Assembly (NCBI GenBank): GCA_964541145.1
Contig: CAZIOX010000006.1
Location: 1,899 to 65,898 of the forward strand
Reading direction: 5' to 3'
DNA: 64,000 nucleotides
DNA from: an uncultured Candidatus Saccharibacteria bacterium
GTDB taxonomy: Bacteria > Patescibacteriota > Saccharimonadia > Saccharimonadales > UBA4665
The notes under the pieces are model-generated. The model saw nothing but the letters and a program-made list of their open reading frames with translations. It made no database searches and was not told where the DNA came from. The translations under genes were made by a program, and so were the position numbers. Below, one piece after another: positions 1-64,000 of this stretch (position 1 is its first letter; each line of letters starts with the position of its first letter).

Positions 1-1279
<1,279 letters not shown>

Positions 1280-1553
1280 TCATATCGCACAGTACTCTTC
1301 CGGCTACATGTGCTACGTATGTCGTCGAAATAGAGAGAACTACATAGATTCAGTAGTGGTTATTACTACAAAAAAAATAGAAAGTGGGTTGATTCTTGAG
1401 TGTTTTCGGCTTACGCTTGTAGATAGTTCGTGCGCTTGCTTGAGCGGCGCTTGAAACAAAAATGCAACATACACAGCCAGAGTATCTATCGTATCGTTCG
1501 GTACTGGCACAGCGTTTCACACTCACCCGCCGCGGGTGGGCGCGCACGAAAAC

Positions 1554-1579
1554 AATCAGACCCGCTAGTGGGTCTGATT
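1554..1579. terminator. Hairpin between convergent ligA and the 970-aa gene
   Basis: aatcagaccc / gggtctgatt form a 10-bp stem with loop gctagt. The hairpin lies in the 343-nt convergent gap. The U-tract is weak. Confidence 0.4.
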
Positions 1580-1622
1580 GCATATAGGGGCACCCTCTTC
1601 TGTGCTCTGTGCGGGAGAATCG

Positions 1623-4535
1623 CTAGTCAACTTTGGTTCGCTGTGGGCCTACCTTGACGTCGTAGTTAAAGTGCCAAAATTCGCCGGAATATTGGTATAT
1701 GCCATATTTCCAACCATTCTCAACGAGAAATGTGTAGAATGCTCTGTTGGCACCCGGAACCTTGGGCAAGGAACATATCCCCCTCACCATAACACAATTT
1801 TTTCGGGTGATATCCACACCCAAATCCCAGTCGATCGCTATCCCCACTTCATGTTTTGAGCCGCCAGGGTACGACACCCCAGCAGGGCTGATTCGATTAC
1901 GGCATTCGTAGTTGTCTTCACAGAGCTCTTTCTGATGTAGAAAAGAACGATAGCTACTCTTAGCCTTGACAGTAAGGCCTGCTGCCTGAGCATCGGCAAC
2001 AAGTCGAGAAAACGCTTCCGATGCCTCAGCGCTCACTATAGCGTGTCTATCCGACCCAGGGATATAGTATTTTGAGTTTGGATTACTTTCATCGCTTGTG
2101 CTTGGCACTTCTGTGATAGCGCACAGCATAATCTCCCCAGTTTTTTTACCTTTTGAGTCAAGTACTGGGTAAAAGCCGAGACTAACTGTCCCAACTGCAC
2201 ATTCCTCTGGGCGCGTTGGTTTGGTGATTCCTTCGGCTGGGCTGGGCATAGGGGAGACAGTTTCAGCCGCACCGCTTGCTTTTTTCTGGAGTGCCTTGAC
2301 GAGTGCGGTGGCAAATCCGCGTCTGTCCTTGTCATTTTTCCCACCTGGCATTGAGTCTGCTGCCCGTTCATAATATCGGAGGGTAAGCGTGGCGGCCTCC
2401 TCGGCAGTTTTAGCATCTTTTATCTTGTTCCAGCCTTGGCCACCATTTTTTATTTCTTCCATGACAAAATCGAGCTGAACGTCTTCTGTGTCCCAAGGCA
2501 GACCTTTGGTTGCGGCAAACTTTTTCAAGGCTACGAGTCGAGGCCCCTCCCACTGAAACAGCCCTGCAGCCGGCCCGCCAACTTGATTTTTACCGGGTTC
2601 AAAGCTACTGTTTTCATCTCGTGCATTTGCCGAAAAACCTATGGCTATATGGGGGCTCATACCACGGTCTATGAGCTTCTTGGCTATGTTGGCTTGTTTT
2701 GCGAGATACTTGTCAATGCCTGCCATTACCTCGCTTAAACTCTTCAATGTTTGCTCTTTTGTCATTTTTTCTAACCCGCCTACAGAAGCTTGACTCGCGG
2801 AAGTACTTGTTTCTTTGGACTGTCCTGTACTTGGCGTCGGTGCTGGTGGCAACTGTTTCATCAGATTTTGGAGTTCAATATCGGGAAGAGTCGAAAGATC
2901 AACGGTAGCGAGCATGGCGACCATCAGTTTTCGTTGCTCGGGCGTAAAGCCTTCCCAGTTTTTGAATGAAGAATCTTTAAACTTTTCTTCGATCAGTTTT
3001 GACCGCTCTGCAATAAGCTGTTCGAGCCCCGTGCCGGTAGCCTCTAAAATGGCCTGCTGATCTTCGGGAGTAAATGATTCGCTGACGTTAAGAGTATTGG
3101 GTTTTTCCAACGCTGCTTGCAGGCGCGCTATAAGCTTAAGAGTGTTTTCTTTGCGTTCAGCTTGTGGTGTTTTGGCTTCATAGTCGGCCACTGTTTTTCT
3201 CAGCTCTGTATCGAGTGCTGGGTTTACTTCGGGCAGCTTCTTTTGATCAGCTTGAGCGGGTGTATCGTCGGCAATCTCTGCGCTTACTGCACTTGGACCA
3301 GCAGTGCTAGCGATAGCTGCGAGCCGCTCCTTGATGGTCAGCGGCTTCCCTGTATTGTTCTCCGGCACTTTTGACGTCGGTGCACTAACCACCGCAGTAC
3401 CCGAAACGGTCTTCAGTGTATCTTCGGGCGTAACTGTTACTGTAGGTGTTTCCTCTTGGTTCGTCTTCACGCCTCCCGTGACTACTAGTAACGGGGTATT
3501 CGTGCTGAATACCGGGAGAGTGGTGATGGCTTCCACTGTGCTCGGCGGCTGGGCGACGACCAGGCTTATCCCGGGTGTGAGGGAAGGGGTTTCGGCGGGC
3601 CTCCCCTCATTTGTCGCTGCCGCTGCGCTTGGGCTCAGCGCGACTTGGCCTACTATGCTGAGTCCGACTGCCGCCAGTGTTGCTTTCTTGGGTCCGATGT
3701 CATGAGCAACCTTACCCGCTGCCTGTGCCGTGCCTATGGCGTGTCCTGTCATACGAGTAACGCTTGACTCTGGTCGGGGTATAGACCCCAAAGATTTTAC
3801 TCCAACATACCCATGTCGTGCCAACTCGTCGTACACACCTTTTGGCAGATTACTCTCGGCTTGTTGAAGTAACAGCAGTAGGAGCTTGAGATCCTTTAGG
3901 GGGACATTTCGGATGGCACCAGGGAACTGAGCGATTCGACGCTCTAGCTCTGCGCCAGAGCCATCAACCCCACGAGAATTTGCAAGGTTTGACAGTGTAA
4001 GTGAATACGCTTCCACAATTTTTGGATCACCGTTTTTCTGCAGGGCAGCGGCCGCTTTTTCTATAAAGTGCTTTGTCGCCTGAAGAGCAGTTTCATCATC
4101 GACAGGTAACAGGCGCGCAACTTGAAGTGTTTCGTTGGTCACAGCGCCCTGTTCACAAAGTTCAATCTGTTTTCGGTACACGCCGCTCAGCAACGCATGC
4201 GGCCGCACTTTGGTATGGATATCCTTAACAAGAATTTGCAATTGATCGCCGCTATACAAGTCCTCAGGAAGCCCTTTTCCAGCAAGCGAATCCCTGTATC
4301 TACCAGTAATCGTCTTAACCGCTGGAACAACCACCTTCTTATGCACGGCCTCAGACCAGCCAATCCCCATGTCACGTGTATCGTATAGATCGCCGACCGT
4401 GTGCGGGAACCATCTCAGTCCATCAACAATTGCCGCCATACTCAGTTCCATAGCAGCTGTAGTAGCAGATGTAACGTGCTCTAACACCTCTGGTTGATAT
4501 ATTGTATGGGGAGAGAATGGAGCTTCGGTATGCAT
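1623..4535 (-). CDS. Membrane-anchored bifunctional cell-wall hydrolase (lysozyme-like domain plus peptidase M15/VanY-like domain), 970 aa
   Basis: About 290 aa at the N-terminus have no TM helix, followed by one hydrophobic helix (ATLAAVGLSIVGQVALSPSAAAA). Next come a T/P/S/V-rich linker and a K/E/Q coiled-coil-like stretch. A lysozyme-like block follows (GLFQWEGPRLVALKKFAATKGLPW..QLDFVMEEI), resembling the phage-tail-lysozyme family. The C-terminal M15 motifs are SKHEVGIAID (H-x6-D) and EFWHFNY. Confidence 0.75.
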   Translation of the reverse strand: MHTEAPFSPHTIYQPEVLEHVTSATTAAMELSMAAIVDGLRWFPHTVGDLYDTRDMGIGWSEAVHKKVVVPAVKTITGRYRDSLAGKGLPEDLYSGDQLQILVKDIHTKVRPHALLSGVYRKQIELCEQGAVTNETLQVARLLPVDDETALQATKHFIEKAAAALQKNGDPKIVEAYSLTLSNLANSRGVDGSGAELERRIAQFPGAIRNVPLKDLKLLLLLLQQAESNLPKGVYDELARHGYVGVKSLGSIPRPESSVTRMTGHAIGTAQAAGKVAHDIGPKKATLAAVGLSIVGQVALSPSAAAATNEGRPAETPSLTPGISLVVAQPPSTVEAITTLPVFSTNTPLLVVTGGVKTNQEETPTVTVTPEDTLKTVSGTAVVSAPTSKVPENNTGKPLTIKERLAAIASTAGPSAVSAEIADDTPAQADQKKLPEVNPALDTELRKTVADYEAKTPQAERKENTLKLIARLQAALEKPNTLNVSESFTPEDQQAILEATGTGLEQLIAERSKLIEEKFKDSSFKNWEGFTPEQRKLMVAMLATVDLSTLPDIELQNLMKQLPPAPTPSTGQSKETSTSASQASVGGLEKMTKEQTLKSLSEVMAGIDKYLAKQANIAKKLIDRGMSPHIAIGFSANARDENSSFEPGKNQVGGPAAGLFQWEGPRLVALKKFAATKGLPWDTEDVQLDFVMEEIKNGGQGWNKIKDAKTAEEAATLTLRYYERAADSMPGGKNDKDRRGFATALVKALQKKASGAAETVSPMPSPAEGITKPTRPEECAVGTVSLGFYPVLDSKGKKTGEIMLCAITEVPSTSDESNPNSKYYIPGSDRHAIVSAEASEAFSRLVADAQAAGLTVKAKSSYRSFLHQKELCEDNYECRNRISPAGVSYPGGSKHEVGIAIDWDLGVDITRKNCVMVRGICSLPKVPGANRAFYTFLVENGWKYGIYQYSGEFWHFNYDVKVGPQRTKVD

Positions 4536-4544
4536 GTGCTATTC

Positions 4545-6611
4545 CTATGTTACGGGTTGTTTCGGTGATGAAAGGAGTGAATGGAGTAGCTTTCTTATAC
4601 CCAACCTAAAGCCCTCGACCTGCTGGGGTAGTACTGCAGGCGCGACCGGGCGATCGAGAGGAGTCTCTGGCACTACCTGATCCTGCGGTTGCGGACTGCT
4701 AGAATCCCCGTCGGTCTTTGTTATGACAGGCGCATCTTGGAGTGGTTCGGAGTAGCTAGGGAGCGCAAGCACTTGACCCAGAAACTGCTCTGCGCTATCG
4801 ATGTTTGGGCGTGTGATCATAAGTATAGGATCAAGTCGTCGTACTTGACGCTCCAATGTTGCCGTAAAGGAGTCATGCGTCTCGGATGAAAGCGCAAGAA
4901 GCTCCCCTATCTCCCGATCGAGTCGTTCTACCTCTGCTTCTACTACACTATACTCAGTCCGATCTTTTTCGCGCACCTGCTCATAAGCACTCTTCGAGGC
5001 TTCGAGCTGCTTGATAGTCTGGTGGAGTTGTTCCAAGGTATCGGCAACTTCTACTGGTAGGTATCTGGAGCTATACGATTCATAGGTCATAAACAGGCGC
5101 CCCTTAGCATCTTCATCCCCGTGTTCCGCCCATTCTTCATCCGCCAACTGTTGGTCGTGCTGCGTTTGCAAATATGCACTACGGGTATCTACTTCGGTCT
5201 TTTTTGCTCGATGTATACCTGATATTTTCTCACCAATCTGCCGGGTGGCAGTTTGTATCTGATCATTGAGCTGCCGCAGGCGGGAGCTTGCCGCCTCCCA
5301 GGCTATATTCTTCTCCTGGCCAACCGCCAATAATCCTCGTAGTGTGCACCACGTCTCGTCTGCCATACCAGCGAGTTCTACATACCCTTCGCTGACAGCC
5401 CATACTTGCTGCTCCAGAGGTGTTAGTATTGCCAAATGTCGCTCAGACTCCGTTAAAATTTCACTAAGATAGCGTTTTTTCGTTTCTACTACAGTCATCT
5501 GCTCAGCTTCAAGCCTGGTGAGCACTCCGTCGACAACCTGCACGATAGCATATAGGTTGCTTATCTCCTCAGACATGCGAGCTGGTTGTTCTGGAATCTG
5601 TTGAGTATCACCACCGACACTGGATCCCGTCGCAGTCTCTCGTCCGAAAGATACGCCCAGCAGAAAACTCCGAACTCGATCCCTCTCTTCACTGCTTGGC
5701 GCCGCTGCAATATAGTCGAGTACCGGAATCTCTGGTAGCTCAGCCATATCTGGCATATCTAGCGTAGGGACTTCTTCTGAAGGGTAGCTTCCGCCTGTCA
5801 CAAAACTTTGGTATATACCCTGTAGGTCTTCGCTGTAGCGCTCTAGGGTAGCCAACAATACCTCACCGTATGCTCCAAACGTTTTTTCGCGTTCTGCGAG
5901 CGCCTGCTTCGCTTGCTGTACCACGGCACCGTGCTCAAGCCGAACTTTCTCTGCCTCTGCAAGATCATTTTCCGTACGACGGAGTTCCTTAATGCACTTT
6001 TCAGTCTTTGAAATGGTTTCTAGTACGTTGTTGTATGCACCTCCGTTGCCTTTTCCCTGACGCAACAAGTCACTCGCTGTTGCTGAGGCCGCATCTTGTT
6101 CCTGCTGGGTATCTGCACGAGCCTTATCAGTATCGGCCACGGCACGCTCGTGCTCTGTAGCACGGGTAGTGAGCTCGTTTTCGCAAACACCGACATGATC
6201 TCGTACTGCATCGTCCACGTTCCAGCCAAAGGCGAGTACTACCAAGCTCCCGCGTATGTCGCGTAGGGCTTCTTTTCGTGTCTTCAGAGCACAGTCAAAA
6301 CGATCCATCGCTTCTGTAACCGTCTGGCAGTCTGCTGTACATTTTTCTAAGATTGCCGCCGAAAGCTCGGTCAGACGCTTCCCCAATTCTAATGCCTCCT
6401 GAACTTTCTGAGCACACTGGATGGTTTCACCCGAAGCTTCTTCGGGGAGCATACCCACTCGCAGCATTGTTTTCCGGGTGGCGATCTCTTCTGGCGTAAA
6501 AATCCGGGGCGAAAAACAGTCAACCGGTCGCTCGATTTGTGTTGTAACGACCCTCGTATGACACGCCTCTGGGATCGGCATACCTAGGATTTCGGGTGCC
6601 TGTGTCGTCAT
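4545..6611 (-). CDS. Large coiled-coil protein, 688 aa, no TM helix seen
   Basis: I moved the start to ATG 6611 (MTTQAPEIL). It overlaps the upstream stop as ATGA (6608-6611) and is preceded by GGGAGG plus 7 nt. The protein has long E/A/L/R/Q heptad-like stretches and a P-rich C-terminus. Confidence 0.7.
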   Translation of the reverse strand: MTTQAPEILGMPIPEACHTRVVTTQIERPVDCFSPRIFTPEEIATRKTMLRVGMLPEEASGETIQCAQKVQEALELGKRLTELSAAILEKCTADCQTVTEAMDRFDCALKTRKEALRDIRGSLVVLAFGWNVDDAVRDHVGVCENELTTRATEHERAVADTDKARADTQQEQDAASATASDLLRQGKGNGGAYNNVLETISKTEKCIKELRRTENDLAEAEKVRLEHGAVVQQAKQALAEREKTFGAYGEVLLATLERYSEDLQGIYQSFVTGGSYPSEEVPTLDMPDMAELPEIPVLDYIAAAPSSEERDRVRSFLLGVSFGRETATGSSVGGDTQQIPEQPARMSEEISNLYAIVQVVDGVLTRLEAEQMTVVETKKRYLSEILTESERHLAILTPLEQQVWAVSEGYVELAGMADETWCTLRGLLAVGQEKNIAWEAASSRLRQLNDQIQTATRQIGEKISGIHRAKKTEVDTRSAYLQTQHDQQLADEEWAEHGDEDAKGRLFMTYESYSSRYLPVEVADTLEQLHQTIKQLEASKSAYEQVREKDRTEYSVVEAEVERLDREIGELLALSSETHDSFTATLERQVRRLDPILMITRPNIDSAEQFLGQVLALPSYSEPLQDAPVITKTDGDSSSPQPQDQVVPETPLDRPVAPAVLPQQVEGFRLGIRKLLHSLLSSPKQPVT

Positions 6612-7897
6612 CGTGAAGCCTCCCGAATATTTCCGCAGCTCCAATGAGTGTTGACCACTTTTATCCCAAGCTGATCGGCCGTTAGAGGCTTGTTGACTGC
6701 TGCATATACATCTGCTGGCGGAACAAAAGATCCAACATACACAACCTTCAGGCCGGGTGCTTGCTCACTCACCTGGGCAGCGAGCACTTTTTCTGCCGCC
6801 GCAGCTATGTCTGCGCCACAGGTAGTTTTACCCAGTGTCTTTAAGCCCTCTGCGGTAAGATATTTGAGATATTCTGTATTTTTTGGTTCAGCCGTGAGTC
6901 GTTTATTGAGGTTTTCTACTTCTTCTTTGGTAAAGATGGTTGGCCCGGTAGGCAGCGAAAACTGAGCATTCTCGTACCATGCCTGCGGGTTGGTAGCGCC
7001 CGTACCCGGAAGGGCGGCTAGTGAGATCAACGAACGGTTGATCGTTACCATGCCCTGGGCAGTATCTGCTTTGATAACATCGCCCACTGGCTTTTGTAAA
7101 CAGGCGGCAATTGGCACCGTACCCACATACCCGGCTTGCAGAAGACGCGCTTCTGTTGGTGGCTGCGGGGCGCTCGATGGGGCAGATGTGGCCGCTGGCG
7201 CACTCGTCGCGGCGCTGGCACCTGGACCTGGAGTGGTAGTGTGGGTGGATGGAGCTGGGTTGGCACTCGGCTTTTGGACATCTTTCGGCAGCAATAGACG
7301 TTGCAACTCAGGTTGGGTTTCGAAAAAGCCAGTTAGTACTTTGGGTTTATATGCGGGATCCGCCGCGGACTTTTGTACCTCTGCGTCAGTTGCTTTCACG
7401 GTTATTTTAAGTAACGAGTCGCCTTGGTAGTCGAGTGGTACGCTAACGATAGACTGTAGGCAGTCTGGCCCAACAATATTCGGTGCGCTTTGGGGAGGTT
7501 CTACGGGGATGAACTTTTCCTTTACAAAACTACGAGCTATTCCCAGAGCCTCACCTGGCGTCGTCTCTGTTTTGACGAGTGCTACGGTTCCGGCTACAGT
7601 CAGCCCCACGCACGCCACAGCCAGCCGTTTGCGAGCAGTCCCCCATAGCACTGGGCCTAGTGGACGCCGTCCTTCTTCTGTACTCACTTCATCTGGATTT
7701 GCTCGGCTGTCCCCCACGGGCATTCTCCGGGGGACTGCGATACCTGGAAATGGCTCTCCTCCAGTGTTACTTGAAGATGCAGGAGTCGACTGGTTTTGTA
7801 ATGCTTTAAAAAAGGCATCGAAAGACGCGGAATCATGAGCTGGGGTTCCGCTCTTTTCCTCTCCGTTAGGTCCATGTTGTTCGGGTCGAGTACTCAT
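6608..7897 (-). CDS. Single-pass membrane protein, 429 aa, unknown ectodomain
   Basis: The N-terminal ~90 aa look disordered, followed by a TM helix (LAVACVGLTVAGTVALV). The ectodomain contains an S/A/P/T low-complexity insert and several Cys. The gene starts 2 nt after the upstream stop. Confidence 0.7.
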   Translation of the reverse strand: MSTRPEQHGPNGEEKSGTPAHDSASFDAFFKALQNQSTPASSSNTGGEPFPGIAVPRRMPVGDSRANPDEVSTEEGRRPLGPVLWGTARKRLAVACVGLTVAGTVALVKTETTPGEALGIARSFVKEKFIPVEPPQSAPNIVGPDCLQSIVSVPLDYQGDSLLKITVKATDAEVQKSAADPAYKPKVLTGFFETQPELQRLLLPKDVQKPSANPAPSTHTTTPGPGASAATSAPAATSAPSSAPQPPTEARLLQAGYVGTVPIAACLQKPVGDVIKADTAQGMVTINRSLISLAALPGTGATNPQAWYENAQFSLPTGPTIFTKEEVENLNKRLTAEPKNTEYLKYLTAEGLKTLGKTTCGADIAAAAEKVLAAQVSEQAPGLKVVYVGSFVPPADVYAAVNKPLTADQLGIKVVNTHWSCGNIREASR

Positions 7898-7899
7898 AG

Positions 7900-8517
7900 C
7901 TAAAGACTCCGAACCATATTTATGCCATCGCCAATATAGTTGCGAATTTCGCTGATTGGGTCTGTGCTGCCGGTTGTCTTGGTATACACACCAACTGTAG
8001 TGCCGCTAACTAATATCACGCCAAGTACCACCGAGAACAGCCTCCGCACGATGGATCTCTGACGCCTCTCAGCAAATTTTGGCCGAGCAGCTCCGGTGTT
8101 TTGAGGCAGTCTATCTTGCCACGCACGATGGTGCGCTGAGGCAGAATCGGGCCGTCGAGCAACCACAACGTGATGAAAATGCTCGACGGAGTCTATGGCG
8201 GCACTGTCCGGCGCGGGCTGTCCATCACCTCTTGCCCTAGAACTGCCCATAAACGCACCGGCCACTGCTGCTCCACCTGCCGTAAGCGTTCCTTTAAGAT
8301 GGATTTCTACAGCGCTGCCATCTGATTCTGTTCGTTTTAAAACTAGTTTACTGTCTGTATTAGGGGTTGATGGAACTGTTGCTACGTGAGAAGCAGGGAG
8401 ATCCGAGCCCGGAGGAGGAGGCGACACTTGCTCCGTAGGTGTTAACACCGCTAGATGTTCGCCCAGCTCATTATGGTTGGGTATATACTCAAGCCAGTCG
8501 ATATTCTCGGATGTCAT
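7900..8517 (-). CDS. Single-pass membrane protein, 205 aa, C-terminal TM helix
   Basis: I moved the start to ATG 8517 (MTSENIDWLEY), which overlaps the upstream stop as ATGA (8514-8517). The TM helix LFSVVLGVILVSGTTVGV lies near the C-terminus. Confidence 0.6.
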   Translation of the reverse strand: MTSENIDWLEYIPNHNELGEHLAVLTPTEQVSPPPPGSDLPASHVATVPSTPNTDSKLVLKRTESDGSAVEIHLKGTLTAGGAAVAGAFMGSSRARGDGQPAPDSAAIDSVEHFHHVVVARRPDSASAHHRAWQDRLPQNTGAARPKFAERRQRSIVRRLFSVVLGVILVSGTTVGVYTKTTGSTDPISEIRNYIGDGINMVRSL

Positions 8518-9641
8518 AGCCGAGCCCCGCTTGTTGTTGCAGTGGGTGCGCTTTGGGGCGGCATGGAACACGTTATCTTTTCGTCCAGTATAGCTTCTTG
8601 ATGTGTGGTATTTACTCCTTTGTTTTTGAGATCTTCCATATACGTCTCATCAAACATCGGTGGCTCTGTCGTTGGATTGCCGTCTTTTGTGAACACCACC
8701 GTTACTGCTTTGCCGGCTGCACGATCGCCACCTGCCAAGCGTATCGCCTGACTTTCGTAGGCAGCAACGGTGTTTTTCTGAATCTCGGGCCAGTAGTTTG
8801 GTGAACACTTTTTCCGAATTGCATCCAAAATAAGACTCTCTCCCCGAGCAGACAGGTTTGCATCTATTGCGGCTCGATCCAATACTGTGAAGGATTTAAC
8901 AATACCATCACATATTTTTCCTCGATCCCCATTAAATATCAGAGCCCCAGTGCACGCTAGCTCCAGACCTGTTCCGTTCAGACCGGGGTTTTCGAGGAGC
9001 AGTTTGAGCGGGGCATCGTGATCGACTACGATCTCTCGCTCACCCGGCTTCATCACCGGTGCGACAATAACACTCAGTTTTTCCACTGGAACTTTAACCT
9101 CTACTGGAACGTACCTACTGTTTGGCGTTGCAGGTTTCTGAGTGATTTCTACGCTCTGCTTGAAAGCAGTCATGTCGCCTTTCTGGTCTATACAGTACGT
9201 TAAATTTATCAGTTCTTTTTTGGCGACTACGCTCGAGCCAAAGCCGGGTATCTCACGATCCATAACTTCCAGTCCGAATTGAGCCCGAGAGCCAGCAGCA
9301 TCGGCCAGCGCGTGGGTGGTACAGGCGAAGTCAACAGGCTCCAGCAAAAGCGTTTTTGCCTGTACGGCTGAGCTCTCTGGACGTAGCTCATTCTTGATTC
9401 CAGCATTATGCACAAACCCCAAACCCCAGCCTATTGCAGCGCCAGTAACGGCTAACGCGCCAACCGATCTTAAAAACTTGGAAGAAATCGTTCCCAGTTC
9501 GCGGTTTTGCCTAGCTACCTCTCCATCCAGGTTGCTTAGCATAGCATTTGTGGCAGCTGCCTCGCCAGTGGGATTTGCAGGAGGAAACTCATTTATTCCA
9601 GGCTGTTGTGGTGTCATGTTCAAACCTTTGTCATACGACAC
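8514..9641 (-). CDS. Single-pass membrane protein, 375 aa, Cys-containing ectodomain
   Basis: About 55 aa are cytoplasmic, followed by a TM helix (SVGALAVTGAAIGWGLGFV) and then a ~300-aa domain with 6 Cys. I recognised no family. Confidence 0.65.
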   Translation of the reverse strand: MSYDKGLNMTPQQPGINEFPPANPTGEAAATNAMLSNLDGEVARQNRELGTISSKFLRSVGALAVTGAAIGWGLGFVHNAGIKNELRPESSAVQAKTLLLEPVDFACTTHALADAAGSRAQFGLEVMDREIPGFGSSVVAKKELINLTYCIDQKGDMTAFKQSVEITQKPATPNSRYVPVEVKVPVEKLSVIVAPVMKPGEREIVVDHDAPLKLLLENPGLNGTGLELACTGALIFNGDRGKICDGIVKSFTVLDRAAIDANLSARGESLILDAIRKKCSPNYWPEIQKNTVAAYESQAIRLAGGDRAAGKAVTVVFTKDGNPTTEPPMFDETYMEDLKNKGVNTTHQEAILDEKITCSMPPQSAPTATTSGARL

Positions 9642-9716
9642 TTACGGCACTCTCTAGAGTGCGTCCAATCTGAAGGACCTTTATCTACGACAACTAGACA
9701 CGTGGACATAGTCGAC

Positions 9717-9730
9717 ACATCTATAGATGT
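9717..9730. promoter_or_regulatory. 14-nt perfect palindrome in the 348-nt gap upstream of the 375-aa gene
   Basis: acatctatagatgt is flanked by gtcgac on one side and gtcgtcc on the other. It is a possible operator, with no further support. Confidence 0.2.
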
Positions 9731-9989
9731 CGTCCATGCCGACTACCACGTGAGGGTAGTTGCATGGCCGGCAGATGGGAACCACCCCTTCATATCCACC
9801 GGTCATACAACTCTTGGCAATTGTGCTTTGCGCAAGTATGTTCTACAGTATACATTCATACGTTTTAGATGTCAATCATTTTTGTGTTGAGTCAAATGCA
9901 GTTCAATCGTATCGTTCAGCTAGATTATGACCACCTGGAAATACTGTGTGCAATCCACTACCTTTCAGAGCACGAGAAGGTTTGAAAAA

Positions 9990-11600
9990 TTATTTTTTAA
10001 GACCAGCCAGTACAGTGCAGGCCGTTGTGCCGATTGCGGCACTGTTGGCAATAGTTTTTTTAGCCAGTGCGTCTGTCTTCAAGGTGCCAGACTTGGCTTC
10101 TTCGACCCCCCTGCTGATAATGGCTTGTATCTGGGCTTCGAGAGAGCGTGCGGGAGTTTTGGCTTGGTCCTGGACATACAGTGGCATGGTAGCGCCCGCT
10201 TTTAGCGCGTCTATAAAATCTACCGGGAGGTTGCCACCGGCAGCTCGCGTGCCAATATCGTCCGTAAATATTGGCCCATTGAAGCCATACTGTTTTGCTA
10301 AGGTATAAAATACTGCTGACTTACTCGCAGGAATGCCTGCACCTTCACCGCTGCTGGGCATAAAGGCTCCCATCATGAGGCCGGTACGTTCATTTTTCGG
10401 CACAGAAACATATGGCACAAGATCACGCTTTTTCAGTTCAGTTAGAGGTGGAACTGTCCCCGGTGCATTGTCGGTGTTGTTCGTCATACCACCGCCACCA
10501 AAATGTTTATAGACTGGGTTTATACCGTTCCCAAGCATTGATTCAGCATAGACTGTGCCAAACTGTGCAGCCACAGCCGGATCGGCACTAAATATCCTTG
10601 TTTGACCGATGGCACTTTTTGAGCCATTCTGTGGTGTCACATCGAGAACGGGGGCAAAATTGGTGTTTATGCCATAGCTCTTGAGAAGCTTTGCCCGGGC
10701 ACTCATCAAAGTGGTGACTTCGCTCGTCGGTTTTTTTGCCATGTCTTGTTGTGATGGAAAGGATTTATTTGGCGCAGTCATAAACCGGTTGACTATTCCC
10801 CCCTCGTCATCGATAGCTATCACCAGCGGCACATCAACGGCTGCTGGTGCGGCGAGCGCACGAATACCACTGGTAGGTTCCGTCATCACGATGACACCTC
10901 CGATATCGTATTTTTGGATGAGTTTTATTACATTTTGCGCAGGTGTTTTTCCATCCATGCTACTGCCATCACCCCTCACTGGGATCATAATGGTTTGGGC
11001 GATAAGTTTTTCGATAGGCAAGGCAGCTAACTGTGTCTCACAAGAAGCGGGCGATGGAGCAATTGCGGCGCCAGGAACAGCCGTTTCATTTGGCACCGAT
11101 GGTACGCTAGGAGTGGCTGTAGTCGTCGGCTTGAGTTGGCTTGTTGCCGATGCAGAAGAGGTCGTACTCGGCATTGGACTGGTTGCGACGCTGGGACTGC
11201 CAGACAAAGAAGGATCGCTATATTTTTTTGACAACCAATAGCCTCCTGCTAGTAACGCGGCTACAGTTATCGCAGCTGCAGCCCTACGCCCCCCTCTTCC
11301 CGGCTGCAACTCCGACCCTGAAGAGTGCGGCGCAGATGACCAGGCCAGTTCAGTAGCGTTCTGTCGACCCATTTGTACGACAGTGGCGTACACCGCATCT
11401 GGCAAAAGTATTTTTCCAGTTTTAAAAAACGTTGCGAGTTGGTCTGGTTCAAGCATGTATCCATGCGCGGTAAGAGCATCTAAAACATCATTCGTTGATG
11501 GTTGCGACGTTTCTTCAGCAGTGATACCTGGCGAAATGTGTGACCCATCGCCTAGAAAAGTAATTGGTGAAACCGGTTGCTGGTTGGGTGTGTTCGGCAT
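9990..11600 (-). CDS. Membrane-anchored glycoside hydrolase family 3 (NagZ-like beta-N-acetylhexosaminidase fold) protein, 536 aa
   Basis: About 105 aa are cytoplasmic, followed by a TM helix (AAAAITVAALLAGGYWL) and an S/T/P linker. GH3 N-domain blocks are present: IGGVIVM, LVIAIDDEGG, NTNFAPVLDV, KHFGGGG and FNGPIFTDDIG. Confidence 0.8.
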   Translation of the reverse strand: MPNTPNQQPVSPITFLGDGSHISPGITAEETSQPSTNDVLDALTAHGYMLEPDQLATFFKTGKILLPDAVYATVVQMGRQNATELAWSSAPHSSGSELQPGRGGRRAAAAITVAALLAGGYWLSKKYSDPSLSGSPSVATSPMPSTTSSASATSQLKPTTTATPSVPSVPNETAVPGAAIAPSPASCETQLAALPIEKLIAQTIMIPVRGDGSSMDGKTPAQNVIKLIQKYDIGGVIVMTEPTSGIRALAAPAAVDVPLVIAIDDEGGIVNRFMTAPNKSFPSQQDMAKKPTSEVTTLMSARAKLLKSYGINTNFAPVLDVTPQNGSKSAIGQTRIFSADPAVAAQFGTVYAESMLGNGINPVYKHFGGGGMTNNTDNAPGTVPPLTELKKRDLVPYVSVPKNERTGLMMGAFMPSSGEGAGIPASKSAVFYTLAKQYGFNGPIFTDDIGTRAAGGNLPVDFIDALKAGATMPLYVQDQAKTPARSLEAQIQAIISRGVEEAKSGTLKTDALAKKTIANSAAIGTTACTVLAGLKK

Positions 11601-11612
11601 ATGCTATTTCTC

Positions 11613-12209
11613 CTATTGGCGAGCAGTTTCTTGGGTAAGCGGTACGGTCACTTGAGCTGTGTTGCGCACATTTGTTGGCACGGTGGGAGTAGGCAGTTTC
11701 GTAGGGTCTGAGGGAGGAGATGCTTTCGTGGGCAAAGGTGATCGTGTAGGTAGAGCCGGTTTTGTTGGTGTGGCCGAACGTGTAGGCGACTGAGTCGGAA
11801 CAGATTTTGGATAGTCGTCTTTTATGTCGATTGCGCTCAGTAAGCCGATGAAAGGCTCAAAAAAATTATTAATCACCCGTTCTGCGCGTACTTTTGGTAA
11901 ATCATGCACAGCGTTGACTCCAACATTGACACACGATGGTAAAAAGAACGTAGCTGCAACGAACCAGAAAACTCTACGTCCCTGGCCAGTTCGCTTCTCT
12001 GGTTTGGTACTTTGCTCAGCTAGGCGGATATCCCGAATAGCCTCTGCAATTAGCTGGATATCAGGACGCAGCACGAATCGACCTGTCTCTGTATAGATTT
12101 TATCTACCAGGTCATCCCCTACCGGCACACCACTAAACTCAAGAGCACCAATAACATCCGCTGGGTATAATGCTTCCTGACGATCTGCTTCTTTTCTCCG
12201 AAATCCCAT
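11613..12209 (-). CDS. Single-pass membrane protein, 198 aa, P/T-rich C-terminal tail
   Basis: AAGGAG lies 11 nt upstream of the ATG. The TM helix is VFWFVAATFFLPSCVNVGV, and the tail is PTRSATPTKPALPTRSPLPTK. This is the first gene after the promoter region, and its stop is 12 nt before the GH3 start. Confidence 0.65.
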   Translation of the reverse strand: MGFRRKEADRQEALYPADVIGALEFSGVPVGDDLVDKIYTETGRFVLRPDIQLIAEAIRDIRLAEQSTKPEKRTGQGRRVFWFVAATFFLPSCVNVGVNAVHDLPKVRAERVINNFFEPFIGLLSAIDIKDDYPKSVPTQSPTRSATPTKPALPTRSPLPTKASPPSDPTKLPTPTVPTNVRNTAQVTVPLTQETARQ

Positions 12210-12300
12210 GTAGTTCCGTGCTCCTTACTGGCGTTCTTTAGTGGCACCTAGACCTATTCGACTGTATTGAATTACTCTCTTTTCGTTGTTTGTCAAATAC

Positions 12301-12328
12301 ATTATACTCTCATGTGTATTTTTGACAA
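12301..12328 (-). promoter_or_regulatory. Sigma-70-like promoter candidate for the minus-strand cluster
   Basis: On the minus strand the sequence reads TTGTCA, 16 nt, TATAAT. It lies about 90 nt upstream of ATG 12209 in an AT-rich divergent gap. Confidence 0.4.
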
Positions 12329-12367
12329 GTCTACAATATTATTTAGTGAGCGTGTTTCTTGACAGAG

Positions 12368-12395
12368 TTGACTATTTTGATGTTTGTGGTATTAT
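12368..12395 (+). promoter_or_regulatory. Sigma-70-like promoter candidate for 12445..13248
   Basis: TTGACT, 16 nt, TATTAT, about 50 nt upstream of the ATG. Confidence 0.3.
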
Positions 12396-12444
12396 TTTGT
12401 ATATTGGTCAAATGTGTTTCCTGTAATAGAGAGTTGAGGTTTAT

Positions 12445-13248
12445 ATGTCTGGAAGTGATTTTGGTGGTAATTGGGCTGGGATAGATGTACATGGGATCAT
12501 GAGTAGGCTTGATGCATCGCAGCTTGCCGCGGCACCGGGCCGTACGTCCCAAGTACCTGACGAGGATCCTTACGAAGGCTTCTTTCATCACCCTGACCCT
12601 GATAGTTATGCCCGACCTATCCCCATTCAGCCGACAGGTGATGTCCACGGAGATGATAGGGGACTGCCAGTACCAATAGTTTTTGCGAGCGATGACGAAA
12701 ACCGAGAAACTGCGATTACCCCTAGTCTACCCGACCCAAAGCGCGGTTTTGGGCGACGTACGCCGATAGACACCGCTGCACCTCACATGCTGCCAAGACA
12801 ACCGAGTGCTGTCGGGCGACTCACGGCAGCAACTCGTGTAAAGTTGCTCGACAGTCTCAAGGGATGGCATACGCGCTATTCGCGCTACCTACTCGACCCG
12901 ACCGAAACCCGTCCCATGAAAATAACCCCCTATGCCCTCATAGGAGCACACGCCACAGCGCTTCTGGTGGACACGGGGAATACTCCTGTTGCGTCTACAC
13001 TCGACCGTTTCTTGAGCGAAGGCAGTACTATGACTTTTTCGGGCGGAGCGCTGGCAGCAACCATACTTTTTACTATGGCAGAAGTCCGCAACTACCCTGA
13101 CGAAAAACTCGAATCGCCCATCGCTCGCCGCGTTGCCGCTGCCGCTATCCGCAACACCCTACACCCTATCACGGCTCATAGAAAACGAACGGAAAATCGT
13201 ACCTACCGAAAAGAAGCCAAAACCTCCCATAAAGCCACCCTCATCTAA
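12445..13248 (+). CDS. Hypothetical protein, 267 aa, two hydrophobic segments in the C-terminal half
   Basis: GAGG lies 6 nt upstream of the ATG. The N-terminal half is P/D-rich, with hydrophobic segments ITPYALIGAHATALLV and GGALAATILFTMA. I recognised no family. Confidence 0.55.
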   Translation: MSGSDFGGNWAGIDVHGIMSRLDASQLAAAPGRTSQVPDEDPYEGFFHHPDPDSYARPIPIQPTGDVHGDDRGLPVPIVFASDDENRETAITPSLPDPKRGFGRRTPIDTAAPHMLPRQPSAVGRLTAATRVKLLDSLKGWHTRYSRYLLDPTETRPMKITPYALIGAHATALLVDTGNTPVASTLDRFLSEGSTMTFSGGALAATILFTMAEVRNYPDEKLESPIARRVAAAAIRNTLHPITAHRKRTENRTYRKEAKTSHKATLI

Positions 13249-13360
13249 TCGCACAGCTACATCAAGGCCATAGTTACCCTCTAAGGAGCACTATCAAACT
13301 AAATTTTTCTATATTCACGTAACATATGGTAAAGTTATTTATTATTAAGGAGGAAATGAA

Positions 13361-13798
13361 ATGATAGGCATGCGTGAAAGAGTAGTCGGTATGGGGCTTT
13401 TTGGTCTAGGTGCGTTAGGAACAGTGTATGTTGGTCAACTCGCTCTTGGAACAGTTTCGGACATTGATGCTATCCAAAACCGGCCAGCTCCAATTGTAGC
13501 TGCAACTGGAAGTGTGCCAGAAAATGTCTTTGGTACGACGCAAAATCTTGTGAAACGTTTTGGAGATATTGTGAGTGATGAATGGACAATGGCCCGGTCA
13601 GCAGTTAATTTGGGTACGCTCAGTACAAGTGAGAAGCAGATTGCATCAAAAACCGAACATGCCAACACACAGTTTTTCCTCGCCGGACTCTCAGCCGCAA
13701 TGTGTGTAGGTAGCGGTTTGGTCATTGCAGGCAAAAACCCTGCGCCACTTGCAAAAACTATCGTAAACCGTACACCTCTACTCCGCGGTCGTAGTTAG
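13361..13798 (+). CDS. Small membrane protein, 145 aa, 2 TM helices
   Basis: AAGGAGG lies 7 nt upstream of the ATG. The TM helices are GLFGLGALGTVYVGQLALG and FFLAGLSAAMCVGSGLVIAG. Confidence 0.6.
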   Translation: MIGMRERVVGMGLFGLGALGTVYVGQLALGTVSDIDAIQNRPAPIVAATGSVPENVFGTTQNLVKRFGDIVSDEWTMARSAVNLGTLSTSEKQIASKTEHANTQFFLAGLSAAMCVGSGLVIAGKNPAPLAKTIVNRTPLLRGRS

Positions 13799-13909
13799 CT
13801 TCGGCACGCTCTGTTATTCTAACTAGTCAGAAGTATCTTTTTCGCTATCTTTGGTAGGAACAGATGAAATACAGCATGCGAGCTCGAAGTCGTCCTGCCG
13901 CATTCGTTA

Positions 13910-13950
13910 CAAGATAAAACGACCAGTCGACGACTGGTCGTTTTATCTTG
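13910..13950. terminator. Bidirectional intrinsic terminator (41-nt perfect palindrome)
   Basis: caagataaaacgaccagtcg, a, cgactggtcgttttatcttg. The core is a GC-rich 10-bp stem followed by a U-tract on both strands. It abuts the CCA end of tRNA-Trp. Confidence 0.8.
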
Positions 13951-14023
13951 GCAGGGGCACGTGGAATCGAACCACGATCTAGGGTTTTGGAGACCCTTAT
14001 ACTAACCGTTGTACTATGCCCCT
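13949..14023 (-). tRNA. trnW: tRNA-Trp (anticodon CCA), CCA encoded
   Basis: The reverse complement is AGGGGCATAGTACAACGGTTAGTATAAGGGTCTCCAAAACCCTAGATCGTGGTTCGATTCCACGTGCCCCTGCCA. It folds as a cloverleaf with a 7-bp acceptor stem, anticodon loop CUCCAAA and T-loop TTCGATT. Confidence 0.95.
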
Positions 14024-14111
14024 TCGACAGGTTAGGTTAAACCGATTAAATTATAGCGTGTACTGCCCAGAATACCAACGCTGTAAAACAGTGGGGTATA
14101 CTATAAGTACT

Positions 14112-14792
14112 ATGAAATTCTCGACTCAACCAGTTGCAGCCGCAAATAAGGCAGTGTTTGATTTCCTCACAGCTCAGCTAACGACGGGTAAAAAAGTTTT
14201 ATGGCTGACGAGTGGCGGGTCATGTATTGCTCCTCAGGTAGACATCATGGAACGACTGAGACAAGCCAGCCCAAGCGTGTTACCAGCATTAACCATCCTC
14301 CCAGTTGACGAACGCTATGGCTCAAAAGGCCACAAACACTCAAACACAGCTCAGATGAGAACGGCTGGCTTTGATTCGTATACCGCCGCCTGGCATGATG
14401 TCCTCAAAAGAAATGAACCGGTGCAAGAAACAGTGTCATACTACTCTGAGCTTGTTTCAGACACACGTGCCGTCGCCGATGTAGTGGTGGCGACTCTTGG
14501 CATGGGTGCCGACGGCCATACCGCTGGCGTTTTACCCGGGAGCCCTGCCGTAACAGATACAGTTTCCACTGTGGTTGGGTATAGCTGGTCTGATTACGAG
14601 CGTATGACACTGGGCATATCCACACTTCTGAAGATCGACCATGTCTGGCTGCTCGCATACGGAGAAGGGAAAAAGCAAGCACTCGAACGGCTACATGCAA
14701 ACTCGGAGCCTATCGAAAAATTGCCTGCTAAAATCTTGTATGACATTGCGAACGTCACCGTCTATAATGACTACATAACTACGGAGGAATAG
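14112..14792 (+). CDS. pgl: 6-phosphogluconolactonase
   Basis: I moved the start to ATG 14112 (MKFSTQP) because the ORF-track start 14016 overlaps tRNA-Trp. Supporting motifs are LWLTSGGS, LPVDERYG and LGMGADGHTAGVLPGSP. Confidence 0.85.
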   Translation: MKFSTQPVAAANKAVFDFLTAQLTTGKKVLWLTSGGSCIAPQVDIMERLRQASPSVLPALTILPVDERYGSKGHKHSNTAQMRTAGFDSYTAAWHDVLKRNEPVQETVSYYSELVSDTRAVADVVVATLGMGADGHTAGVLPGSPAVTDTVSTVVGYSWSDYERMTLGISTLLKIDHVWLLAYGEGKKQALERLHANSEPIEKLPAKILYDIANVTVYNDYITTEE

Positions 14793-14795
14793 CGT

Positions 14796-15719
14796 ATGAA
14801 AATTGCCGTACACGGCCTGGGTCGGATGGGCATGCAGATTGCACGGAAGCTCGCCGAAAGTGGTGAACACGAAGTCTTTGCACACAACCGCAGTCCAGAG
14901 CCTATGGAGGTAGCATCTGGCTATGGGGCAAAACCCTTCCCTGTTGTAGACGATATCCCAGGTGCATTTGGTCAAGACCAGGCGGTGGTGTGGGTAATGC
15001 TGCCCGCTGAAATTACCGACCGAGTCGTCACTGAGTGGACGCAGCGATTGCCAGCTGGTTCAATCATCATCAACGGCGGCAACTCAGACTTTCGCAACAC
15101 ACGGACACTCAACGAAGCCGTGCGGGCAGCTGGTATGGAGCTGATCGACATCGGTGTAAGTGGTGGCATATGGGGGTACCAAAACGGCTTTCCGCTCATG
15201 TGTGGCAGCGACAGTGAAACGGCATTTGAGGTCATCAAACCCGCACTCGAAACCCTCGTTCGTCCGGGAGGAATGTACGCACGCTTCGGTGCCAGCGGCG
15301 CTGGACACTACGTAAAAATGGTACACAACGCTATCGAATACGGCATGATGCAAAGTCTCGGCGAAGGCTTCCGCCTCCTGCACGACGGCCACTATGCGGG
15401 ACAGATCGACCTGGCTGTGGCCGCAGACTTGTGGCAACACAACAGTGTTATTACGAGCTGGCTCACCGAACTCAGTCGTGACGCCCTCCGCGAAAATCCG
15501 GAACTCGAGGGCGTTTCGGGATACGTAGCAGAAAGTGGCGAAGCACGCTGGACACTCGAAGCCGCCAAAGAGCTCGGAATTGATCTGCCCGCTATTCAAG
15601 CCGCTTTCAATGTCCGACTGCGCTCACAACAGGGTGAAACCAACTTCGCTACCAAGGTCGTCGCCGCACAACGTAACAAGTTTGGCGGACACAATCTCAA
15701 CGGTGAAGGAGCGGCCTAA
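14796..15719 (+). CDS. gnd: 6-phosphogluconate dehydrogenase, short (~300 aa) decarboxylating type
   Basis: Rossmann N-terminus MKIAVHGLGRMGMQIARKL, plus GVSGGIWG and GAGHYVKMVHNAIEYG. Confidence 0.85.
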   Translation: MKIAVHGLGRMGMQIARKLAESGEHEVFAHNRSPEPMEVASGYGAKPFPVVDDIPGAFGQDQAVVWVMLPAEITDRVVTEWTQRLPAGSIIINGGNSDFRNTRTLNEAVRAAGMELIDIGVSGGIWGYQNGFPLMCGSDSETAFEVIKPALETLVRPGGMYARFGASGAGHYVKMVHNAIEYGMMQSLGEGFRLLHDGHYAGQIDLAVAADLWQHNSVITSWLTELSRDALRENPELEGVSGYVAESGEARWTLEAAKELGIDLPAIQAAFNVRLRSQQGETNFATKVVAAQRNKFGGHNLNGEGAA

Positions 15720-15745
15720 ATGACCGCCCGCGGAGAGGACGCATA

Positions 15746-17128
15746 GTGGACTACCGAGACAAACCGCTCCTGCTCGTCATTTTTGGAATTACCGGTGACC
15801 TCGCACAGCGCAAATTACTCCCTGCCCTGTACAATCTTAGACGCAAACATGCACTACCCGAACGCATTCGTATCGTTGGACTCAGTCGGCAAAGCGTCAG
15901 TACCAAAACAATTTACCAGGGGCTTACCGAACGTTTTGCGGGAACCGACTTTGACCCAGAGATTATCGACTATCTCACACGTATCACGGACATGGTGCAG
16001 CTCGACATGGCAAACCCAGACGATTACGCCCAGTTGCGGTTACAACTCCACGACATAACGAGAGAGCTCGGTGGTGGTGTCGGCCGGCTCTACTATCTTT
16101 CTATCCCCTCTCAGGCATTCAAGGAAGTCGTCACCCAGCTCGGTGCGACCGGTCACAATCAGCCGTTCGCTGAAGATGTCGACCAGCCGAGAATACTGGT
16201 CGAAAAGCCATTTGGCTACAACACAGCCTCTGCCAAAGAACTGATTGCCGCTATCGACAATAGCTTTGGCGAGCAACAAACATTTCGGATTGATCACTAC
16301 CTCGCAAAAGAAACAGCGCAAAATATCCTAACCTTTCGGTTCCGCAACCCGTTGTTCCAGGCCATGTGGAATACGCGGCACATCGACGCTATTCATCTAT
16401 CGGCTCGCGAAGCTATCGGTATAGAGGGGCGCTCGGGTTTTTATGAACAAACGGGCGCGCTCCGCGATATTTTGCAAAGCCATTTGCTGCAACTGCTCGC
16501 GCTGTTTACCATGGAAAGCCCTGCGCGGTTTACCAGCGCCGATATCCACCGAGCAAAACTACGGCTGCTCGACAGTGTTGCGACAATCGAACGTGAAGAG
16601 CTGTACGAAAAAGCCATTCGTGGCCAGTACTCAAGCTACCGTAGCGAGGTAAATAACCCTCATTCAAACACCGAAACGTATGCTAAGCTCCACCTGTCGA
16701 TCGACAATGAGCAGTGGCGAGGCGTCTCCGTCGTACTCGAAACTGGCAAGGCGCTGTCCGAAAAATGCACTGAGGTTACCATCCGTTTTCGACCGACGTC
16801 TGACATTTCTGGCACAAACGCGCTTATCTTCCGCCTGCAACCGAGAGAAGGCATAACGTTGAAGCTACAGGCCAAGCAACCCGGACTCGACAATGAAACC
16901 GAAGAAGTCGAAATGGACTTTGACTACGCAAAATCTTTTGGTGGCACCTCAGAAGCATACGAACGCGTCATCATCGATGCGGTTCGAGGTGACCAGGCAC
17001 TGTTCGCGTCGAGCGCGGAAGTGCTTTCTTCCTGGCGAATCGTAGAGAATGTTCTTGAAGCATGGTCCGAATCTGACAACGGATTACACCTGTACGAAAC
17101 TGGTGCATCGCCAGAAACAATTCTCTAA
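15746..17128 (+). CDS. zwf: Glucose-6-phosphate 1-dehydrogenase
   Basis: GTG start. Motifs are LVIFGITGDLAQRKLLPALYNL and RIDHYLAKE. Confidence 0.9.
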   Translation: MDYRDKPLLLVIFGITGDLAQRKLLPALYNLRRKHALPERIRIVGLSRQSVSTKTIYQGLTERFAGTDFDPEIIDYLTRITDMVQLDMANPDDYAQLRLQLHDITRELGGGVGRLYYLSIPSQAFKEVVTQLGATGHNQPFAEDVDQPRILVEKPFGYNTASAKELIAAIDNSFGEQQTFRIDHYLAKETAQNILTFRFRNPLFQAMWNTRHIDAIHLSAREAIGIEGRSGFYEQTGALRDILQSHLLQLLALFTMESPARFTSADIHRAKLRLLDSVATIEREELYEKAIRGQYSSYRSEVNNPHSNTETYAKLHLSIDNEQWRGVSVVLETGKALSEKCTEVTIRFRPTSDISGTNALIFRLQPREGITLKLQAKQPGLDNETEEVEMDFDYAKSFGGTSEAYERVIIDAVRGDQALFASSAEVLSSWRIVENVLEAWSESDNGLHLYETGASPETIL

Positions 17129-17155
17129 ATTTTGTAAAAATTTATACAAAAGCGC

Positions 17156-17184
17156 TTGTGCTTGTATGGGCTCGGGCGTACAAT
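17156..17184 (+). promoter_or_regulatory. Sigma-70-like promoter candidate for the alpha-glucan genes
   Basis: TTGTGC, 17 nt, TACAAT, about 45 nt upstream of ATG 17228. Confidence 0.3.
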
Positions 17185-17227
17185 GTATTCGTAAACACAA
17201 CAATCATACAAACATAGGGACGCGCAC

Positions 17228-18484
17228 ATGAGGGTACTAATGCTTGGGTGGGAACTTCCACCATACCACACCGGTGGTATGGGGATTATTTGTTATCAAA
17301 TGTGTAAACAGCTCGCCCGTAGCGGCGCAGATATTGAGTTCATCCTCCCCTTTACCGCAGATTTTTCGCACATCGATTTTATGCAAGTCAACCCGGCGCT
17401 TCCGGATGGGGTCGAGACCGTCATTGGTCAAACTGCTGGCAGTACCTATGATAGTCAGTATTTTGAATATGTTATGCCCGATGGTACGCGGCGCGGCGCG
17501 GCCATGTCCGAACACCAAACTGCGTATGCAAGCTATGTGAGTACACTGGTTCGGCGTAAAGAGTACGATGTCATCCATGCCCACGATTGGCTGACGTTCC
17601 GGGCAGCTCTCGCTGCCAAGCAAGCCACCGGTCTCCCCCTGTTCGTCCACATCCATTCCACCGAATATGATCGCTCAGGTGGCAACGAAGGCAACCCGCT
17701 GGTGCGCGAGATTGAGTACATTGGTCTACATCTCGCCGACAAAATTTTTGCCGTCAGTCAGGCCACCAAAGACACTATCGTCCGCGAGTATCACATCGAT
17801 CCAGAAAAGGTCGAAGTTGTTCACAATGCCATGGATTTTCAGCCGCACGAACTTGCCGAAGACAGCAGCGACAACTCCTTCCGCTACCTTCAGGCTATGC
17901 AGGCAGTCGGCTATGGTGTGGTGATCAGCGCCGGGCGCCTCACTATTCAAAAAGGCTTAACCCATTTACTCGAAGCCTTTCGTAAGGTGGTCGATATTCG
18001 TCCCAAAAGCTTATTGCTCATCGTCGGGTCGGGCGACCAATATCACGAGCTCCTTGAGCGAGCTGCCGACCTCGGCCTGAGCGGCAATGTCATTTTTACC
18101 CACCACCTCAACGGCACTGGGAAACAGTGGCGCGATGCGTTTCGAGTGGGGAACCTTTTTGTCATGCCAAGTGTGTCTGAGCCCTTTGGCATAACACCGT
18201 TCGAAGCACTTGCCTACGGCACGCCCGCTCTTGTCAGCTACCAAACGGGATCAAGTGAAATTCTCCACAATGTACTAAAAGTCGACTATTGGGACACCGA
18301 CGAAATGGCCAATCAAATCGTCGCCGTACTGAACAGCTCTGACCTTGCACAGAGCTTGACCGAAAACGGCCAACATGAACTGCATGCCCAAAACTGGGAA
18401 CATTCGGTGCAAACCATTACCCATCACTACCATCACCACACACCACGTCGCAAAACTCATGCAAGAGAGGCTGTGTATGCCTAA
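17228..18484 (+). CDS. GT-B glycosyltransferase (GT4/GT5-like, alpha-glucan/glycogen synthase-like)
   Basis: N-terminus MRVLMLGWELPPYHTGGMG and the C-terminal E-x7-E region PSVSEPFGITPFEALAYGTP. Confidence 0.75.
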   Translation: MRVLMLGWELPPYHTGGMGIICYQMCKQLARSGADIEFILPFTADFSHIDFMQVNPALPDGVETVIGQTAGSTYDSQYFEYVMPDGTRRGAAMSEHQTAYASYVSTLVRRKEYDVIHAHDWLTFRAALAAKQATGLPLFVHIHSTEYDRSGGNEGNPLVREIEYIGLHLADKIFAVSQATKDTIVREYHIDPEKVEVVHNAMDFQPHELAEDSSDNSFRYLQAMQAVGYGVVISAGRLTIQKGLTHLLEAFRKVVDIRPKSLLLIVGSGDQYHELLERAADLGLSGNVIFTHHLNGTGKQWRDAFRVGNLFVMPSVSEPFGITPFEALAYGTPALVSYQTGSSEILHNVLKVDYWDTDEMANQIVAVLNSSDLAQSLTENGQHELHAQNWEHSVQTITHHYHHHTPRRKTHAREAVYA

Positions 18485-19691
18485 CCAACGTGCCATAGTA
18501 CTGTACCTGCACGTCCACCAGCCCTACCGTGTGCGCCACTACACCATTTTTGACGCTGGCCGAAACCATGATTATTTCGACGCTCCAGCTGGTAGCCGCG
18601 AGTCAAACGCCGACATTGTGCGCAAAGTTGCACACAAGTCGTACGTCCCGACAAACCAGCGTTTACTCCGCATGCTGCACGAAAACCCCGCGTTCAAAGT
18701 ATCACTTTCTATCACCGGCACGGTACTTGAGCAGTTTGAACGGTATGCCCCCGATGTGCTCGCTAGTTTTCAGGAGCTCGTCGGTACTGGTCGTGTCGAG
18801 ATTGTCGCCGAAACGTACCATCACTCGCTGGCGTTTTTCTACAACCGCGACGAGTTTGAGGCACAGGTTGCCATGCACCGTGATATTATTCAGCGCTTGT
18901 TCGGCCTCACGCCCACCGCGTTTCGCAACACTGAGCTCAGCTACAACAACGATCTAGCCTACTGGGCAGACAAAGCGGGCTACAAGGCGATTTTGAGTGA
19001 AGGTTGGGATCCGGTACTGGGCTGGCGCAGTCCAAACTTCCTCTACCGTCCAGCGTATACCGAACACATCAAGCTTCTAACCAAAAACTACAAGCTAAGC
19101 GACGATATCGCCTTCCGTTTTAGCAACACTGCCTGGGAGGAACATCCTCTGACCGTCGACAAATTTATGTCCTGGACAAACGCGTCGTGGGAGCAGCCAC
19201 TCCTCAACCTGTTTATGGATTACGAAACGTTCGGTGAACACCAGTGGGAAGACAGCGGTATTTTTGACTTTCTCGAACACCTACCGAAGACATGGCTCGG
19301 CGTCGAAGGCCATACCTTCATGACTGTAACTGAAGCGGCCGAACACTTTGAACCCGCCGACACCATCGATTGCCCCCAGACGATTACCTGGGCAGATAAC
19401 GAACGTGATCTAACCGCCTGGCTCGGCAACTCTATGCAGCAAGGTGCCATACATAGTCTGTACGCCTTGGGTGAACAAATTACAGCTAGCCAAGACCTCG
19501 CACTGATCGAAGATTGGCGGAAGCTCCAAACGAGCGACCATTTCTACTACATGTGCACCAAATGGTTTAGCGATGGCGATGTCCATGCCTATTTCAGCCC
19601 ATATGCGTCGCCATACGAAGCGTATATTGCATTCATGAACGCCTATCATGACCTCAAATACCGTCTGGCCGAGAAAGGCATGGCAGTTTGA
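18477..19691 (+). CDS. Glycoside hydrolase family 57 (alpha-amylase/branching-enzyme-like)
   Basis: I moved the start to ATG 18477 (MPNQRAIVLYLHVHQPYR), which has an AGAGAGG SD and overlaps the previous gene by 8 nt. GH57-like blocks are HQPYR, FRNTELSY and MDYETFGEHQW. Confidence 0.75.
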   Translation: MPNQRAIVLYLHVHQPYRVRHYTIFDAGRNHDYFDAPAGSRESNADIVRKVAHKSYVPTNQRLLRMLHENPAFKVSLSITGTVLEQFERYAPDVLASFQELVGTGRVEIVAETYHHSLAFFYNRDEFEAQVAMHRDIIQRLFGLTPTAFRNTELSYNNDLAYWADKAGYKAILSEGWDPVLGWRSPNFLYRPAYTEHIKLLTKNYKLSDDIAFRFSNTAWEEHPLTVDKFMSWTNASWEQPLLNLFMDYETFGEHQWEDSGIFDFLEHLPKTWLGVEGHTFMTVTEAAEHFEPADTIDCPQTITWADNERDLTAWLGNSMQQGAIHSLYALGEQITASQDLALIEDWRKLQTSDHFYYMCTKWFSDGDVHAYFSPYASPYEAYIAFMNAYHDLKYRLAEKGMAV

Positions 19692-19790
19692 TGGCACGAG
19701 GGTGGCAGTGTTCTCTGGCTACTTTCGCCCTTTGGTGGACGCCACGTCGCAACGCAATCATACAACGTAATATAGAGAGGAGCCTTTCCC

Positions 19791-21722
19791 ATGGGTAGAC
19801 CTGTTATGCTCGGCAATGGCAGCCTCACCGTTGGTCTCAACGAACGGGGTCTTGTGCACGATTTTTATTATCCCTATGTCGGACTCGACAATCTGACGAC
19901 GGCACGAAGTACCCATCACAAGATTGGTGTGTATGTCGACGATCAATTTAGCTGGGTTGATGACCACAATTGGGAGCCAAGTGTCGACTTTGACACCGAC
20001 GCGCTGATCAGCCGAATTATCTTGCGAAACCCTTCTCTCCAAGTAGAACTAGAACTCCATGACTTCGTCGATCCCGAGTTCAACGCCTTTTGTCGGAAAG
20101 TTTTCGTGCGAAACCAGATAGACCAGACCCGTACCATCCGTGTCTTTTTTCACCAGGTGTTTGAAATATCACGAGGCGGCCGCGGCGACACTGCCCTGTA
20201 CGTACCCGATGGCAACTATTTGCTCGACTACAAAGGCCGCTGTAGCCTGCTCGTCTACAGCCAGACGGCCGACGGAGAAGCATTCGATCAGTACTCGGTC
20301 GGCAACTATGCTATCGAAGGTAAAGAAGGCACCTGGAAGGACGCTGAAGATGGCGAGCTCACCAATAACCCCATCGAGCATGGCGGTGTCGATTCTGTCA
20401 TTGCCAACACCCTTTCTATCCAGCCGCAATCAACTATGATCATCAACTACTGGGTCGTTGCGTCTGACTCGCAATACTCGGCTGAGCGCATCCATTTCCA
20501 GATTTTAAACCATGGCATGAACGCTCGCCTCGATAAAACCAAAGATTACTGGGCGGAATGGCTCTCCCAAGCCAACACTTCCATGGCAAACAGTCCTGAA
20601 CGAGACCTCAATGCTGTCAAAAAATCACTGATGGTTATCAAAGCGCACACTGATCGACGTGGCGGCATTATCGCCAGTTGTGACTCAAGCATATATAACT
20701 ACGGCCGGGACTACTACAGCTATGTCTGGCCTCGCGACGGCGCCTATGCCATGTGGCCGCTCATACGACTCGGTTACACTGAAGAGCCGAAAAAGTTTTT
20801 TGAATTTTGTCGCGACATCATGCACCCCGACGGTTACATGATGCACAAATATCAGCCCGATAAGGCCATCGGCAGTACCTGGCACCCGCTCATGCATGGC
20901 AAACGAGCCGAGTTGGCCATTCAAGAAGACGAGACCGCCATCGTTATTTTCATGCTGTCAGAGTTCTACAACGAAATCGGCGACCTAGATTTCGTCTCCT
21001 CTCTGTACACCACCCTCATCCAGCCAATGGCAAACTTTATGGCTGACTACATGGATGAGGAAACGGGCTTGCCCCACGCCAGCTACGACCTATGGGAAGA
21101 GAAATTCGCCACCCACACGTACACTGTCGCACTGACGCACCGTGCGCTCTTAGAAGCTGCTAATTTTGCTGATATGTTTGAGTATCCTGATAACGCGGTG
21201 CGTTGGCGTGAAACAGCCGAAAAAATCGCTCGTAACAGCGACATCTTCTTTGACCCCGAGAGACAGGCCTTCCGAAAAAGCTTTTTGCTCCAGCCAGATG
21301 GCTCACTCAGCTTTGACAACACGCTGGATATCTCAAGCGCATTTGGCGTCATGACGTACGCTCCTGCAACGTTTGGCAAAGAGCGCCTCCATAGTACCGT
21401 TAAGCTCATTGAAGAAACACTGCTCGACATTGCACCATCCGGCGGAACGTCTCGCTACGAACACGACCAGTACTTTGTGAGTGATCCAGCTTACCAGGGC
21501 AACCCCTGGTTCGTTACGACACTCTGGATCGCCCAATATTATTGCCGGGTTCAGAAAGAGCCTCGTGCCGCCGAGATCGTCAACTGGGCTCTCAGCAACA
21601 CTACCCCTAGTGGTGTGCTGGCCGAGCAAATCAACCCGAACACGGGAGCACCGCTGTCAGTTTTGCCACTCGTGTGGAGCCACGCCGAACTCATCAACAC
21701 CATTCTCGATCTGAAAAAATAG
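19791..21722 (+). CDS. Glycoside hydrolase family 15 (glucoamylase/glucodextranase-like)
   Basis: YSYVWPRDGAYA and SYDLWEEKFATHTYT, matching the GH15 catalytic-region motifs. 643 aa. Confidence 0.8.
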   Translation: MGRPVMLGNGSLTVGLNERGLVHDFYYPYVGLDNLTTARSTHHKIGVYVDDQFSWVDDHNWEPSVDFDTDALISRIILRNPSLQVELELHDFVDPEFNAFCRKVFVRNQIDQTRTIRVFFHQVFEISRGGRGDTALYVPDGNYLLDYKGRCSLLVYSQTADGEAFDQYSVGNYAIEGKEGTWKDAEDGELTNNPIEHGGVDSVIANTLSIQPQSTMIINYWVVASDSQYSAERIHFQILNHGMNARLDKTKDYWAEWLSQANTSMANSPERDLNAVKKSLMVIKAHTDRRGGIIASCDSSIYNYGRDYYSYVWPRDGAYAMWPLIRLGYTEEPKKFFEFCRDIMHPDGYMMHKYQPDKAIGSTWHPLMHGKRAELAIQEDETAIVIFMLSEFYNEIGDLDFVSSLYTTLIQPMANFMADYMDEETGLPHASYDLWEEKFATHTYTVALTHRALLEAANFADMFEYPDNAVRWRETAEKIARNSDIFFDPERQAFRKSFLLQPDGSLSFDNTLDISSAFGVMTYAPATFGKERLHSTVKLIEETLLDIAPSGGTSRYEHDQYFVSDPAYQGNPWFVTTLWIAQYYCRVQKEPRAAEIVNWALSNTTPSGVLAEQINPNTGAPLSVLPLVWSHAELINTILDLKK

Positions 21723-21861
21723 TCCTGTCAGTGCGCGGCACGGCCAGGACTGCTCAAGCTAACTAAGAGGGCCGCCCAAACTCGGTGTACATACCAAGTC
21801 GAGGGGGCAAATACGTTATATTTACCCATGAGTACTTAGCTTAGCCATGCGCCCTGCATGC

Positions 21862-21890
21862 AAAAAACCAGGAGGCGCTCCTGGTTTTTT
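21862..21890. terminator. Bidirectional intrinsic terminator between GH15 and rpmG
   Basis: aaaaaa ccaggag gcg ctcctgg tttttt. Confidence 0.8.
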
Positions 21891-21914
21891 GCAGTGCGTA
21901 GACCTAAGTCTGAC

Positions 21915-22118
21915 TTATTTTTTCGGTTTTACTTCGTTACGACCAAGGTTTTTCTTAGTTTCAGTAAAGATAACGTGCTTTCGTAGCTTTTTGCTGTACT
22001 TGCGGAGACTCAGCTTTTCCGGAGTGTTCATAGTATTCTTGGATGTGTAATATATACGCTCACCAGACTCTTCACTCACGAGCCCGATAAGTTTACGTTT
22101 TTCACCTTTTTTTGCCAT
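21915..22118 (-). CDS. rpmG: 50S ribosomal protein L33, Cys-less form with C-terminal extension
   Basis: [56 protein letters not shown] matches the L33 pattern. The protein contains no Cys. Confidence 0.8.
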
Positions 22119-22160
22119 ATCTGGTTCATTTTATCAGATATATGGTCGAATGTAAATAAA

Positions 22161-22185
22161 AATACCGAGTGATCAGCTCGGTATT
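22161..22185 (-). terminator. Hairpin plus U-tract downstream of tRNA-Thr(GGU)
   Basis: aataccgag / ctcggtatt form a 9-bp stem, and the minus strand continues TTTTATTT. It lies only about 40 nt upstream of rpmG. Confidence 0.45.
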
Positions 22186-22388
22186 ATTTATCCCCTGCAG
22201 GGAGGAGAATTTTTGCAAACGTTTCACTCTTGTTTAAGGAATGATAGGCTCGCTTCTGACAAAATCTGACCCGTTTTACCGTTTCAGCATGTCTCAGTAA
22301 GTGTTTTCGTTTTTACGCGACAATAGCTTACTAGTTCAAACATATCAAAGTACTTATGGTTTGTCAAGTACATTCCCAGGTAAGACCT

Positions 22389-22464
22389 TGGAGCCCCAAA
22401 CGGGATTCGAACCCGTGACCTCATCCTTACCATGGATGCGCTCTACCAACTGAGCTATCGGGGC
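22389..22464 (-). tRNA. trnT: tRNA-Thr (anticodon GGU), CCA encoded
   Basis: The reverse complement is GCCCCGATAGCTCAGTTGGTAGAGCGCATCCATGGTAAGGATGAGGTCACGGGTTCGAATCCCGTTTGGGGCTCCA. The cloverleaf is intact. Confidence 0.95.
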
Positions 22465-22533
22465 AAAAAAATTATGACTCATAAATAGTAGCAAAATCTT
22501 ACAGTTTTTGCTACACTTTGTATCTGAAAGCAT

Positions 22534-22610
22534 GCCACCTTAGCTCAGTTGGCCAGAGCGGCTGTTTTGTAAACAGCGGGTCGTGGGTTCGAATCCCTCA
22601 GGTGGCTCCA
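22534..22610 (+). tRNA. trnT: tRNA-Thr (anticodon UGU), CCA encoded
   Basis: GCCACCTTAGCTCAGTTGGCCAGAGCGGCTGTTTTGTAAACAGCGGGTCGTGGGTTCGAATCCCTCAGGTGGCTCCA. There is one U-U mismatch in the T stem. Confidence 0.9.
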
Positions 22611-22617
22611 TGTACAT

Positions 22618-22703
22618 GCAGGGTTAGTGAAGCGGTCAAACACGACAGACTGTAAATCTGTTGGCTTATGCCTTCGTAGGTTCGAATCCTACACCCTGCA
22701 CCA
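22618..22703 (+). tRNA. trnY: tRNA-Tyr (anticodon GUA), long variable arm, CCA encoded
   Basis: GCAGGGTTAGTGAAGCGGTCAAACACGACAGACTGTAAATCTGTTGGCTTATGCCTTCGTAGGTTCGAATCCTACACCCTGCACCA. Confidence 0.95.
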
Positions 22704-23044
22704 GCATCTTTTTGTCTACGTAGTAGATGAAAAGTTGCTGGAGCGGGCTGGAGGATGAGAACCGTACGGCGGAGCCGAGGTTCGTACAGGTGTGAGCGTG
22801 CAGGAGCTTGCTCCGAAAAGCGAATACCGTGCGAGCGAAGCGAATCCTACACCCTGCACCAGCATCTTTTTGTCTACGTAGTAGATGAAAAGTTGCTGGA
22901 GCGGGCTGGAGGATGAGAACCGTACGGCGGAGCCGAGGTTCGTACAGGTGTGAGCGTGCAGGAGCTTGCTCCGAAAAGCGAATACCGTGCGAGCGAAGCG
23001 AATCCTACACCCTGCACCAGCATCTTTTTGTCTACGTAGTAGAT
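22683..23044. repeat. Perfect tandem repeat, 158-bp unit, about 2.3 copies, beginning inside the T-loop of tRNA-Tyr
   Basis: Units start at 22683, 22841 and 22999 (the last is partial and ends near 23044). Each starts with cgaatcctacaccctgcacca, which is the last 21 nt of tRNA-Tyr. Copies 1 and 2 are identical by eye. Confidence 0.95.
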
Positions 23045-23240
23045 AAAGTCTATAAATATACCGCCCACTTTGCCGCAATCTTAAGCAAAGAGTCATGTGG
23101 GCACTGACGAATGAAATCGAATTATGTACCGTTCTACTGTACGTCGAAAGATTTATACCAAGGTACAAGGCACACCAATGCCGGTCGTAACTACTGCCGA
23201 TATTCCTTCGGGAAACGAAATAATCGCCATGAGCTGCTAA

Positions 23241-23894
23241 TCAGATAACAACTTTACGTGGACGGAGAATTCGACGGGGTTTACCGGATGGTACGATAAG
23301 CTTTTTGAGTTTTTCTGCGATTTCCTCTGCCTCGGCGTCCATACCGCGTTCGGCATAAGCTTTTTGTAGTAACGAATACGTTTCCTGATTGGGTTCCAGG
23401 TCTACCGCGCGTTTCAGGGCGTCGAACATCAGTTTTTCATTACCAAGCTTTTCACTCACTTTGGCGTACGCAACATGCCGCGCCGCGAGGTTTTCCTCTA
23501 GTTTTAGCGCTTGCTCAAAGGCAATCCCCGCTTTTTCATAATTTTCCGTTTCATAGTAGATGAGTCCAAGGTTGTGCAGGCTCGAGGGCGTCGCCTCTAT
23601 GCTGCTGGCTATCTCAAAACAGTCTATGGCGTCACGAAACTCTTTTTGCTTGGCATACAGTATACCGAGCCGGTTATAGGCGGCGGCGTTTTTTTCGTCA
23701 ATCTTCAGAATGGTCAGCAGTGCTTTCTCGGCGCGCAAGAAACGGTTTTCCCGCATACCTTGATGGGCAATATCCCACAATTTGCCAATTCTATCGCCGA
23801 CGCGCTTGGAAATATCACTATCTTCCTCGGCCTTTTTACGAGTGTGGAAGAGTCCCATAAAACCAAATGCGCTAACTAGTAAAAGCTCATACAC
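23241..23894 (-). CDS. TPR-repeat protein with N-terminal TM helix
   Basis: The N-terminal helix is MYELLLVSAFGFMGLF, followed by about five TPR-like 34-aa units (e.g. AAYNRLGILYAKQKEFRDAIDCFEIA). Confidence 0.7.
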   Translation of the reverse strand: MYELLLVSAFGFMGLFHTRKKAEEDSDISKRVGDRIGKLWDIAHQGMRENRFLRAEKALLTILKIDEKNAAAYNRLGILYAKQKEFRDAIDCFEIASSIEATPSSLHNLGLIYYETENYEKAGIAFEQALKLEENLAARHVAYAKVSEKLGNEKLMFDALKRAVDLEPNQETYSLLQKAYAERGMDAEAEEIAEKLKKLIVPSGKPRRILRPRKVVI

Positions 23895-24047
23895 AATGCG
23901 TACAGTATACCATACCCTCCCAACACGTCATTTCTCTGGACTAGACCACAAACGAGACGCTCTCTCGACCCCTGAATGTCGCCAGTTCACCGGTAGCTCT
24001 ATCCGCCACGCAATCCCGCAGCTAGCCAAAGACCAAGCACCGCACGA

Positions 24048-24917
24048 TTAGAGGCTCAGCAGTAGCTCATCGAGCACCAGTTTCGTATTTGCGTTTTTAG
24101 CCAAGCTGTCTTCTGCTACCAACGCTGCCCGCTGGACTTTCTCCCATCGCTGCACCTTGGCACCATCTGTACTTTGAACGCTCTGGGATAGCCCGGCCGC
24201 AGTTATCTTTAGCAGTGTTTGTACAAACTCACGCGCAGCTGCTTTATCCTTCAATACACCATCCACTAGTGTCAGTCGCTCAAAAACAGGTGATGACAGC
24301 GCCCGTTTGACGATATCGACTGGGAGTTTTTCACTCGACATCTCGCCGCTCAGCACTGCCCGCAGCGCCGAAATATCATCCCCCGCCAGCGCTTGTGCCC
24401 GAGTTACCTCTGCCGTAGAAAATCCCTGAGCAACAAAATATGTCGCGACATCAGCCGCTTCAGGCGCTAGAACCAATAGCCGTTGCACGCGCGAAAGAAT
24501 AGTTGGCAGAAGCTGAGCGGGTCGAGACGATGTCAAGATATAGACGGTTCCAAGCGGTGGTTCTTCGAGCAACTTTAGGAGAGCGTTCTGCGCTTCTCGG
24601 GTCATCATGTCGGCGTCCTGGAGAATGATTACACGGTTTATCTGGCTGTTAGACGGTACCTTCAAGCTCACAAATTGCTGAATTTCCCGGATGGCGGCAA
24701 TCGGTATTGCTCCGTCAACTGGCACGATAATTTTGCAGTAGGCATGCTGGTCGGTTTGTTCGGGCACAGTCTTCAGCAGTGAGACAGCGAGCTGACGCGC
24801 CAGCAAGGTTTTGCCAATCCCTTTTTTACCCGTTAACAGGGTTGCCTGAGATGGCGTCGCGCGATATTGATCGCAGGCTATAGCGGTGCGCTGGTGGAGG
24901 AGTAAGTCACTATTCAC
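24048..24917 (-). CDS. holB: DNA polymerase III delta' subunit (clamp-loader AAA+)
   Basis: LLTGKKGIGKTLLA (P-loop-like), DADMMTREAQNALLKLLEEPP and PTILSRV. Confidence 0.8.
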   Translation of the reverse strand: MNSDLLLHQRTAIACDQYRATPSQATLLTGKKGIGKTLLARQLAVSLLKTVPEQTDQHAYCKIIVPVDGAIPIAAIREIQQFVSLKVPSNSQINRVIILQDADMMTREAQNALLKLLEEPPLGTVYILTSSRPAQLLPTILSRVQRLLVLAPEAADVATYFVAQGFSTAEVTRAQALAGDDISALRAVLSGEMSSEKLPVDIVKRALSSPVFERLTLVDGVLKDKAAAREFVQTLLKITAAGLSQSVQSTDGAKVQRWEKVQRAALVAEDSLAKNANTKLVLDELLLSL

Positions 24918-25780
24918 GCCTCTACCTTTTCGCGAAAACTTGGTGGTGTTGGTACGCTAAACACTTTTCTTTCGTGTGTCACTGGCAGCGTACATTCGAG
25001 GGCATGCGCGTGCAAAAACATCCGGCCAGATGACTCTCCACCGTAGAGCACATCGCCGACGATCGGATGACCCTGGTGTGCCAGATGCACCCGGAGCTGG
25101 TGCGTCCGGCCAGTTTCTGGCTTGAGCTCGACTAGACTATAGCGGCCATCGGTAGATTCGGCGATTGTCCGGTAGACGGTAATAGCTGACTTTCCTTGAT
25201 TACCGACGCGAAACGTAGCTGGCGCTTTGGGATTGCGCTCGATAGGCATATCGATAACAGCTTCTATAGGATTCATGCGCCCTGCGACTACGGCATGGTA
25301 GGTCTTCTTTGTGCGACGCTGCGCAAACTGTTTTTGCAGCCAGCTGAGGGCTTCTGAAGTCTTGGCACAGATCATTACGCCACTGGTCGCTCGGTCAAGC
25401 CGATGAACAATACCTGCTCTACTGCCGTCCATATCTTTCAGTCGTGAACGAAGCCATGTTGCAACGGTGGGCTCTGGGTTGAAGACGCCTTTACTGTGGG
25501 TCAGTAGGCCGACGGGTTTGTTTACTACAACACAGTTGTCATCTTCGTATATTGTCTCGAGTTCAATGTCAGGAATCTGCGATTCAGCTGCCTCGTCGTA
25601 CTGAACTGTCACTACATCATCCGGCCGGAGTTTGTAGCCTACCTTCACCTGGGAACGGCCGTTTACAGAGACGCGTTCCGTCTCGATGAGTTTTGCTGCA
25701 TAGGCACGGCTCAGCTGCGGCAACATCGTCACCACCCGCTGATCCAACCGCTCTGCCCGACTCACTTCAAGATTTGACAT
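24914..25780 (-). CDS. rluD: RluA-family 23S rRNA pseudouridine synthase (RluD-like) with S4 domain
   Basis: I moved the start to ATG 25780 (MSNLEVSRAERLD). Supporting motifs are HRLDRATSGVMICAKT and GRTHQLRVHLAHQGHPIVGD. Confidence 0.8.
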   Translation of the reverse strand: MSNLEVSRAERLDQRVVTMLPQLSRAYAAKLIETERVSVNGRSQVKVGYKLRPDDVVTVQYDEAAESQIPDIELETIYEDDNCVVVNKPVGLLTHSKGVFNPEPTVATWLRSRLKDMDGSRAGIVHRLDRATSGVMICAKTSEALSWLQKQFAQRRTKKTYHAVVAGRMNPIEAVIDMPIERNPKAPATFRVGNQGKSAITVYRTIAESTDGRYSLVELKPETGRTHQLRVHLAHQGHPIVGDVLYGGESSGRMFLHAHALECTLPVTHERKVFSVPTPPSFREKVEA

Positions 25781-26159
25781 GCTTGTCCTTACTCTCACAA
25801 CACCAGAGATATGTATAGTCGTCATGAAACGGATCATGATCTGGAGACACTCCATGTTCAGCATCCGTTTTGTCGACAGCCTCACATAGATAGCCGATAG
25901 GTTCTTTAATGGCGCGAGTTGATTTCAACATATCTAGTACCATAGATGGCGTTAAGTTGCGGTCATCGTCAAATAGAAGATACGTAAGCCCATTTGAGCC
26001 AAAACAATACAAGCGGCTTGAAAATTGAACCGTATCAATCCAACCAATATTTGAAACAGATGATTTATGTATCTTTTCAGGTGTGATGAAATATTGCGCC
26101 ATTTCTGAAACATACTCAGAGTCTATAAGCCAATCCGTTTCAGTTATTATTATTTCCAT
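25767..26159 (-). CDS. Hypothetical protein, 130 aa, in a locally AT-rich segment
   Basis: The ORF is intact and overlaps the rluD start by 14 nt. The segment FGSNGLTYLLFDDD is faintly reminiscent of SUKH/SMI1-type immunity proteins, but this is a weak match made by eye only. Confidence 0.5.
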   Translation of the reverse strand: MEIIITETDWLIDSEYVSEMAQYFITPEKIHKSSVSNIGWIDTVQFSSRLYCFGSNGLTYLLFDDDRNLTPSMVLDMLKSTRAIKEPIGYLCEAVDKTDAEHGVSPDHDPFHDDYTYLWCCESKDKHVKS

Positions 26160-26185
26160 AGTGACATTTTAACAGAGGTGAAGAT

Positions 26186-27235
26186 TTATCGTAAGCCGAC
26201 GGCTTGCTGAATGCGTAGCAGAGTACCGGTCGCAATGTCGTTCATGGCACTTTCGTCGGATTGCAGTTTTTGCATAAGAACAGCGTCATCTACCTGCGAT
26301 AATCTTTGCTGAAAACTTACTAGAAAATCATGTACCTGTTCTGCTACTTCTTTCTTTAGATCCCCATAGCTTTCTTGACCATCGTGATGTGCAGCGACTG
26401 CTTCAATGGTTTCCCCCGAAAGCAGCGCGTGGAGCTGCAGCAAATTTGAGATTCCGGGTTGGTTTTCGTAGTCTAGGTGTACGGCGCCGATACAATCGGT
26501 TGTAGCGCTCATAATCTTTTTGGCGGCGGCATCCGGAGTGTCGCCGAGGAAAATTATGCCCTTGCCGGACTCTCCACTTTTACTCATCTTTTTTGTAGGG
26601 TCTTGAAGGTCCTTGATACGAAGTCCTTGATCCTTACCAAAAAATTCGTGCTGTTTCTGCACTGGCTCTGGCACCACAAATAGCTGACCATTAAACTTAT
26701 TATTCATTCTTTCAGCTATATCCCGCGCAAATTCCAGATGCTGTGTTTGGTCATCTCCCACCGGCACATACTTTGCCCCGTACAGCAAAATATCTGCCGC
26801 CATCAGCACTGGGTAGTCGAACAGCCCAACACTGATCGTGTCATTACTTAGTCGAGCAGATTTATCCTTGTACTGCGTCATACGCTCTAGCTGACCCATG
26901 CCAACGAACGAGTTTAGTATCACCGTCAGTTCTGAGTGAGCCGGCACGTAGCTCTGGCGGTAGATGTGCACGCTGGGGTTATCGAGCGGAAGACCAGCAG
27001 CCGCGTACAGTCGCAGATTGTGCATAATCTGGCTCTGGAGCTGACTATGGTCTATGGGCGTGGTAAAACTGTGTAGGTCAGGCACAAAAAGATGTACCGT
27101 ATATTCATCTGATCGTTTGCGCGCCATGTCTATGAGCGGCAGTAGCGCCCCAAAATAGTTGCCAATGTGTAGGTCGTTGTTTGCCCGCAGGCCTGTCAGG
27201 ATAACTGGTTTACTCATTTCTCTAGTATACCTCAT
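26186..27235 (-). CDS. trpS: Tryptophan--tRNA ligase
   Basis: HIGH-type motif DLHIGNYFG and KMSKS motif KKMSKS. An alternative start is ATG 27217 (MSKPVILTG). Confidence 0.9.
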   Translation of the reverse strand: MRYTREMSKPVILTGLRANNDLHIGNYFGALLPLIDMARKRSDEYTVHLFVPDLHSFTTPIDHSQLQSQIMHNLRLYAAAGLPLDNPSVHIYRQSYVPAHSELTVILNSFVGMGQLERMTQYKDKSARLSNDTISVGLFDYPVLMAADILLYGAKYVPVGDDQTQHLEFARDIAERMNNKFNGQLFVVPEPVQKQHEFFGKDQGLRIKDLQDPTKKMSKSGESGKGIIFLGDTPDAAAKKIMSATTDCIGAVHLDYENQPGISNLLQLHALLSGETIEAVAAHHDGQESYGDLKKEVAEQVHDFLVSFQQRLSQVDDAVLMQKLQSDESAMNDIATGTLLRIQQAVGLR

Positions 27236-27453
27236 GCAACTACTTCTGGCTCAACAGATGTACACGCTGCAATGGCTTCAGAGCATGCGCCCAGGCCTGC
27301 TTCTGTCGCCTCTTTTTTGAATATCATACTCTCTAGGGCTATGCCGGCAGCTGCTGGTATAGAAAGATTGTAGCGCGCAATATCAAACTCGCTCCCGCAC
27401 CGTCTCACACCCTCCAAGATGGCTTCAGCAACTCTGAGGCATGGCTCTTTCAA
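27232..27453 (-). CDS. Doubtful small ORF (73 codons, TTG start)
   Basis: The ORF is open and ends in an ATGA overlap with trpS. It has no ATG start and no recognisable motif. Confidence 0.2.
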   Translation of the reverse strand: MKEPCLRVAEAILEGVRRCGSEFDIARYNLSIPAAAGIALESMIFKKEATEAGLGACSEAIAACTSVEPEVVA

Positions 27454-27743
27454 AGCCGACAGCGGGCACAGTTCACACTAAAGTAGAGTTCTTGTTTTTA
27501 TTTCATGCACAGTACGTGGTGTTTTCAGGGTATTACCTATCTTTTTAGAATTATTAAAACCGCCTGGGTGGCGGTCTCTTTCGTGGGTTCAAATTTTTCA
27601 GCGCACAGAACAGACCGCCACAGAAGTGTCGGTAAACCAATAGAAACTGTCCTGAATGGCTTTCATTTCTCTACCATACCTGCCAGGCCATAAAAAGGCA
27701 GCTCAAACTCCCAAAAACCCCCAAAGAAATTTCTCATAAAACA

Positions 27744-27779
27744 TCAAAATAGATTGTCCGGCCGGACAATCTATTTTGA
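27744..27779. terminator. 36-nt perfect palindrome in a gene-free gap
   Basis: tcaaaatagattgtccgg / ccggacaatctattttga. The arms carry a U-tract in both directions. Confidence 0.5.
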
Positions 27780-27858
27780 ATCGGCGTGTCACTCGACACT
27801 ATAGATTTCTCCCGATGCACACTATTCACCATCACCACTCACAGTGGTCCAGTTGTTG

Positions 27859-28470
27859 TCAGCGGTACGCGACGGTGACCAAATCTGCAAAGTTTTGCAG
27901 TACAACTCTGGGTGAGTCTGGGGCTGGGCGAAACGTGGCTTGACGCAGGTCAGGCAGAACCGTGTATGCTACCTCTTCAGAACCTCCGCCCCGCGGCACT
28001 GTTGCGCGCAATGCACAAAGGGCGTCAAACAAATAGGCGGCGTTAGCGGTGACAATCTCCCCACTGTATTCGGCACAAATAACCTGCGTTTGTGGTGGTT
28101 GCCCAAGCCAAACTTGTGCGATCCGTCTCTGGATATCTGCTTTCCTGACATCTAGCGTCGGCAATTTCGGCATTCCGGGCACACGCATAACGGCTCCCAT
28201 AAAACCGTCCAGGCTACTTGCAACTCTTACGACCGTGCTGCCTAGCCCGTTGGGGTAACGAGCCAAATCTATCCCAACTGCGCGAAGCTCCTGATCCACT
28301 AGCTCCAGCATACTCGAGACCGAAAGCGACCCCGATGGTATGGTTTGCGTAACAACTGGAACATCTTTCAAGACCCTTCCAGCAAACATATCGATAGTCT
28401 CGAACGGGTCAAGGGTGGGTTTTTTGCGCATACTCTCTACGACTGCACTACATTCTGCACGAACAACCAT
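27859..28470 (-). CDS. Hypothetical protein, 203 aa
   Basis: Intact ORF directly downstream of rpsI on the same strand. No motif recognised. Confidence 0.5.
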   Translation of the reverse strand: MVVRAECSAVVESMRKKPTLDPFETIDMFAGRVLKDVPVVTQTIPSGSLSVSSMLELVDQELRAVGIDLARYPNGLGSTVVRVASSLDGFMGAVMRVPGMPKLPTLDVRKADIQRRIAQVWLGQPPQTQVICAEYSGEIVTANAAYLFDALCALRATVPRGGGSEEVAYTVLPDLRQATFRPAPDSPRVVLQNFADLVTVAYR

Positions 28471-28526
28471 GTGTAGTAAAAGAGCCTCTACGCAGAGGCT
28501 ATTTTACTATTCGGTTCAAGACCAGC

Positions 28527-28934
28527 TTAGCGTTTGGTGAACTGGCGTTGTTTGCGGGCGCCTTTGAGACCAAACTTCTTGCGTTCGCGTTCACGACTGT
28601 CGCGGCCAAGTAGCTCGGCGCGGCGAAGGGTTGCTTTGTAGTTTTCGTCTTTTTCGACGAGAGCTTTGGCAATCCCTAGTCGAATAGCGTCAGCCTGTCC
28701 AGCATGACCACCACCACTGACGACTACGGTGACATCGTAATCCTTCAGGGGAAGTTCAAGCACGCTAAACGGCTTCTGGATCTCTCCCACTAGCAGTTTG
28801 CTCTCGGCAAAATATTCGCCGACTGGCTTTTCATTTATCGTTATGTTGCCCTTGCCGTTCATAAGGCGTACTCGTGCAGTAGCGCTTTTACGACGGCCGA
28901 GAGCGTAGTAATAATGACCTTTTGCTTCAGCCAT
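28527..28934 (-). CDS. rpsI: 30S ribosomal protein S9
   Basis: MAEAKGHYYYALGRRK...GGGHAGQADAIRLGIAKAL...KQRQFTKR. Confidence 0.95.
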   Translation of the reverse strand: MAEAKGHYYYALGRRKSATARVRLMNGKGNITINEKPVGEYFAESKLLVGEIQKPFSVLELPLKDYDVTVVVSGGGHAGQADAIRLGIAKALVEKDENYKATLRRAELLGRDSRERERKKFGLKGARKQRQFTKR

Positions 28935-28936
28935 AG

Positions 28937-29377
28937 TTATTTCGCTCCTTTCAGGCTCAAAGTTTCTGGTTTCTGTGCGGCGTGATTGTGTTCGGCTCCA
29001 GCATAGATTTTCAAACGCGCCAGACGCCCATCACGCAGCTTGTTGACGGGTAGCATGCCGCGGACGGCTTTCATGATGACTTCAGTCGAATCGTTTGCCA
29101 TCAGGTCTTTCAGCTGACGCTCGCGGAGTCCACCTGGAAAACCACTGTGGTTGTAGTACATTTTTTTCTCTTCTTTACCGCCCGTCACTTGCAGATGATC
29201 GGCATTGATTACGACGACAAAGTCGCCACAGTCGATATGTGCAGTAAACATTGGCTTGCCTTTACCGGTGAGCAGTGTGGCGACATGGGTCGCTACACGA
29301 CCTAAGGTTGCCTCGGAGGCGTCAACGACGTACCACTTTCGGGTCACGTCACTGGGTTTTGCGGAATAGGTTTTCAT
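28937..29377 (-). CDS. rplM: 50S ribosomal protein L13
   Basis: MKTYSAKPSDVTRKWYVVDASEATLGRVAT. Confidence 0.95.
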   Translation of the reverse strand: MKTYSAKPSDVTRKWYVVDASEATLGRVATHVATLLTGKGKPMFTAHIDCGDFVVVINADHLQVTGGKEEKKMYYNHSGFPGGLRERQLKDLMANDSTEVIMKAVRGMLPVNKLRDGRLARLKIYAGAEHNHAAQKPETLSLKGAK

Positions 29378-29922
29378 TAGCGTTCACCACTCTTTCTAAC
29401 CTGAACCGCTGGCTTGTGGCTCAAGTGTTTATCGGCTGCCTTAACCGTGCGGCTTGCACCGGGAGTAGCCTTTTTAACTGGGGTGGATTTTACTTCGTCT
29501 TGTTTATGGTGCTGTTTAGCTGGCGCTTTCGTAGCGACCTCTTTCGCCACCGGAGCACTCTGAATGTCATCGACAAAGCTCACGCGTGCCATTTCAGCAT
29601 TGTCGCCGCGACGGTTATCTTCACGAGTAATCCGTAAATGCCCGCTCGTGCGGCCACCGAGTTTGGGCGTAATCTCATCGACTAGTCGATGAGCCGTGCT
29701 AACCGTCTGGAGCGACGCCAAAATCTGCCGACGATTGTGTAGGTCGCCTTTTTTGGCCTTGGTAATCAGTCGCTCCACATATGGTACAACAGCTTTTGCT
29801 TTCGGCAGGGTTGTAACAATTGAACCGTGAATAATGAGCGCTTCTGCAAGACTCTCGATGAGAGCTTCGCGCTGGTCACGCTCGCGGTGAAACTTCGTTC
29901 CTTTATATCCGTGTCTGTGCAT
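29377..29922 (-). CDS. rplQ: 50S ribosomal protein L17 with C-terminal extension
   Basis: MHRHGYKGTKFHRERDQREAL. Its stop overlaps the rplM start as TAATG. Confidence 0.9.
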   Translation of the reverse strand: MHRHGYKGTKFHRERDQREALIESLAEALIIHGSIVTTLPKAKAVVPYVERLITKAKKGDLHNRRQILASLQTVSTAHRLVDEITPKLGGRTSGHLRITREDNRRGDNAEMARVSFVDDIQSAPVAKEVATKAPAKQHHKQDEVKSTPVKKATPGASRTVKAADKHLSHKPAVQVRKSGER

Positions 29923-30861
29923 TTAAAGCTCCAATTCCGCCAGCTTATCTTTGACTTCGTCGAGTGCTTTGCTGCCAAAACCCTTGAGATCACGGAGTTC
30001 AGTGTCGCTCAAGGCAAACAAATCCTGGATGGTATGGATGTCGTTGTTTACCAGCGCGTTGGTCGTACGTGCTGTCAAGTTTAGGTCTTCGATAGAAGTG
30101 TTCAGCATAGAAGCGTCGTCTCCCATGAGGTCTATCTTTTCGGTGGCAGCTACAGCGGCCTCCTGGACAGGTAGCCGGGTTTTGCCAGCGAGAGCAGCAT
30201 ATTGATTGACAAGAATTGCGGCTGCTTCTTCGAAGGCATCACGTGGGGTGATCGTCTGGTCAGTGTCGACCGTAATACTGAGTTTGTCGAGGTCAGTGAC
30301 CTGTCCAACACGGGTCTTTTCTACCTTGTAGCGGACTCGTAGGACTGGGCTAAAGATTGCGTCAATCGCCACAAAATCACTTTGCTTTTTAGCGGTACTT
30401 TCTTCGATAGTTCGATAGCCGCGGCCGGTTTCGACGACGAGATCAATGGTTAGGCCAGCTTTATCATCGTCGATAGTGGCGATACTTTGCTCGGTGTTGA
30501 CGACTTCAATATCAGCATTACCCTGAATGTCTTTACCGGTAACCGCGCCTTTGCCTTTTTTGACAATTCGGATGGTTTGCGCGTCTTCACCATACACACG
30601 GAAGCGAAGCTGTTTGAGGTTGAGCATAATAGCCACCACATCTTCTTTGACGCCTTTGACGGTTGTAAATTCGTGCGTCACGCCATCAATTTTGAAGCTC
30701 GTGACAGCCGCCCCACTTATACTCGAAAGCAGTACGCGGCGCAAGCTGTTGCCAAGAGTCATGCCATAACCGCCCTGAATAGGCTCAATGACAAAGGTAC
30801 TGCTGGTAGCGCTATGGTCGTCTACGGCAACTAGTCCTGGTGTGTGAATCATTTTTGACAT
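29923..30861 (-). CDS. rpoA: DNA-directed RNA polymerase alpha subunit
   Basis: 312 aa. N-domain LGNSLRRVLLSSI and C-terminal-domain LNLTARTTNALVNNDIHTIQDL. Confidence 0.95.
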   Translation of the reverse strand: MSKMIHTPGLVAVDDHSATSSTFVIEPIQGGYGMTLGNSLRRVLLSSISGAAVTSFKIDGVTHEFTTVKGVKEDVVAIMLNLKQLRFRVYGEDAQTIRIVKKGKGAVTGKDIQGNADIEVVNTEQSIATIDDDKAGLTIDLVVETGRGYRTIEESTAKKQSDFVAIDAIFSPVLRVRYKVEKTRVGQVTDLDKLSITVDTDQTITPRDAFEEAAAILVNQYAALAGKTRLPVQEAAVAATEKIDLMGDDASMLNTSIEDLNLTARTTNALVNNDIHTIQDLFALSDTELRDLKGFGSKALDEVKDKLAELEL

Positions 30862-30881
30862 AGTTTCTTAGTGTCCTCCCT

Positions 30882-31499
30882 TTAGCGTGAGTAGTACTCG
30901 ACGATTAGTTGTTCATGTATCTCGGGTTCAGCGTCTTCGCGCACTGGCAAGCCCGTGACGGTAAACTGTACTTTTTTACGATCAATAGTTTGCCAACCAA
31001 CATTGGTGGTCGGAGCGGGGCTCACTTCGTCAAGCTTCTTGAAATATTCGTTAGCTTTACTGTGTTCGCGCAGCTCAATTTTATCGCCCAGCTTGAGACG
31101 AATAGAGGGTATGTCTACTCGGCGGCCATTGAGCATAAAATGTCCGTGGGTAACCAGCTGTCGTGCAGCCCGACGACTGGGAGCGAACCCAGCACGGTAT
31201 ACAGCGTTATCCAGCCTTCTCTCGAGAAAAACGAGTAGAATTGCACCTGACTGGCCTGGCATGCGATCGGCTTCGGCCATGAGGTTACTAAACTGTTTTT
31301 CGAGTAAGCCATACAGGCGCTTGACCTTCTGCTTTTCTCGCAGCTGCAAGGCATACTGGCTGGGCTTGTTGCGCATACGAGCGTTGGCGGCCTGGCCTGG
31401 CATGCTTGTCCGCTTCGCAAGTGCTTTGTGTGCTTTCGGGTGCAGTGCATAGCCTTCGCGCCGCGACATTTTGACGATAGAATGTGTATCCCGTGCCAT
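30882..31499 (-). CDS. rpsD: 30S ribosomal protein S4
   Basis: I moved the start to ATG 31499 (MARDTHSIVKMSRREG), which overlaps the rpsK stop as TAATG. The 287-aa ORF-track version runs through rpsK. Confidence 0.9.
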   Translation of the reverse strand: MARDTHSIVKMSRREGYALHPKAHKALAKRTSMPGQAANARMRNKPSQYALQLREKQKVKRLYGLLEKQFSNLMAEADRMPGQSGAILLVFLERRLDNAVYRAGFAPSRRAARQLVTHGHFMLNGRRVDIPSIRLKLGDKIELREHSKANEYFKKLDEVSPAPTTNVGWQTIDRKKVQFTVTGLPVREDAEPEIHEQLIVEYYSR

Positions 31500-31900
31500 T
31501 AGACCCTCCGTGCTTTCTTCGGTCGGACACCACCATGTGGCACGCCCGTAACGTCTAAAATACTGTCGACCTGAATACCAACGGTTTGCATAGCACGTAT
31601 GGCTGCATCGCGGCCAAGTCCAACGCCCTTTACAAAAACATTCACTCGGGCAAGACCATAGGCTTGTTTTGCAAGGTTGCCTGCCTTCTCGGCAGCGACT
31701 TGTGCGGCGTAGGCTGTGCCTTTTTTGGAACCACGGAAGCCACACGCTCCTGCGCTTGAAGCCGCCAGGGCTCCGCCGTGAGCATCGGTCAGAGTAACAA
31801 TCGTATTGTTGAACGTAGCTTGAATATGAAGCTGGCCAGCAGAGACACTGCGCTTTGCTTTTTTCTTCTTTGCTACTGGAGTAGTTGTTGCGTCTGCCAT
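31499..31900 (-). CDS. rpsK: 30S ribosomal protein S11
   Basis: IQATFNNTIVTLTDAHGGALAASSAG...GVPHGGVRPKKARRV. Confidence 0.95.
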   Translation of the reverse strand: MADATTTPVAKKKKAKRSVSAGQLHIQATFNNTIVTLTDAHGGALAASSAGACGFRGSKKGTAYAAQVAAEKAGNLAKQAYGLARVNVFVKGVGLGRDAAIRAMQTVGIQVDSILDVTGVPHGGVRPKKARRV

Positions 31901-31901
31901 A

Positions 31902-32288
31902 TTAGGTCTTTGAAGCTACTTTCTTAGCGGTACCACCGACAGTTATCTTGCGTCCTCGCCGAGTTCGCGCATTGGTTTTAGTGCGCTGGCCACGTGATGG
32001 CAGGTTGTTTTTATGACGTATGCCTCGGTAGCTACCGATGTCTTTCAGCCGCTTAATATTGCCACTGATAATCCGCTGGAGCTCACCTTCTACGGTGTAC
32101 TGTTCGTTGATATAGTCTTGAATGCGGCCTATTTCAGCGTCGGTCAAATCCTTGGTGCGAACGGTTCTCTCGACCTTGGCGGCTTCGAGTATGGTATCTG
32201 CGGTCTTTGGCCCAATGCCATACACATACGTCAAAGCAACCCAGATTTGCTTCTCAGCTGGAATAGTAACGCCTGATATACGCGCCAT
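31902..32288 (-). CDS. rpsM: 30S ribosomal protein S13
   Basis: MARISGVTIPAEKQIWVALTYVYGIG. Confidence 0.95.
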   Translation of the reverse strand: MARISGVTIPAEKQIWVALTYVYGIGPKTADTILEAAKVERTVRTKDLTDAEIGRIQDYINEQYTVEGELQRIISGNIKRLKDIGSYRGIRHKNNLPSRGQRTKTNARTRRGRKITVGGTAKKVASKT

Positions 32289-32290
32289 AC

Positions 32291-32407
32291 TTACCCCTGC
32301 CTCTGCTTATGCTTAGGTTTAAATTTGTTGATAACATACAGACGCCCCTTGCGACGAACTATCTTGTCGTCGGGGCTGATTTTCTTGACACTGGCACGTA
32401 CTTTCAT
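32291..32407 (-). CDS. rpmJ: 50S ribosomal protein L36, Cys-less form (38 aa; below the ORF-track length cutoff)
   Basis: My hand translation is [38 protein letters not shown] followed by a stop. GGTGGAG lies 5 nt upstream of the ATG. Confidence 0.9.
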
Positions 32408-32655
32408 TGCACTCCACCTTGGACTGCAAACGAGTTCCGTTCACTTGTTAGTTGGTATTTCATAGCTTTGGCACGTATATGACATTTGTTGCGACTGCAA
32501 CGAGTGGTCATCGTACGGATCGTACTCCCTTTCTTGGTGTTACGACACACTGCTTAATAGTTAATAATCGTGGTAGAACTTCAAGAGGATTGATCCGTAC
32601 TTCGGCTACTACGCTGTTCGTATAGCCCGTCCGGATGAACCAATCCCAAAGAAGT

Positions 32656-32877
32656 TCAACCTTTGCGGTACGTGATCCGTCCTTTGGACAGATCGTAGGG
32701 CGTGAGCTCTACCGTCACCGCGTCGCCCGGTACAATACGGATAAAGTGTTTCCGCATTTTACCAGCAACATGAGCTATAATCTGATGGCCGTTTTCAAGC
32801 TCGACTCGAAACTGAGTACCCGGGAGGGTCTCGACGATAACGCCGCTTAGCTCGATGACTTCTTTATTACCTGCCAT
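32656..32877 (-). CDS. infA: Translation initiation factor IF-1
   Basis: [43 protein letters not shown]. Confidence 0.95.
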
Positions 32878-32895
32878 AAATTATAACTTCAAGCC

Positions 32896-32925
32896 ATTAT
32901 AGCAGTTTTTACTACGAGCTGTAAA
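32896..32925 (-). promoter_or_regulatory. Internal promoter candidate for infA
   Basis: On the minus strand the sequence reads TTTACA, 18 nt, TATAAT, with the -10 element ending 18 nt before the ATG. No SD lies in between. Confidence 0.4.
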
Positions 32926-32938
32926 GAGTAAAATGGGG

Positions 32939-34453
32939 TTACTTTTGCTTCCGAGTGGATTTTTTTCGGTGCGGAAGGAACTTGAGCCGCTTTCCTGTCA
33001 CTGCACCCGACTCGCCGCCACCGGCACTGTCGTAGAAAAAGTCGTCTCTACTGTACTGATCATAAGTTATCATGAGGGCACGCGACTCGACGGCACGCAG
33101 TGTTTCGAGCGAGACAGCGACCAAGATCAATATGCTCGTACCCCCGAGACCCACGGCGATATTTGATGGTACAAAGAGCTGCGCCACGATGGGCAACAAC
33201 GCCAGGAGCCCCAGACTAATAGCGCCAAATAAGGTGATCTTGTTGACTGTTTTAGCAAGGTACCGCTCGGTCTGAGAGCCAGAGCGGACTCCTTCCAGGA
33301 AGCCGCCTTGCTTCTGAAGATTTTCGGCGATTTCTTTACTGTTAAACGTAATACTTGTATAGAAAAAGGTGAAAAGAAATACCAGCATAAAGTATGTGAC
33401 AGGATAGATGTAGGCGTGCCAGTCAGCGCTGGCAAATGTCTGAGCAGTCGGACTCTGGAACCAGGTTACCAGGTTTTGCCCTAATTGCTGCCACTGCGCG
33501 TTACTGTGCCCTGTCAAAAGCTGGCCGACGAAGCTCGGTACACTCAGAAAAGCCAGGGCAAAAATGACTGGCACCACCCCAGCAGTAATGAGTTTTACGG
33601 GAAGGGTCGTCGTGACTCCTCCGTAGGCTCGATTACCCTGGACGCGCTTGGCGTAGTTTATAGTAAGCCGACGAGAAGCTTCGTTTAGCATGACGACGAC
33701 CCAGGTTATCAAAATAACTGCCATCAGTATTGCGAGGGCATACCAGAACGACTTTTCATTGATAGGCAGCTCTCGACCAAAAATTTGCCATTTGTTCTGT
33801 TTGTCGTATATGCTTGAGGCGATCTGACTGATGGTGGCTGGTAGCGCGCTTACTATACCTACTGTAATAAGTAGTGAGATACCGTTGCCAACCGATTTTT
33901 CTGTGACAAGCTCACCCATCCACATGAGCAGCATCGAACCACCGGTTAGTGCGGCGACCATCAGGATCCATTGTGAGAGTGATGTGTTGGCAGTAATGTC
34001 GCCAATCCCGCCGACACTTTGAGCGTACTGGCGAACGAGATAAATAGACCCCACTGCCTGGACTATCGCCAGTGGTAAGGTAAGTAACCGAGTATATTGA
34101 TTGATCTTTTTTTGACCAGATTCGCCGTCTTTACGCATGTTTTCGAGTTTCGGAAGTGCTTTAGTGAGCAGCTGCATGATAATACTGGCGTTAATGTATG
34201 GCCCAAGCCCAGCAATCATTATGGAGAAGTTTGCCAGTGCGCCACCACTCAGAACGTTGATGAAGCTCAAAAACTGAGGAGTGTTTTGTGAAGAAAAAAG
34301 ATTTGTCAGCACTTGCTTGAGCGTCTCTGGATCGGCCAGAGGCACGGGTATGTGCGCCAAAATTCGAAATATGAGCAGTATACCCAACACCCCAAAAATA
34401 CGTTTACGCATATCGCCTTGTTTAAACGATGCGCCAATAACCTTCCAGTTCAC
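32939..34453 (-). CDS. secY: Preprotein translocase SecY with ~50-aa C-terminal extension
   Basis: GTG start with a GAGGGG SD. 504 aa and 10 TM helices. The tail reads DQYSRDDFFYDSAGGGESGAVTGKRLKFLPHRKKSTRKQK. Confidence 0.95.
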   Translation of the reverse strand: MNWKVIGASFKQGDMRKRIFGVLGILLIFRILAHIPVPLADPETLKQVLTNLFSSQNTPQFLSFINVLSGGALANFSIMIAGLGPYINASIIMQLLTKALPKLENMRKDGESGQKKINQYTRLLTLPLAIVQAVGSIYLVRQYAQSVGGIGDITANTSLSQWILMVAALTGGSMLLMWMGELVTEKSVGNGISLLITVGIVSALPATISQIASSIYDKQNKWQIFGRELPINEKSFWYALAILMAVILITWVVVMLNEASRRLTINYAKRVQGNRAYGGVTTTLPVKLITAGVVPVIFALAFLSVPSFVGQLLTGHSNAQWQQLGQNLVTWFQSPTAQTFASADWHAYIYPVTYFMLVFLFTFFYTSITFNSKEIAENLQKQGGFLEGVRSGSQTERYLAKTVNKITLFGAISLGLLALLPIVAQLFVPSNIAVGLGGTSILILVAVSLETLRAVESRALMITYDQYSRDDFFYDSAGGGESGAVTGKRLKFLPHRKKSTRKQK

Positions 34454-34494
34454 ACGTAACCCCTCGTTGTTATTTGATAGTGTATCTTTCTGTT

Positions 34495-34523
34495 AGTATA
34501 CACGCTTCGTTTCGGTCTGCAAA
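34495..34523 (-). promoter_or_regulatory. Promoter candidate for secY
   Basis: On the minus strand the sequence reads TTTGCA, 17 nt, TATACT, in the 111-nt gap after the transporter gene. Confidence 0.4.
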
Positions 34524-34564
34524 ACCCACACCTCTGGCAAATGTTCGCTATGTGCGACATGGTT

Positions 34565-35485
34565 TTAGTGCGAGCGCATCACATGGTGATGTTTATGATG
34601 AGACGAATCTTTGTACTGCACGATAAATACGCCCAGCAATATGCAGGTACCGCCGGCCACCATCGCCACCGACATTGTTTCGTGGAGAAATAGTATTGGC
34701 AGCAGTACAGCAACGAGTCCCTCCAAATACACCAGTGCGCTGATTGTGGCCGAACCGATTCGCTCATATGACCAGACAGTCAAAATACGCGAGACGAGTG
34801 AAACGGCCGCAAAACTATATGCAATCGCAAGCAGCCCGCTTGTAGTGATACGTGGCGCTTCCATGTGGCCTATCGACAGCCATAACACGCCGCTCACTGC
34901 CGCAACCACACCGCTCATTGCACCCGTCAGTGCGATGAGCGATACACCATGTACTTGGTTTGCTCTGCTCATCGCAATCGAAACCATGGGGTAACTCAAG
35001 GCATTTATGACACCGCACAGTGTTGCGAAGGGGTAAAACACAAAGGTTCCTTTGTGTTGCAGGGCAAAAGGCAGAAGCGCGACCATCGTTGCTCCGGCTG
35101 CAGCCAGTGTAATCCCTGCAATCGCCCGTCGAGAGACACGCTCGCCATTGAGTTTTACTGAGTACCACACTAACACCACGGGCGAAAGCAGCTGCAAAAT
35201 ACTGACATAACTCGCCTGACTATGCTGTAGCCCTAAAATAAACGCTAAAGATGCAATCGTCATCGCCGCACCAGCTGCCGCTGTCGGGGACAATGCTCGG
35301 CCAAACATAGCCGCGCGTTCACGCCATATCCAAGGCAAACACACTACTGCGACAGCCCCAAATCGTAGTGCATTAAGCAAAAACGGATGCCAGTCTGCAA
35401 CCGCATACCGCATAAACATTGCGTTGGGTGCAGCCAGCAAAACCCCAACCAGCGCAATGATAAACCATGTTTGTTTTGTTTTCAT
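34565..35485 (-). CDS. EamA/DMT-family transporter (10 TM) inserted between rplO and secY
   Basis: I moved the start to ATG 35485 (MKTKQTWFIIALVGVLLAAP). The protein shows two repeats of five hydrophobic helices and ends in a His-rich tail (KDSSHHKHHHVMRSH). Confidence 0.75.
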   Translation of the reverse strand: MKTKQTWFIIALVGVLLAAPNAMFMRYAVADWHPFLLNALRFGAVAVVCLPWIWRERAAMFGRALSPTAAAGAAMTIASLAFILGLQHSQASYVSILQLLSPVVLVWYSVKLNGERVSRRAIAGITLAAAGATMVALLPFALQHKGTFVFYPFATLCGVINALSYPMVSIAMSRANQVHGVSLIALTGAMSGVVAAVSGVLWLSIGHMEAPRITTSGLLAIAYSFAAVSLVSRILTVWSYERIGSATISALVYLEGLVAVLLPILFLHETMSVAMVAGGTCILLGVFIVQYKDSSHHKHHHVMRSH

Positions 35486-35550
35486 GCTATGTCCAGTATA
35501 GCACCACGCAACTCCAAACTCGATATGATGGCGAACACGGTAGAGACAGA

Positions 35551-35603
35551 ACACGCCCAGTGTGATGTACGAGGTCTAACCTCGTACATCACACTGGGCG
35601 TGT
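35551..35603. other. Perfect 24-bp hairpin (5-nt loop) upstream of the transporter gene
   Basis: acacgcccagtgtgatgtacgagg, tctaa, cctcgtacatcacactgggcgtgt. Confidence 0.9.
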
Positions 35604-35630
35604 GTAGGAGTGGGGTGATTAAATATAAAA

Positions 35631-35655
35631 AACAGCGCCTGTGACAGGCGCTGTT
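35631..35655 (-). terminator. Intrinsic terminator after rplO
   Basis: aacagcgcctg, tga, caggcgctgtt form an 11-bp stem. The minus strand continues TTTTATATTT. Confidence 0.7.
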
Positions 35656-35673
35656 TGAGGACGCAATATCGTC

Positions 35674-36141
35674 TTAGTTTTCGGTCTTTGCGATTTTTTG
35701 ACGCATAGGGCGTGGAACAATCGTGACACTTCCACCAGCCTTTTGGACAGCTTCGATCGCGTTGACACTTGCCCCCTGTAGCTGAACAGCAACGTTTTTT
35801 GTAACATCACCCCTGAAGAGCAGTTTAACGCGTGTAAATTCGCTCGTTACCAAACCTGCTTGTGCAAGCGTAGCGTTTGTTACCGTATCGGTGAAGGCAT
35901 TAAGCTGTTCGGTATACACATTTTCTGCCTTTGGCTTCAGACTACGAAACCCCCGGAGTTTTGGCAATCGCTGCATGAGTGGGTTCTGACCCCCTTCAAA
36001 CCCTGGCTTTTTGCTTGAACCAGTTCGCGCACCCTGACCTTTGGTACCGCGTCCGGCAGTTTTCCCCTGTCCAGCAGCAATACCACGACCAACGCGTCTC
36101 GCAGACTTTTTTGGTGCAGAAATCAGTTCATGGTATTTCAT
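35674..36141 (-). CDS. rplO: 50S ribosomal protein L15
   Basis: MKYHELISAPKKSARRVGRGIAAGQGKTAGRGTKGQ. Confidence 0.95.
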   Translation of the reverse strand: MKYHELISAPKKSARRVGRGIAAGQGKTAGRGTKGQGARTGSSKKPGFEGGQNPLMQRLPKLRGFRSLKPKAENVYTEQLNAFTDTVTNATLAQAGLVTSEFTRVKLLFRGDVTKNVAVQLQGASVNAIEAVQKAGGSVTIVPRPMRQKIAKTEN

Positions 36142-36233
36142 TTCTTTACTCCTCGTCCAATTTTTGTTGCGATTTTATCGCTGAAAGCAACAATCATACC
36201 TACAGCTTCTGAGTCAGATGTATGCTGTGTCAT
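36138..36233 (-). CDS. Bridging micro-ORF (31 aa) in the slot where rpmD (L30) normally sits
   Basis: My hand translation is MTQHTSDSEAVGMIVAFSDKIATKIGRGVKK followed by a stop. Its ATG overlaps the rpsE stop (ATGA) and its TGA overlaps the rplO ATG (ATGA). Confidence 0.35.
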   Translation of the reverse strand: MTQHTSDSEAVGMIVAFSDKIATKIGRGVKK

Positions 36234-37000
36234 ATCTTAGACTCCTTCTTTGGGGCGGTTTTTTTGACTACTGGCTTTGTAGGAGTAATTGCCGTTTTCA
36301 CCTCGGATGGTTTTTTAACAGGGAATTCTTTTGCTTCATTTTGTACTGCGGAAACTTTGGTGTCAGCTTTTTTGCCCGCTTGTAAACTAGCGCGATGCTT
36401 TGTGGTTATCCAGTTTTTGCTGGGTACCAATGCTTCGAGTGCTTGAATAGTAGCGTAGGCAATATTCGTTTTGTTGCTGCTGCCCAGTGATTTGCTGAGC
36501 GCATTGCTGACGCCTGCAACTTCTAAAATCGTTCGCACAACGCCACCCGCGATCAAACCAGTACCAGCTGAAGCTGGCATAATGAGTATACGTGCGCCAG
36601 CAACCTTTGCTTCGACCTCGTGTGGCAGCGTGTCTTTGTAGAGCACCACTTTTACGAGGTGTTTTTTGGCGACTTCAGTCGCTTTGCTGACGGCGGCTGT
36701 AACATCTGCGCCTTTGGCAGTGCCAATCCCTACCTTGCCCTTACGGTCACCAACAACCACAAGTGCACGGAACCGGAACCGACGGCCACCCTTCACTACG
36801 CGGGCAACGCGATCAATGTGCACGACTCTTTCGTCGAAAGCTTTTTCTTCGGGAGCTTGCTGATTGCGATTGTCGCGTCGCGAACCACGGCCACTGCCGC
36901 CACCCCTTTGACCACCACGCTGCCCACCACCGTAGCGTCCACCCTGATTTTGTGCAGCCTGTTCGGCTGCAGCTTGTGCAACCTGTGCTTCTTCGGCCAT
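36230..37000 (-). CDS. rpsE: 30S ribosomal protein S5 with G/R-rich N-terminal and K-rich C-terminal extensions
   Basis: The core is ERVVHIDRVARVVKGGRRFRFRALVVVGD. The protein is 256 aa, against about 170 aa for a typical S5. Confidence 0.95.
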   Translation of the reverse strand: MAEEAQVAQAAAEQAAQNQGGRYGGGQRGGQRGGGSGRGSRRDNRNQQAPEEKAFDERVVHIDRVARVVKGGRRFRFRALVVVGDRKGKVGIGTAKGADVTAAVSKATEVAKKHLVKVVLYKDTLPHEVEAKVAGARILIMPASAGTGLIAGGVVRTILEVAGVSNALSKSLGSSNKTNIAYATIQALEALVPSKNWITTKHRASLQAGKKADTKVSAVQNEAKEFPVKKPSEVKTAITPTKPVVKKTAPKKESKI

Positions 37001-37001
37001 A

Positions 37002-37355
37002 TTAGAACTCCAATCCTTTCTCGCGCGCTGCGTCAGCCAAAGCTTTTATGCGGCCATGGTATTTACGACCACTCCGGTCAAATACTATTTTATCAATCTT
37101 GGTTTTTTTGGCACGACTTGCGATCTCTGCGCCAACCCACGTAGCCTTTTCGGTCATCGTTCCAACGGCGTCTTTTGCACCAACAGTTGTAACAGCAACA
37201 AGAGTTTTGTGAGTTGTGTCGTCAATAATCTGAGCGCTGATATTGGCGTTACTTATCGAGACGCTCAGTCGTGGGCGCTCACTCGTGCCCTTCAGGGTTG
37301 CACGAATGCGGTTTTTTCGCTGAGCGCGCTGGACTAATTTTTGGCTAAGGCTCAT
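37002..37355 (-). CDS. rplR: 50S ribosomal protein L18
   Basis: RPRLSVSISNANISAQIIDD...GRKYHGRIKALADAAREKGLEF. Confidence 0.95.
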   Translation of the reverse strand: MSLSQKLVQRAQRKNRIRATLKGTSERPRLSVSISNANISAQIIDDTTHKTLVAVTTVGAKDAVGTMTEKATWVGAEIASRAKKTKIDKIVFDRSGRKYHGRIKALADAAREKGLEF

Positions 37356-37356
37356 G

Positions 37357-37896
37357 CTATTTATCCTTTCCTGACTTACCGGACTTACGCAATATGCGTT
37401 CGTCGACGTACTTTATACCTTTGCCCTTGTACGGTTCTGGTTTCTTAAGGGCACGAATTTCAGCAGCGACCTGGCCGACCTGTTGTTTGTCTATGCCGCT
37501 AATGGTCATTTTGTTCTGCTCCACTACAACCTGGACACCTTGCGGTACTTTATAGATGACATCGTGGCTGAAGCCAATATTGAGCTTCAGGTCGGTGCCC
37601 TGCATAGCCACGCGGTAGCCGACACCGTTTAGTTCAAGCTGCTTGCTGAAGCCTTGGCTGACGCCTTGCACCATGTTGTGTATGAGGGCGCGCATGAGGC
37701 CGTGGGCGGCACGTACCTTGGGCATATCATTTGCCCGGGCGACAGTGAGGACACCGTCCTCAACCTTTACGGTAATATTCTCCAATTGTGGAGTTTCCAG
37801 ATTACCGTTCGCCCCAGACACTTTGATAGCGTCTGAGTCGACAGTGATTGTCACACCGCTTGGGATCTGGATGGGTAGTTTTCCTACTCGACTCAT
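37357..37896 (-). CDS. rplF: 50S ribosomal protein L6
   Basis: MSRVGKLPIQIPSGVTITVD. Confidence 0.95.
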   Translation of the reverse strand: MSRVGKLPIQIPSGVTITVDSDAIKVSGANGNLETPQLENITVKVEDGVLTVARANDMPKVRAAHGLMRALIHNMVQGVSQGFSKQLELNGVGYRVAMQGTDLKLNIGFSHDVIYKVPQGVQVVVEQNKMTISGIDKQQVGQVAAEIRALKKPEPYKGKGIKYVDERILRKSGKSGKDK

Positions 37897-37907
37897 TATG
37901 ATTTAGA

Positions 37908-37975
37908 GTTAAGAAGTATGAGTTATGAGTTAAGAGTTTTATGCTCTTATCTCTTTTCTCTTATCTCTTATCTCT
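37908..37975. repeat. Imperfect inverted repeat built from GAGTTAAGAG / CTCTTATCTC motifs
   Basis: The arms are gagttaagaagtatgagttatgagttaagag and ctcttatctcttttctcttatctcttatctct, with about 22 of 31 positions pairable and a perfect inner 9/10 stem. The motif is the same as in the repeats flanking the four-helix-bundle gene at 53.4-53.8 kb. Confidence 0.7.
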
Positions 37976-38113
37976 CCTTTCCTTTAGTTTACGATTCTTA
38001 TTCATGGAACGTATTATACCGGCCACTGCTCCTGCTATAATTACTGCCCCGAGTAAAATTCCAATAAATGCTTCTTGTCGAACATTATCCATAGCAGTCG
38101 TGGCAAAGTACAT
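37961..38113 (-). CDS. Small membrane protein candidate (50 aa, 1 TM) between rpsH and rplF
   Basis: My hand translation is MYFATTAMDNVRQEAFIGILLGAVIIAGAVAGIIRSMNKNRKLKERRDKR followed by a stop. The ATG lies 4 nt after the rpsH stop, and no SD is seen. Confidence 0.4.
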   Translation of the reverse strand: MYFATTAMDNVRQEAFIGILLGAVIIAGAVAGIIRSMNKNRKLKERRDKR

Positions 38114-38117
38114 AGTA

Positions 38118-38519
38118 TTAGTACACTTGGCAGATTAATTCTCCGCCAACTCCTTGTGCTTTAGCTTCTTCACCGGTCATTAAACCCTTACTCGTTGAAA
38201 TGATGAGCACGCCACGACCTCGTTTGACCTGTGGTACTTCGCGGGCATTTGTGTAGGCGCGGCGACCAGGCTTGCTGAGGCGTTTGATTTCTGTAATCTT
38301 GGCGTTTTCGCCGTCTAGATTGATGGTGATGTGGAGTCGCTTGCCAACAGTAAGGTCTTCGGTGCGAACATCGTGCAGGAAGCCGTTGTTACGCAAGGAA
38401 ATTGCCACATTTTCTTTAATCTTACTGTGCGGTAAGCTTACCTCGTTTTTGCCGACGGCAATTGCGTTGCGGACACGGGTGAGCATGTCGGATATAGGAT
38501 CGGTAGTCGTTACGCTCAT
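38118..38519 (-). CDS. rpsH: 30S ribosomal protein S8
   Basis: MSVTTTDPISDMLTRVRNAIAVGK. Confidence 0.95.
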   Translation of the reverse strand: MSVTTTDPISDMLTRVRNAIAVGKNEVSLPHSKIKENVAISLRNNGFLHDVRTEDLTVGKRLHITINLDGENAKITEIKRLSKPGRRAYTNAREVPQVKRGRGVLIISTSKGLMTGEEAKAQGVGGELICQVY

Positions 38520-38617
38520 ACGTTATCTCCTTTCTGATTTAGCAGAGAGCAGGTAGTAGATGGCAGAAATGCAGCATCCTGATACTTGTTATCTGAAGAA
38601 TGAAGTAAAGCGTTCAT
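38516..38617 (-). CDS. Bridging micro-ORF (33 aa), S14 stop to S8 start
   Basis: My hand translation is [33 protein letters not shown] followed by a stop. Its ATG overlaps the rpsN TAA (TAATG) and its TGA overlaps the rpsH ATG (ATGA). Confidence 0.3.
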   Translation of the reverse strand: MNALLHSSDNKYQDAAFLPSTTCSLLNQKGDNV

Positions 38618-38886
38618 TACCAGCTCGCTTTCGTTACACCAGGGATTTCGCCCTTGCTTGCATGTTCACGGAAGGACAAACGGCTCAGGCCGAACTGTCG
38701 CATGTAAGCATGTGGTCGGCCGGTTTCGACACAGCGGTTCTTCTTACGGGTCGGTGAAGAGTTGCGTGGCAGTTTCGCCAAACCTTCGTAATCACCAAGC
38801 TCTTTCAGTTCTTTACGCTTCGCAGCGTACTGCTCTATCATCTTCAGGCGTTTTTTATCGCGGGCTAGGTTCGATTTTCGTGCCAT
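38617..38886 (-). CDS. rpsN: 30S ribosomal protein S14, long Cys-poor form (89 aa)
   Basis: I moved the start to ATG 38886 ([20 protein letters not shown]). The C-terminus is [27 protein letters not shown]. Confidence 0.9.
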
Positions 38887-38996
38887 TATATAGCTCCTTT
38901 CAGTCGTAGAGTCATGAAGCATGAAGCACCAGTCATGAAATCTGCTTTGCAGCTGGTAACCATACCTTGTCTCTTGTTTCTTGTCTCTTGTCTCAT
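38886..38996 (-). CDS. Bridging micro-ORF / 111-nt repeat element copy 1 (36 aa), L5 stop to S14 start
   Basis: My hand translation is [36 protein letters not shown] followed by a stop. It has an ATGA overlap with the rplE stop and a TAATG overlap with the rpsN start. It is about 80% identical, without gaps, to 43527..43637. Confidence 0.4.
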
Positions 38997-39592
38997 TTTG
39001 ATTCCTTTTCAAACGGCATACCAAACTTCTGCAGCAGTGCCTTACTGTGAGCCTTGTCTTCGCACTTCACGACAAATACAGCTTGCAAGCCGTGCGGCGT
39101 GGTCGTTTCCTCAAAGGTCAGCTCCGGGAAGACGCTCTGATCGGTCAGGCCAATACTGTAGTTCCCTTGCTTGTCAAATGCTTTTAGTTTCACCCCGCGG
39201 AAGTCGCGCAGACGCGGAAGTACGATGTTGATGAGTCTGTCCATAAACTCGTACATTCGCTCGCCCCGTAGTGTCAATCTTAACCCAATCATATTGCCTT
39301 CGCGCAACTTAAAGCCGGCGATAGAGTTTTTTGCGACGGTTTCAACTGGTTCCTGACCAGTGACTTTACGCAGCGTGTTTTTGGCGGCTTCAATCGTCTT
39401 CTTGTCTTCTTTGGCTCGACCAAGACCGACATTGACTACAATTTTTTCGAGCTTCGGCACCTGATGGGCGTTTTTCAGCCCAAGCTCTTTCATAAGCTCT
39501 GCCGCAAACTTCTCGTTGTACTCATTTTTCAGACGAGCAACATACGGTTTTATTGCCTTCTTGGGAGCAGGTTTTTTTGTCGTTTCAGCCAT
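38993..39592 (-). CDS. rplE: 50S ribosomal protein L5
   Basis: [39 protein letters not shown]. Confidence 0.95.
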
Positions 39593-39963
39593 TATAGTAC
39601 CTTCGCTCCTTTCTTAGTCGCAGGCTTCTTTGCTAGAACTTCGACCTTGATTTCCTTGCCGGTTGCCTTGTAGATGCGGGTTTTGCCGCCATCTTTATCG
39701 AGCGTGTAGCCTATGCGTGTTGGCTTCTTGGTGCTTGGATCGACCACAGCAACCTTGCTTACCCAAATAGGTTTCGTAATCTCTAGAATACCGCCTTGCG
39801 GATGTGCTTGGTTCGGCTTCTGGTGCTTTTTGACGATGTTTATACCTTCGACAGTCACCTTATTTTCGGCAGCGTGCGTGGTCAGGACCTTGCCTTGTTT
39901 GCCCTTGTACTTGCCGCTCAGAACTTGTACTACATCACCCTTCTTTAGTCGTATCTTGTACAT
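39592..39963 (-). CDS. rplX: 50S ribosomal protein L24 (possible 12-codon N-terminal extension to 39999)
   Basis: MYKIRLKKGDVVQVLSGKYKGKQGKV starts at ATG 39963. An in-frame ATG at 39999 overlaps the rplN stop (TAATG) and would add [12 protein letters not shown]. Confidence 0.9.
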   Translation of the reverse strand: MYKIRLKKGDVVQVLSGKYKGKQGKVLTTHAAENKVTVEGINIVKKHQKPNQAHPQGGILEITKPIWVSKVAVVDPSTKKPTRIGYTLDKDGGKTRIYKATGKEIKVEVLAKKPATKKGAKVL

Positions 39964-39998
39964 TTTCTTGTCTCTTGTTTCTTGTCTCTTGCTTGTCA

Positions 39999-40367
39999 TT
40001 ACAGTACCTCCGGTGCAAGGCTGATGATTTTGGCATAGCCCATGTCGCGCAGTTCGCGAGGTACCGGTCCAAAAATACGTGTTGCCTTTGGCTGCTTGTC
40101 GTCACCGACAATGACCGCTGCATTATCGTCAAACTTTATGGTGCTGCCATCTTTACGCTTGATTTCTTTCGTGGTGCGTACCACTACGGCACGTACCACT
40201 GATTTCTTTTTTACCCCACCACTTGGGTTCGCTTGCTTGACCGTGGCGGTTATGATGTCACCCACTCGAGCATATCGCCGACGCGTTCCACCAAGCACAC
40301 GTATGCAGAGAATTTCCTTGGCGCCGCTATTGTCGCAGACGACGAGGCGCGTTTCTTGCTGAATCAT
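39999..40367 (-). CDS. rplN: 50S ribosomal protein L14
   Basis: [27 protein letters not shown]. Confidence 0.95.
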
Positions 40368-40480
40368 TATTTGGCTCCTTCTAGTCGCAGAATCATGCAG
40401 CTTGAGTCTTGAGACAGGACAGCTGTTTTAGGGCTGAGAAGCGTTAACCGATGAGACATACTGCTTGATTTGTCATTCAT
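40367..40480 (-). CDS. Bridging micro-ORF (37 aa), S17 stop to L14 start
   Basis: My hand translation is [37 protein letters not shown] followed by a stop. It has ATGA and TAATG overlaps. Its 3' 30 nt resemble the 111-nt elements. Confidence 0.35.
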
Positions 40481-40788
40481 GATTCAGTCTCCTTTTTTGG
40501 CTTATCAGTTACGCCTGGCACTTCTACGGCAGCTTCGACGTGCTTCACTTCGGCAGTTTCAATGATGGATTGCAATGTAAACCTTTTTCGCTTGCTGATT
40601 GGTCGTGTTTCGACCACCACCACCTTGTCGCCGAGCTTTGCTTCGTTCTTTTCGTCATGCGCGATAAACTTTTTGCTCGTAGTATATTGCTTTCGGTAAA
40701 GCGGATGGGTCTTTTTCTCACGAACGGTAATGACAATGGTCTTGTCTGACTTGTCGCTGGAGACGACACCGGTAATTGTCTTGGCCAT
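40477..40788 (-). CDS. rpsQ: 30S ribosomal protein S17
   Basis: GVVSSDKSDKTIVITVREKKTHPLYRKQ. Confidence 0.95.
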   Translation of the reverse strand: MAKTITGVVSSDKSDKTIVITVREKKTHPLYRKQYTTSKKFIAHDEKNEAKLGDKVVVVETRPISKRKRFTLQSIIETAEVKHVEAAVEVPGVTDKPKKETES

Positions 40789-40988
40789 TATTTTGCCTCC
40801 TTGACTAGGTTATCGCTTAAGACGGTCAGCATACGAGCAAGATCCTTGCGCTTATTGCGAACGGTTCGCACATTTCGGTTGTCACCCATGTAAATGTGGC
40901 GACGCAGTTCGGCTATTTCGTCTTTTAACTTGGTTGTTTCTTTCGTGAGCTCAGCCGTGCTGAGTTTGCGAATATCAGCAATTTTCAT
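40788..40988 (-). CDS. rpmC: 50S ribosomal protein L29
   Basis: [35 protein letters not shown] overlaps occur at both ends. Confidence 0.9.
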   Translation of the reverse strand: MKIADIRKLSTAELTKETTKLKDEIAELRRHIYMGDNRNVRTVRNKRKDLARMLTVLSDNLVKEAK

Positions 40989-41401
40989 TATGCGCCCTCC
41001 TTCACCAAGAATTTTGTCTTTACGGGCAATTTATGACTTGCTAGACGCATGGCTTCTCGGGCGGTTTCTTCCGAAACGCCTTGCATTTCAAACAGCACCG
41101 TACCGGGTCGTACTTTGGCCACGAAAAACTCTGGGCTTCCTTTGCCACTACCCATTTTGACGTCAAGTGGCTTACGGGTAACTGGTGTATGCGGGAAAAT
41201 TCTGATCCAGATTTTGCCACCACGCTTGATATAGCGAGTCATGGCCTGACGGCTTGCCTCGATCTGTCGGCTCGTAATGCGTTCGTGCCCTTGTGCCTGC
41301 AGTGCGTATTCACCGTAAGCAATGTAGTTTCCAGCTGTCGCCACTCCACGAACTTTGCCTTTGCGAACTTTGCGGAATTTGGTTCTCTTTGGTAGTAACA
41401 T
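40988..41401 (-). CDS. rplP: 50S ribosomal protein L16
   Basis: I moved the start to ATG 41401 ([19 protein letters not shown]). Confidence 0.95.
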
Positions 41402-41402
41402 C

Positions 41403-42029
41403 TTAGTTTTCCCCCTTGTAGATCCAGACCTTGACGCCGATAACGCCGGCAATGGTCTGAGCCTGTACGCTGGCGAAGTCAATATTGGCACGGATAGTGT
41501 GCAGTGGCACTGACCCAACCGCTTCTTTTTCGCGACGTGACATTTCTGCGCCGTTCAAGCGACCAGCCACTTCTATACGCACACCCTTTGCGCCAGCGCG
41601 CATGGTAGCGGCGCTCGCACTTTTAATTGCTCGGCGGAAACTCATACGGCGTTCGAGCTGATGAGCAATGTTCTCGGCGACAAGCTTTGCATACATCTCT
41701 GGTTTTTTGACTTCCTCGATGTTGACACGAGCTGGTACGGCATAGATTTTTTCGATAGCTGCTTTGAGCTCCTGGGCACCTTGGCCACCACGGCCAATCA
41801 CCACACCAGCCTTGGCCGTTGCGATAGTGACTGTCACGAGGTTCGGTGAGCGCTCTATATCTACTTTATTGATTGCGCCACGTGAACCAAACTTGGCTTG
41901 GATTAGCTTGCGAACCTTGAGATCTTGAGCGAGGTAGTCAGCGTACTGACGCTTGCCAACGAACCACTTACTTCGCCAATCTTTGTTGGCCTGCAAGCGC
42001 ATAGAAATAGGATTTACTTTCTGGCCCAT
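41403..42029 (-). CDS. rpsC: 30S ribosomal protein S3
   Basis: [23 protein letters not shown]. Confidence 0.95.
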
Positions 42030-42418
42030 TACTTGCTCTCCTTCTTTACAGTCGGTTTCTCGACTGCTGGTTTTTTAGCAGGTCGTTGCTCGCCGTCTAC
42101 GAGTACGCGGATGTGTGAGGAACGCTTCATATAGGGCAATGCTCGCCCCATAGCCGCCGGTCGGAAACGCTTCATGCGAGGGCCATGATTTACTGTGATT
42201 TCAGTTATACGAAGTGTGTCTGCCTTGTAGTTGTGATTATGGGCAGCATTTGCCTGTGCACTTTTGACCGTCTTTAGAACGGATAGTGCAGCGCGGCGTG
42301 GGGTGTGTTCAAGGATAACGATGGCGTCTGCAACCGTGCGGCCACGAATGAGTGCCGCAACTGCTGCAACCTTACGTGGGCTCAAACGAACGCCTTTAGC
42401 TTCTGCTTTTACACTCAT
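42029..42418 (-). CDS. rplV: 50S ribosomal protein L22
   Basis: AKGVRLSPRKVAAVAALIRGRTVADAIVILEHTPRRAA. Confidence 0.95.
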   Translation of the reverse strand: MSVKAEAKGVRLSPRKVAAVAALIRGRTVADAIVILEHTPRRAALSVLKTVKSAQANAAHNHNYKADTLRITEITVNHGPRMKRFRPAAMGRALPYMKRSSHIRVLVDGEQRPAKKPAVEKPTVKKESK

Positions 42419-42420
42419 GT

Positions 42421-42693
42421 CTATTTGCCCTTCGCTAACTTCCCGCCATGAGAGCGGAACTTACGGGTTGGGCTGAATTCGCCCAGTTTGTGACCAACCA
42501 TGTTTTCTGTCACGAAAACTGGTACATGCACCTTACCATTATGAACGGCAAAAGTTTTGCCAACAAAGTCCGGTGCAATCGTGCTGGCACGCGCCCAAGT
42601 TTTTATAATGGTGCGATCCTCTGAGCCAAGCGCCGCAACTTTTTTCGCGAGCTTCGGATCGATAAATGGCCCTTTCTTCAGTGAACGACTCAT
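42421..42693 (-). CDS. rpsS: 30S ribosomal protein S19
   Basis: [19 protein letters not shown]...[17 protein letters not shown]. Confidence 0.95.
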
Positions 42694-42696
42694 AGC

Positions 42697-43527
42697 TTAT
42701 TTCCTCTTGGCCGCGTGGCGGCTTCTTACGATCATATTGCTTGTACTCTTACGTCGGCGCGTCTTAAACCCAAGTGTCTTCTGACCCCAAGGGGTACGAG
42801 GCGCTTTGGCCATACGGTGACGACCACCATCACCACCACCGTGCGGGTGATCGACTGCGTTCATGACGACACCACGGACACCAGGGCGCTTTCCCAGATG
42901 ACGGTTGCGGCCGGCTTTACCAATTTTGACATTTTGGTGCTGTTCATTGCCTACGACACCGACAGAGGCAGTGCACACGAGCGCAACTTTCCGAACCTCA
43001 CCACTCGGCATGCGTACCTGGGCATAGTCACCTTCTTTTGCCATCAACATAGCACTGTTGCCGGCACTGCGGACAGCTTGGGCGCCACGACCAGGCTTGA
43101 GTTCGAGTGCGTGAATGGTGGTGCCAACTGGTATATTTTTAAGCGGTAGCCGGTTGCCCATCTCAATAGCGGCCTCGGCGTGAGCTACAAGCTTTTGACC
43201 CTGATGCATGCCACCAGCTGCAAGCACATAGTGGTAGACACCTTTGTCGTCTTTGACGCGGGCAATACGAGCACTGCGGTTGGGATCGTATTCGATGTGT
43301 TCGACAACGCCTTCACCAGAAAAACTGAAGTTTACCACTCGGTAGTGCCGACGGGCACCACCGCCCTGGTGGCGAGTCGTTATGCGACCCTGGTTATTGC
43401 GACCACTGCCGCGCTTCATACTTTTTACAAGTGAGCGTACAGGTTTTTTAGTCGTCACGCCAGAGAAATCTTGACTAGACATACCGCGTCGACCTGGAGT
43501 CGTTGGGTTGTACTGTTTAATCGCCAT
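42697..43527 (-). CDS. rplB: 50S ribosomal protein L2
   Basis: I moved the start to ATG 43527 (MAIKQYNPTTPGRRGMS). Also present: VMNAVDHPHGGGDGG. Confidence 0.95.
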   Translation of the reverse strand: MAIKQYNPTTPGRRGMSSQDFSGVTTKKPVRSLVKSMKRGSGRNNQGRITTRHQGGGARRHYRVVNFSFSGEGVVEHIEYDPNRSARIARVKDDKGVYHYVLAAGGMHQGQKLVAHAEAAIEMGNRLPLKNIPVGTTIHALELKPGRGAQAVRSAGNSAMLMAKEGDYAQVRMPSGEVRKVALVCTASVGVVGNEQHQNVKIGKAGRNRHLGKRPGVRGVVMNAVDHPHGGGDGGRHRMAKAPRTPWGQKTLGFKTRRRKSTSNMIVRSRHAAKRK

Positions 43528-43637
43528 TATGCAGCTCCTTTCAGTCGCAGAGTCATGAAGCATGAGTTACGAGTCATGACAGATGCCATGCAGATGTTCT
43601 CTAGTTCTTGTCGGCTGTCTCTTGTTTCTTGTCTCAT
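43527..43637 (-). CDS. Bridging micro-ORF / 111-nt repeat element copy 2 (36 aa), L23 stop to L2 start
   Basis: My hand translation is [36 protein letters not shown] followed by a stop. It has an ATGA overlap with the rplW stop and a TAATG overlap with the rplB start. Confidence 0.4.
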   Translation of the reverse strand: MRQETRDSRQELENICMASVMTRNSCFMTLRLKGAA

Positions 43638-44059
43638 TTTGATTCCTTCTTACCGACGAGTTTTTTCAGACCCTTCGGCTTGGATACGTTTTCTTCAGAC
43701 TTTTTGTCTGCTTTCTTCGCAGCTTTGGCCTTTTCAGCTTCAGCTTTGGCAAGTTCTTCTTCGGCCGCGGCAAAAAATGGCAAATGGCTTCCGGCTTCCA
43801 GGGTCACATAGGCTTTTTTGGTGTCGGGCTGTGTACCTTTGCGATTGCTGCTGCGTTTGCCAGTTGTATTCATGACGCGCTTTACTTTGCCCTTGCGATT
43901 GACAACTCGAACGCTTTGTACCTTGACGTCAAACTGCTTTTCAACCGCATCTGCCACTTCGTATCTGTTGATTTCACTTGGGATGTCAATAACAAAGGTG
44001 TTCGTCGTTTGGCTTAGACCAAAGGCCTTCTCACTCAGTCGTGGTTTGAGAGTATGCAT
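43634..44059 (-). CDS. rplW: 50S ribosomal protein L23 with K/A/E-rich C-terminal extension
   Basis: I moved the start to ATG 44059 (MHTLKPRLSEKAFGLSQ), 1 nt after the rplD stop. Confidence 0.9.
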   Translation of the reverse strand: MHTLKPRLSEKAFGLSQTTNTFVIDIPSEINRYEVADAVEKQFDVKVQSVRVVNRKGKVKRVMNTTGKRSSNRKGTQPDTKKAYVTLEAGSHLPFFAAAEEELAKAEAEKAKAAKKADKKSEENVSKPKGLKKLVGKKESK

Positions 44060-44060
44060 A

Positions 44061-44720
44061 TTATTTCTCCTCCTTCGCGACTTTTGCGACTGGCTTGAGC
44101 CAAGATTCAACTGTTTTAAGTGCATCGGTCGTCAGCACAATGTGGTCGGCATTCAAAATGTCGAATACGTTGAGGTAGCTGGCGCTCACCAGCATGACAT
44201 TTTGGAGGTTAGCAGTCGCGTTTACGAGTTCTGGTGTTTTACTATCCACGACGACGAGAGCGTCGCGCGTGACACCGAGTTTGATGAGCAGTTTTGCCAT
44301 TTCGGCAGTTTTACCTTCTTTGCTCGAAAGTTTTTCGACGACAATGAGTTTGCCATTTTGATTGGCTAAGCTCAGTGCCTGTCGCAGCGCCACGCGCTTG
44401 CTGGTAGTGGAAATCTTGACAGTGTAGTTTTCTAGTCCAGTAGGACCAAAGACAATACCACCGCCACGCCAAATTGGGTTGCGTGAGCTACCGAAACGCG
44501 CCCGACCGGTGCCCTTCTGCTTCCATGGCTTCTTACCGCCACCACGAACGAGTCCACGAGTTTTTACGACGGCGAGATTCTCGCGACCATTTGCAAGATA
44601 CGCATCATAGGCTTGTTTGAGTAACTGATGGTTTTTTACTTCCACGCCGAACACTTCACGGCTTAGTTTGGCTGCGGTTGCAGCTTTGGTGCCTGCAGCA
44701 CTAAATGTAGGAGTAGCCAT
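44061..44720 (-). CDS. rplD: 50S ribosomal protein L4
   Basis: [29 protein letters not shown]. Confidence 0.95.
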
Positions 44721-44869
44721 TAGAACGCACCTCCTTTTTGGATTAGCGTGTCACCTCTGACCTGTGTGGTAACAGTAGTAATGAACCTGTCACTATTGGT
44801 GCGAGATTCATGACTAATGGTTACAGGCGAATGTTTGGTGACAGGTAACAGGGAAATGGATAATTTCAT
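44720..44869 (-). CDS. Bridging micro-ORF (49 aa), L3 stop to L4 start
   Basis: My hand translation is MKLSISLLPVTKHSPVTISHESRTNSDRFITTVTTQVRGDTLIQKGGAF followed by a stop. The ATG lies 2 nt after the rplC TAA, and the TAA overlaps the rplD ATG (TAATG). Confidence 0.3.
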   Translation of the reverse strand: MKLSISLLPVTKHSPVTISHESRTNSDRFITTVTTQVRGDTLIQKGGAF

Positions 44870-44871
44870 AG

Positions 44872-45492
44872 TTATTTCTCCTCCCCGCGGATAACAACGA
44901 TCCCTTTACGTGGACCAGGCACGGCACCGACGACGCCGATGTAGCCTTTTTCTGCGTCAACGATAGCTACCGTAAGATTACGTACCGTAACTTGGTCGTG
45001 TCCAAGGTGACCCGCCATTTTTTTACCAGGTAAAATATGCTGTGGATACATAGAACCGATAGAACCAGGCCGGCGATAGCTGCGACCACCGTGCGTTTTG
45101 CGTCCACGGTGGAAGTTGTGGCGACGGATAGTGCCAGCCCATCCCTTGCCTTTGCTTGTGCCAGTCACATGCACGGTGTCCCCAACTGAAAAGACCTCGG
45201 CGTTGATGGTTTCTCCAACTTTGAGGTCTCCGGTGATTTGTGGGACGCGAAACTCGCGCATAATACGCACGACCTGCTTAGCTCCCTTAAGATGTCCGAC
45301 TTGCGGCTTTGCTACTTTGTGTTCTTTTACTTCCTCGCAGCCGATTTGGATGGCAGTATAGCCGTCTACTTCATCGGTTTTCACCTGTGTAATCACACAG
45401 GGACTAGCGGAAAGCAAGGTGACAGCCTGTAGAGTACCGTCGCTACCGATGGTACTTGTCATGCCAACCTTTCTCGTAATGAGTGCCTTCAT
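44872..45492 (-). CDS. rplC: 50S ribosomal protein L3
   Basis: MKALITRKVGMTSTIG starts at ATG 45492. An alternative in-frame ATG at 45510 would add MTWCKT. Confidence 0.95.
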   Translation of the reverse strand: MKALITRKVGMTSTIGSDGTLQAVTLLSASPCVITQVKTDEVDGYTAIQIGCEEVKEHKVAKPQVGHLKGAKQVVRIMREFRVPQITGDLKVGETINAEVFSVGDTVHVTGTSKGKGWAGTIRRHNFHRGRKTHGGRSYRRPGSIGSMYPQHILPGKKMAGHLGHDQVTVRNLTVAIVDAEKGYIGVVGAVPGPRKGIVVIRGEEK

Positions 45493-45745
45493 AGTTTTGC
45501 ACCACGTCATATGCTACCAGATGACGTGCTCCTTTATGGTTAATATTTGTCGAACGGCTGCTTTTTGGATCTTGTACACTGATACAAAAAACGTGGTGGT
45601 CGACGGTTTCTACCCCTGTTACGAGCGGACCTTTCCGACATCACCAACACAACGAGTGTTCGTACGTACCTTACAGATTACCATGTAAAGATAACACCTG
45701 TCAACCTGTTGTATAAACTACATGATCTAAGCGGTCAAACACTGC

Positions 45746-46066
45746 CTATAGCGTTATAAAAAGTCCAAACGGAGCCAAGAACCCAAAAAATCCCGCTATG
45801 ATCAATACGGCAATTTCTATACGCCGTTCCATCCGAAAATGTTCGTGAGAGGCAAAAAACAGCCCTACGGCTAAACCAATCGGCAGAGGTACGTGCAAGT
45901 TGCTGCCAGTTTTTGTTATTTTGATCCACAGAGATGCCAAGATAACATACAAGGTTAGTTTTAGCACAAAAGCTCCATCGCTGTTTGAAGTCTTTTTGCT
46001 AGCAGGTTTTTTTGAGGCGGCAACCTTAGAAACAGATTTTGTACCATTTTTTTTGTTTTTGTTCAT
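45746..46066 (-). CDS. Small membrane protein, 106 aa, K-rich N-terminus, about 3 TM
   Basis: MNKNKKNGTKSVSKVAASKKPASKK is followed by LTLYVILASLWI, LPIGLAVGLFFA and IAVLIIAGFFGFLAPFGLFI. Confidence 0.6.
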   Translation of the reverse strand: MNKNKKNGTKSVSKVAASKKPASKKTSNSDGAFVLKLTLYVILASLWIKITKTGSNLHVPLPIGLAVGLFFASHEHFRMERRIEIAVLIIAGFFGFLAPFGLFITL

Positions 46067-46148
46067 CTACAAACAGTATACCAGGTCATCACTCTCATCT
46101 CAAGGCATTGACGCTTACCAGTTATGAGACTACCCACACCTGCGTGGA

Positions 46149-47657
46149 CTAGGCGGCTCTATCAAGTAGCTCGTCGAGTTCATACGACTTTTGTTTCGAG
46201 TAGCCGATAATGCCGGCGCCGATGTTGTTGACGCGTTTCTGTATACACTTCAGCCCTCCCAATCGTTCTCCGCCTACCTTGTAGCCGTCATGTGAAGCGC
46301 GTTTGCCGACACGAGCACGGTGACGATCGGCTCTTGTTTGAATCATGATCTCGACTGGCGTGCCATCGAAGTCAATTGCAGCCTTGACAACTCGAAATTC
46401 TTTTTTATGCGTTCTTAGATCCTCTTTGATCGTACTGACATCGAGTCCAACTTCGCACATCTCATTTTTGATTGTTTCGATATAGGCCTTGTCGCCACGA
46501 ACATCGAGACCGGCTACGGTTGGGTCGTTCGACGCCAGGGTGGCATGGTTGCTTTCATAAATGTTTAGCTGCATTTGGCAGAATACATCACAGAGCTGCG
46601 TCATATTATCTACGACAATAGTCAGCCCAACCATGTCCAGCACTTTTTGTCCTGGTCGCTTAAACATTTTCATGGCATATGATCCGAGCGATTTTCGTCT
46701 CCAAACCACTTGAAACGGATCCTCACCCTGTATATCACGCTGGAGCCTAGATTCACCGACAATGATGTCGTGGTCGGTGTTATCTTCAAAGCAGTGTTTG
46801 CTGACGAGAGAACCGCCAAATATGTCGTGTAGAACGCTATCGACGATCTGTAGGGTTTCCTTGCGATCATACGGCTCAAGTCTCTTTTGAGCTTCCTCGA
46901 CAACACTGTGTAGACCCAGCTTTTTGAGACGAAGCACGTTTGCGGCGCTCCTGAGAGCCATTGCAACACCATCAAAGCCCATTGCTTCGTTTATCTTTGC
47001 AAACACCTGGGAGTCAAAAATGTGACGGAGAATCGTTGTGTCTTTGCGCGCTGGCGTTTTCAGCCTATCGATATGCCTGATAGATTCTTTATTAACTGCT
47101 TCGACATTCACGTGATTCAACATGGCATCAATACGTTCAAGGGGCGCGGGAGGCAAGTCAAAGTTCCATAGCGCCTTTGAGACAGGTTCATCATCGTTTG
47201 AGTCGATAATGCTTGCGATCTCTGTTCCTTGTAGTGTGTGGTCACGGATTACATCGAGATGCGTACGAAGCTCTCGACCGTCAACCAAAAAAGCAGCTGT
47301 TTTACGCCATCGTTTGGGTGGTTGAGTACTCCGATATTCACGCAATGCTTGTATTGCCAGTGTCTGCTCACTAACCTCAATTTCTGAGCTTGGCTGGCTC
47401 ATTACCGCTTCACCGATCGCCTGGAGTAGCGTAGCCCGCTTAATACCCTTTCCAATGCCCTTTCCATCGCTAAAATCGCATAATTCTACATACGTACGTA
47501 GTGTATATTGCAAAATACGCAGCGCTGAATCTGGATCATTGAGTTCATCCGTGTAGCCTACGAGTGTTTTCACCTCTGGGAGAAAGTCAGGTGCGACGTG
47601 CTCAAGCGAGGCCACTACGCCTTCTGTACCAGGCAGATCAAACCTTGAAATAGCCAT
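46149..47657 (-). CDS. Divergent RelA/SpoT-like (alarmone-synthetase-fold) nucleotidyl/pyrophosphotransferase with a ~330-aa unknown N-terminal region
   Basis: The C-terminal third carries synthetase-type blocks: RRKSLGSYAMKMFKR (R-x-K-x3-S-x3-K), LDMVGLTIVV (D-x2-G), PVEIMIQTR (the EIQIRT equivalent) and ASHDGYK (H-x2-YK). The GY-x-S-x-H block is replaced by EFRVVK. No HD hydrolase motif is seen. Confidence 0.65.
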   Translation of the reverse strand: MAISRFDLPGTEGVVASLEHVAPDFLPEVKTLVGYTDELNDPDSALRILQYTLRTYVELCDFSDGKGIGKGIKRATLLQAIGEAVMSQPSSEIEVSEQTLAIQALREYRSTQPPKRWRKTAAFLVDGRELRTHLDVIRDHTLQGTEIASIIDSNDDEPVSKALWNFDLPPAPLERIDAMLNHVNVEAVNKESIRHIDRLKTPARKDTTILRHIFDSQVFAKINEAMGFDGVAMALRSAANVLRLKKLGLHSVVEEAQKRLEPYDRKETLQIVDSVLHDIFGGSLVSKHCFEDNTDHDIIVGESRLQRDIQGEDPFQVVWRRKSLGSYAMKMFKRPGQKVLDMVGLTIVVDNMTQLCDVFCQMQLNIYESNHATLASNDPTVAGLDVRGDKAYIETIKNEMCEVGLDVSTIKEDLRTHKKEFRVVKAAIDFDGTPVEIMIQTRADRHRARVGKRASHDGYKVGGERLGGLKCIQKRVNNIGAGIIGYSKQKSYELDELLDRAA

Positions 47658-47902
47658 ACTTATATTTTAGCATACTATCCTGATTTTGTCCAGTTTCTAT
47701 ATCCGTCCACCATACATTGGACTGTTGTATTGGTAATCGTAACAAGTCCTATAAGTTCAGATTAGCTTTTTTGGCACTGAGCCCTAGGTAGCACATAGCA
47801 CGCGTCAAATGATCCCATATGACCTGATTCTCATCAAATAAAATGGAAGACAGTATCCATACTCATAAACTTGAGAAATGTTCATGTAAGATGCTATGTG
47901 TA

Positions 47903-48346
47903 TCATAGTTGTTTCTGGTATTCATCACCCAATCTCTTACTGGGCATGTAGCCAAATGAACGGAGTAAGTCTCTCATCCCAACTCTTTCTTCTTCTACGC
48001 TTGCACGCACAATATTGGTTCCACTAGCCAGTGCCGCCGCCTCGATCGCTTCTAGAAGGTTTTTTGCCCGACCTTCGCGCTGGTTTTTTGGGTTCGTGGC
48101 TAAGAACACTATTTCCAATGCCTCACCTATTGTATGGGTGGCCGCAGCAGCAGCTGTGACACACCCACTTGTTGGATCTTCCACTATAAATAAATCTGTA
48201 GCGACACATTCTCCAAGGGTTCTTAATAGACCTTCGTCCATCCCAAACGGCTCACGGAAAAGTTCGAGTACACCATTAAAAAGGTTTTGATCCGTTAAAA
48301 ATTTTTCGGAGCCAATATTTTTGACAACTGAATTTAATTCAGACAT
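47903..48346 (-). CDS. GNAT-family N-acetyltransferase, 147 aa
   Basis: The acetyl-CoA motif-A-like block is IVFLATNPKNQREGRAKNLLEAIEAAA (Q/R-x-x-G-x-A). Confidence 0.65.
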   Translation of the reverse strand: MSELNSVVKNIGSEKFLTDQNLFNGVLELFREPFGMDEGLLRTLGECVATDLFIVEDPTSGCVTAAAAATHTIGEALEIVFLATNPKNQREGRAKNLLEAIEAAALASGTNIVRASVEEERVGMRDLLRSFGYMPSKRLGDEYQKQL

Positions 48347-48449
48347 GAAACTTATTGTATCATGTTTTTTTATTTTTGTCTACTAAACTGCCTATATGAC
48401 GCGTACCGGCTATTGTCTTTACGCAAGCTTTTCGTGTTTTCCAAGAATG

Positions 48450-48782
48450 TTACATCTTGATTTCGACGTCGCAGCCAGCGGGGAGGGAGAGGTTCATGAG
48501 GCTGTCGATGGTCTTTGGAGTCGGTTCAAACACGTCGATGAGGCGCTTGTGGACGCGCATTTCGAACTGTTCACGGCCTTTTTTATAGACGTGCGGGCTT
48601 TTTACCACCGTAAAGGTACTTTTGCGCGTGGGTAGTGGTATAGGTCCAGCAAGGCTAGCGCCAGTGCGCAAGGCTGTGTCGACAATCTGCTTGGCTGCTT
48701 GGTCAATGATTTTGTGGTCGTAGGCCTTCAGGCGTATACGAATACGTTGTTTGCCTGTTGGTGCTTGGGTGGCGTCTGCCAT
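48450..48782 (-). CDS. rpsJ: 30S ribosomal protein S10
   Basis: [41 protein letters not shown]. Confidence 0.95.
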
Positions 48783-48996
48783 GGTAAAACCTCCGGTTTT
48801 TTTAGGTTACTGGTTATAGACTATAGGTTATGGGCTTCATTCCCACAAAAGCTATTGCCTGGTGCAAACGGCCGGCTTCACCCGACTGGGCTTTGTAACA
48901 CCTTACGAATCCACCTGGGAACACGCACGGCTTTTAGTCAAAGCTACTAGTTTACCTGTGTATCGTATCATTTTTGTTAGATAAAAGCAAAGCCGC

Positions 48997-49407
48997 CTAG
49001 CGTTGCTTCTTGCGAAAGCGTATAACATGGGCAGCTTTTTTGTGGATTGACCGCTTGGGCGGTTGCGCAGAATATTCGGCGAAGATGGTGTCGATAAAGT
49101 CATCCATTTCTGTGTCAGTCATATCTGAGGCAGCCCCTTCGCCACCAAGATCGTCACGGTACTCTACCGTAGCTATACCAGTGCGAAAACTGTGCATGCG
49201 GTCGTAGGCACGACGAGCAACGGGGTCTTTGAGGGTGGCGTACGCTTTATTGAGCTGCTGCATATGTTCTAGCGACCCTCCTGCATCAGGGTGCTGGTGT
49301 TTGGCGAGTTTCATAAAAGCAGCTCGAATCTCAGTAGGCAAAGCACCCGGCTCTACCCCTAACAACTTGTACAGGTCAATAAAACTTTCGTAAGCTCCCT
49401 CTGCCAT
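48997..49407 (-). CDS. J-domain (DnaJ-like) protein, 136 aa, no Zn-finger or C-terminal DnaJ domains
   Basis: DLYKLLGVEPGALPTEIRAAFMKLAKHQHPDAGG, which contains the HPD motif. The acidic middle is followed by a basic tail (RFRKKQR). Confidence 0.8.
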   Translation of the reverse strand: MAEGAYESFIDLYKLLGVEPGALPTEIRAAFMKLAKHQHPDAGGSLEHMQQLNKAYATLKDPVARRAYDRMHSFRTGIATVEYRDDLGGEGAASDMTDTEMDDFIDTIFAEYSAQPPKRSIHKKAAHVIRFRKKQR

Positions 49408-49512
49408 AACGTCTTAGTATACTCGACTTATGTAAAAATCGCGCTATCTTCAGGCGCCGCCACGAGTGATAGAAGTTTTTGCTATGTTAAGTTTAGCCTG
49501 CTTCAGCACGAA

Positions 49513-49550
49513 AGAGAAGCGCTCTGTCAAATGAGACGGAGCGCTTCTCT
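49513..49550 (-). terminator. 12-bp hairpin after tuf
   Basis: agagaagcgctc / gagcgcttctct with a 14-nt loop. The U-tract on the minus strand is weak. Confidence 0.4.
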
Positions 49551-49575
49551 GTTCTGGGATGACTCCCAGGTGAAA

Positions 49576-50760
49576 CTATTTCGTGATAGCGGTCACGACG
49601 CCGGCACCAACAGTGCGACCACCTTCGCGAATAGCGAAGCGTAGACCCTGCTCCATTGCAATAGGAGCAAGTAGTTTGACTTTGAAGGTGATAGTGTCAC
49701 CCGGCATGACCATTTCTTTGTCAGCTGGGAGCTCAACTTCACCAGTCACGTCCGTGGTGCGGAAGTAGAACTGAGGCTTGTAGCCCTTGAAGAATGGCGT
49801 GTGACGACCACCTTCTTCTTTGCTAAGGATGTAAACCTCGGCGTCAAATTCGGTGTGAGGGGTGATTGTACCTGGCTTGGCAAGTACTTGACCGCGCTCG
49901 ATGTCATCGCGCTCAATACCGCGTAGTAGTACACCGGCATTGTCGCCGGCTTGACCTTGGTCAAGAGATTTCTTGAAGGCTTCTATACCTGTTACGACAG
50001 ACTTCGTGGTTGGGCGAATACCGACAATTTCTACTTCGTCGTTTATCTTGACAATACCTTGTTCAATACGGCCAGTTGCGACGGTGCCGCGACCCTTGAT
50101 ACTGAACACGTCTTCGATAGGCATAATGAACGGCTTGTCAAGGTCTCTGGTTGGCTCTGGAAGGTAGTCGTCCATGGCCTGTACCAGTTCCATAACGGCG
50201 TCTTCATTTGCGGCATCGCCTTCGACAGCCTTGGCTGCTGAACCCTTGATGATTGGACAGTCCCGATCGAAACCATTTTTCTCGAGAAGTTCGCGAATTT
50301 CTTCTTCAACGAGTTCGACGAGGTCGGCGTCAGCGAGATCCATTTTGTTCATGAAGACCAAGATCTTTGGTACACCAACCTGACGCGCAAGCAGTACGTG
50401 CTCGCGAGTTTGCGGCATAGGGCCGTCGGCAGCAGAAACGACGAGGATTGCGCCGTCAACCTGAGCAGCACCGGTAATCATGTTCTTGACATAGTCGGCG
50501 TGGCCCGGCATGTCGACGTGTGCGTAGTGGCGCTTTTCGCTTTCGTACTCTTGGTGAGAGGTGGCGATGGTTATACCGCGAGCCTTTTCTTCTGGGGCGT
50601 TGTCGATTTGCGCGTAGTCAACCTTTTTGTTGGTGTCGCTGGGAAGTTTTTTCGCCAATACAGAAGTGATAGCAGCGGTTAGTGTTGTTTTGCCGTGGTC
50701 GACGTGACCCATCGTACCAACGTTGACGTGCGGCTTGCTTCGGTCAAATGTTCCTGCCAT
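49576..50760 (-). CDS. tuf: Elongation factor Tu
   Basis: [18 protein letters not shown] and NKMD motifs. 394 aa. Confidence 0.98.
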
Positions 50761-50971
50761 AAAAGGTAGTACTCCTAATATTATGTTAATAGTTGTTCAC
50801 GCGGTCCATATTGCTCTGCTGTACTTTTCTCATACGCTCGTACATACCACAGCAACGCCCTCACGCGAGATACGGTGTTATTGTACCGTAGGACGCCTAC
50901 AGAAAGCAAGGCATTTTGGCTGACTAATCGTATTGTATTTTTAGATCGAGTTTATCAGCTATTTGGAAGAT

Positions 50972-51226
50972 TCACTTTTCCAGACGATCTTGTTGGTTGT
51001 CTCGTGCCACATTGTCGGAAATGATGTCTTCTATGCGCTTCATGTGCGAGTCAAGTACGCTGTATATATGGTTGAGCTTACTGTCTATCTCGTCAAACCA
51101 CTTGTCGTGTTGAACCAGCTTTTGTTCAACGCCGAACAAGCGGGTGTCCATGGCATCAAATCGATTATTTACCAAAGTGAACTGTTCAGAAATGGTCTGC
51201 GACACGTCAGACACGACTCCAATCAC
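50972..51226 (-). CDS. Small coiled-coil protein candidate, 84 aa, GTG start
   Basis: The sequence is heptad-like (FDAMDTRLFGVEQKLVQHDKWFDEIDSKLNHIYSVLDSHMKRIEDI). It lies between fusA and tuf, in the same frame as the fusA stop. Confidence 0.4.
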   Translation of the reverse strand: MIGVVSDVSQTISEQFTLVNNRFDAMDTRLFGVEQKLVQHDKWFDEIDSKLNHIYSVLDSHMKRIEDIISDNVARDNQQDRLEK

Positions 51227-51274
51227 ACCATCAAGATCTGTCGGGTTTTGCCCATAGTAGGGTAGCGCTTCGTC

Positions 51275-53362
51275 TTATTTCGAGTTTTTGGCGATGATGG
51301 CTTCGGCGACATTGTTAGGTACGTCGGCGTAGTGCGCAAGCTCCATGCTTGAGCTGGCTCGGCCTTGGCTCATCGAGCGCAGGTTTGTGGTGTAGCCAAA
51401 CATCTCTCCAAGTGGAACGAACGCTGTAATTTCCTTGATCCCAGACGAAAGATCCTCCATGGACTCGATGCGCCCGCGCTTGCTGTTTAGGTCGCCTATG
51501 ACGTCGCCCATAAACTCTTCAGGGGTGACGACGACGACTTTCATAACTGGCTCAAGCAGAACGGGGCCAGCTTTTTTGAAGCCGTCCTGGAAGCCCATAC
51601 TACCGGCTATGCTAAAGGCCATTTCGTTACTATCGACTTCGTGGTAACTGCCGTCGTACAACTCAACTTTCACGTCTACGACCGGGTAGCCAGCGATAAC
51701 ACCGTTGCTCATGGCTTCTTCTATACCCTTGCGCACGGCGGGGATGTATTCGGAAGGCACCACGCCACCCTTGATAGAGTTTATGAACTCAAAGCCAGCG
51801 CCCTGTTCGTTTTGACTCAGTCGCAACCAGACATCACCGTACTGACCGCGTCCACCACTCTGGCGGACAAACTTGCCTTGGGCTTCCACGGCATCTTTAC
51901 GGATGGTTTCACGGTAAGCCACTTGTGGCTGTCCGATGTTGGCCTCCACGCTAAACTCGCGTTTCATACGGTCGACGAGGATTTCGAGGTGTAACTCACC
52001 CATGCCAGAGATGATAGTCTGGCCGGTTTCGTCGTCAACACGAACGCGGAAAGTGGGGTCTTCTTCGGCGAGTCGCTGGAGTGCGAGGCTCATTTTCTCT
52101 TGGTCGGCCTTGGTCTTTGGCTCGATGGCAATAGACACGGGTGGCTCTGGGAAGGTAATGTTTTCGAGCTGAATGGGGTGTGCTGGGTCGCAGAGTGTAT
52201 TGCCAGTGGTCGTGCCTTTGAGGCCTACGATAGCAGCGATGTCACCAGCGACTACTTCGGTCACGTCTTCGCGCTTGTCGGCTTGCATGCGGACAATGCG
52301 ACCGACACGCTCTTTTTCGCCCGTTGAGCTGTTCAGCACATATGAGCCGGCCTGAAGTACGCCGGAATACACACGGAAGTAGGCGAGCTTACCAACAAAT
52401 GGGTCGGTGGTGATTTTGAAGGCCAGGCCAGCGAGCGGTTCGCTCGTGTCGTGTTTGCGCTCGATCTCTTCACCAGTTTTCGGGTGCACGCCCCAGGCGT
52501 TGCTGCGGTCATCTGGTGCTGGTAGATAATCGTTGACCATGTCTAGCACTTTTTCGACGATGACGCCGCGGCCATCACCACCGGTGACGGCATAGAATTT
52601 ACCGCTCAGCACCGCACTGCGTATGGCTTGCTTGATATCTTCCACGCTCAAACCTTCTTCGCCAACCTCAAAGTACTTTTCGAGCATGGCTTCGTCTTCG
52701 GCGACAGCGTTTTCGATAAGCAGACTGCGGTATCGCTTCACCTGTTCCATCATGTCAGCCGGAATATCACCCTCGACGAGTTCGTGGTCGTGGAACTCGG
52801 TGTAGGTGTAGCTCTTCATCGCGACAAGGTCGACAACTCCATTAATACTCTGTTCAAAACCGATGGGGAGATGTACGGGGAAGGCACGCTTGCTCAACCG
52901 GTTATGAATACTCTCGAGCGATTTGTAGAAGTCGCCACCAGTTTGGTTGATTTTATTGATGAAACAGATACGTGGCACACCGTACTTGTCTGCCTGACGC
53001 CAAACCGTTTCGGATTGGCTTTCGACGCCCATTTTGCCGTCGAAAACCACACAGGCTCCGTCGAGAACACGAAGTGAACGTTCCACTTCGGCAGTAAAGT
53101 CGATGTGGCCTGGCGTGTCGATAATGTTGATCTGCTTGCCCTTCCAAAAGCAGGTCACAGCAGCTGACACGATGGTAATGCCGCGTTCACGCTCCTGGTC
53201 CATCCAGTCGGTTGTAGTGCCACCTTCGTGCACGGCACCAATTTTGTGCTTCAGACCCGTTCGGTACAAAATACCTTCGGTCGTCGTCGTTTTGCCCGCG
53301 TCGATGTGGGCTATGATACCCATGTTGCGGATGTCTTTCATCAAAACTTTTTTATCTGCCAT
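51275..53362 (-). CDS. fusA: Elongation factor G
   Basis: AHIDAGKTTTTE, DTPGHIDF and NKIN motifs. 695 aa. Confidence 0.98.
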   Translation of the reverse strand: MADKKVLMKDIRNMGIIAHIDAGKTTTTEGILYRTGLKHKIGAVHEGGTTTDWMDQERERGITIVSAAVTCFWKGKQINIIDTPGHIDFTAEVERSLRVLDGACVVFDGKMGVESQSETVWRQADKYGVPRICFINKINQTGGDFYKSLESIHNRLSKRAFPVHLPIGFEQSINGVVDLVAMKSYTYTEFHDHELVEGDIPADMMEQVKRYRSLLIENAVAEDEAMLEKYFEVGEEGLSVEDIKQAIRSAVLSGKFYAVTGGDGRGVIVEKVLDMVNDYLPAPDDRSNAWGVHPKTGEEIERKHDTSEPLAGLAFKITTDPFVGKLAYFRVYSGVLQAGSYVLNSSTGEKERVGRIVRMQADKREDVTEVVAGDIAAIVGLKGTTTGNTLCDPAHPIQLENITFPEPPVSIAIEPKTKADQEKMSLALQRLAEEDPTFRVRVDDETGQTIISGMGELHLEILVDRMKREFSVEANIGQPQVAYRETIRKDAVEAQGKFVRQSGGRGQYGDVWLRLSQNEQGAGFEFINSIKGGVVPSEYIPAVRKGIEEAMSNGVIAGYPVVDVKVELYDGSYHEVDSNEMAFSIAGSMGFQDGFKKAGPVLLEPVMKVVVVTPEEFMGDVIGDLNSKRGRIESMEDLSSGIKEITAFVPLGEMFGYTTNLRSMSQGRASSSMELAHYADVPNNVAEAIIAKNSK

Positions 53363-53374
53363 AGAAGCTCCTTG

Positions 53375-53404
53375 GAGTTAAGAGATAGGAGATAAGAGAT
53401 AAGA
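53375..53404. repeat. Inverted repeat, left arm (3 nt from the stop of the four-helix-bundle gene)
   Basis: gagttaagagataggagataagagataaga. 28 of 30 positions match the reverse complement of 53774..53803. Confidence 0.9.
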
Positions 53405-53407
53405 CTC

Positions 53408-53773
53408 TTATTTCGTACCATTTGTTTTGTTAATTAAGCCTGTTAGTACTTTGTGGCACGCTATGCTCGCTTCATCCAGCTCTTGGTATACATGATTTTG
53501 TATATAGCGAACGTCCTTTGCCACCAATAGCTGCGCTTGAACCTCATGCAATGAAGCCCGCGCCATATCGTAAAAGTGCGTTCGATCTGCCATAGTTCTT
53601 CGGCCAAATCCTTCTGCTATATTCGAAACAATTGATACGGTTGATCGCCGGATTTGATTGGTAAGACCGAAAATCTCATCTTTTGGAAAATCTTTGGTAA
53701 TCTTATAGATTTCTAAAGTTAAAGCATGTGACTTTTGCCAAGCAATGAGGTCTCGAAATGTATGGATGCTCAT
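53408..53773 (-). CDS. Four-helix-bundle protein of the '23S rRNA intervening-sequence protein' family
   Basis: FRDLIAWQKSHALTLEIYKITKDFPKDEIFGLTNQIRRSTVSIVSNIAEGFGR matches the family signature (W-Q-K-A, Q-x-R-R-A-x-x-S-I-x-x-N-I-A-E-G). 121 aa. Confidence 0.8.
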   Translation of the reverse strand: MSIHTFRDLIAWQKSHALTLEIYKITKDFPKDEIFGLTNQIRRSTVSIVSNIAEGFGRRTMADRTHFYDMARASLHEVQAQLLVAKDVRYIQNHVYQELDEASIACHKVLTGLINKTNGTK

Positions 53774-53803
53774 TCTTAACTCTTATCTCATATCTCTTAA
53801 CTC
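53774..53803. repeat. Inverted repeat, right arm (abuts the ATG of the four-helix-bundle gene)
   Basis: tcttaactcttatctcatatctcttaactc. Confidence 0.9.
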
Positions 53804-53818
53804 TACTCTTTTGCGGCT

Positions 53819-54298
53819 TTAGCCCCTAGCAAAATGCGCGAACGCACGGTTCGCTTCGGCCATGCGGTGGGTGTCTTCACGCTTTTTCACTGCACTGCCC
53901 TGGTTGTTGTAGGCGTCCATGAGTTCTAGAGCGATGCGGTCAGCCATGCTCATGCCTTTACGGGCGCGGGCAGCAGCTACGAACCACATCGTAGTGAGGT
54001 GGTTTTGACGCTGACCCTTTACCTCAAATGGAATCTGGTAGTTGGCACCACCGACACGGCGAGAGCGAGTCTCGACATTGGGGCGGATGTTACTGAAAGC
54101 CTGCTCGAACACGTCGAGTGGGTTGTCTACCTTTAGTTTTTTGGCAGCAGTTTCCATGCCCGTGTAGACGAGGCGTTCGGCGACTTGCTTTTTACCATCG
54201 CGCATAACGCGGTTTATCAGCCGCTGCACGGGTACGCTGTTGTACACGCGGTCAGCGGGAATATCACGAACAAGTGAGGCGGTTACTTTCCTAGGCAT
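53819..54298 (-). CDS. rpsG: 30S ribosomal protein S7
   Basis: MPRKVTASLVRDIPADRVYNSVPVQRLINRVMRDGKK. Confidence 0.95.
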   Translation of the reverse strand: MPRKVTASLVRDIPADRVYNSVPVQRLINRVMRDGKKQVAERLVYTGMETAAKKLKVDNPLDVFEQAFSNIRPNVETRSRRVGGANYQIPFEVKGQRQNHLTTMWFVAAARARKGMSMADRIALELMDAYNNQGSAVKKREDTHRMAEANRAFAHFARG

Positions 54299-54465
54299 TA
54301 TTTTTTTCCTCCATTTTTCATTTGGGCAACAATTTTGTCTGACTCTGACACAATAGCCACACCGATAATCACCCCTAGAACACGTACCATGTCTGAGACA
54401 GCGAGCAGCGAAACGGCGACAACTATAGCAGCACCTAAGAATACAATAAGGTACTTAGCGTTCAT
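54298..54465 (-). CDS. Small 2-TM membrane protein B (55 aa) between rpsL and rpsG
   Basis: My hand translation is MNAKYLIVFLGAAIVVAVSLLAVSDMVRVLGVIIGVAIVSESDKIVAQMKNGGKK followed by a stop. AAGGAG lies 8 nt upstream of the ATG. The TAA overlaps the rpsG ATG, and the last codons carry the GGAGG SD for rpsG. Confidence 0.55.
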   Translation of the reverse strand: MNAKYLIVFLGAAIVVAVSLLAVSDMVRVLGVIIGVAIVSESDKIVAQMKNGGKK

Positions 54466-54628
54466 GCTTCTTCTCCTTCTGCGCATCAGTGATCCATGCG
54501 ATAGATAGCAGGACAATTATAAGAACGAGAGCGATCTGTAGCCAACGAAGCTTTTGTGCCGAAGTCACTATGAGCACCGTATTGAGTGCAAGAATGCTTA
54601 CGAGTCGCTGAATGTCTTTCGGGCTCAT
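54455..54628 (-). CDS. Small 2-TM membrane protein A (57 aa) between rpsL and rpsG
   Basis: My hand translation is [57 protein letters not shown] followed by a stop. The ATG overlaps the rpsL TAA (TAATG), and the SD AAGGAGAG lies within the last rpsL codons. Confidence 0.55.
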   Translation of the reverse strand: MSPKDIQRLVSILALNTVLIVTSAQKLRWLQIALVLIIVLLSIAWITDAQKEKKHER

Positions 54629-55041
54629 TATTTGCTCTCCTTCTTAGCGCCATATTTGCTGCGGCCTTGTTTGCGGTTTTGGACTCCTTGGAGATCGAGG
54701 GTGCCGCGGACGATGTGGTAGCGTACGCCCGGAAGATCCTTCACGCGACCGCCACGAATCATAACGACGGCGTGTTCTTGCAAGTTGTGGCCTTCGCCGC
54801 CAATATATGCCCAGACTTCGTAGCCATTGCCAAGACGCACGCGGGCAACCTTACGCAGAGCTGAGTTTGGTTTCTTTGGGGTTTTGGTAGTGACCTTCAC
54901 ACACACGCCACGCTTAAACGGTGCAGCTTTCTCGTAATGTTTTGTTTTTAAGTTGTTGGTGACGCGCATAAGCGCTGGTGACTTCGTTTTGTGAGTCACC
55001 TTGGTGCGCGGTTTGCGTACCAATTGGTTGATTGTAGGCAC
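54628..55041 (-). CDS. rpsL: 30S ribosomal protein S12
   Basis: GTG start. [12 protein letters not shown]...[15 protein letters not shown]. Confidence 0.95.
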
Positions 55042-55552
55042 TGAGCCCTTCCTTTCTGCGGATAAACATTGTATGGTACCGCCCTCTCGAACTTGTTCAA
55101 GGATCTATACGGTATACCCGACGGCTATGGGTGTATGCATACATGCTGAAATAAATTCAATATGATACCCCATACAGCTCTTGTTTTTTCCGATATTACA
55201 TTCGTGAAGAGAAATCTATATCAGGCAAACGTACGAAGCGCCTGAACAGAAACATCTCCTCTGCCGCCAATCTTTCCCGGCATATTGCCATGAAAGAAGC
55301 TCGAATTTGATATAACCTGCATATTGTACCAGTAAGTGCACCCCTACGCAAGGCATCCATTGGACATTTTACGTATTGTTAGTCTGCGAATCACCACGGA
55401 AATAAGCGTTTTTCTCACAAGATTTGAAAAAACTTGAGAGCCGCTCGAAAGAGAAGTCACTCACTCTGGTAAAAGGAGTGCCTCGCCCGCACTAGTGGAA
55501 TGTCGTGACGGGGTGAGTACTTGATCATCGTCGAAATACGTTCTTTGTCGTA

Positions 55553-55581
55553 CAGAAGCCCCGGACTGGCCGGGGCTTCTG
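55553..55581 (-). terminator. 12-bp GC-rich hairpin 50 nt after the rpoC stop
   Basis: cagaagccccgg, actgg, ccggggcttctg. No clear U-tract. Confidence 0.4.
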
Positions 55582-55631
55582 CGATTGTTTGTATGTTACC
55601 TGCCGGGGATGCTCAGACGAGCTCTTCCGGC

Positions 55632-58600
55632 TTAGTTTGAGCCGTCGCCCGAACCGTCAGAAATACCATCGGCAATGCTTTCGACATCCTGAGGTTCGTC
55701 ATCGTCGATGTCTGGCCGCATGTCGGCGACCATAACCGTTGGCTCCTCGACTTGCTGCCGAGCAACAAACTGTTCTCCCTCATAGCTGTCGTCACCTTCA
55801 TCGAGTGCGTTGGAAGCGCCGTACCCAGTACCAACTGGGATTTTGCGACCCAAAATGACATTTTCTTTGAGGCCGAAGAGCTTATCGATGCGACCACTAG
55901 TCGCAGCACCAATCAAAACACGAGTCGTGTCCTGGAAGCTTGCGGCACTCAAGAACGAGTCAGTTGACAAGCTTGCTTTGGTGATACCAAGTAGCAGCTG
56001 GTTGACCTTAGCAGGCTGTTGGGAGGCCGCAACAAGGGCTTCGTTCGCCTCGGCTACAGCGAGCTTGCTGACTACGTCACCCGTTACGAACTCGCTATCT
56101 CCCGCATCTTCCACCTGCACGCGACTGAACATCTGGCGAACGATAATCTCGAGGTGCTTGTCTGAGATATTTTGTCCCTGACCAGCAAAAATACCAAGAA
56201 TTTCGTTCATGATGTATCGCTGCGTTGCCTCAACACCCTGCAGGCGAACCAAATCGTGCAAGTTGATCGAACCGTTCGTCAAACGCTGACCAGCGACGAC
56301 GGTGTCACCATCCTGGATAAGCATTTGCTTGAACCCTGGTATTTCGTAGCGCACCAGGCTCTTGGCGGTCGGGGTAATGATGACTGACTTATCAGTAAAC
56401 TCAGCCTTACCTGCCATCGGTGAGATAACCGGTTCTGCCCCACCCTCGTGACTAGCCAGAACATCGCCAATCGCCACATCTGAGCCAGTTGCAATCGACG
56501 GCTGACGACCGGTGAGTTCAATCTCAACCTTTTCTTGGTCGTCGGCTGTCACCTGGACGATGTAATGATCGCCTTCCTCCCAGGTGTTAGCGACACCAGC
56601 GATGTCAGTCAGGTACGCCTGACCTTTTGGCTGGCGGGCTTCAAAGAGTTCTTCGATACGACTGAGCCCCTGGGCAGTATCGTCGGCGACCGCAGCACCA
56701 GACCGGTGCTTGGAGTCGAGCGACAGCTGCGTACCAGGCTCGCCGATGGACTGCGCCGCAATGACACCAATCGGGTTATGACTGGCTACCAAATGCCCTG
56801 TCGCTGGGTCAACCCCATAGCTCTTTTGCGGCACACCATGTACTGAAGTAGCGCTGAGAGCACTTCGGATCTTGACACCATCGAGTTTTTCGTCGGCGTC
56901 AACTGCCTCCGCAATGTCTTTCGTAAAGACTTCTCCGGCAGCAATATAACCCGCTACCTCTTCAGCAGCATAGCGGCCTTCGAGTCGAGATGCGTACGAC
57001 ACGCCGATAGCGGCAGCATCTTCGCGAAGCATCTTGAAACCTGGATCTGTTGCGTCGTCCGCATCATCATCAATGGTAAAGACGTCTTGCGAAACATCAA
57101 CGAGACGGCGCGTCAGGTAGCCTGCGTCAGCAGTCTTTAGGGCAATGTCAATGACCGCTTTTCGGGTACCGCGGGTACCAGTAAAGTACTCGAGTGGGTT
57201 CAGCCCGTGCATATAACCAGCCTTAACCGGTAGTTCAATGATATGCCCGGCAGCATCCTGGAACACACCCAGCATACCGACTGACATTTTCATCTGGGAA
57301 ATATTGCCGCGGGCGCCAGAAGTAATAGCGATGGCCATTGAACCGTCTTGCCCCTGCATTTGTTCGGAAAGCATGTTTTGGACGCGGGTATCTATTTTTG
57401 TCCAGTTTTCGACGGTCAAACGGTGTCGTTCGTCGTCGGTAATGAAGCCCTGGTCGTATTGATCGGAGATGTTAGCACTCTTCGTTTCACCCTCATCGAT
57501 AACCTTTTCGAGTCCATCGATTGGTACGAAGTCGCCCATGCCCATACTGAGTCCCGACATCGTAGCGTAGCGAAAACCGAGATCTTTGAGGTCATCGGCG
57601 ATTTGCGCGGTCTTTTCCTGGCCGTATTTCTGGTACACAGCTGCCATGACTTTTTGCAGTCGCTTTTTGGTCATTGGCTCATCATGGAACGTAAAATCTT
57701 CTGGGAAAATTTCGTTGAAGTAAATTCGACCAAGGGTGGTGTCACGGATTTCGCCCCTAAACTGCACTTTTACACGGTCCTGTAGGTTGATGACATTGGC
57801 ATCAAACGCCATCGAAGCTTCATCAAGGCTTGAAAAGGCTCGTGGAGTTTGGGCTGCATTTGGGCGCTCGTATGTCAGATAGTAGCAGCCGAGAACTATG
57901 TCTTGTTCGATGTGCAGAATAGGCGAGCCATCGGCTGGCTTGAGCAAATTACGGCTGGCCGACATAATATCGCGGGCCTCTGCTTGAGCAGCATCGCTCA
58001 GTGGCAAATGTACCGCCATCTGGTCGCCGTCAAAGTCAGCATTGAAACCTTTACATACCAAGGGGTGTAGCTGAATAGCGCGCCCTTCGATAAGTACCGG
58101 CTGAAATGCCTGAATACTGAGTCGGTGCAGCGAAGGAGCACGGTTCAAAAGCACATATTTGCCTTTGATGACATCGTCAAGGGCGTCCCACACTTCGGTT
58201 TCACCCGTTTCAATCATGCGGGTAGCGCTCCGAATATTGTGGGCTTGTTCACGGAAAATAAGCTCACCGATGACAAATGGTTTGAACAGTTCCAGCGCCA
58301 TCATCTTCGGCAGACCACATTGGTTTATCGTCAGCTCTGGCCCCGCAACGATGACAGAACGTCCAGAGTAATCGACACGCTTGCCGAGCAAGTTTTGGCG
58401 GAATCGACCCTGCTTACCTTTGAGCATGTCGCTCAGGCTCTTGAGCCGACGGCGCTGGCCGGTTGCGGCGACCGCACGTCCACTACGGGCATTGTTGTTG
58501 TCGATCAGCGCATCGACCGCTTCTTGTAGCATTCTCTGCTCATTTCGTCTAATGACCTCTGGGGCATTTAACTCCATCAATTTTTTCAGACGGTTGTTGC

Positions 58601-59591
58601 GGTTGATGACGCGGCGATACAGGTCGTTGAGGTCGCTAGTGGCAAATCGACCGCCAGTGAGCTGCACCATTGGACGGAGGTCCGGGGGAATGACCGGCAG
58701 AACGCTGAGGCACATGCTTTCAGGCTTTATGCCAGCTCGCTCCATACTTTCGAGGAGGCGCAAACGCTTCATGAGCTTCTTCTTGCGCTGTCCCTTTGCC
58801 TCTTCGGCCTCGGTAGTCAGGTTGGCAATAAGTTCGGCAAGATCGATCTCCTGCAGCAGGTCGCGTAGTGCGGCGCCACCCATGCCGACGGTAATCATAG
58901 CGCGCAGTTCGCTCGGCAAGTTGCGGTAATCGGTCTCGTTCATGAGGCTCAGTTTGACCAGACTATCGAGTTGAGTTTTGAGCAGTTCCCAGTCAGTATC
59001 GAGCGCTTCGAGTTCTTTCGTCTGAGCTTCCGCCAAAGCCTTGACATCGGCACCTTCGGCCGCTGCCTCTGTTTCGTACCGAAGTTTAATGGCCTGCTGT
59101 GCGGCTTGCCACTCAGCTTCTTTGTCCGCCCTGTATTGATCTCGGAGGGCTTCGTTGACACTCTTGACGATGTAGCTTGCAAAATACGCCACACGTTCGA
59201 GGTTTTTCACCGTCATACCGAGCAGTAGCCCTACAGCACTCGGGGTGCCACGCAGGAACCAAATGTGGGCAACAGGAACAGCCAAGTTGATGTGACCCAT
59301 GCGTTCACGTCGGACAATGCTGCGCGTTACCAGCTCACCGTTTTTGTCGACAGCGGCTTCGCGAGAACGAACACCTTTGTATTTGGCATCGTGTGGGTTG
59401 ATGTCTTTAACTGGTCCAAAGATGCGTTCGCAGAACAAGCCGTCCCGCTCTGGTTTTTGCGTACGGTAGTTAATGGTTTCTGGCTTGAGAACCTCACCGT
59501 AGCTCCAGTCTTCGATGTCGCGACTACTTGCGACGGCCAAGCGTACTGCATCAAAATCGGCAATATTTGTTCCGTAAGAATAGCGACGCAT
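55632..59591 (-). CDS. rpoC: DNA-directed RNA polymerase beta' subunit
   Basis: 1319 aa, with NADFDGDQMAVHLPLS. The start abuts the rpoB stop. Confidence 0.98.
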   Translation of the reverse strand: MRRYSYGTNIADFDAVRLAVASSRDIEDWSYGEVLKPETINYRTQKPERDGLFCERIFGPVKDINPHDAKYKGVRSREAAVDKNGELVTRSIVRRERMGHINLAVPVAHIWFLRGTPSAVGLLLGMTVKNLERVAYFASYIVKSVNEALRDQYRADKEAEWQAAQQAIKLRYETEAAAEGADVKALAEAQTKELEALDTDWELLKTQLDSLVKLSLMNETDYRNLPSELRAMITVGMGGAALRDLLQEIDLAELIANLTTEAEEAKGQRKKKLMKRLRLLESMERAGIKPESMCLSVLPVIPPDLRPMVQLTGGRFATSDLNDLYRRVINRNNRLKKLMELNAPEVIRRNEQRMLQEAVDALIDNNNARSGRAVAATGQRRRLKSLSDMLKGKQGRFRQNLLGKRVDYSGRSVIVAGPELTINQCGLPKMMALELFKPFVIGELIFREQAHNIRSATRMIETGETEVWDALDDVIKGKYVLLNRAPSLHRLSIQAFQPVLIEGRAIQLHPLVCKGFNADFDGDQMAVHLPLSDAAQAEARDIMSASRNLLKPADGSPILHIEQDIVLGCYYLTYERPNAAQTPRAFSSLDEASMAFDANVINLQDRVKVQFRGEIRDTTLGRIYFNEIFPEDFTFHDEPMTKKRLQKVMAAVYQKYGQEKTAQIADDLKDLGFRYATMSGLSMGMGDFVPIDGLEKVIDEGETKSANISDQYDQGFITDDERHRLTVENWTKIDTRVQNMLSEQMQGQDGSMAIAITSGARGNISQMKMSVGMLGVFQDAAGHIIELPVKAGYMHGLNPLEYFTGTRGTRKAVIDIALKTADAGYLTRRLVDVSQDVFTIDDDADDATDPGFKMLREDAAAIGVSYASRLEGRYAAEEVAGYIAAGEVFTKDIAEAVDADEKLDGVKIRSALSATSVHGVPQKSYGVDPATGHLVASHNPIGVIAAQSIGEPGTQLSLDSKHRSGAAVADDTAQGLSRIEELFEARQPKGQAYLTDIAGVANTWEEGDHYIVQVTADDQEKVEIELTGRQPSIATGSDVAIGDVLASHEGGAEPVISPMAGKAEFTDKSVIITPTAKSLVRYEIPGFKQMLIQDGDTVVAGQRLTNGSINLHDLVRLQGVEATQRYIMNEILGIFAGQGQNISDKHLEIIVRQMFSRVQVEDAGDSEFVTGDVVSKLAVAEANEALVAASQQPAKVNQLLLGITKASLSTDSFLSAASFQDTTRVLIGAATSGRIDKLFGLKENVILGRKIPVGTGYGASNALDEGDDSYEGEQFVARQQVEEPTVMVADMRPDIDDDEPQDVESIADGISDGSGDGSN

Positions 59592-62500
59592 TTAGGCCTC
59601 CTTCCCTTCTTCTGTGTCTGTTGTATCATCGTCGTTTCCATCGGTGGTTGCTGCAACAAATGACGGCTCATCACTGAAATCGCTTGCTACATCACCTTCT
59701 TCAAACTCAAACCCTTCGCTAGCTGCTTCTTCGTCGCTGACATCGATATCAGAAATAGCCGATGTTGGAACCTCGAGTGTTGCAGGGTGGGTTGCTTCTT
59801 CGTGAATGTTGGTCGAAAGAATCGCCTCGGCATCAACCACGTGGTCGCTCGCCACGAGATCAACCTTGAGTCCAAGTCCTTGTAGCTCTTTTACTAAGAC
59901 GTTGAAGCTTTCTGGCACTTTTGGTCCGACGATCTCGGTCTTCTTGATGATACTTTCGTATGCTTTTGATCGACCGTAAACATCGTCTGATTTGATTGTC
60001 AACATTTCCTGCAAAGTATTCGCAGCACCGTAGGCTTCGAGCGCCCAGACTTCCATTTCACCGAAGCGTTGACCACCGTTTTGAGCTTTACCGCCCAATG
60101 GTTGCTGCGTCACCATGGTGTATGGACCAGTTGAACGGGCGTGGATTTTGTCGGCCACCATGTGGTTGAGCTTGATCATGTACATGCTACCGACAGTGGT
60201 GCGCTCTTTGTAGGCACCTCCCGTACGACCGTCGTAGAGCTGCTGTTTGCCGTCTTCGGGGAAGCCAGCCTCTTTCAGGAGTTCTTTGATCTTTGCCATA
60301 GGTACGCCATTGAAACTTGGGCTTGCCACTTTCATGCCAAGCGCTCGAGCAGCCATGCCTAAATGGGTTTCAAAAAGCTGTCCAATGTTCATACGACTTG
60401 GCACGCCGAGCGGGTTCAAAATGATGTCGACTGGAGTGCCATCCTCAGTAAAGGGCATGTCCTCCACAGGCAAAATCCGCGCAATCACACCTTTGTTACC
60501 GTGCCGACCACCCAGCTTGTCGCCCACGCTAATTTTGCGCATTTGAGCGACGAACACCTGGATCTGCATAAGAACACCTGCTTTGAGCTCATGACCGTTT
60601 TCGCGTGAGAAAATCTTCACACCGACCACTTTACCGTGCTTGCCATTGCTCATGCGCTGTGAGGTATCCCGAACTTCTTTGGCTTTTTCACCAAAAATTG
60701 CGCGTAGGAGACGTTCTTCACTGCTAAGCTCTTGTTCGCCTTTTGGCGTGATTTTACCAACCAGGATATCACCAGGGTGTACCTCGGCTCCAATCCGGAC
60801 GATTCCTTCGTCATCGAGATGCCGCAGTGCGTCTTCGGATACGTTCGGGATGTCACGCGTAACGATCTCTGGACCAAGTTTGGTTTCTCGCACCTCAATC
60901 ATGTAGTCGACGATATGCACCGATGTCAGCGTGTCGTCTTCGACCAACTTACGGCTGATGATGATTGCATCTTCAAAGTTGTATCCAGCCCATGGCATAA
61001 ATGCTACGAGCAAATCTTTGCCCAGCGCGAGCTCGCCGCCCTCTACACTCATACCTTCGATCAAGGGATCGCCCGCTTTCACTGCGTCGCCTGTATTCAC
61101 AACAACAAACTGATTTATACTGGTTCCTTCGTTGCTACGGACAAAATGCTGCGGTTCATAGGTGACCGTGCCGTCTTTGTACTTCACTACGACTTGGTCG
61201 GCATCGGCTTTGGTAACCTGACCATCTTGATCAGCTAGCACAAGCTGACCGGTGTTACGAGCAGCAGCTGCCTCCACCCCAGTTCCGACAATGGGACTCT
61301 GGGGACGAATAAGCGGCACAGCCTGCCGTTGCTGGTTACTACCCATCAGCGCACGGTACACGTAGTTTTTCTCGATAAACGGAATTAGCCCAGCGCTAGA
61401 ACCTATAATCTGATTCTTAGCCGCGTCGATGTGTGTCACATCCTCTCTGTCGACAGTGGCGGACTTCAAGCCGGCCCGTGCACTAACGCGTTCCTGAGCG
61501 ATCTTTCCGTTCTTATCAAGCTCGACACCGGCGCCCGCAATCACCGACTGTTCTTCGGCAGCCGCATCGAGGTATACAATCTCTTCGGTGACTTTGCTGT
61601 TCACTACCTTGCGGTAGGGTGTTTCGATAAATCCATAATCGTTAATACGCGCAAAGTTCGCGAGGTTCAAAACCAAGCCAACGTTTGCCCCCTCAGGAGT
61701 TTCAACAGCGCAAATGCGGCCGTAATGTGTTGCGTGCGCGTCGCGAACTTCAAACCCAGCTCGTTCTCGGCTCAAACCGCCTGGCCCCATTGAGCTAAGA
61801 CGACGCTTATGAGCGAGTTCGGAAAGCGGATTGATCTGATCCATAAACTGCGAAAGCTGCGAACTCGCGAAAAACTCGCGTACTGCTGCCACCACTGGAC
61901 GAGCATTGATAAGCTGACCGGGTTGTACCGTCTCGATTTCGCTCATACTCATGCGGTCTTGAGTGTTACGAACCATGCGCAGCAGGCCAATCCGGAACTG
62001 ACGCTGCACAAGCTCACCCACCATCTTTATACGTCGGTTGCTGAGGGAGTCGATGTCATCGCCCGGCTCCTGCGTAACATTCATGCGAATAAGTTCAGCG
62101 ATGATCGCGACCAGATCCTCGAGCCGCATAATTCGGTTTTCGGCCGTGTTTGCAACATCCAGACCCAAGCGCTGGTTGATCTTGTAACGTCCGACTCGAG
62201 AGAAATCAAACCGCTTGAAGTTGTAGAACATATTTTCAAGCAGGGTGCGCGCGTTGTCCACAGTAGCCAGGTCGCCAGGTCGCAGGCGTCGGTACACTTC
62301 GATCAGGGCTTCAGCGTGCCCCTTGCTAGGATCTTTGTCGAGCGTTGCTTCCAGGAAACTACCCTTTGACTGGTCAACATGTTTGAAGGCTTCTTTCATG
62401 CTGGCTTCGGTCATACCAAGGGCGCGTAGCAGTGTCGTAACGGGGATTTTGCGCTTCCGGTCAATCTTGACATACATCGCACTATTTGCGGCAGTCTCAA

Positions 62501-63011
62501 ACTCGAGCCAGGCGCCACGTCCAGGTATGACTTTTGCGCTGTAGAGGTTGCGCGTGCCATGAAGTTCAGCAGTATAAAATACGCCAGCCGAGCGAATCAA
62601 CTGGCTTACGACAACACGTTCTGCGCCATTGATGATGAACGTGCCGCGCTTGGTCATCCAGGGGTAATCACCCAAGTAAATCTCGTGTTCTTTTACTTCG
62701 CCGGTGACTTTATTTGTTAGCTCAACAGTTGCCTTGAGTGGCGCTTCATAACTCACATTGTTTTCTCGAGCTTCCCCCTCGGTCATTTTGGGATCTTCAA
62801 AATGATACTGTTTAAACGTTAAGCTCAGCTTTGTGCCAGTGTAGTCATCTACTGGACTTATCTCCGCCAAAAGCTCACCTAGGCCTTCATCTATCAGCCA
62901 TTGAAACGACTTGTTTTGGTGGTCTACAAGATTTGGCAAGTCAAGACCTGAGTCCTGGTTGTCAGTAAAGTAGACACGAGTTGTCTTGCTCGAACCTGTC
63001 GATTTTGCCAT
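59592..63011 (-). CDS. rpoB: DNA-directed RNA polymerase beta subunit
   Basis: I prefer the start at ATG 63011 (MAKSTGSSK), with AAGGAG 11 nt upstream. The GTG at 63023 sits too close to the SD. The acidic C-terminal tail is DDDTTDTEEGKEA. Confidence 0.97.
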   Translation of the reverse strand: MAKSTGSSKTTRVYFTDNQDSGLDLPNLVDHQNKSFQWLIDEGLGELLAEISPVDDYTGTKLSLTFKQYHFEDPKMTEGEARENNVSYEAPLKATVELTNKVTGEVKEHEIYLGDYPWMTKRGTFIINGAERVVVSQLIRSAGVFYTAELHGTRNLYSAKVIPGRGAWLEFETAANSAMYVKIDRKRKIPVTTLLRALGMTEASMKEAFKHVDQSKGSFLEATLDKDPSKGHAEALIEVYRRLRPGDLATVDNARTLLENMFYNFKRFDFSRVGRYKINQRLGLDVANTAENRIMRLEDLVAIIAELIRMNVTQEPGDDIDSLSNRRIKMVGELVQRQFRIGLLRMVRNTQDRMSMSEIETVQPGQLINARPVVAAVREFFASSQLSQFMDQINPLSELAHKRRLSSMGPGGLSRERAGFEVRDAHATHYGRICAVETPEGANVGLVLNLANFARINDYGFIETPYRKVVNSKVTEEIVYLDAAAEEQSVIAGAGVELDKNGKIAQERVSARAGLKSATVDREDVTHIDAAKNQIIGSSAGLIPFIEKNYVYRALMGSNQQRQAVPLIRPQSPIVGTGVEAAAARNTGQLVLADQDGQVTKADADQVVVKYKDGTVTYEPQHFVRSNEGTSINQFVVVNTGDAVKAGDPLIEGMSVEGGELALGKDLLVAFMPWAGYNFEDAIIISRKLVEDDTLTSVHIVDYMIEVRETKLGPEIVTRDIPNVSEDALRHLDDEGIVRIGAEVHPGDILVGKITPKGEQELSSEERLLRAIFGEKAKEVRDTSQRMSNGKHGKVVGVKIFSRENGHELKAGVLMQIQVFVAQMRKISVGDKLGGRHGNKGVIARILPVEDMPFTEDGTPVDIILNPLGVPSRMNIGQLFETHLGMAARALGMKVASPSFNGVPMAKIKELLKEAGFPEDGKQQLYDGRTGGAYKERTTVGSMYMIKLNHMVADKIHARSTGPYTMVTQQPLGGKAQNGGQRFGEMEVWALEAYGAANTLQEMLTIKSDDVYGRSKAYESIIKKTEIVGPKVPESFNVLVKELQGLGLKVDLVASDHVVDAEAILSTNIHEEATHPATLEVPTSAISDIDVSDEEAASEGFEFEEGDVASDFSDEPSFVAATTDGNDDDTTDTEEGKEA

Positions 63012-63310
63012 ACGCGCGTGCACTCCTTCGAGAGTTATAATTTATACTAGTTTATCCACATCAAGCATGAACGTTGCCGATCTCAGAGGAGATATGGTAC
63101 GCATGATCGATGTTAGTTTTGCTCGAAGATACCTAAGTGGGAGATTTTGGTGCTGATACCCCTCGGTGAGGGTAAACACTGCTTTGGCGCCACAGCAGCA
63201 CAGCCCAACTTACACTACTTCTTACATATAGCATACAGAGTCAAGCAAAGTGAGTCAAGGATTTCGGTGATATACATCACAGCTTTTCCAATACACCCCG
63301 CTTCTGCCGC

Positions 63311-63410
63311 CACCTATCAGCCAACCTATCGTACCTATACCTATCGGGTACGACCCGATAGGTTAGGCTGGGTTATAGACCTATTGGGTACGACCCGATA
63401 GGTGGCTGGG
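63311..63410. repeat. Array of ACCTATC motifs plus two 40-nt-spaced stem-loops between clpP and rpoB
   Basis: acctatc or acctata occurs at 63311, 63323, 63332 and 63338. The hairpins are ctatcggg tacga cccgatag (63341-63361) and ctattggg tacga cccgatag (63381-63401), each followed by gt..gctggg. Confidence 0.85.
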
Positions 63411-63430
63411 TATCAGGTTCTCTCACAGGA

Positions 63431-64000
63431 CTAATGTTTTGGGGGTGTAGAGATGACTTTATCGACAATGCCGTATTTGAGCGCCTCCTGGGCGGTCATC
63501 CAGCGGTCACGTTCCATGTCTTCATGGATTTTTTCGGGCTTTTGGCCAGTATTTTTTGCCATGATGCATTCAAGCAGTTTCTTTATGCGCAGAGACTCAC
63601 GCAGGTCAATTTCCTGGTCAGTCACCTTTCCGCGCGTGCCGCTGCTGGGCTGATGAATCATAACTGTCGCGTTTGGCAACAGATAACGCTTTCCTTTCGT
63701 TCCGCTACTCAGTAGAAAAGCAGCAGCACTTGCCTGCACCCCAATACCGACCGTTTGCACGTCGTTTGCGATGTACTGCATAGTATCGTAGATAGCTAGC
63801 GCGTCGTAGACACTGCCGCCGGGACTATTTATGTATAGGTATATATCTTTTTTTGCGTCCTCACTCTGTAGAAACAAGAGTTGTGCCACGATAAGGTTCG
63901 CCGTGGCTTCGTTGACATCGCTTCCCAGGAATATTATTCGCTCCTTCAAGAGACGGCTAAATATATCATAGGCGCGCTCATAGCGACCTTCGCTTTCGAT
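63431..64000 (-). CDS. clpP: ATP-dependent Clp protease proteolytic subunit (5' end outside window)
   Basis: The frame stays open to the window end (..[22 protein letters not shown]). Also present: YINSPGGSV, a Ser in GVQASAAAF, a His in MIHQP, and [11 protein letters not shown]. Confidence 0.9.

Follow-up and report, generated by a model that had tools for sequence, protein, structure and literature searches.

Between rpsG and fusA, in a protein-coding operon, lies a small gene of the '23S rRNA IVS protein' family enclosed by inverted repeats. What kind of element is it, and what do the repeats do? We addressed these questions in the window, the whole 64,000-nucleotide stretch of DNA presented above, and in loci that encode related proteins. 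The remainder of the window is a ribosomal superoperon.

Architecture of the cassette

The cassette, 429 nt in total, is placed in sense and fits exactly between the rpsG stop codon and the fusA ribosome-binding site. In the order of the transcript, its parts and neighbours are as follows.

53819–54298, minus strand: rpsG (ribosomal protein S7), the upstream gene of the junction (PF00177, E 1.8e-53; ORF list)
53804–53818, minus strand: spacer of 15 nt between the rpsG stop codon and the 5′ arm (sequence read)
53774–53803, minus strand: 5′ arm, GAGUUAAGAGAUAUGAGAUAAGAGUUAAGA, about 4.3 units of a 7-nt repeat, abutting the AUG of the enclosed gene
53408–53773, minus strand: enclosed gene, encoding a 121-residue four-helix bundle of the '23S rRNA IVS protein'/S23p family (PF05635, TIGR02436)
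53375–53404, minus strand: 3′ arm, UCUUAUCUCUUAUCUCCUAUCUCUUAACUC, beginning 3 nt past the stop codon of the enclosed gene
53368–53373, minus strand: Shine–Dalgarno (SD) sequence of fusA, AAGGAG (sequence read)
51275–53362, minus strand: fusA (EF-G), the downstream gene of the junction (EF-G Pfam domains)

An earlier note on this DNA had described an ORF flanked by two 45-nt spacers (53363–53407 and 53774–53818) that hold a 30-nt inverted repeat, complementary at 28 of 30 positions, with one arm abutting the ATG and the other 3 nt past the stop; each of these details is borne out. The note was silent on the 7-nt tandem build of the arms and on the other heptamer elements in the window. Both arms are made of tandem repeats of the unit GAGWTAA (period 7, 4.3–4.4 copies each by TRF). 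The pair is the longest inverted repeat of the 64-kb window, and no match to it arose in 100 dinucleotide shuffles. As RNA, the two arms are calculated to form a duplex of −38.1 kcal/mol; folded within 471–1,301 nt of transcript, the helix pairs with an average probability of 0.82. Lying between the 3′ arm (1 nt away) and the fusA ATG (5 nt away), the SD sequence completes a layout (15 nt, stem, 1 nt, AAGGAG) whose geometry fits a stem that would bring rpsG and the fusA SD close together.

Within the cassette there is no promoter-like or terminator-like site, nor a U-run past the stem, and a promoter or intrinsic terminator of its own was rejected. Searches of the cassette against Rfam 15 gave chance-level hits only (E at least 0.13, far under gathering scores). 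No Rfam match to rRNA was obtained anywhere in the 64-kb window, and the cassette is not within a 23S rRNA helix.

The enclosed protein

The family assignment made in the earlier note is confirmed by matches well above cutoff to PF05635 (E 1.8e-36; 125 bits, cutoff 33.8) and TIGR02436 (119.3 bits, cutoff 24). The family is large, with 21,519 cluster representatives at 50% identity matching the enclosed protein. To our knowledge, PF05635/TIGR02436 proteins have been given no function outside the Avd proteins of diversity-generating retroelements (DGRs) since their discovery in rRNA intervening sequences in 1993.

The AlphaFold monomer model (pLDDT 95.6) consists of four helices (residues 10–26, 37–56, 61–87 and 93–118), with highest structural similarity observed for XCC0516 (TM-score of 0.90 with PDB 2GSC; sequence E-value 3e-17), followed by BT_0352 (0.80 with 2RLD) and DGR Avd (0.79 with 4DWL). 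Homopentamers are known for all three (PMC4990558; bioRxiv 10.1101/2023.10.23.563531). From the published family motif, GxxRxxxSxxxNxxE (PMC3936711), residues R43, S47, N51 and E54 occur here and do not vary in alignment A1; the position of the motif glycine is Q40 here, and an invariant glycine is found at 36. With a dN/dS of 0.03–0.10 at dS of at least 1.1, the enclosed protein is, by its codon changes, under purifying selection.

Profile searches of the cassette found no transposase, integrase or nuclease domain. A reading as a defence system was rejected, PADLOC giving no match, and a search of viral contigs found no relatives.

Related loci in other bacteria

The 80 loci surveyed are the best matches to the query protein (44–85% identity), drawn from CPR phyla and other bacteria, and are a part of the whole PF05635 family. 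In 71 of them the gene is flanked by a stem that scores above the 99th percentile of 398 displaced-geometry controls (median 16.8 over related loci, control mean 7.5), and 136 of the 142 arms have a period of 7. The units themselves are diverse, with 52 distinct heptamers among the 71 loci. Cassette length has a median of 437 nt, the distance from arm to neighbouring gene is usually 0–25 nt, and the gene is co-oriented with both neighbours at 64 of the 80 loci. These neighbours belong to 106 Pfam families upstream and 88 downstream; in the ATP synthase operon alone, three different junctions are occupied, in different lineages. Among 14 scanned loci with unusual neighbours (non-coding, distant or opposite-strand), none lies in an rRNA gene. 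This PF05635 clade has the gene-in-heptamer-stem architecture in common, over many phyla and at about 100 kinds of operon junction. A full-text search of the literature, which took in few subscription journals, found no description of PF05635 genes in heptamer stems outside rRNA.

The two arms differ in base composition: purines make up 67% of 5′ arms and pyrimidines 65% of 3′ arms. With 5.9% C in the 5′ arm and 5.8% G in the 3′ arm, each strand begins with a C-poor arm. Over the 71 loci, the longest k-mer common to the outer flanks follows the distribution of the cross-locus control, giving no sign of a target-site duplication, although short ones could be missed because arm boundaries are fuzzy. 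The cassettes depart from a MITE or classical DNA transposon on two counts, showing neither a target-site duplication nor a common terminal repeat (52 units, 71 loci).

Selection on pairing and on arm sequence

Arms are complementary inside a locus and not across loci, the unit sequence being locus-specific: the stem score is 18.7 within a locus and falls to the background level, 8.8, between loci. Cross-compatibility of arms drops from 0.86 to 0.3 with falling protein identity. From 10 rpsG–fusA cassettes, RNAalifold recovered the helix; across its 31 pairs, pairing is kept in 88.7% of cells, a share that never exceeds 53% when the register is slid, and 10 of the 31 pairs carry changes on both sides. 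The covariation score, which at this junction rests on a single deep split between two arm types, is 0.235, compared with 0.127 for shuffles, none of the 500 reaching the observed value. Both arms stay complementary as their sequence changes. Because genomes with identical S7 carry either arm type, replacement of whole cassettes could mimic compensation in situ.

Arm sequence is also conserved in its own right. In four lineages (the query, L002, L020 and L022) the 5′ arm is identical at 30 of 30 positions, even though dS from the query is 1.1 or more for L002 and L020 and, for L022, beyond estimation through saturation; the arms, too, appear to be under purifying selection. Among the stem mismatches of related loci, G·U pairs (48) are in no excess over A·C (53), so that the count favours neither the sense RNA nor DNA or the antisense strand as the level of selection on pairing.

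The rpsG–fusA junction in relatives and ORF-less elements

Arms at rpsG–fusA accompany PF05635 inserts only. Relatives with a PF05635 gene at this junction also have the repeats, and the four unrelated kinds of insert examined there (L100, L106, L110/L112 and L115) are without such arms. Genomes with identical S7 differ in what the junction contains. No clean empty rpsG–fusA site was found, relatives that lack the cassette having other inserts or a broken operon. The repeats on which the earlier note had staked its claim thus occur both with other family members and around the relatives' gene at this junction. The note's description of the gene as 'dropped between rpsG and fusA' should be read with a qualification: to judge from the sequences compared, the cassette is stably inherited at rpsG–fusA in the clade and is no recent, decaying insertion.

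Elsewhere in the window are a related hairpin that contains no ORF and further heptamer elements.

37903–37975, minus strand: ORF-less hairpin directly upstream of rplF, with arms of the same GAGATAA / GAGTTAW heptamer type as in the cassette
38895–39007, minus strand: ORF-less mini-element at rplE–rpsN
39964–39999, minus strand: solitary 5′-type heptamer array (AUGACAAGCAAGAGACAAGAAACAAGAGACAAGAAA), between the rplN stop and the rplX AUG
43535–43648, minus strand: second copy of the mini-element, at rplW–rplB

The hairpin folds at −21.1 kcal/mol (z −3.1), and its empty site, the one clean empty site encountered, is seen in L109, where the S8–L6 junction is compact (about 20 nt). Arranged along the mini-element at 38895–39007 are AAGGAAUCAAAAUGA, (GAGACAA)n, a short central hairpin, (CAUGACU)n and CGACUGAAAGGA. 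Relatives of the mini-elements occupy other junctions in L107–L109, and ORF-less copies identical at 110 of 112 positions stand at two junctions of a single genome, both different from those occupied in the window. Ends shared among copies are a property of the ORF-less mini-elements only. Some ORF-less elements provide the final codons and the stop codon of the gene before them, as well as the SD sequence of the gene after them. Differences in presence and absence among relatives, together with the near-identical ORF-less copies, argue for past mobility.

Folds of the mini-elements are no better than those of shuffles, so no long stem is claimed for them. They persist despite arms that no longer fold significantly, an observation that counts against an explanation by RNA stems.

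A model for the cassette and its alternatives

The earlier note had offered, besides a putative processing switch, an IVS-like mobile cassette able to colonize non-rRNA sites; the design recurs at many such sites (71 of 80 loci), and its past mobility is argued for by the presence/absence differences and ORF-less copies described above. By analogy with the elements of 23S rRNA, we interpret the rpsG–fusA cassette, with a probability of roughly 0.6, as an 'IVS-type', promoter-less PF05635 gene cassette that resides in an mRNA operon; its stem would loop out the ORF and is probably cleaved by RNase III. Transcription of the cassette would come from read-through of the str operon. As soon as the 3′ arm has been synthesized, the arms would pair into a helix of about 30 bp with the ORF looped out, burying the start region of the ORF but keeping the fusA SD accessible at the foot of the stem. 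RNase III would accept this helix as a substrate, in line with the homologous 23S rRNA IVSs of Coxiella, Leptospira and Salmonella, and we infer from these that the cassette stem is cleaved, which would excise the ORF RNA from the polycistronic transcript. Owing to the lag of roughly 400 nt between syntheses of the two arms, a short co-transcriptional window would exist for translating the passenger protein, and its expression would be low, with rpsG and fusA undisturbed. Arms built of heptamers could grow, shrink and re-register through slippage without loss of pairing, which would explain why every locus has a unit of its own.

The same stem could act uncleaved, as a translational gate and insulator in which the pyrimidine-rich, anti-SD-like arm hides the purine-rich start region of the passenger; the passenger would be translated only by ribosomes coming from rpsG or in the co-transcriptional window, and rpsG and fusA would be kept functionally adjacent. 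Pointing this way are the AUG that abuts the 5′ arm, the rpsG stop 15 nt upstream of that arm, and the purine bias of 5′ arms and pyrimidine bias of 3′ arms. At atpG–atpD, moreover, the start of the cassette gene overlaps the upstream stop (ATGA), the arm being read as N-terminal codons, and the S8–L6 hairpin stands between an SD-like AAAGGAAAGGAG, just 5′ of its stem, and the rplF AUG, 12 nt past the stem on the 3′ side, two elements that come together in the folded form only. A helix of 27–35 bp nevertheless far exceeds what masking a ribosome-binding site needs and is of the size of an RNase III substrate, the homologous rRNA elements are cut (PMC4990558), and where the start codon stands with respect to the arm varies between loci; we consider an uncut gate somewhat unlikely. 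It is doubtful that the heptamer arrays are binding sites of the enclosed protein, which as a homopentameric barrel would bind its own RNA (or DNA), for example with one protomer per 7-nt unit, to regulate its own expression, to guard against RNase III or to assemble an RNP. The protein models with the same fold as pentameric XCC0516 and DGR Avd, and Avd binds an RNA stem-loop, the DGR RNA having a duplex of template-flanking segments (bioRxiv 10.1101/2023.10.23.563531). Each arm holds about 4–5 units, arm sequence is conserved more than pairing requires, arm type and protein diverge together, and arrays of the same type occur elsewhere in the operon. Against this, binding is known only for the DGR members of the fold, the correlation of arm and protein is confounded by common descent, and the ORF-less elements and solitary arrays may be mere relics.

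If the arms act instead as DNA, serving a mobile element as its terminal inverted repeats (or as a hairpin or cruciform) in insertion, excision or recombination, the RNA stem would be a by-product and the protein a mobility or accessory factor. Several observations are as such an element would have them: about 100 different contexts, one junction whose content varies among genomes with identical S7, the 110/112-identical ORF-less copies at two junctions of one genome with different junctions used in the window, an S8–L6 site seen both filled and empty, the absence of a G·U bias, and a C-poor arm first on each strand, which makes the element end-symmetric as expected of element termini. We still regard it as unlikely, given that the cassette lacks transposase, integrase and nuclease domains, that no target-site duplication stands out over the cross-locus control, and that 52 arm units would require 52 specificities. 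Long vertical conservation at one site together with the ORF is left unexplained by a pure insertion scar, and co-orientation of 64 of 80 genes with the host operon points to a need for read-through transcription. A link to a diversity-generating retroelement, of which the gene would be a remnant or the accessory gene (Avd), is suggested by weak matches to bAvd (PF22296, E 1.8e-07, under cutoff) and NF033474 (28.5 bits) and by the TM-score of 0.79 to Avd. NF033474, however, has a cutoff of 80; the 20 other large ORFs tested in the window yielded no reverse transcriptase, in agreement with the earlier note; the loci L002–L019 and L100–L124 have housekeeping neighbours and no RVT domain; and near the gene there is no template/variable pair or long direct repeat. 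With no reverse transcriptase found and the Avd cutoff unreached, a retroelement origin is effectively refuted for the rpsG–fusA locus and is highly improbable altogether.

Implications

Beyond the IVS-type cassette itself, one can speculate that PF05635 cassettes and their ORF-less derivatives are self-propagating 'operon-junction' elements recognized by their own pentamer, the 23S rRNA IVSs being only the special case that was noticed first. We think this extension unlikely. The pentamer would bind its own heptamer arrays, with roughly one protomer per 7-nt unit, and the stem-loop RNA or the matching DNA hairpin would be used for spread or maintenance. ORF-less copies would ride in trans, giving a stop codon and an SD sequence so that the host operon works. 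No description of such a class was found in the literature.

If enclosure by self-complementary heptamer arrays and a place in the junctions of housekeeping operons are general for these genes, the rRNA IVS becomes one habitat of a general cassette, whose origin and purpose would be open to comparative study. The 'functional association' of PF05635 with CRISPR-cas or other operons (PMC3936711) may then reflect hitch-hiking. The unexplained excess of heptanucleotide repeats in bacterial intergenic regions would gain a candidate source or partner, and RNase III-dependent cutting would be predicted inside CPR core operons.

Comparison with known systems

The Correia elements of Neisseria and the ERIC elements of Yersinia are miniature inverted-repeat elements, transcribed together with genes and processed by RNase III; they have conserved terminal repeats and target-site duplications and no ORF. 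Like them, the cassettes are intergenic insertions in transcription units, present in many copies at different sites, with termini that pair in mRNA and, if processed, an effect on flanking cistrons. Unlike them, the cassettes have arms that are locus-specific heptamer arrays, enclose a conserved gene and show no detected duplication.

DGR Avd shares the fold of the cassette protein (TM-score 0.79) and forms a pentameric barrel of positive charge, with which structured RNA is bound (bioRxiv 10.1101/2023.10.23.563531). The cassette differs in having no reverse transcriptase or template/variable repeats and a sequence under the Avd model cutoff, and Avd genes are not known to lie inside heptamer stems.

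Intergenic heptanucleotide arrays resemble the cassette arms in their 7-nt tandem units, in their transcribed intergenic sites and, sometimes, in forming inverted pairs. The GGGAATC arrays of Xanthomonas include about 70 convergent pairs, and the TAACTGA arrays of Beggiatoaceae and cyanobacteria sit just upstream of start codons (PMC4692102, PMC4679880). Such arrays use one unit per genome, whereas the cassettes use locus-specific units, and in these two papers the arrays are not linked to PF05635 genes.

Among 23S rRNA IVSs, those without an ORF (Salmonella, Yersinia, Campylobacter and alpha-proteobacteria; cited in PMC4990558) are short transcript stem-loops that RNase III removes. They are plausible counterparts of the 37903–37975 hairpin and the mini-elements, although the elements of the window lie between protein genes and the mini-elements, unlike these stem-loops, have no significant fold.

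Closest to the cassette are the 23S rRNA IVSs that carry an S23p/PF05635 ORF (Coxiella burnetii helix 45, Leptospira, Brucella and Xanthomonas), with which it shares the protein family and the placement of the ORF in sense orientation inside a highly transcribed unit (PMC4990558). The host site is different, an operon junction between protein genes here and an rRNA helix there. In Coxiella, RNase III cuts inside the stem and the number of units differs among strains (PMC4990558); for the cassette such cutting is predicted by analogy. The analogy is incomplete because the Coxiella ORF is thought to be untranslated and decaying (PMC4990558), whereas that of the cassette is strongly conserved, evidently under strong purifying selection. 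The gene-in-a-stem architecture that the earlier note recognized is nonetheless matched closely: the Coxiella IVS measures 428 nt and the cassette 429 nt, their termini form stems of 28 and 30 bp, respectively, and in both the stem is built of tandem heptamers (GACAGAT in Coxiella) directly upstream of the ATG (PMC4990558).

Anatomy of the cassette

The minus strand of the window carries the rpoB-rpoC-rpsL-rpsG-fusA-tuf-S10-spc ribosomal superoperon of a Saccharibacteria member. Inserted between rpsG and fusA is a small gene enclosed by two inverted-repeat arms, referred to here, together with the arms, as the cassette.

The cassette and its neighbours
53819-54298, minus strand: rpsG, upstream neighbour of the cassette ORF
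53774-53803, minus strand: 5' arm
53408-53773, minus strand: cassette ORF, 121 aa, between rpsG and fusA
53375-53404, minus strand: 3' arm
51275-53362, minus strand: fusA, downstream neighbour of the cassette ORF

The 121-aa protein matches PF05635 (E 1.8e-36) and TIGR02436 (119 bits) and is modelled as a four-helix bundle (pLDDT 95.6), with TM-scores of 0.90 to pentameric XCC0516 (2GSC) and 0.79 to Avd, the accessory protein of diversity-generating retroelements (DGRs). Identity as a DGR was rejected: the protein falls below the Avd equivalog cutoff and no reverse transcriptase was found among 20 other large ORFs of the window, in agreement with the earlier note, which had reported none nearby.

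The layout described in that note was borne out by the sequence. Each of the two 45-nt spacers includes one arm of a 30-nt inverted repeat (complementarity 28/30), the one directly adjoining the ATG and the other beginning 3 nt past the stop codon. The arms form the longest inverted repeat in the 64-kb window, with 0 matches in 100 shuffles; the cassette is real and highly non-random. Absent from the earlier description is the composition of each arm, a tandem 7-nt repeat, GAGWTAA, of ~4.3 units. The RNA duplex of the arms has a predicted energy of -38.1 kcal/mol. Folded within transcripts of 471 to 1301 nt, the long-range helix shows a mean pair probability of 0.82; its base is 1 nt from the fusA SD.

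Selection on the gene and its arms

Comparison of the rpsG-fusA junction in relatives, as the note had suggested, revealed arms in every carrier of the gene there (orthologues in other Saccharibacteria, 64-88% protein identity). These arms are of two types, GAGWTAA and GAGNCAT, each self-complementary, with poor complementarity to one another. The arm helix was recovered by RNAalifold from an alignment of ten such cassettes: of the cells in this 31-pair helix, 88.7% are paired, versus at most 53% with the partner slid, and ten of the 31 pairs have both-sided changes. The covariation score of 0.235 (0.127 in shuffles) was equalled by 0/500 shuffles. Within each heptamer the GAG core and position 6 are invariant, and positions 4, 5 and 7 covary. 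Selection appears to act on arm pairing and arm sequence, and the protein is under purifying selection (dN/dS = 0.03-0.10; synonymous sites saturated, dS at least 1.1). Given the low dN/dS, and an identical 5' arm (30/30 positions) across four lineages despite this saturation, the ORF, the pairing and the arm sequence all appear to be constrained. The covariation comes largely from one split, and replacement of whole cassettes may contribute to it, since at this junction genomes with identical S7 have one arm type, the other, or an unrelated insert.

Such unrelated inserts in other Saccharibacteria comprise proteins of 309, 177 and 136 aa (hhalign probability against the cassette family 0.1) and a 378-nt insert; no heptamer arms were found at any of these four. 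The arms go with the PF05635 gene, not with the rpsG-fusA junction. The junction is a hot spot for the insertion of unrelated genes (relatives L100, L106, L110-L115), its content varying even where the S7 protein is identical, and inserts of 309, 177, 136 and 73 aa have no Pfam matches.

Distribution of the cassettes

A scan for related cassettes, with one genome per species, gave 80 loci, spread over many CPR phyla as well as Gammaproteobacteria, Bdellovibrionales, Verrucomicrobia, SAR324, Planctomycetes and Clostridia. At 50% identity the family counts 21,519 representatives. Scored by the best ungapped Watson-Crick stem joining the two ends of the gene, 71/80 loci exceed the 99th percentile of 398 displaced-geometry controls; such repeats do recur with other family members. 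The heptamer build is equally general: lag 7 gives the best self-identity in 136/142 arms (0.74 versus ~0.27 at other lags), with 52 distinct units among the 71 loci. Stem scores are 18.7 within and 8.8 across loci, and complementarity across loci drops as the proteins diverge. The median cassette length is 437 nt.

The cassettes follow the orientation of the host operon (64/80 genes co-oriented with both neighbours), and usually 0-25 nt separate an arm from the neighbouring coding region. Junction occupancy is variable, with 106 upstream and 88 downstream neighbour Pfam families, mostly housekeeping, and three different junctions of the ATP synthase operon occupied in different lineages. A check for rRNA covered 14 loci, those with unusual neighbours, and placed none of them in an rRNA gene. 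The comparative evidence supports the proposal of an IVS-like cassette outside rRNA (IVS, intervening sequence of 23S rRNA) and shows it to hold generally for this protein clade.

The arms of the 71 loci (L020-L099) also have a strict composition polarity (5' arm 5.9% C, 3' arm 5.8% G), such that a C-poor arm opens each DNA strand; it fits none of the explanations tested.

ORF-less heptamer elements

Four further heptamer elements lie in the window.

Further heptamer elements
37903-37975, minus strand: hairpin with GAGATAA/GAGTTAW-type arms, as in the cassette, just upstream of rplF (-21.1 kcal/mol, z -3.1)
38895-39007, minus strand: mini-element, ~112 nt, between rplE and rpsN
43535-43648, minus strand: mini-element, ~112 nt, between rplW and rplB
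39964-39999, minus strand: solitary purine-rich GACAAGA-type array, filling the gap from rplN stop to rplX ATG

Preceding the rplF hairpin is a 43-aa transmembrane-like mini-ORF (37961-38092, minus strand), the stop codon of which falls inside the 5' arm. Directly 5' of the stem is the SD-like AAAGGAAAGGAG, and on the 3' side of the stem the rplF ATG follows after 12 nt; the two would therefore be brought together only by the folded form. The whole insert (221 nt) is missing from relative L109. The solitary array has no complementary partner.

The mini-elements begin with AAGGAATCAAAATGA, which supplies the upstream protein with a ...KESK tail and a stop codon and creates an ATGA overlap, and end with CGACTRAAAGGAG, an SD for the next gene. 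The window's two copies are ~78% identical, and related copies occupy other junctions in L107, L108 and L109; the elements contain a possible 35-aa frame (MRQETR...RLKG) overlapping neighbouring start and stop codons. A metagenome scan with the mini-element 5' end as query identified a relative, ~77% identical in DNA, with mini-elements at S5/rplO and rpsL/rpsG instead, 110/112 identical to each other. Compared with the window, its compact S8/L6 junction is an empty site. Together these observations argue for duplicative spread, although neither a transposase nor a target-site duplication was found.

Other features of the window

Between rpsL and rpsG (54298-54628, minus strand) are two small inserted transmembrane-like ORFs (57 aa and ~55 aa), overlapping by TAATG stop/start codons; relatives L011, L108 and L115-L124 have 45-83-aa ORFs or a mini-element there. 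Further non-ribosomal genes break up the superoperon at 46149-51274 (minus strand): an 84-aa ORF between fusA and tuf, where relative L002 has a GIY-YIG gene, a DnaJ-domain protein between tuf and rpsJ, and, after rpsJ, a GNAT acetyltransferase together with a 502-aa protein that has no Pfam match. Inside the ribosomal operon, just downstream of the terminator-like hairpin and U-run that come after rplO, is a hairpin with a perfect 25-bp stem and a 3-nt loop (35551-35603). At 22683-23044 (plus strand) the tRNA-Tyr 3' end (CGAATCCTACACCCTGCACCA) occurs three times owing to a perfect tandem repeat of 158 bp (2.3 copies at 100% identity), which may be the scar of an integration or an artefact of assembly. 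The region 1623-9641 (minus strand) encodes a 970-aa protein that combines phage-tail-lysozyme and VanY domains; after its gene come four large ORFs (699, 429, 223 and 375 aa), none of the four with a Pfam match.

Proposed mechanism

The cassette, inside which neither promoter-like nor terminator-like sites were found, is probably transcribed by read-through. Once the 3' arm is made, the arms would pair, looping out the ORF, with the fusA SD left 1 nt beyond the base of the stem, and the helix may then be cut by RNase III, as in rRNA IVSs. In the interval before the second arm is made, the passenger gene would briefly be open to translation. Owing to their heptamer build, the arms could grow, shrink and re-register by slippage yet stay paired.

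Several rival roles, not mutually exclusive, may be considered. The arms may act in DNA, as the termini of an element; the stem may be a translational gate that operates without cleavage; or the pentameric protein may bind the heptamer arrays, in the way that Avd binds RNA (bioRxiv 10.1101/2023.10.23.563531). A wobble test on the stem mismatches (G.U 48 versus A.C 53) was uninformative.

Comparison with known systems

Intergenic heptanucleotide arrays are known, and unexplained, in Xanthomonas, cyanobacteria and Beggiatoaceae (PMC4692102, PMC4679880), and PF05635-family genes have previously been noticed between cas genes. In a literature search of incomplete coverage, we found no paper linking such observations, and no description of stem-enclosed PF05635 genes in mRNA operons.

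The closest likeness in layout is to the 23S IVS of Coxiella burnetii, which encloses an ORF of the PF05635 family in 428 nt (429 nt here); its 28-bp terminal stem is built of tandem GACAGAT heptamers that directly precede the ATG and differ in number among strains, and it is cut within by RNase III (PMC4990558). The cassette is not in rRNA and thus lacks the defining feature of an IVS, but by its architecture it can be regarded as IVS-like in its working.

Follow-up and report, generated by a model that had tools for sequence, protein, structure and literature searches.

Few gene strings in bacteria are as well conserved as the str operon, and small membrane proteins are a class of gene product that has been charted only poorly. 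In the E. coli str operon, synthesis of ribosomal protein S7 (rpsG) is coupled to that of S12 (rpsL) and S7 regulates its own synthesis at the intercistronic RNA (PMC3616713; coupling is reviewed in PMC12548453, PMC6728339 and PMC10666635), and termination-reinitiation has been described at overlapping gene pairs (PMC6728339, PMC10666635, PMC12548453). The Saccharibacteria locus reported here resembles E. coli rpsL-rpsG in that the same genes are involved, coupling would operate through the proximity of stop and start codons, and SD sequences lie within the upstream coding sequence. It differs in that S7 of E. coli binds the spacer as a regulatory RNA without coding function, whereas the ancestral Saccharibacteria spacer appears to be zero (TAATG) and the insert is protein-coding without notable structure. 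We propose that the two small open reading frames found between the ribosomal genes, ORF57 and ORF55, are probably two independent promoter-less small-gene cassettes that are stacked in a hypervariable rpsL|rpsG slot, translated by coupling, and specify dispensable membrane proteins.

The window analysed is a 64,000-nucleotide stretch of DNA from an uncultured Candidatus Saccharibacteria bacterium (contig CAZIOX010000006.1). The features that concern us are as follows:

55632-59591, minus strand: rpoC (open reading frame list and Pfam)
54628-55041, minus strand: rpsL, ribosomal protein S12, 137 aa, GTG start (open reading frame list; Pfam PF00164, E 2.3e-36)
54637-54642, minus strand: SD of ORF57, AAGGAG, within rpsL and 8 nt 5' of the ATG (read from the sequence)
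54455-54628, minus strand: ORF57 (P0001, 57 aa), cassette 1, predicted two-helix membrane hairpin (homologue P0012; AlphaFold2 model)
54473-54478, minus strand: SD of ORF55, AAGGAG, within the ORF57 tail (KEKK) and 7 nt 5' of the ATG (read from the sequence)
54298-54465, minus strand: ORF55 (P0002, 55 aa), cassette 2, member of an unnamed family of two-helix membrane microproteins (family matches, synteny, pN below pS, AlphaFold2 model)
54308-54312, minus strand: SD of rpsG, GGAGG, within the ORF55 tail (NGGKK) and 9 nt 5' of the ATG (read from the sequence)
53819-54298, minus strand: rpsG, ribosomal protein S7, 159 aa (open reading frame list; Pfam PF00177, E 1.8e-53)
53408-53773, minus strand: gene for a PF05635 '23S rRNA IVS protein' (Pfam)
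51275-53362, minus strand: fusA (open reading frame list and Pfam)

The genes thus follow one another on the minus strand in the order rpoC, rpsL, ORF57, ORF55, rpsG, the PF05635 gene and fusA. The rpsL stop codon (TAA, 54630-54628) overlaps the ORF57 start codon (ATG, 54628-54626) by 1 nt in the form TAATG (context AAGGAGAGCAAATAATGAGC), and the final rpsL codons (KKESK) form the ORF57 SD, AAGGAG, at 54642-54637. The ORF55 ATG (54465-54463) lies upstream of the ORF57 TAA (54457-54455), giving an 11-nt overlap (context AAGGAGAAGAAGCATGAACGCTAAG), and the ORF55 TAA (54300-54298) has one base in common with the rpsG ATG (54298-54296), again as TAATG (context GGAGGAAAAAAATAATGCCT). The three stop/start offsets, -1, -11 and -1 nt, fall within the proximity of a coupled chain, and an SD is found 7-9 nt 5' of every start, in each case embedded in the preceding coding sequence. 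The original prediction, made from the letters of the DNA, had described these overlaps and SDs between rpsL and rpsG correctly, as our reading of the minus strand confirms, and the tight translational-coupling geometry it claimed matches the stop/start overlaps and internal SDs; the ORF55 SD is indeed AAGGAG, but its spacing to the ATG is 7 nt by our count, not 8. Promoter or terminator signals between rpsL and rpsG did not rise above chance. One sigma-70-like match (10/12) is located inside ORF57, 5' of ORF55, so that separate transcription of ORF55-rpsG is possible.

To place this arrangement among relatives, we located S12 and S7 in 32 genomes, 26 from the same genus and 6 from other families of the order. 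In 15 of the 32, rpsL and rpsG touch each other (13 with the TAATG overlap, two with gaps of 1-2 nt), which bears out the view of ORF57 and ORF55 as an insertion into a contiguous rpsL-rpsG pair; the TAATG overlap is the simplest ancestral state of the junction. The other 17 genomes carry inserts of 48-329 nt, of five or more kinds that are unrelated to one another: (a) ORFs for hydrophobic hairpins of the ORF55 type (G000, G021, G024 and G014); (b) inserts composed of short repeats, with only a 3' module, CGACTGAAAGGAGCCTGTAATG, in common (G010, G008, G023, G003, G013 and G042); (c) Cys-rich ORFs of 76-78 aa (G017, G043 and G007); and (d) singletons of 83, 102, 80 and 18 aa. In every one of the 17, coding sequence is open across the whole interval between the S12 stop and the S7 start, and the junction offsets range from -11 to +6 nt: the insert ORFs (two of them in the window) start on the S12 stop codon or not more than 6 nt from it, and end on the S7 ATG or 8-11 nt past it. 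For random sequence the probability that all 17 (about 1060 codons in total) would be open is ~1e-20, a figure that is overstated because some inserts are homologous, and the stop-to-start bridging rule is clearly not a matter of chance. No disrupted copies came to light in relatives, every carrier found having intact frames, as the original prediction would have it.

The content of the slot varies over short evolutionary distances. A tree of rpsL plus rpsG shows the insert classes in scattered positions, with different contents in sister species; e.g., the sister of G000 is G008 (class b), and G014 falls into a group with G023 and G042 (both class b). In sister pairs with flanks 92-96% identical, DNA homology stops no more than ~10 nt from the S12 stop codon and restarts 0-19 nt ahead of the S7 ATG. 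An exchange of one cassette at strain level is seen between contigs L089 and L075, which are 94% identical over rpsL, the ORF57 homologue and rpsG: in L089 an unrelated 82-aa Cys-containing ORF takes the place of the ORF55-type gene of L075, one breakpoint being seven codons inside the second gene and the other at the start of S7. Among carriers of the ORF55 family, the stop/start offsets are -1 to +2 nt. The ORF57/ORF55 pair of the window is one allele of this hypervariable, promoter-less cassette slot. In the literature searched we found no publication that treats Saccharibacteria together with rpsL and rpsG, and no description of the slot.

ORF55 belongs to an unnamed family in which we count 11 or more distinct members besides strain variants, all of them helical hairpins of 54-62 aa and all encoded between rpsL and rpsG (11/11 syntenic, with no member elsewhere). 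The family was reached by an index-free profile search and not by word-indexed searches: in 5.8 billion proteins a word-indexed search with ORF55 found no homologue beyond the query, and a single-sequence search of 40 relatives gave only weak syntenic matches, in G021 (E 3.5e-5) and G024. When a profile built from the four members in the genus was run against 1.84 billion representatives, exactly ten proteins came back at E <= 1e-3, i.e., the four queries (E 1e-19 for ORF55 itself) and six new ones of 54-59 aa. Each of the six genes lies between rpsL and rpsG on its own contig, separated from its neighbours by -1 to +2 nt, in distant Saccharibacteria whose S7 is only 62-65% identical to that of the window. 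A further member occupies the same rpsL/rpsG position in G587, from another family of the order. Public records label the members 'hypothetical protein'.

The members begin with M-(N/K)-..-Y and share an ..EIA.. segment, a short and often acidic turn, one invariant glycine in each helix (Gly11 and Gly35), a conserved core R-(I/L)(I/L)LT-x-x-GVA-x-x-S, and a Lys-rich tail, typically KKGxK, whose codons provide the SD for rpsG. ORF55 agrees with this description in length, glycines, motif, K-rich tail and location. Over 55 pairs, mean pN is 0.47 and mean pS is 0.755 (saturated); omega is 0.2-0.6 where computable and is poorly estimable, since dS is saturated among relatives that are 22-46% identical. 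The fact that pN is well below a saturated pS points to purifying selection on the ORF55 protein rather than to a neutral spacer. Four of 28 species of the genus and two of 401 sampled species of the class carry the family, and its absence from the remaining 24 and 399 indicates that it is dispensable. In a tree of the cassette proteins, built to examine horizontal transfer, the branching order is not resolved.

ORF55 has two 17-residue windows with a mean Kyte-Doolittle value of at least 1.8 (GRAVY 1.12). In ORF57, the less hydrophobic of the two (GRAVY 0.52), one hydrophobic segment is strong and the other, the first, is only moderate. AlphaFold2 modelled both as two-helix hairpins, in line with the two hydrophobic helices that had been foreseen from the sequence, with predicted helices at residues 3-21, 25-40 and 42-51 in ORF55 (pLDDT 86.8, alignment of 10 sequences) and at 3-23 and 28-56 in ORF57 (pLDDT 74.8, only 2 sequences). 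Across ORF55 relatives the N-terminus carries a charge of +1, the turn 0 to -2 and the tail +1 to +5; together with the positive-inside rule, this pattern suggests an N-in/C-in topology for ORF55, with both termini cytoplasmic and a short acidic outer loop. The conserved glycines of the two helices would fit tight helix packing or oligomerisation. The products of ORF55 and ORF57 would be inserted in the membrane as hairpins.

For ORF57, family support comes from a single other lineage. P0012 (57 aa) is 42% identical to ORF57 over its full length (E 9e-14), and its gene is the first of two between S12 and S7 in a distant Saccharibacteria lineage, i.e., between S12 and P0010, a member of the ORF55 family. 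The ORF57-type tail AAGGAGAAGAAG (KEKK), which bears the ORF55 SD, also ends P0012, the homologue in L075. In the P0012 lineage a TAG stop precedes the next ATG by one base; that stop is missing in the window, and as a consequence ORF57 extends 11 nt into ORF55. Searches for ORF57 beyond the P0012 lineage gave no homologue in the 40 relatives (single-sequence search) or in 400 species of the class, and when 5.8 billion proteins were searched by word index, ORF57 and the ORF57 pair alignment retrieved the queries and P0013 only. Both frames of the P0012-P0010 pair are intact in at least five strain haplotypes, in which the replacements are all conservative (K/R, V/I, A/V, L/F, I/M, A/S and T/I). 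A hand count for the ORF57 homologue gave ~6 non-synonymous and 3 synonymous changes between strains, and these tiny numbers suggest rather relaxed constraint. An origin of ORF57 as a diverged duplicate of ORF55 was rejected (hhalign probability 1.4% and 3.1%).

An unlikely alternative to cassettes that encode useful proteins is that the inserts are pure bridging spacers: foreign DNA would have landed in the TAATG junction and been selected only to be free of stop codons, so that ribosomes can pass, the peptide sequence being irrelevant. High insert turnover fits such an origin, as does the openness of all 17 inserts whatever their class, including the short-repeat ones that share only a 3' SD module. 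Elsewhere in the same genome there are 22 single bridging ORFs, most of them hydrophilic and several derived from repeats, and as repeat-derived inserts are also kept open, openness alone is no proof of a useful product. The window's own insert, on the other hand, shows no repeat or hairpin structure, and a mere spacer would hardly leave an ORF55 family that is recognisable where S7 itself has diverged to 62-65% identity, with invariant glycines, a motif and pN below saturated pS. Among the 6387 frames of 45-70 aa that run from stop to stop in the same genome, only 9 (0.14%) have two hydrophobic windows of the ORF55 kind, yet the two-TM profile is kept in nearly all family members. Nor would a spacer be expected to have a full-length homologue at 42% identity, as ORF57 does. 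On this sequence evidence ORF57 and ORF55 are genuine genes, in keeping with the cassette interpretation.

The insert was also compared with known RNAs, repeats and protein families. Its RNA fold is no better than that of shuffled sequences (z = +1.2), Rfam gave no match in it, no significant inverted repeats were detected between 54250 and 54700, and no other DNA copies of it exist in the same genome or genus. An origin from a mobile DNA repeat or MITE was accordingly rejected (no DNA similarity in genome or genus, no hairpin, fold like that of shuffles), and so was a known RNA element (no Rfam match). Integron-type cassette DNA was looked for in the same interval, 54250-54700, which holds no attC-like inverted repeats. 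Possible derivation of the cassette 3' tail from a duplicate of the genome's own S12 tail, of the sort that a target-site duplication would leave, was examined as well: a resemblance of ~13/21 nt is general and not specific to the own genome (permutation p = 0.25), and the sole striking case is G587, where cassette tail and S12 tail agree at 20/21 nt. Pfam has no match for ORF55 or ORF57, and the ORF55 family has no significant match in Pfam, NCBIfam or PHROG or among PDB folds.

It is quite improbable that the peptides are subunits or modulators of SecYEG/YidC-type export and insertion, or a tether of ribosomes to the membrane, with their supply scaled to ribosome synthesis. There is precedent in other operons, secY being part of the spc operon and secE being located 5' of nusG-rplK, and peptides predicted to form membrane hairpins with a strongly basic tail in the cytoplasm would suit the role. 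A Foldseek search against PDB placed small accessory subunits of membrane complexes in its top rows, all of them non-significant (nothing under E = 1), and a single family member gave a SecE match, of 15 bits (E 0.017) against a cut-off of 134. The distribution of the genes is nevertheless patchy and strain-variable, unlike that of a core export component, and neither sequence nor fold is significantly similar to SecE, SecG, YajC or another named family. Soluble proteins rich in Cys are among the products of the other genes that fill this slot.

A membrane-damaging pair, i.e., holin and antiholin, a type I-like toxin, an addiction module or a SLATT-like effector that forms pores with its 2 TM helices, is a highly improbable reading. 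The size, the two-helix architecture and the two adjacent genes fit it, and there are matches of this sort: phrog_1350 for ORF55 (E 0.0069, residues 7-38 only) and SLATT_1 (NF033634) for three family members, at 11-13 bits (E 0.1-0.26) against a cut-off of 41. These matches fall under curated thresholds and cover hydrophobic stretches only; ORF55 and ORF57 themselves did not match SLATT, PHROG gave no holin match for ORF57 or the remaining family members, and neither peptide has a significant match to holins, type I toxins, SLATT, SecE/SecG or another family. The neighbouring genes (rpoC, rpsL, rpsG, the PF05635 gene and fusA) include no lysis, phage or defence function. In place of the separate regulation of a type I toxin-antitoxin module, there are strong SDs, coupled starts and a constitutive operon, and neither promoter-like matches nor antisense signals exceed chance; such fixed coupling to constitutive r-protein translation argues against a toxin. 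The two genes also occur independently. ORF55-type genes are mostly found without an ORF57-type partner, and the ORF57 homologue is also found with an unrelated, non-membrane partner. The comparison with an obligate holin/antiholin-type pair consequently fails, and ORF57 and ORF55 are to be regarded as two stacked modules, not as an obligate two-component system.

The chance that the insert is a chimeric join or a set of chance frames is negligible even for a metagenome-assembled draft of 21 contigs and 91% completeness, since the DNA from rpsL through ORF57 and ORF55 to rpsG is 100% identical in three other, independent public assemblies (the three contigs show no strain polymorphism of the window's own allele) and homologues hold the same position in many others.

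Returning to the stacked-cassette interpretation, the construction of the genes suggests how such a slot may work. The start codon of each cassette would overlap or adjoin the stop codon before it and lead into a body of ~55 codons, followed by a Lys-rich tail whose codons double as the SD of the next cistron, a design that would permit cassettes to be stacked without breaking the chain. Ribosomes ending rpsL would re-initiate on ORF57, then on ORF55 and then on rpsG, and S7 synthesis would stay coupled to that of S12. With sequential re-initiation of this kind, any synthesis of S12 and S7 would also yield the two peptides, presumably at r-protein level. The exchange of cassettes may take place by recombination through the conserved S12 and S7 flanks. 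The products would be small helical-hairpin integral membrane proteins that are under purifying selection and vary between strains. Fixed, constitutive and presumably high expression combined with dispensability favours harmless accessory membrane proteins over toxins or holins, and the products are most plausibly accessory membrane proteins of this type, i.e., small modulating or oligomerising subunits.

A broader model can be put forward only tentatively, and we consider it possible but doubtful. The slot might be an expression site for modular cassettes that functions without an integrase: each cassette would bring its own start and an SD-bearing 3' end that resembles the S12 tail, and could be stacked, deleted or exchanged by way of the ultra-conserved S12 and S7 genes. 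Since any DNA that lands in the site would be obligatorily translated at a high level, the site might then serve for the display of strain-specific factors and as a cradle of new microproteins, and ORF55 and ORF57 might be strain-varying factors of the episymbiont cell envelope (e.g., in host attachment, immunity to phages or competitors, or modulation of transporters). If this model is true, accessory genes can be gained and expressed without promoters or integrases, and the locus is a natural system for studying how an inserted sequence turns into a gene.

Apart from that model, the locus adds two unnamed microprotein families, found only inside the str operon, to a candidate-phyla lineage rich in genes that have no assigned function, and its universal bridging rule exposes translational coupling as a selective constraint. 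The practical consequences are modest: annotation pipelines should keep ORFs of this type, and the slot could act as a neutral, strongly expressed insertion site in tractable Saccharibacteria.

Among described systems other than the E. coli str operon, integron gene cassettes resemble the slot in that promoter-less small ORFs stand in tandem, are expressed from upstream, vary in content among close relatives, and include unrelated cassettes at one site. They differ in that no integrase or attC-like inverted repeats are seen in the cassette DNA described here, translation would be coupled inside an essential operon, the cassette boundaries are stop and start codons, and recombination would proceed via the S12/S7 flanks, a route that we infer. 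Rickettsia palindromic elements and similar repeats are likewise inserted exactly at a gene junction and open from stop to start; unlike them, ORF57 and ORF55 lack repeats, hairpins and further DNA copies, and they belong to conserved protein families. Repeat-derived inserts do occupy the same rpsL|rpsG slot in relatives. Class II holins, type I toxins and SLATT proteins are comparable in size, in their two hydrophobic helices and in the basic C-terminal tail, and differ from the cassette products, which show no significant similarity to them, have neither lysis nor defence genes beside them, lack regulation of their own and stand in a constitutive context. Small membrane proteins such as AcrZ, KdpF, CydX and MgtS are encoded in the operons of the complexes that they modulate. 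Unlike these, which are found beside their membrane-complex partners, ORF57 and ORF55 have ribosomal neighbours and are strain-variable; like them, they specify hydrophobic helices of ~30-60 aa, would be co-expressed with their neighbours, usually escape annotation, and belong to a class of proteins that is often lineage-restricted.

The cassette between rpsL (S12) and rpsG (S7) has been exchanged at strain level, as seen from loci L075 (1546-1897) and L089 (303-726), which share 94% identity across the flanks and the ORF57 homologue. The ORF55-type gene of L075 (P0010) is replaced in L089 by an unrelated 82-aa Cys-containing ORF, and the common part of the two is limited to the first 7 codons (MNVSRWA). 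Other inserts found in this slot, together with similar ORFs in the window's own genome, are as follows:

rpsL-rpsG interval of L013 (G017), L045 (G043) and L025 (G007): Cys-rich cassette ORFs
rpsL-rpsG spacers of L011, L019, L020, L021, L033 and L046: repeat-built inserts
contig C6, 29844-29954 and 34485-34595, minus strand: bridging ORFs MRQETR...LRLKGA, open from the upstream stop to the downstream start

The Cys-rich ORFs (76-78 aa) form a second cassette family with the motif C-P-x-P-E ... L-C-A ... C-P-L ... R-P-(G/D)-(A/S)-T-L, and in G017 and G043 they end 8 nt within rpsG. The repeat-built inserts have in common a 3' module, CGACTGAAAGGAGCCTGTAATG, translated as '...ERSL*', and the insert of genome G042 begins with MRQETRD..., resembling the two C6 bridging ORFs.

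In G587, a carrier from another family of the order, the ORF55-type gene and rpsL agree at 20 of their final 21 nt, both ending in KKGDK-TAA; precise excision could proceed through such flanking direct repeats. Across carriers, the rpsL-tail/cassette-tail repeat was not general (permutation p = 0.25).

L082 (G587), 1480-1500 and 1651-1671: matching 21-nt ends
L044 (G003), 1468-1608, minus strand: 46-aa ORF (…IVGILVASFSDKIAEYI…)
window, 54516-54545, minus strand: sigma-70-like match TTGGCT-18-TATAAT (10/12), within ORF57 and upstream of ORF55

The 46-aa ORF is weakly similar to the ORF55 family in its C-terminal half (profile E 0.001). It sits approximately 18 kb away from rpsL, apparently within the spc cluster of ribosomal-protein genes, on a contig of uncertain assembly quality where adjacent frames appear fragmented. 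Sigma-70-like matches in the region were not above chance in number.

Other junctions of the window's genome are occupied as well:

window, 53408-53773: PF05635 '23S rRNA intervening sequence protein' gene (E 1.8e-36)
beyond the window, on contig C7, 61864-62178, plus strand: 104-aa two-TM ORF

The PF05635 gene likewise fills rpsG|fusA, the next junction after rpsL|rpsG. The 104-aa ORF is this genome's only further case of a bridging ORF with strong hydrophobicity; it has stop-to-start junctions with both neighbours and, judging from its sequence, may be a TrbC/VirB2-like pilin.
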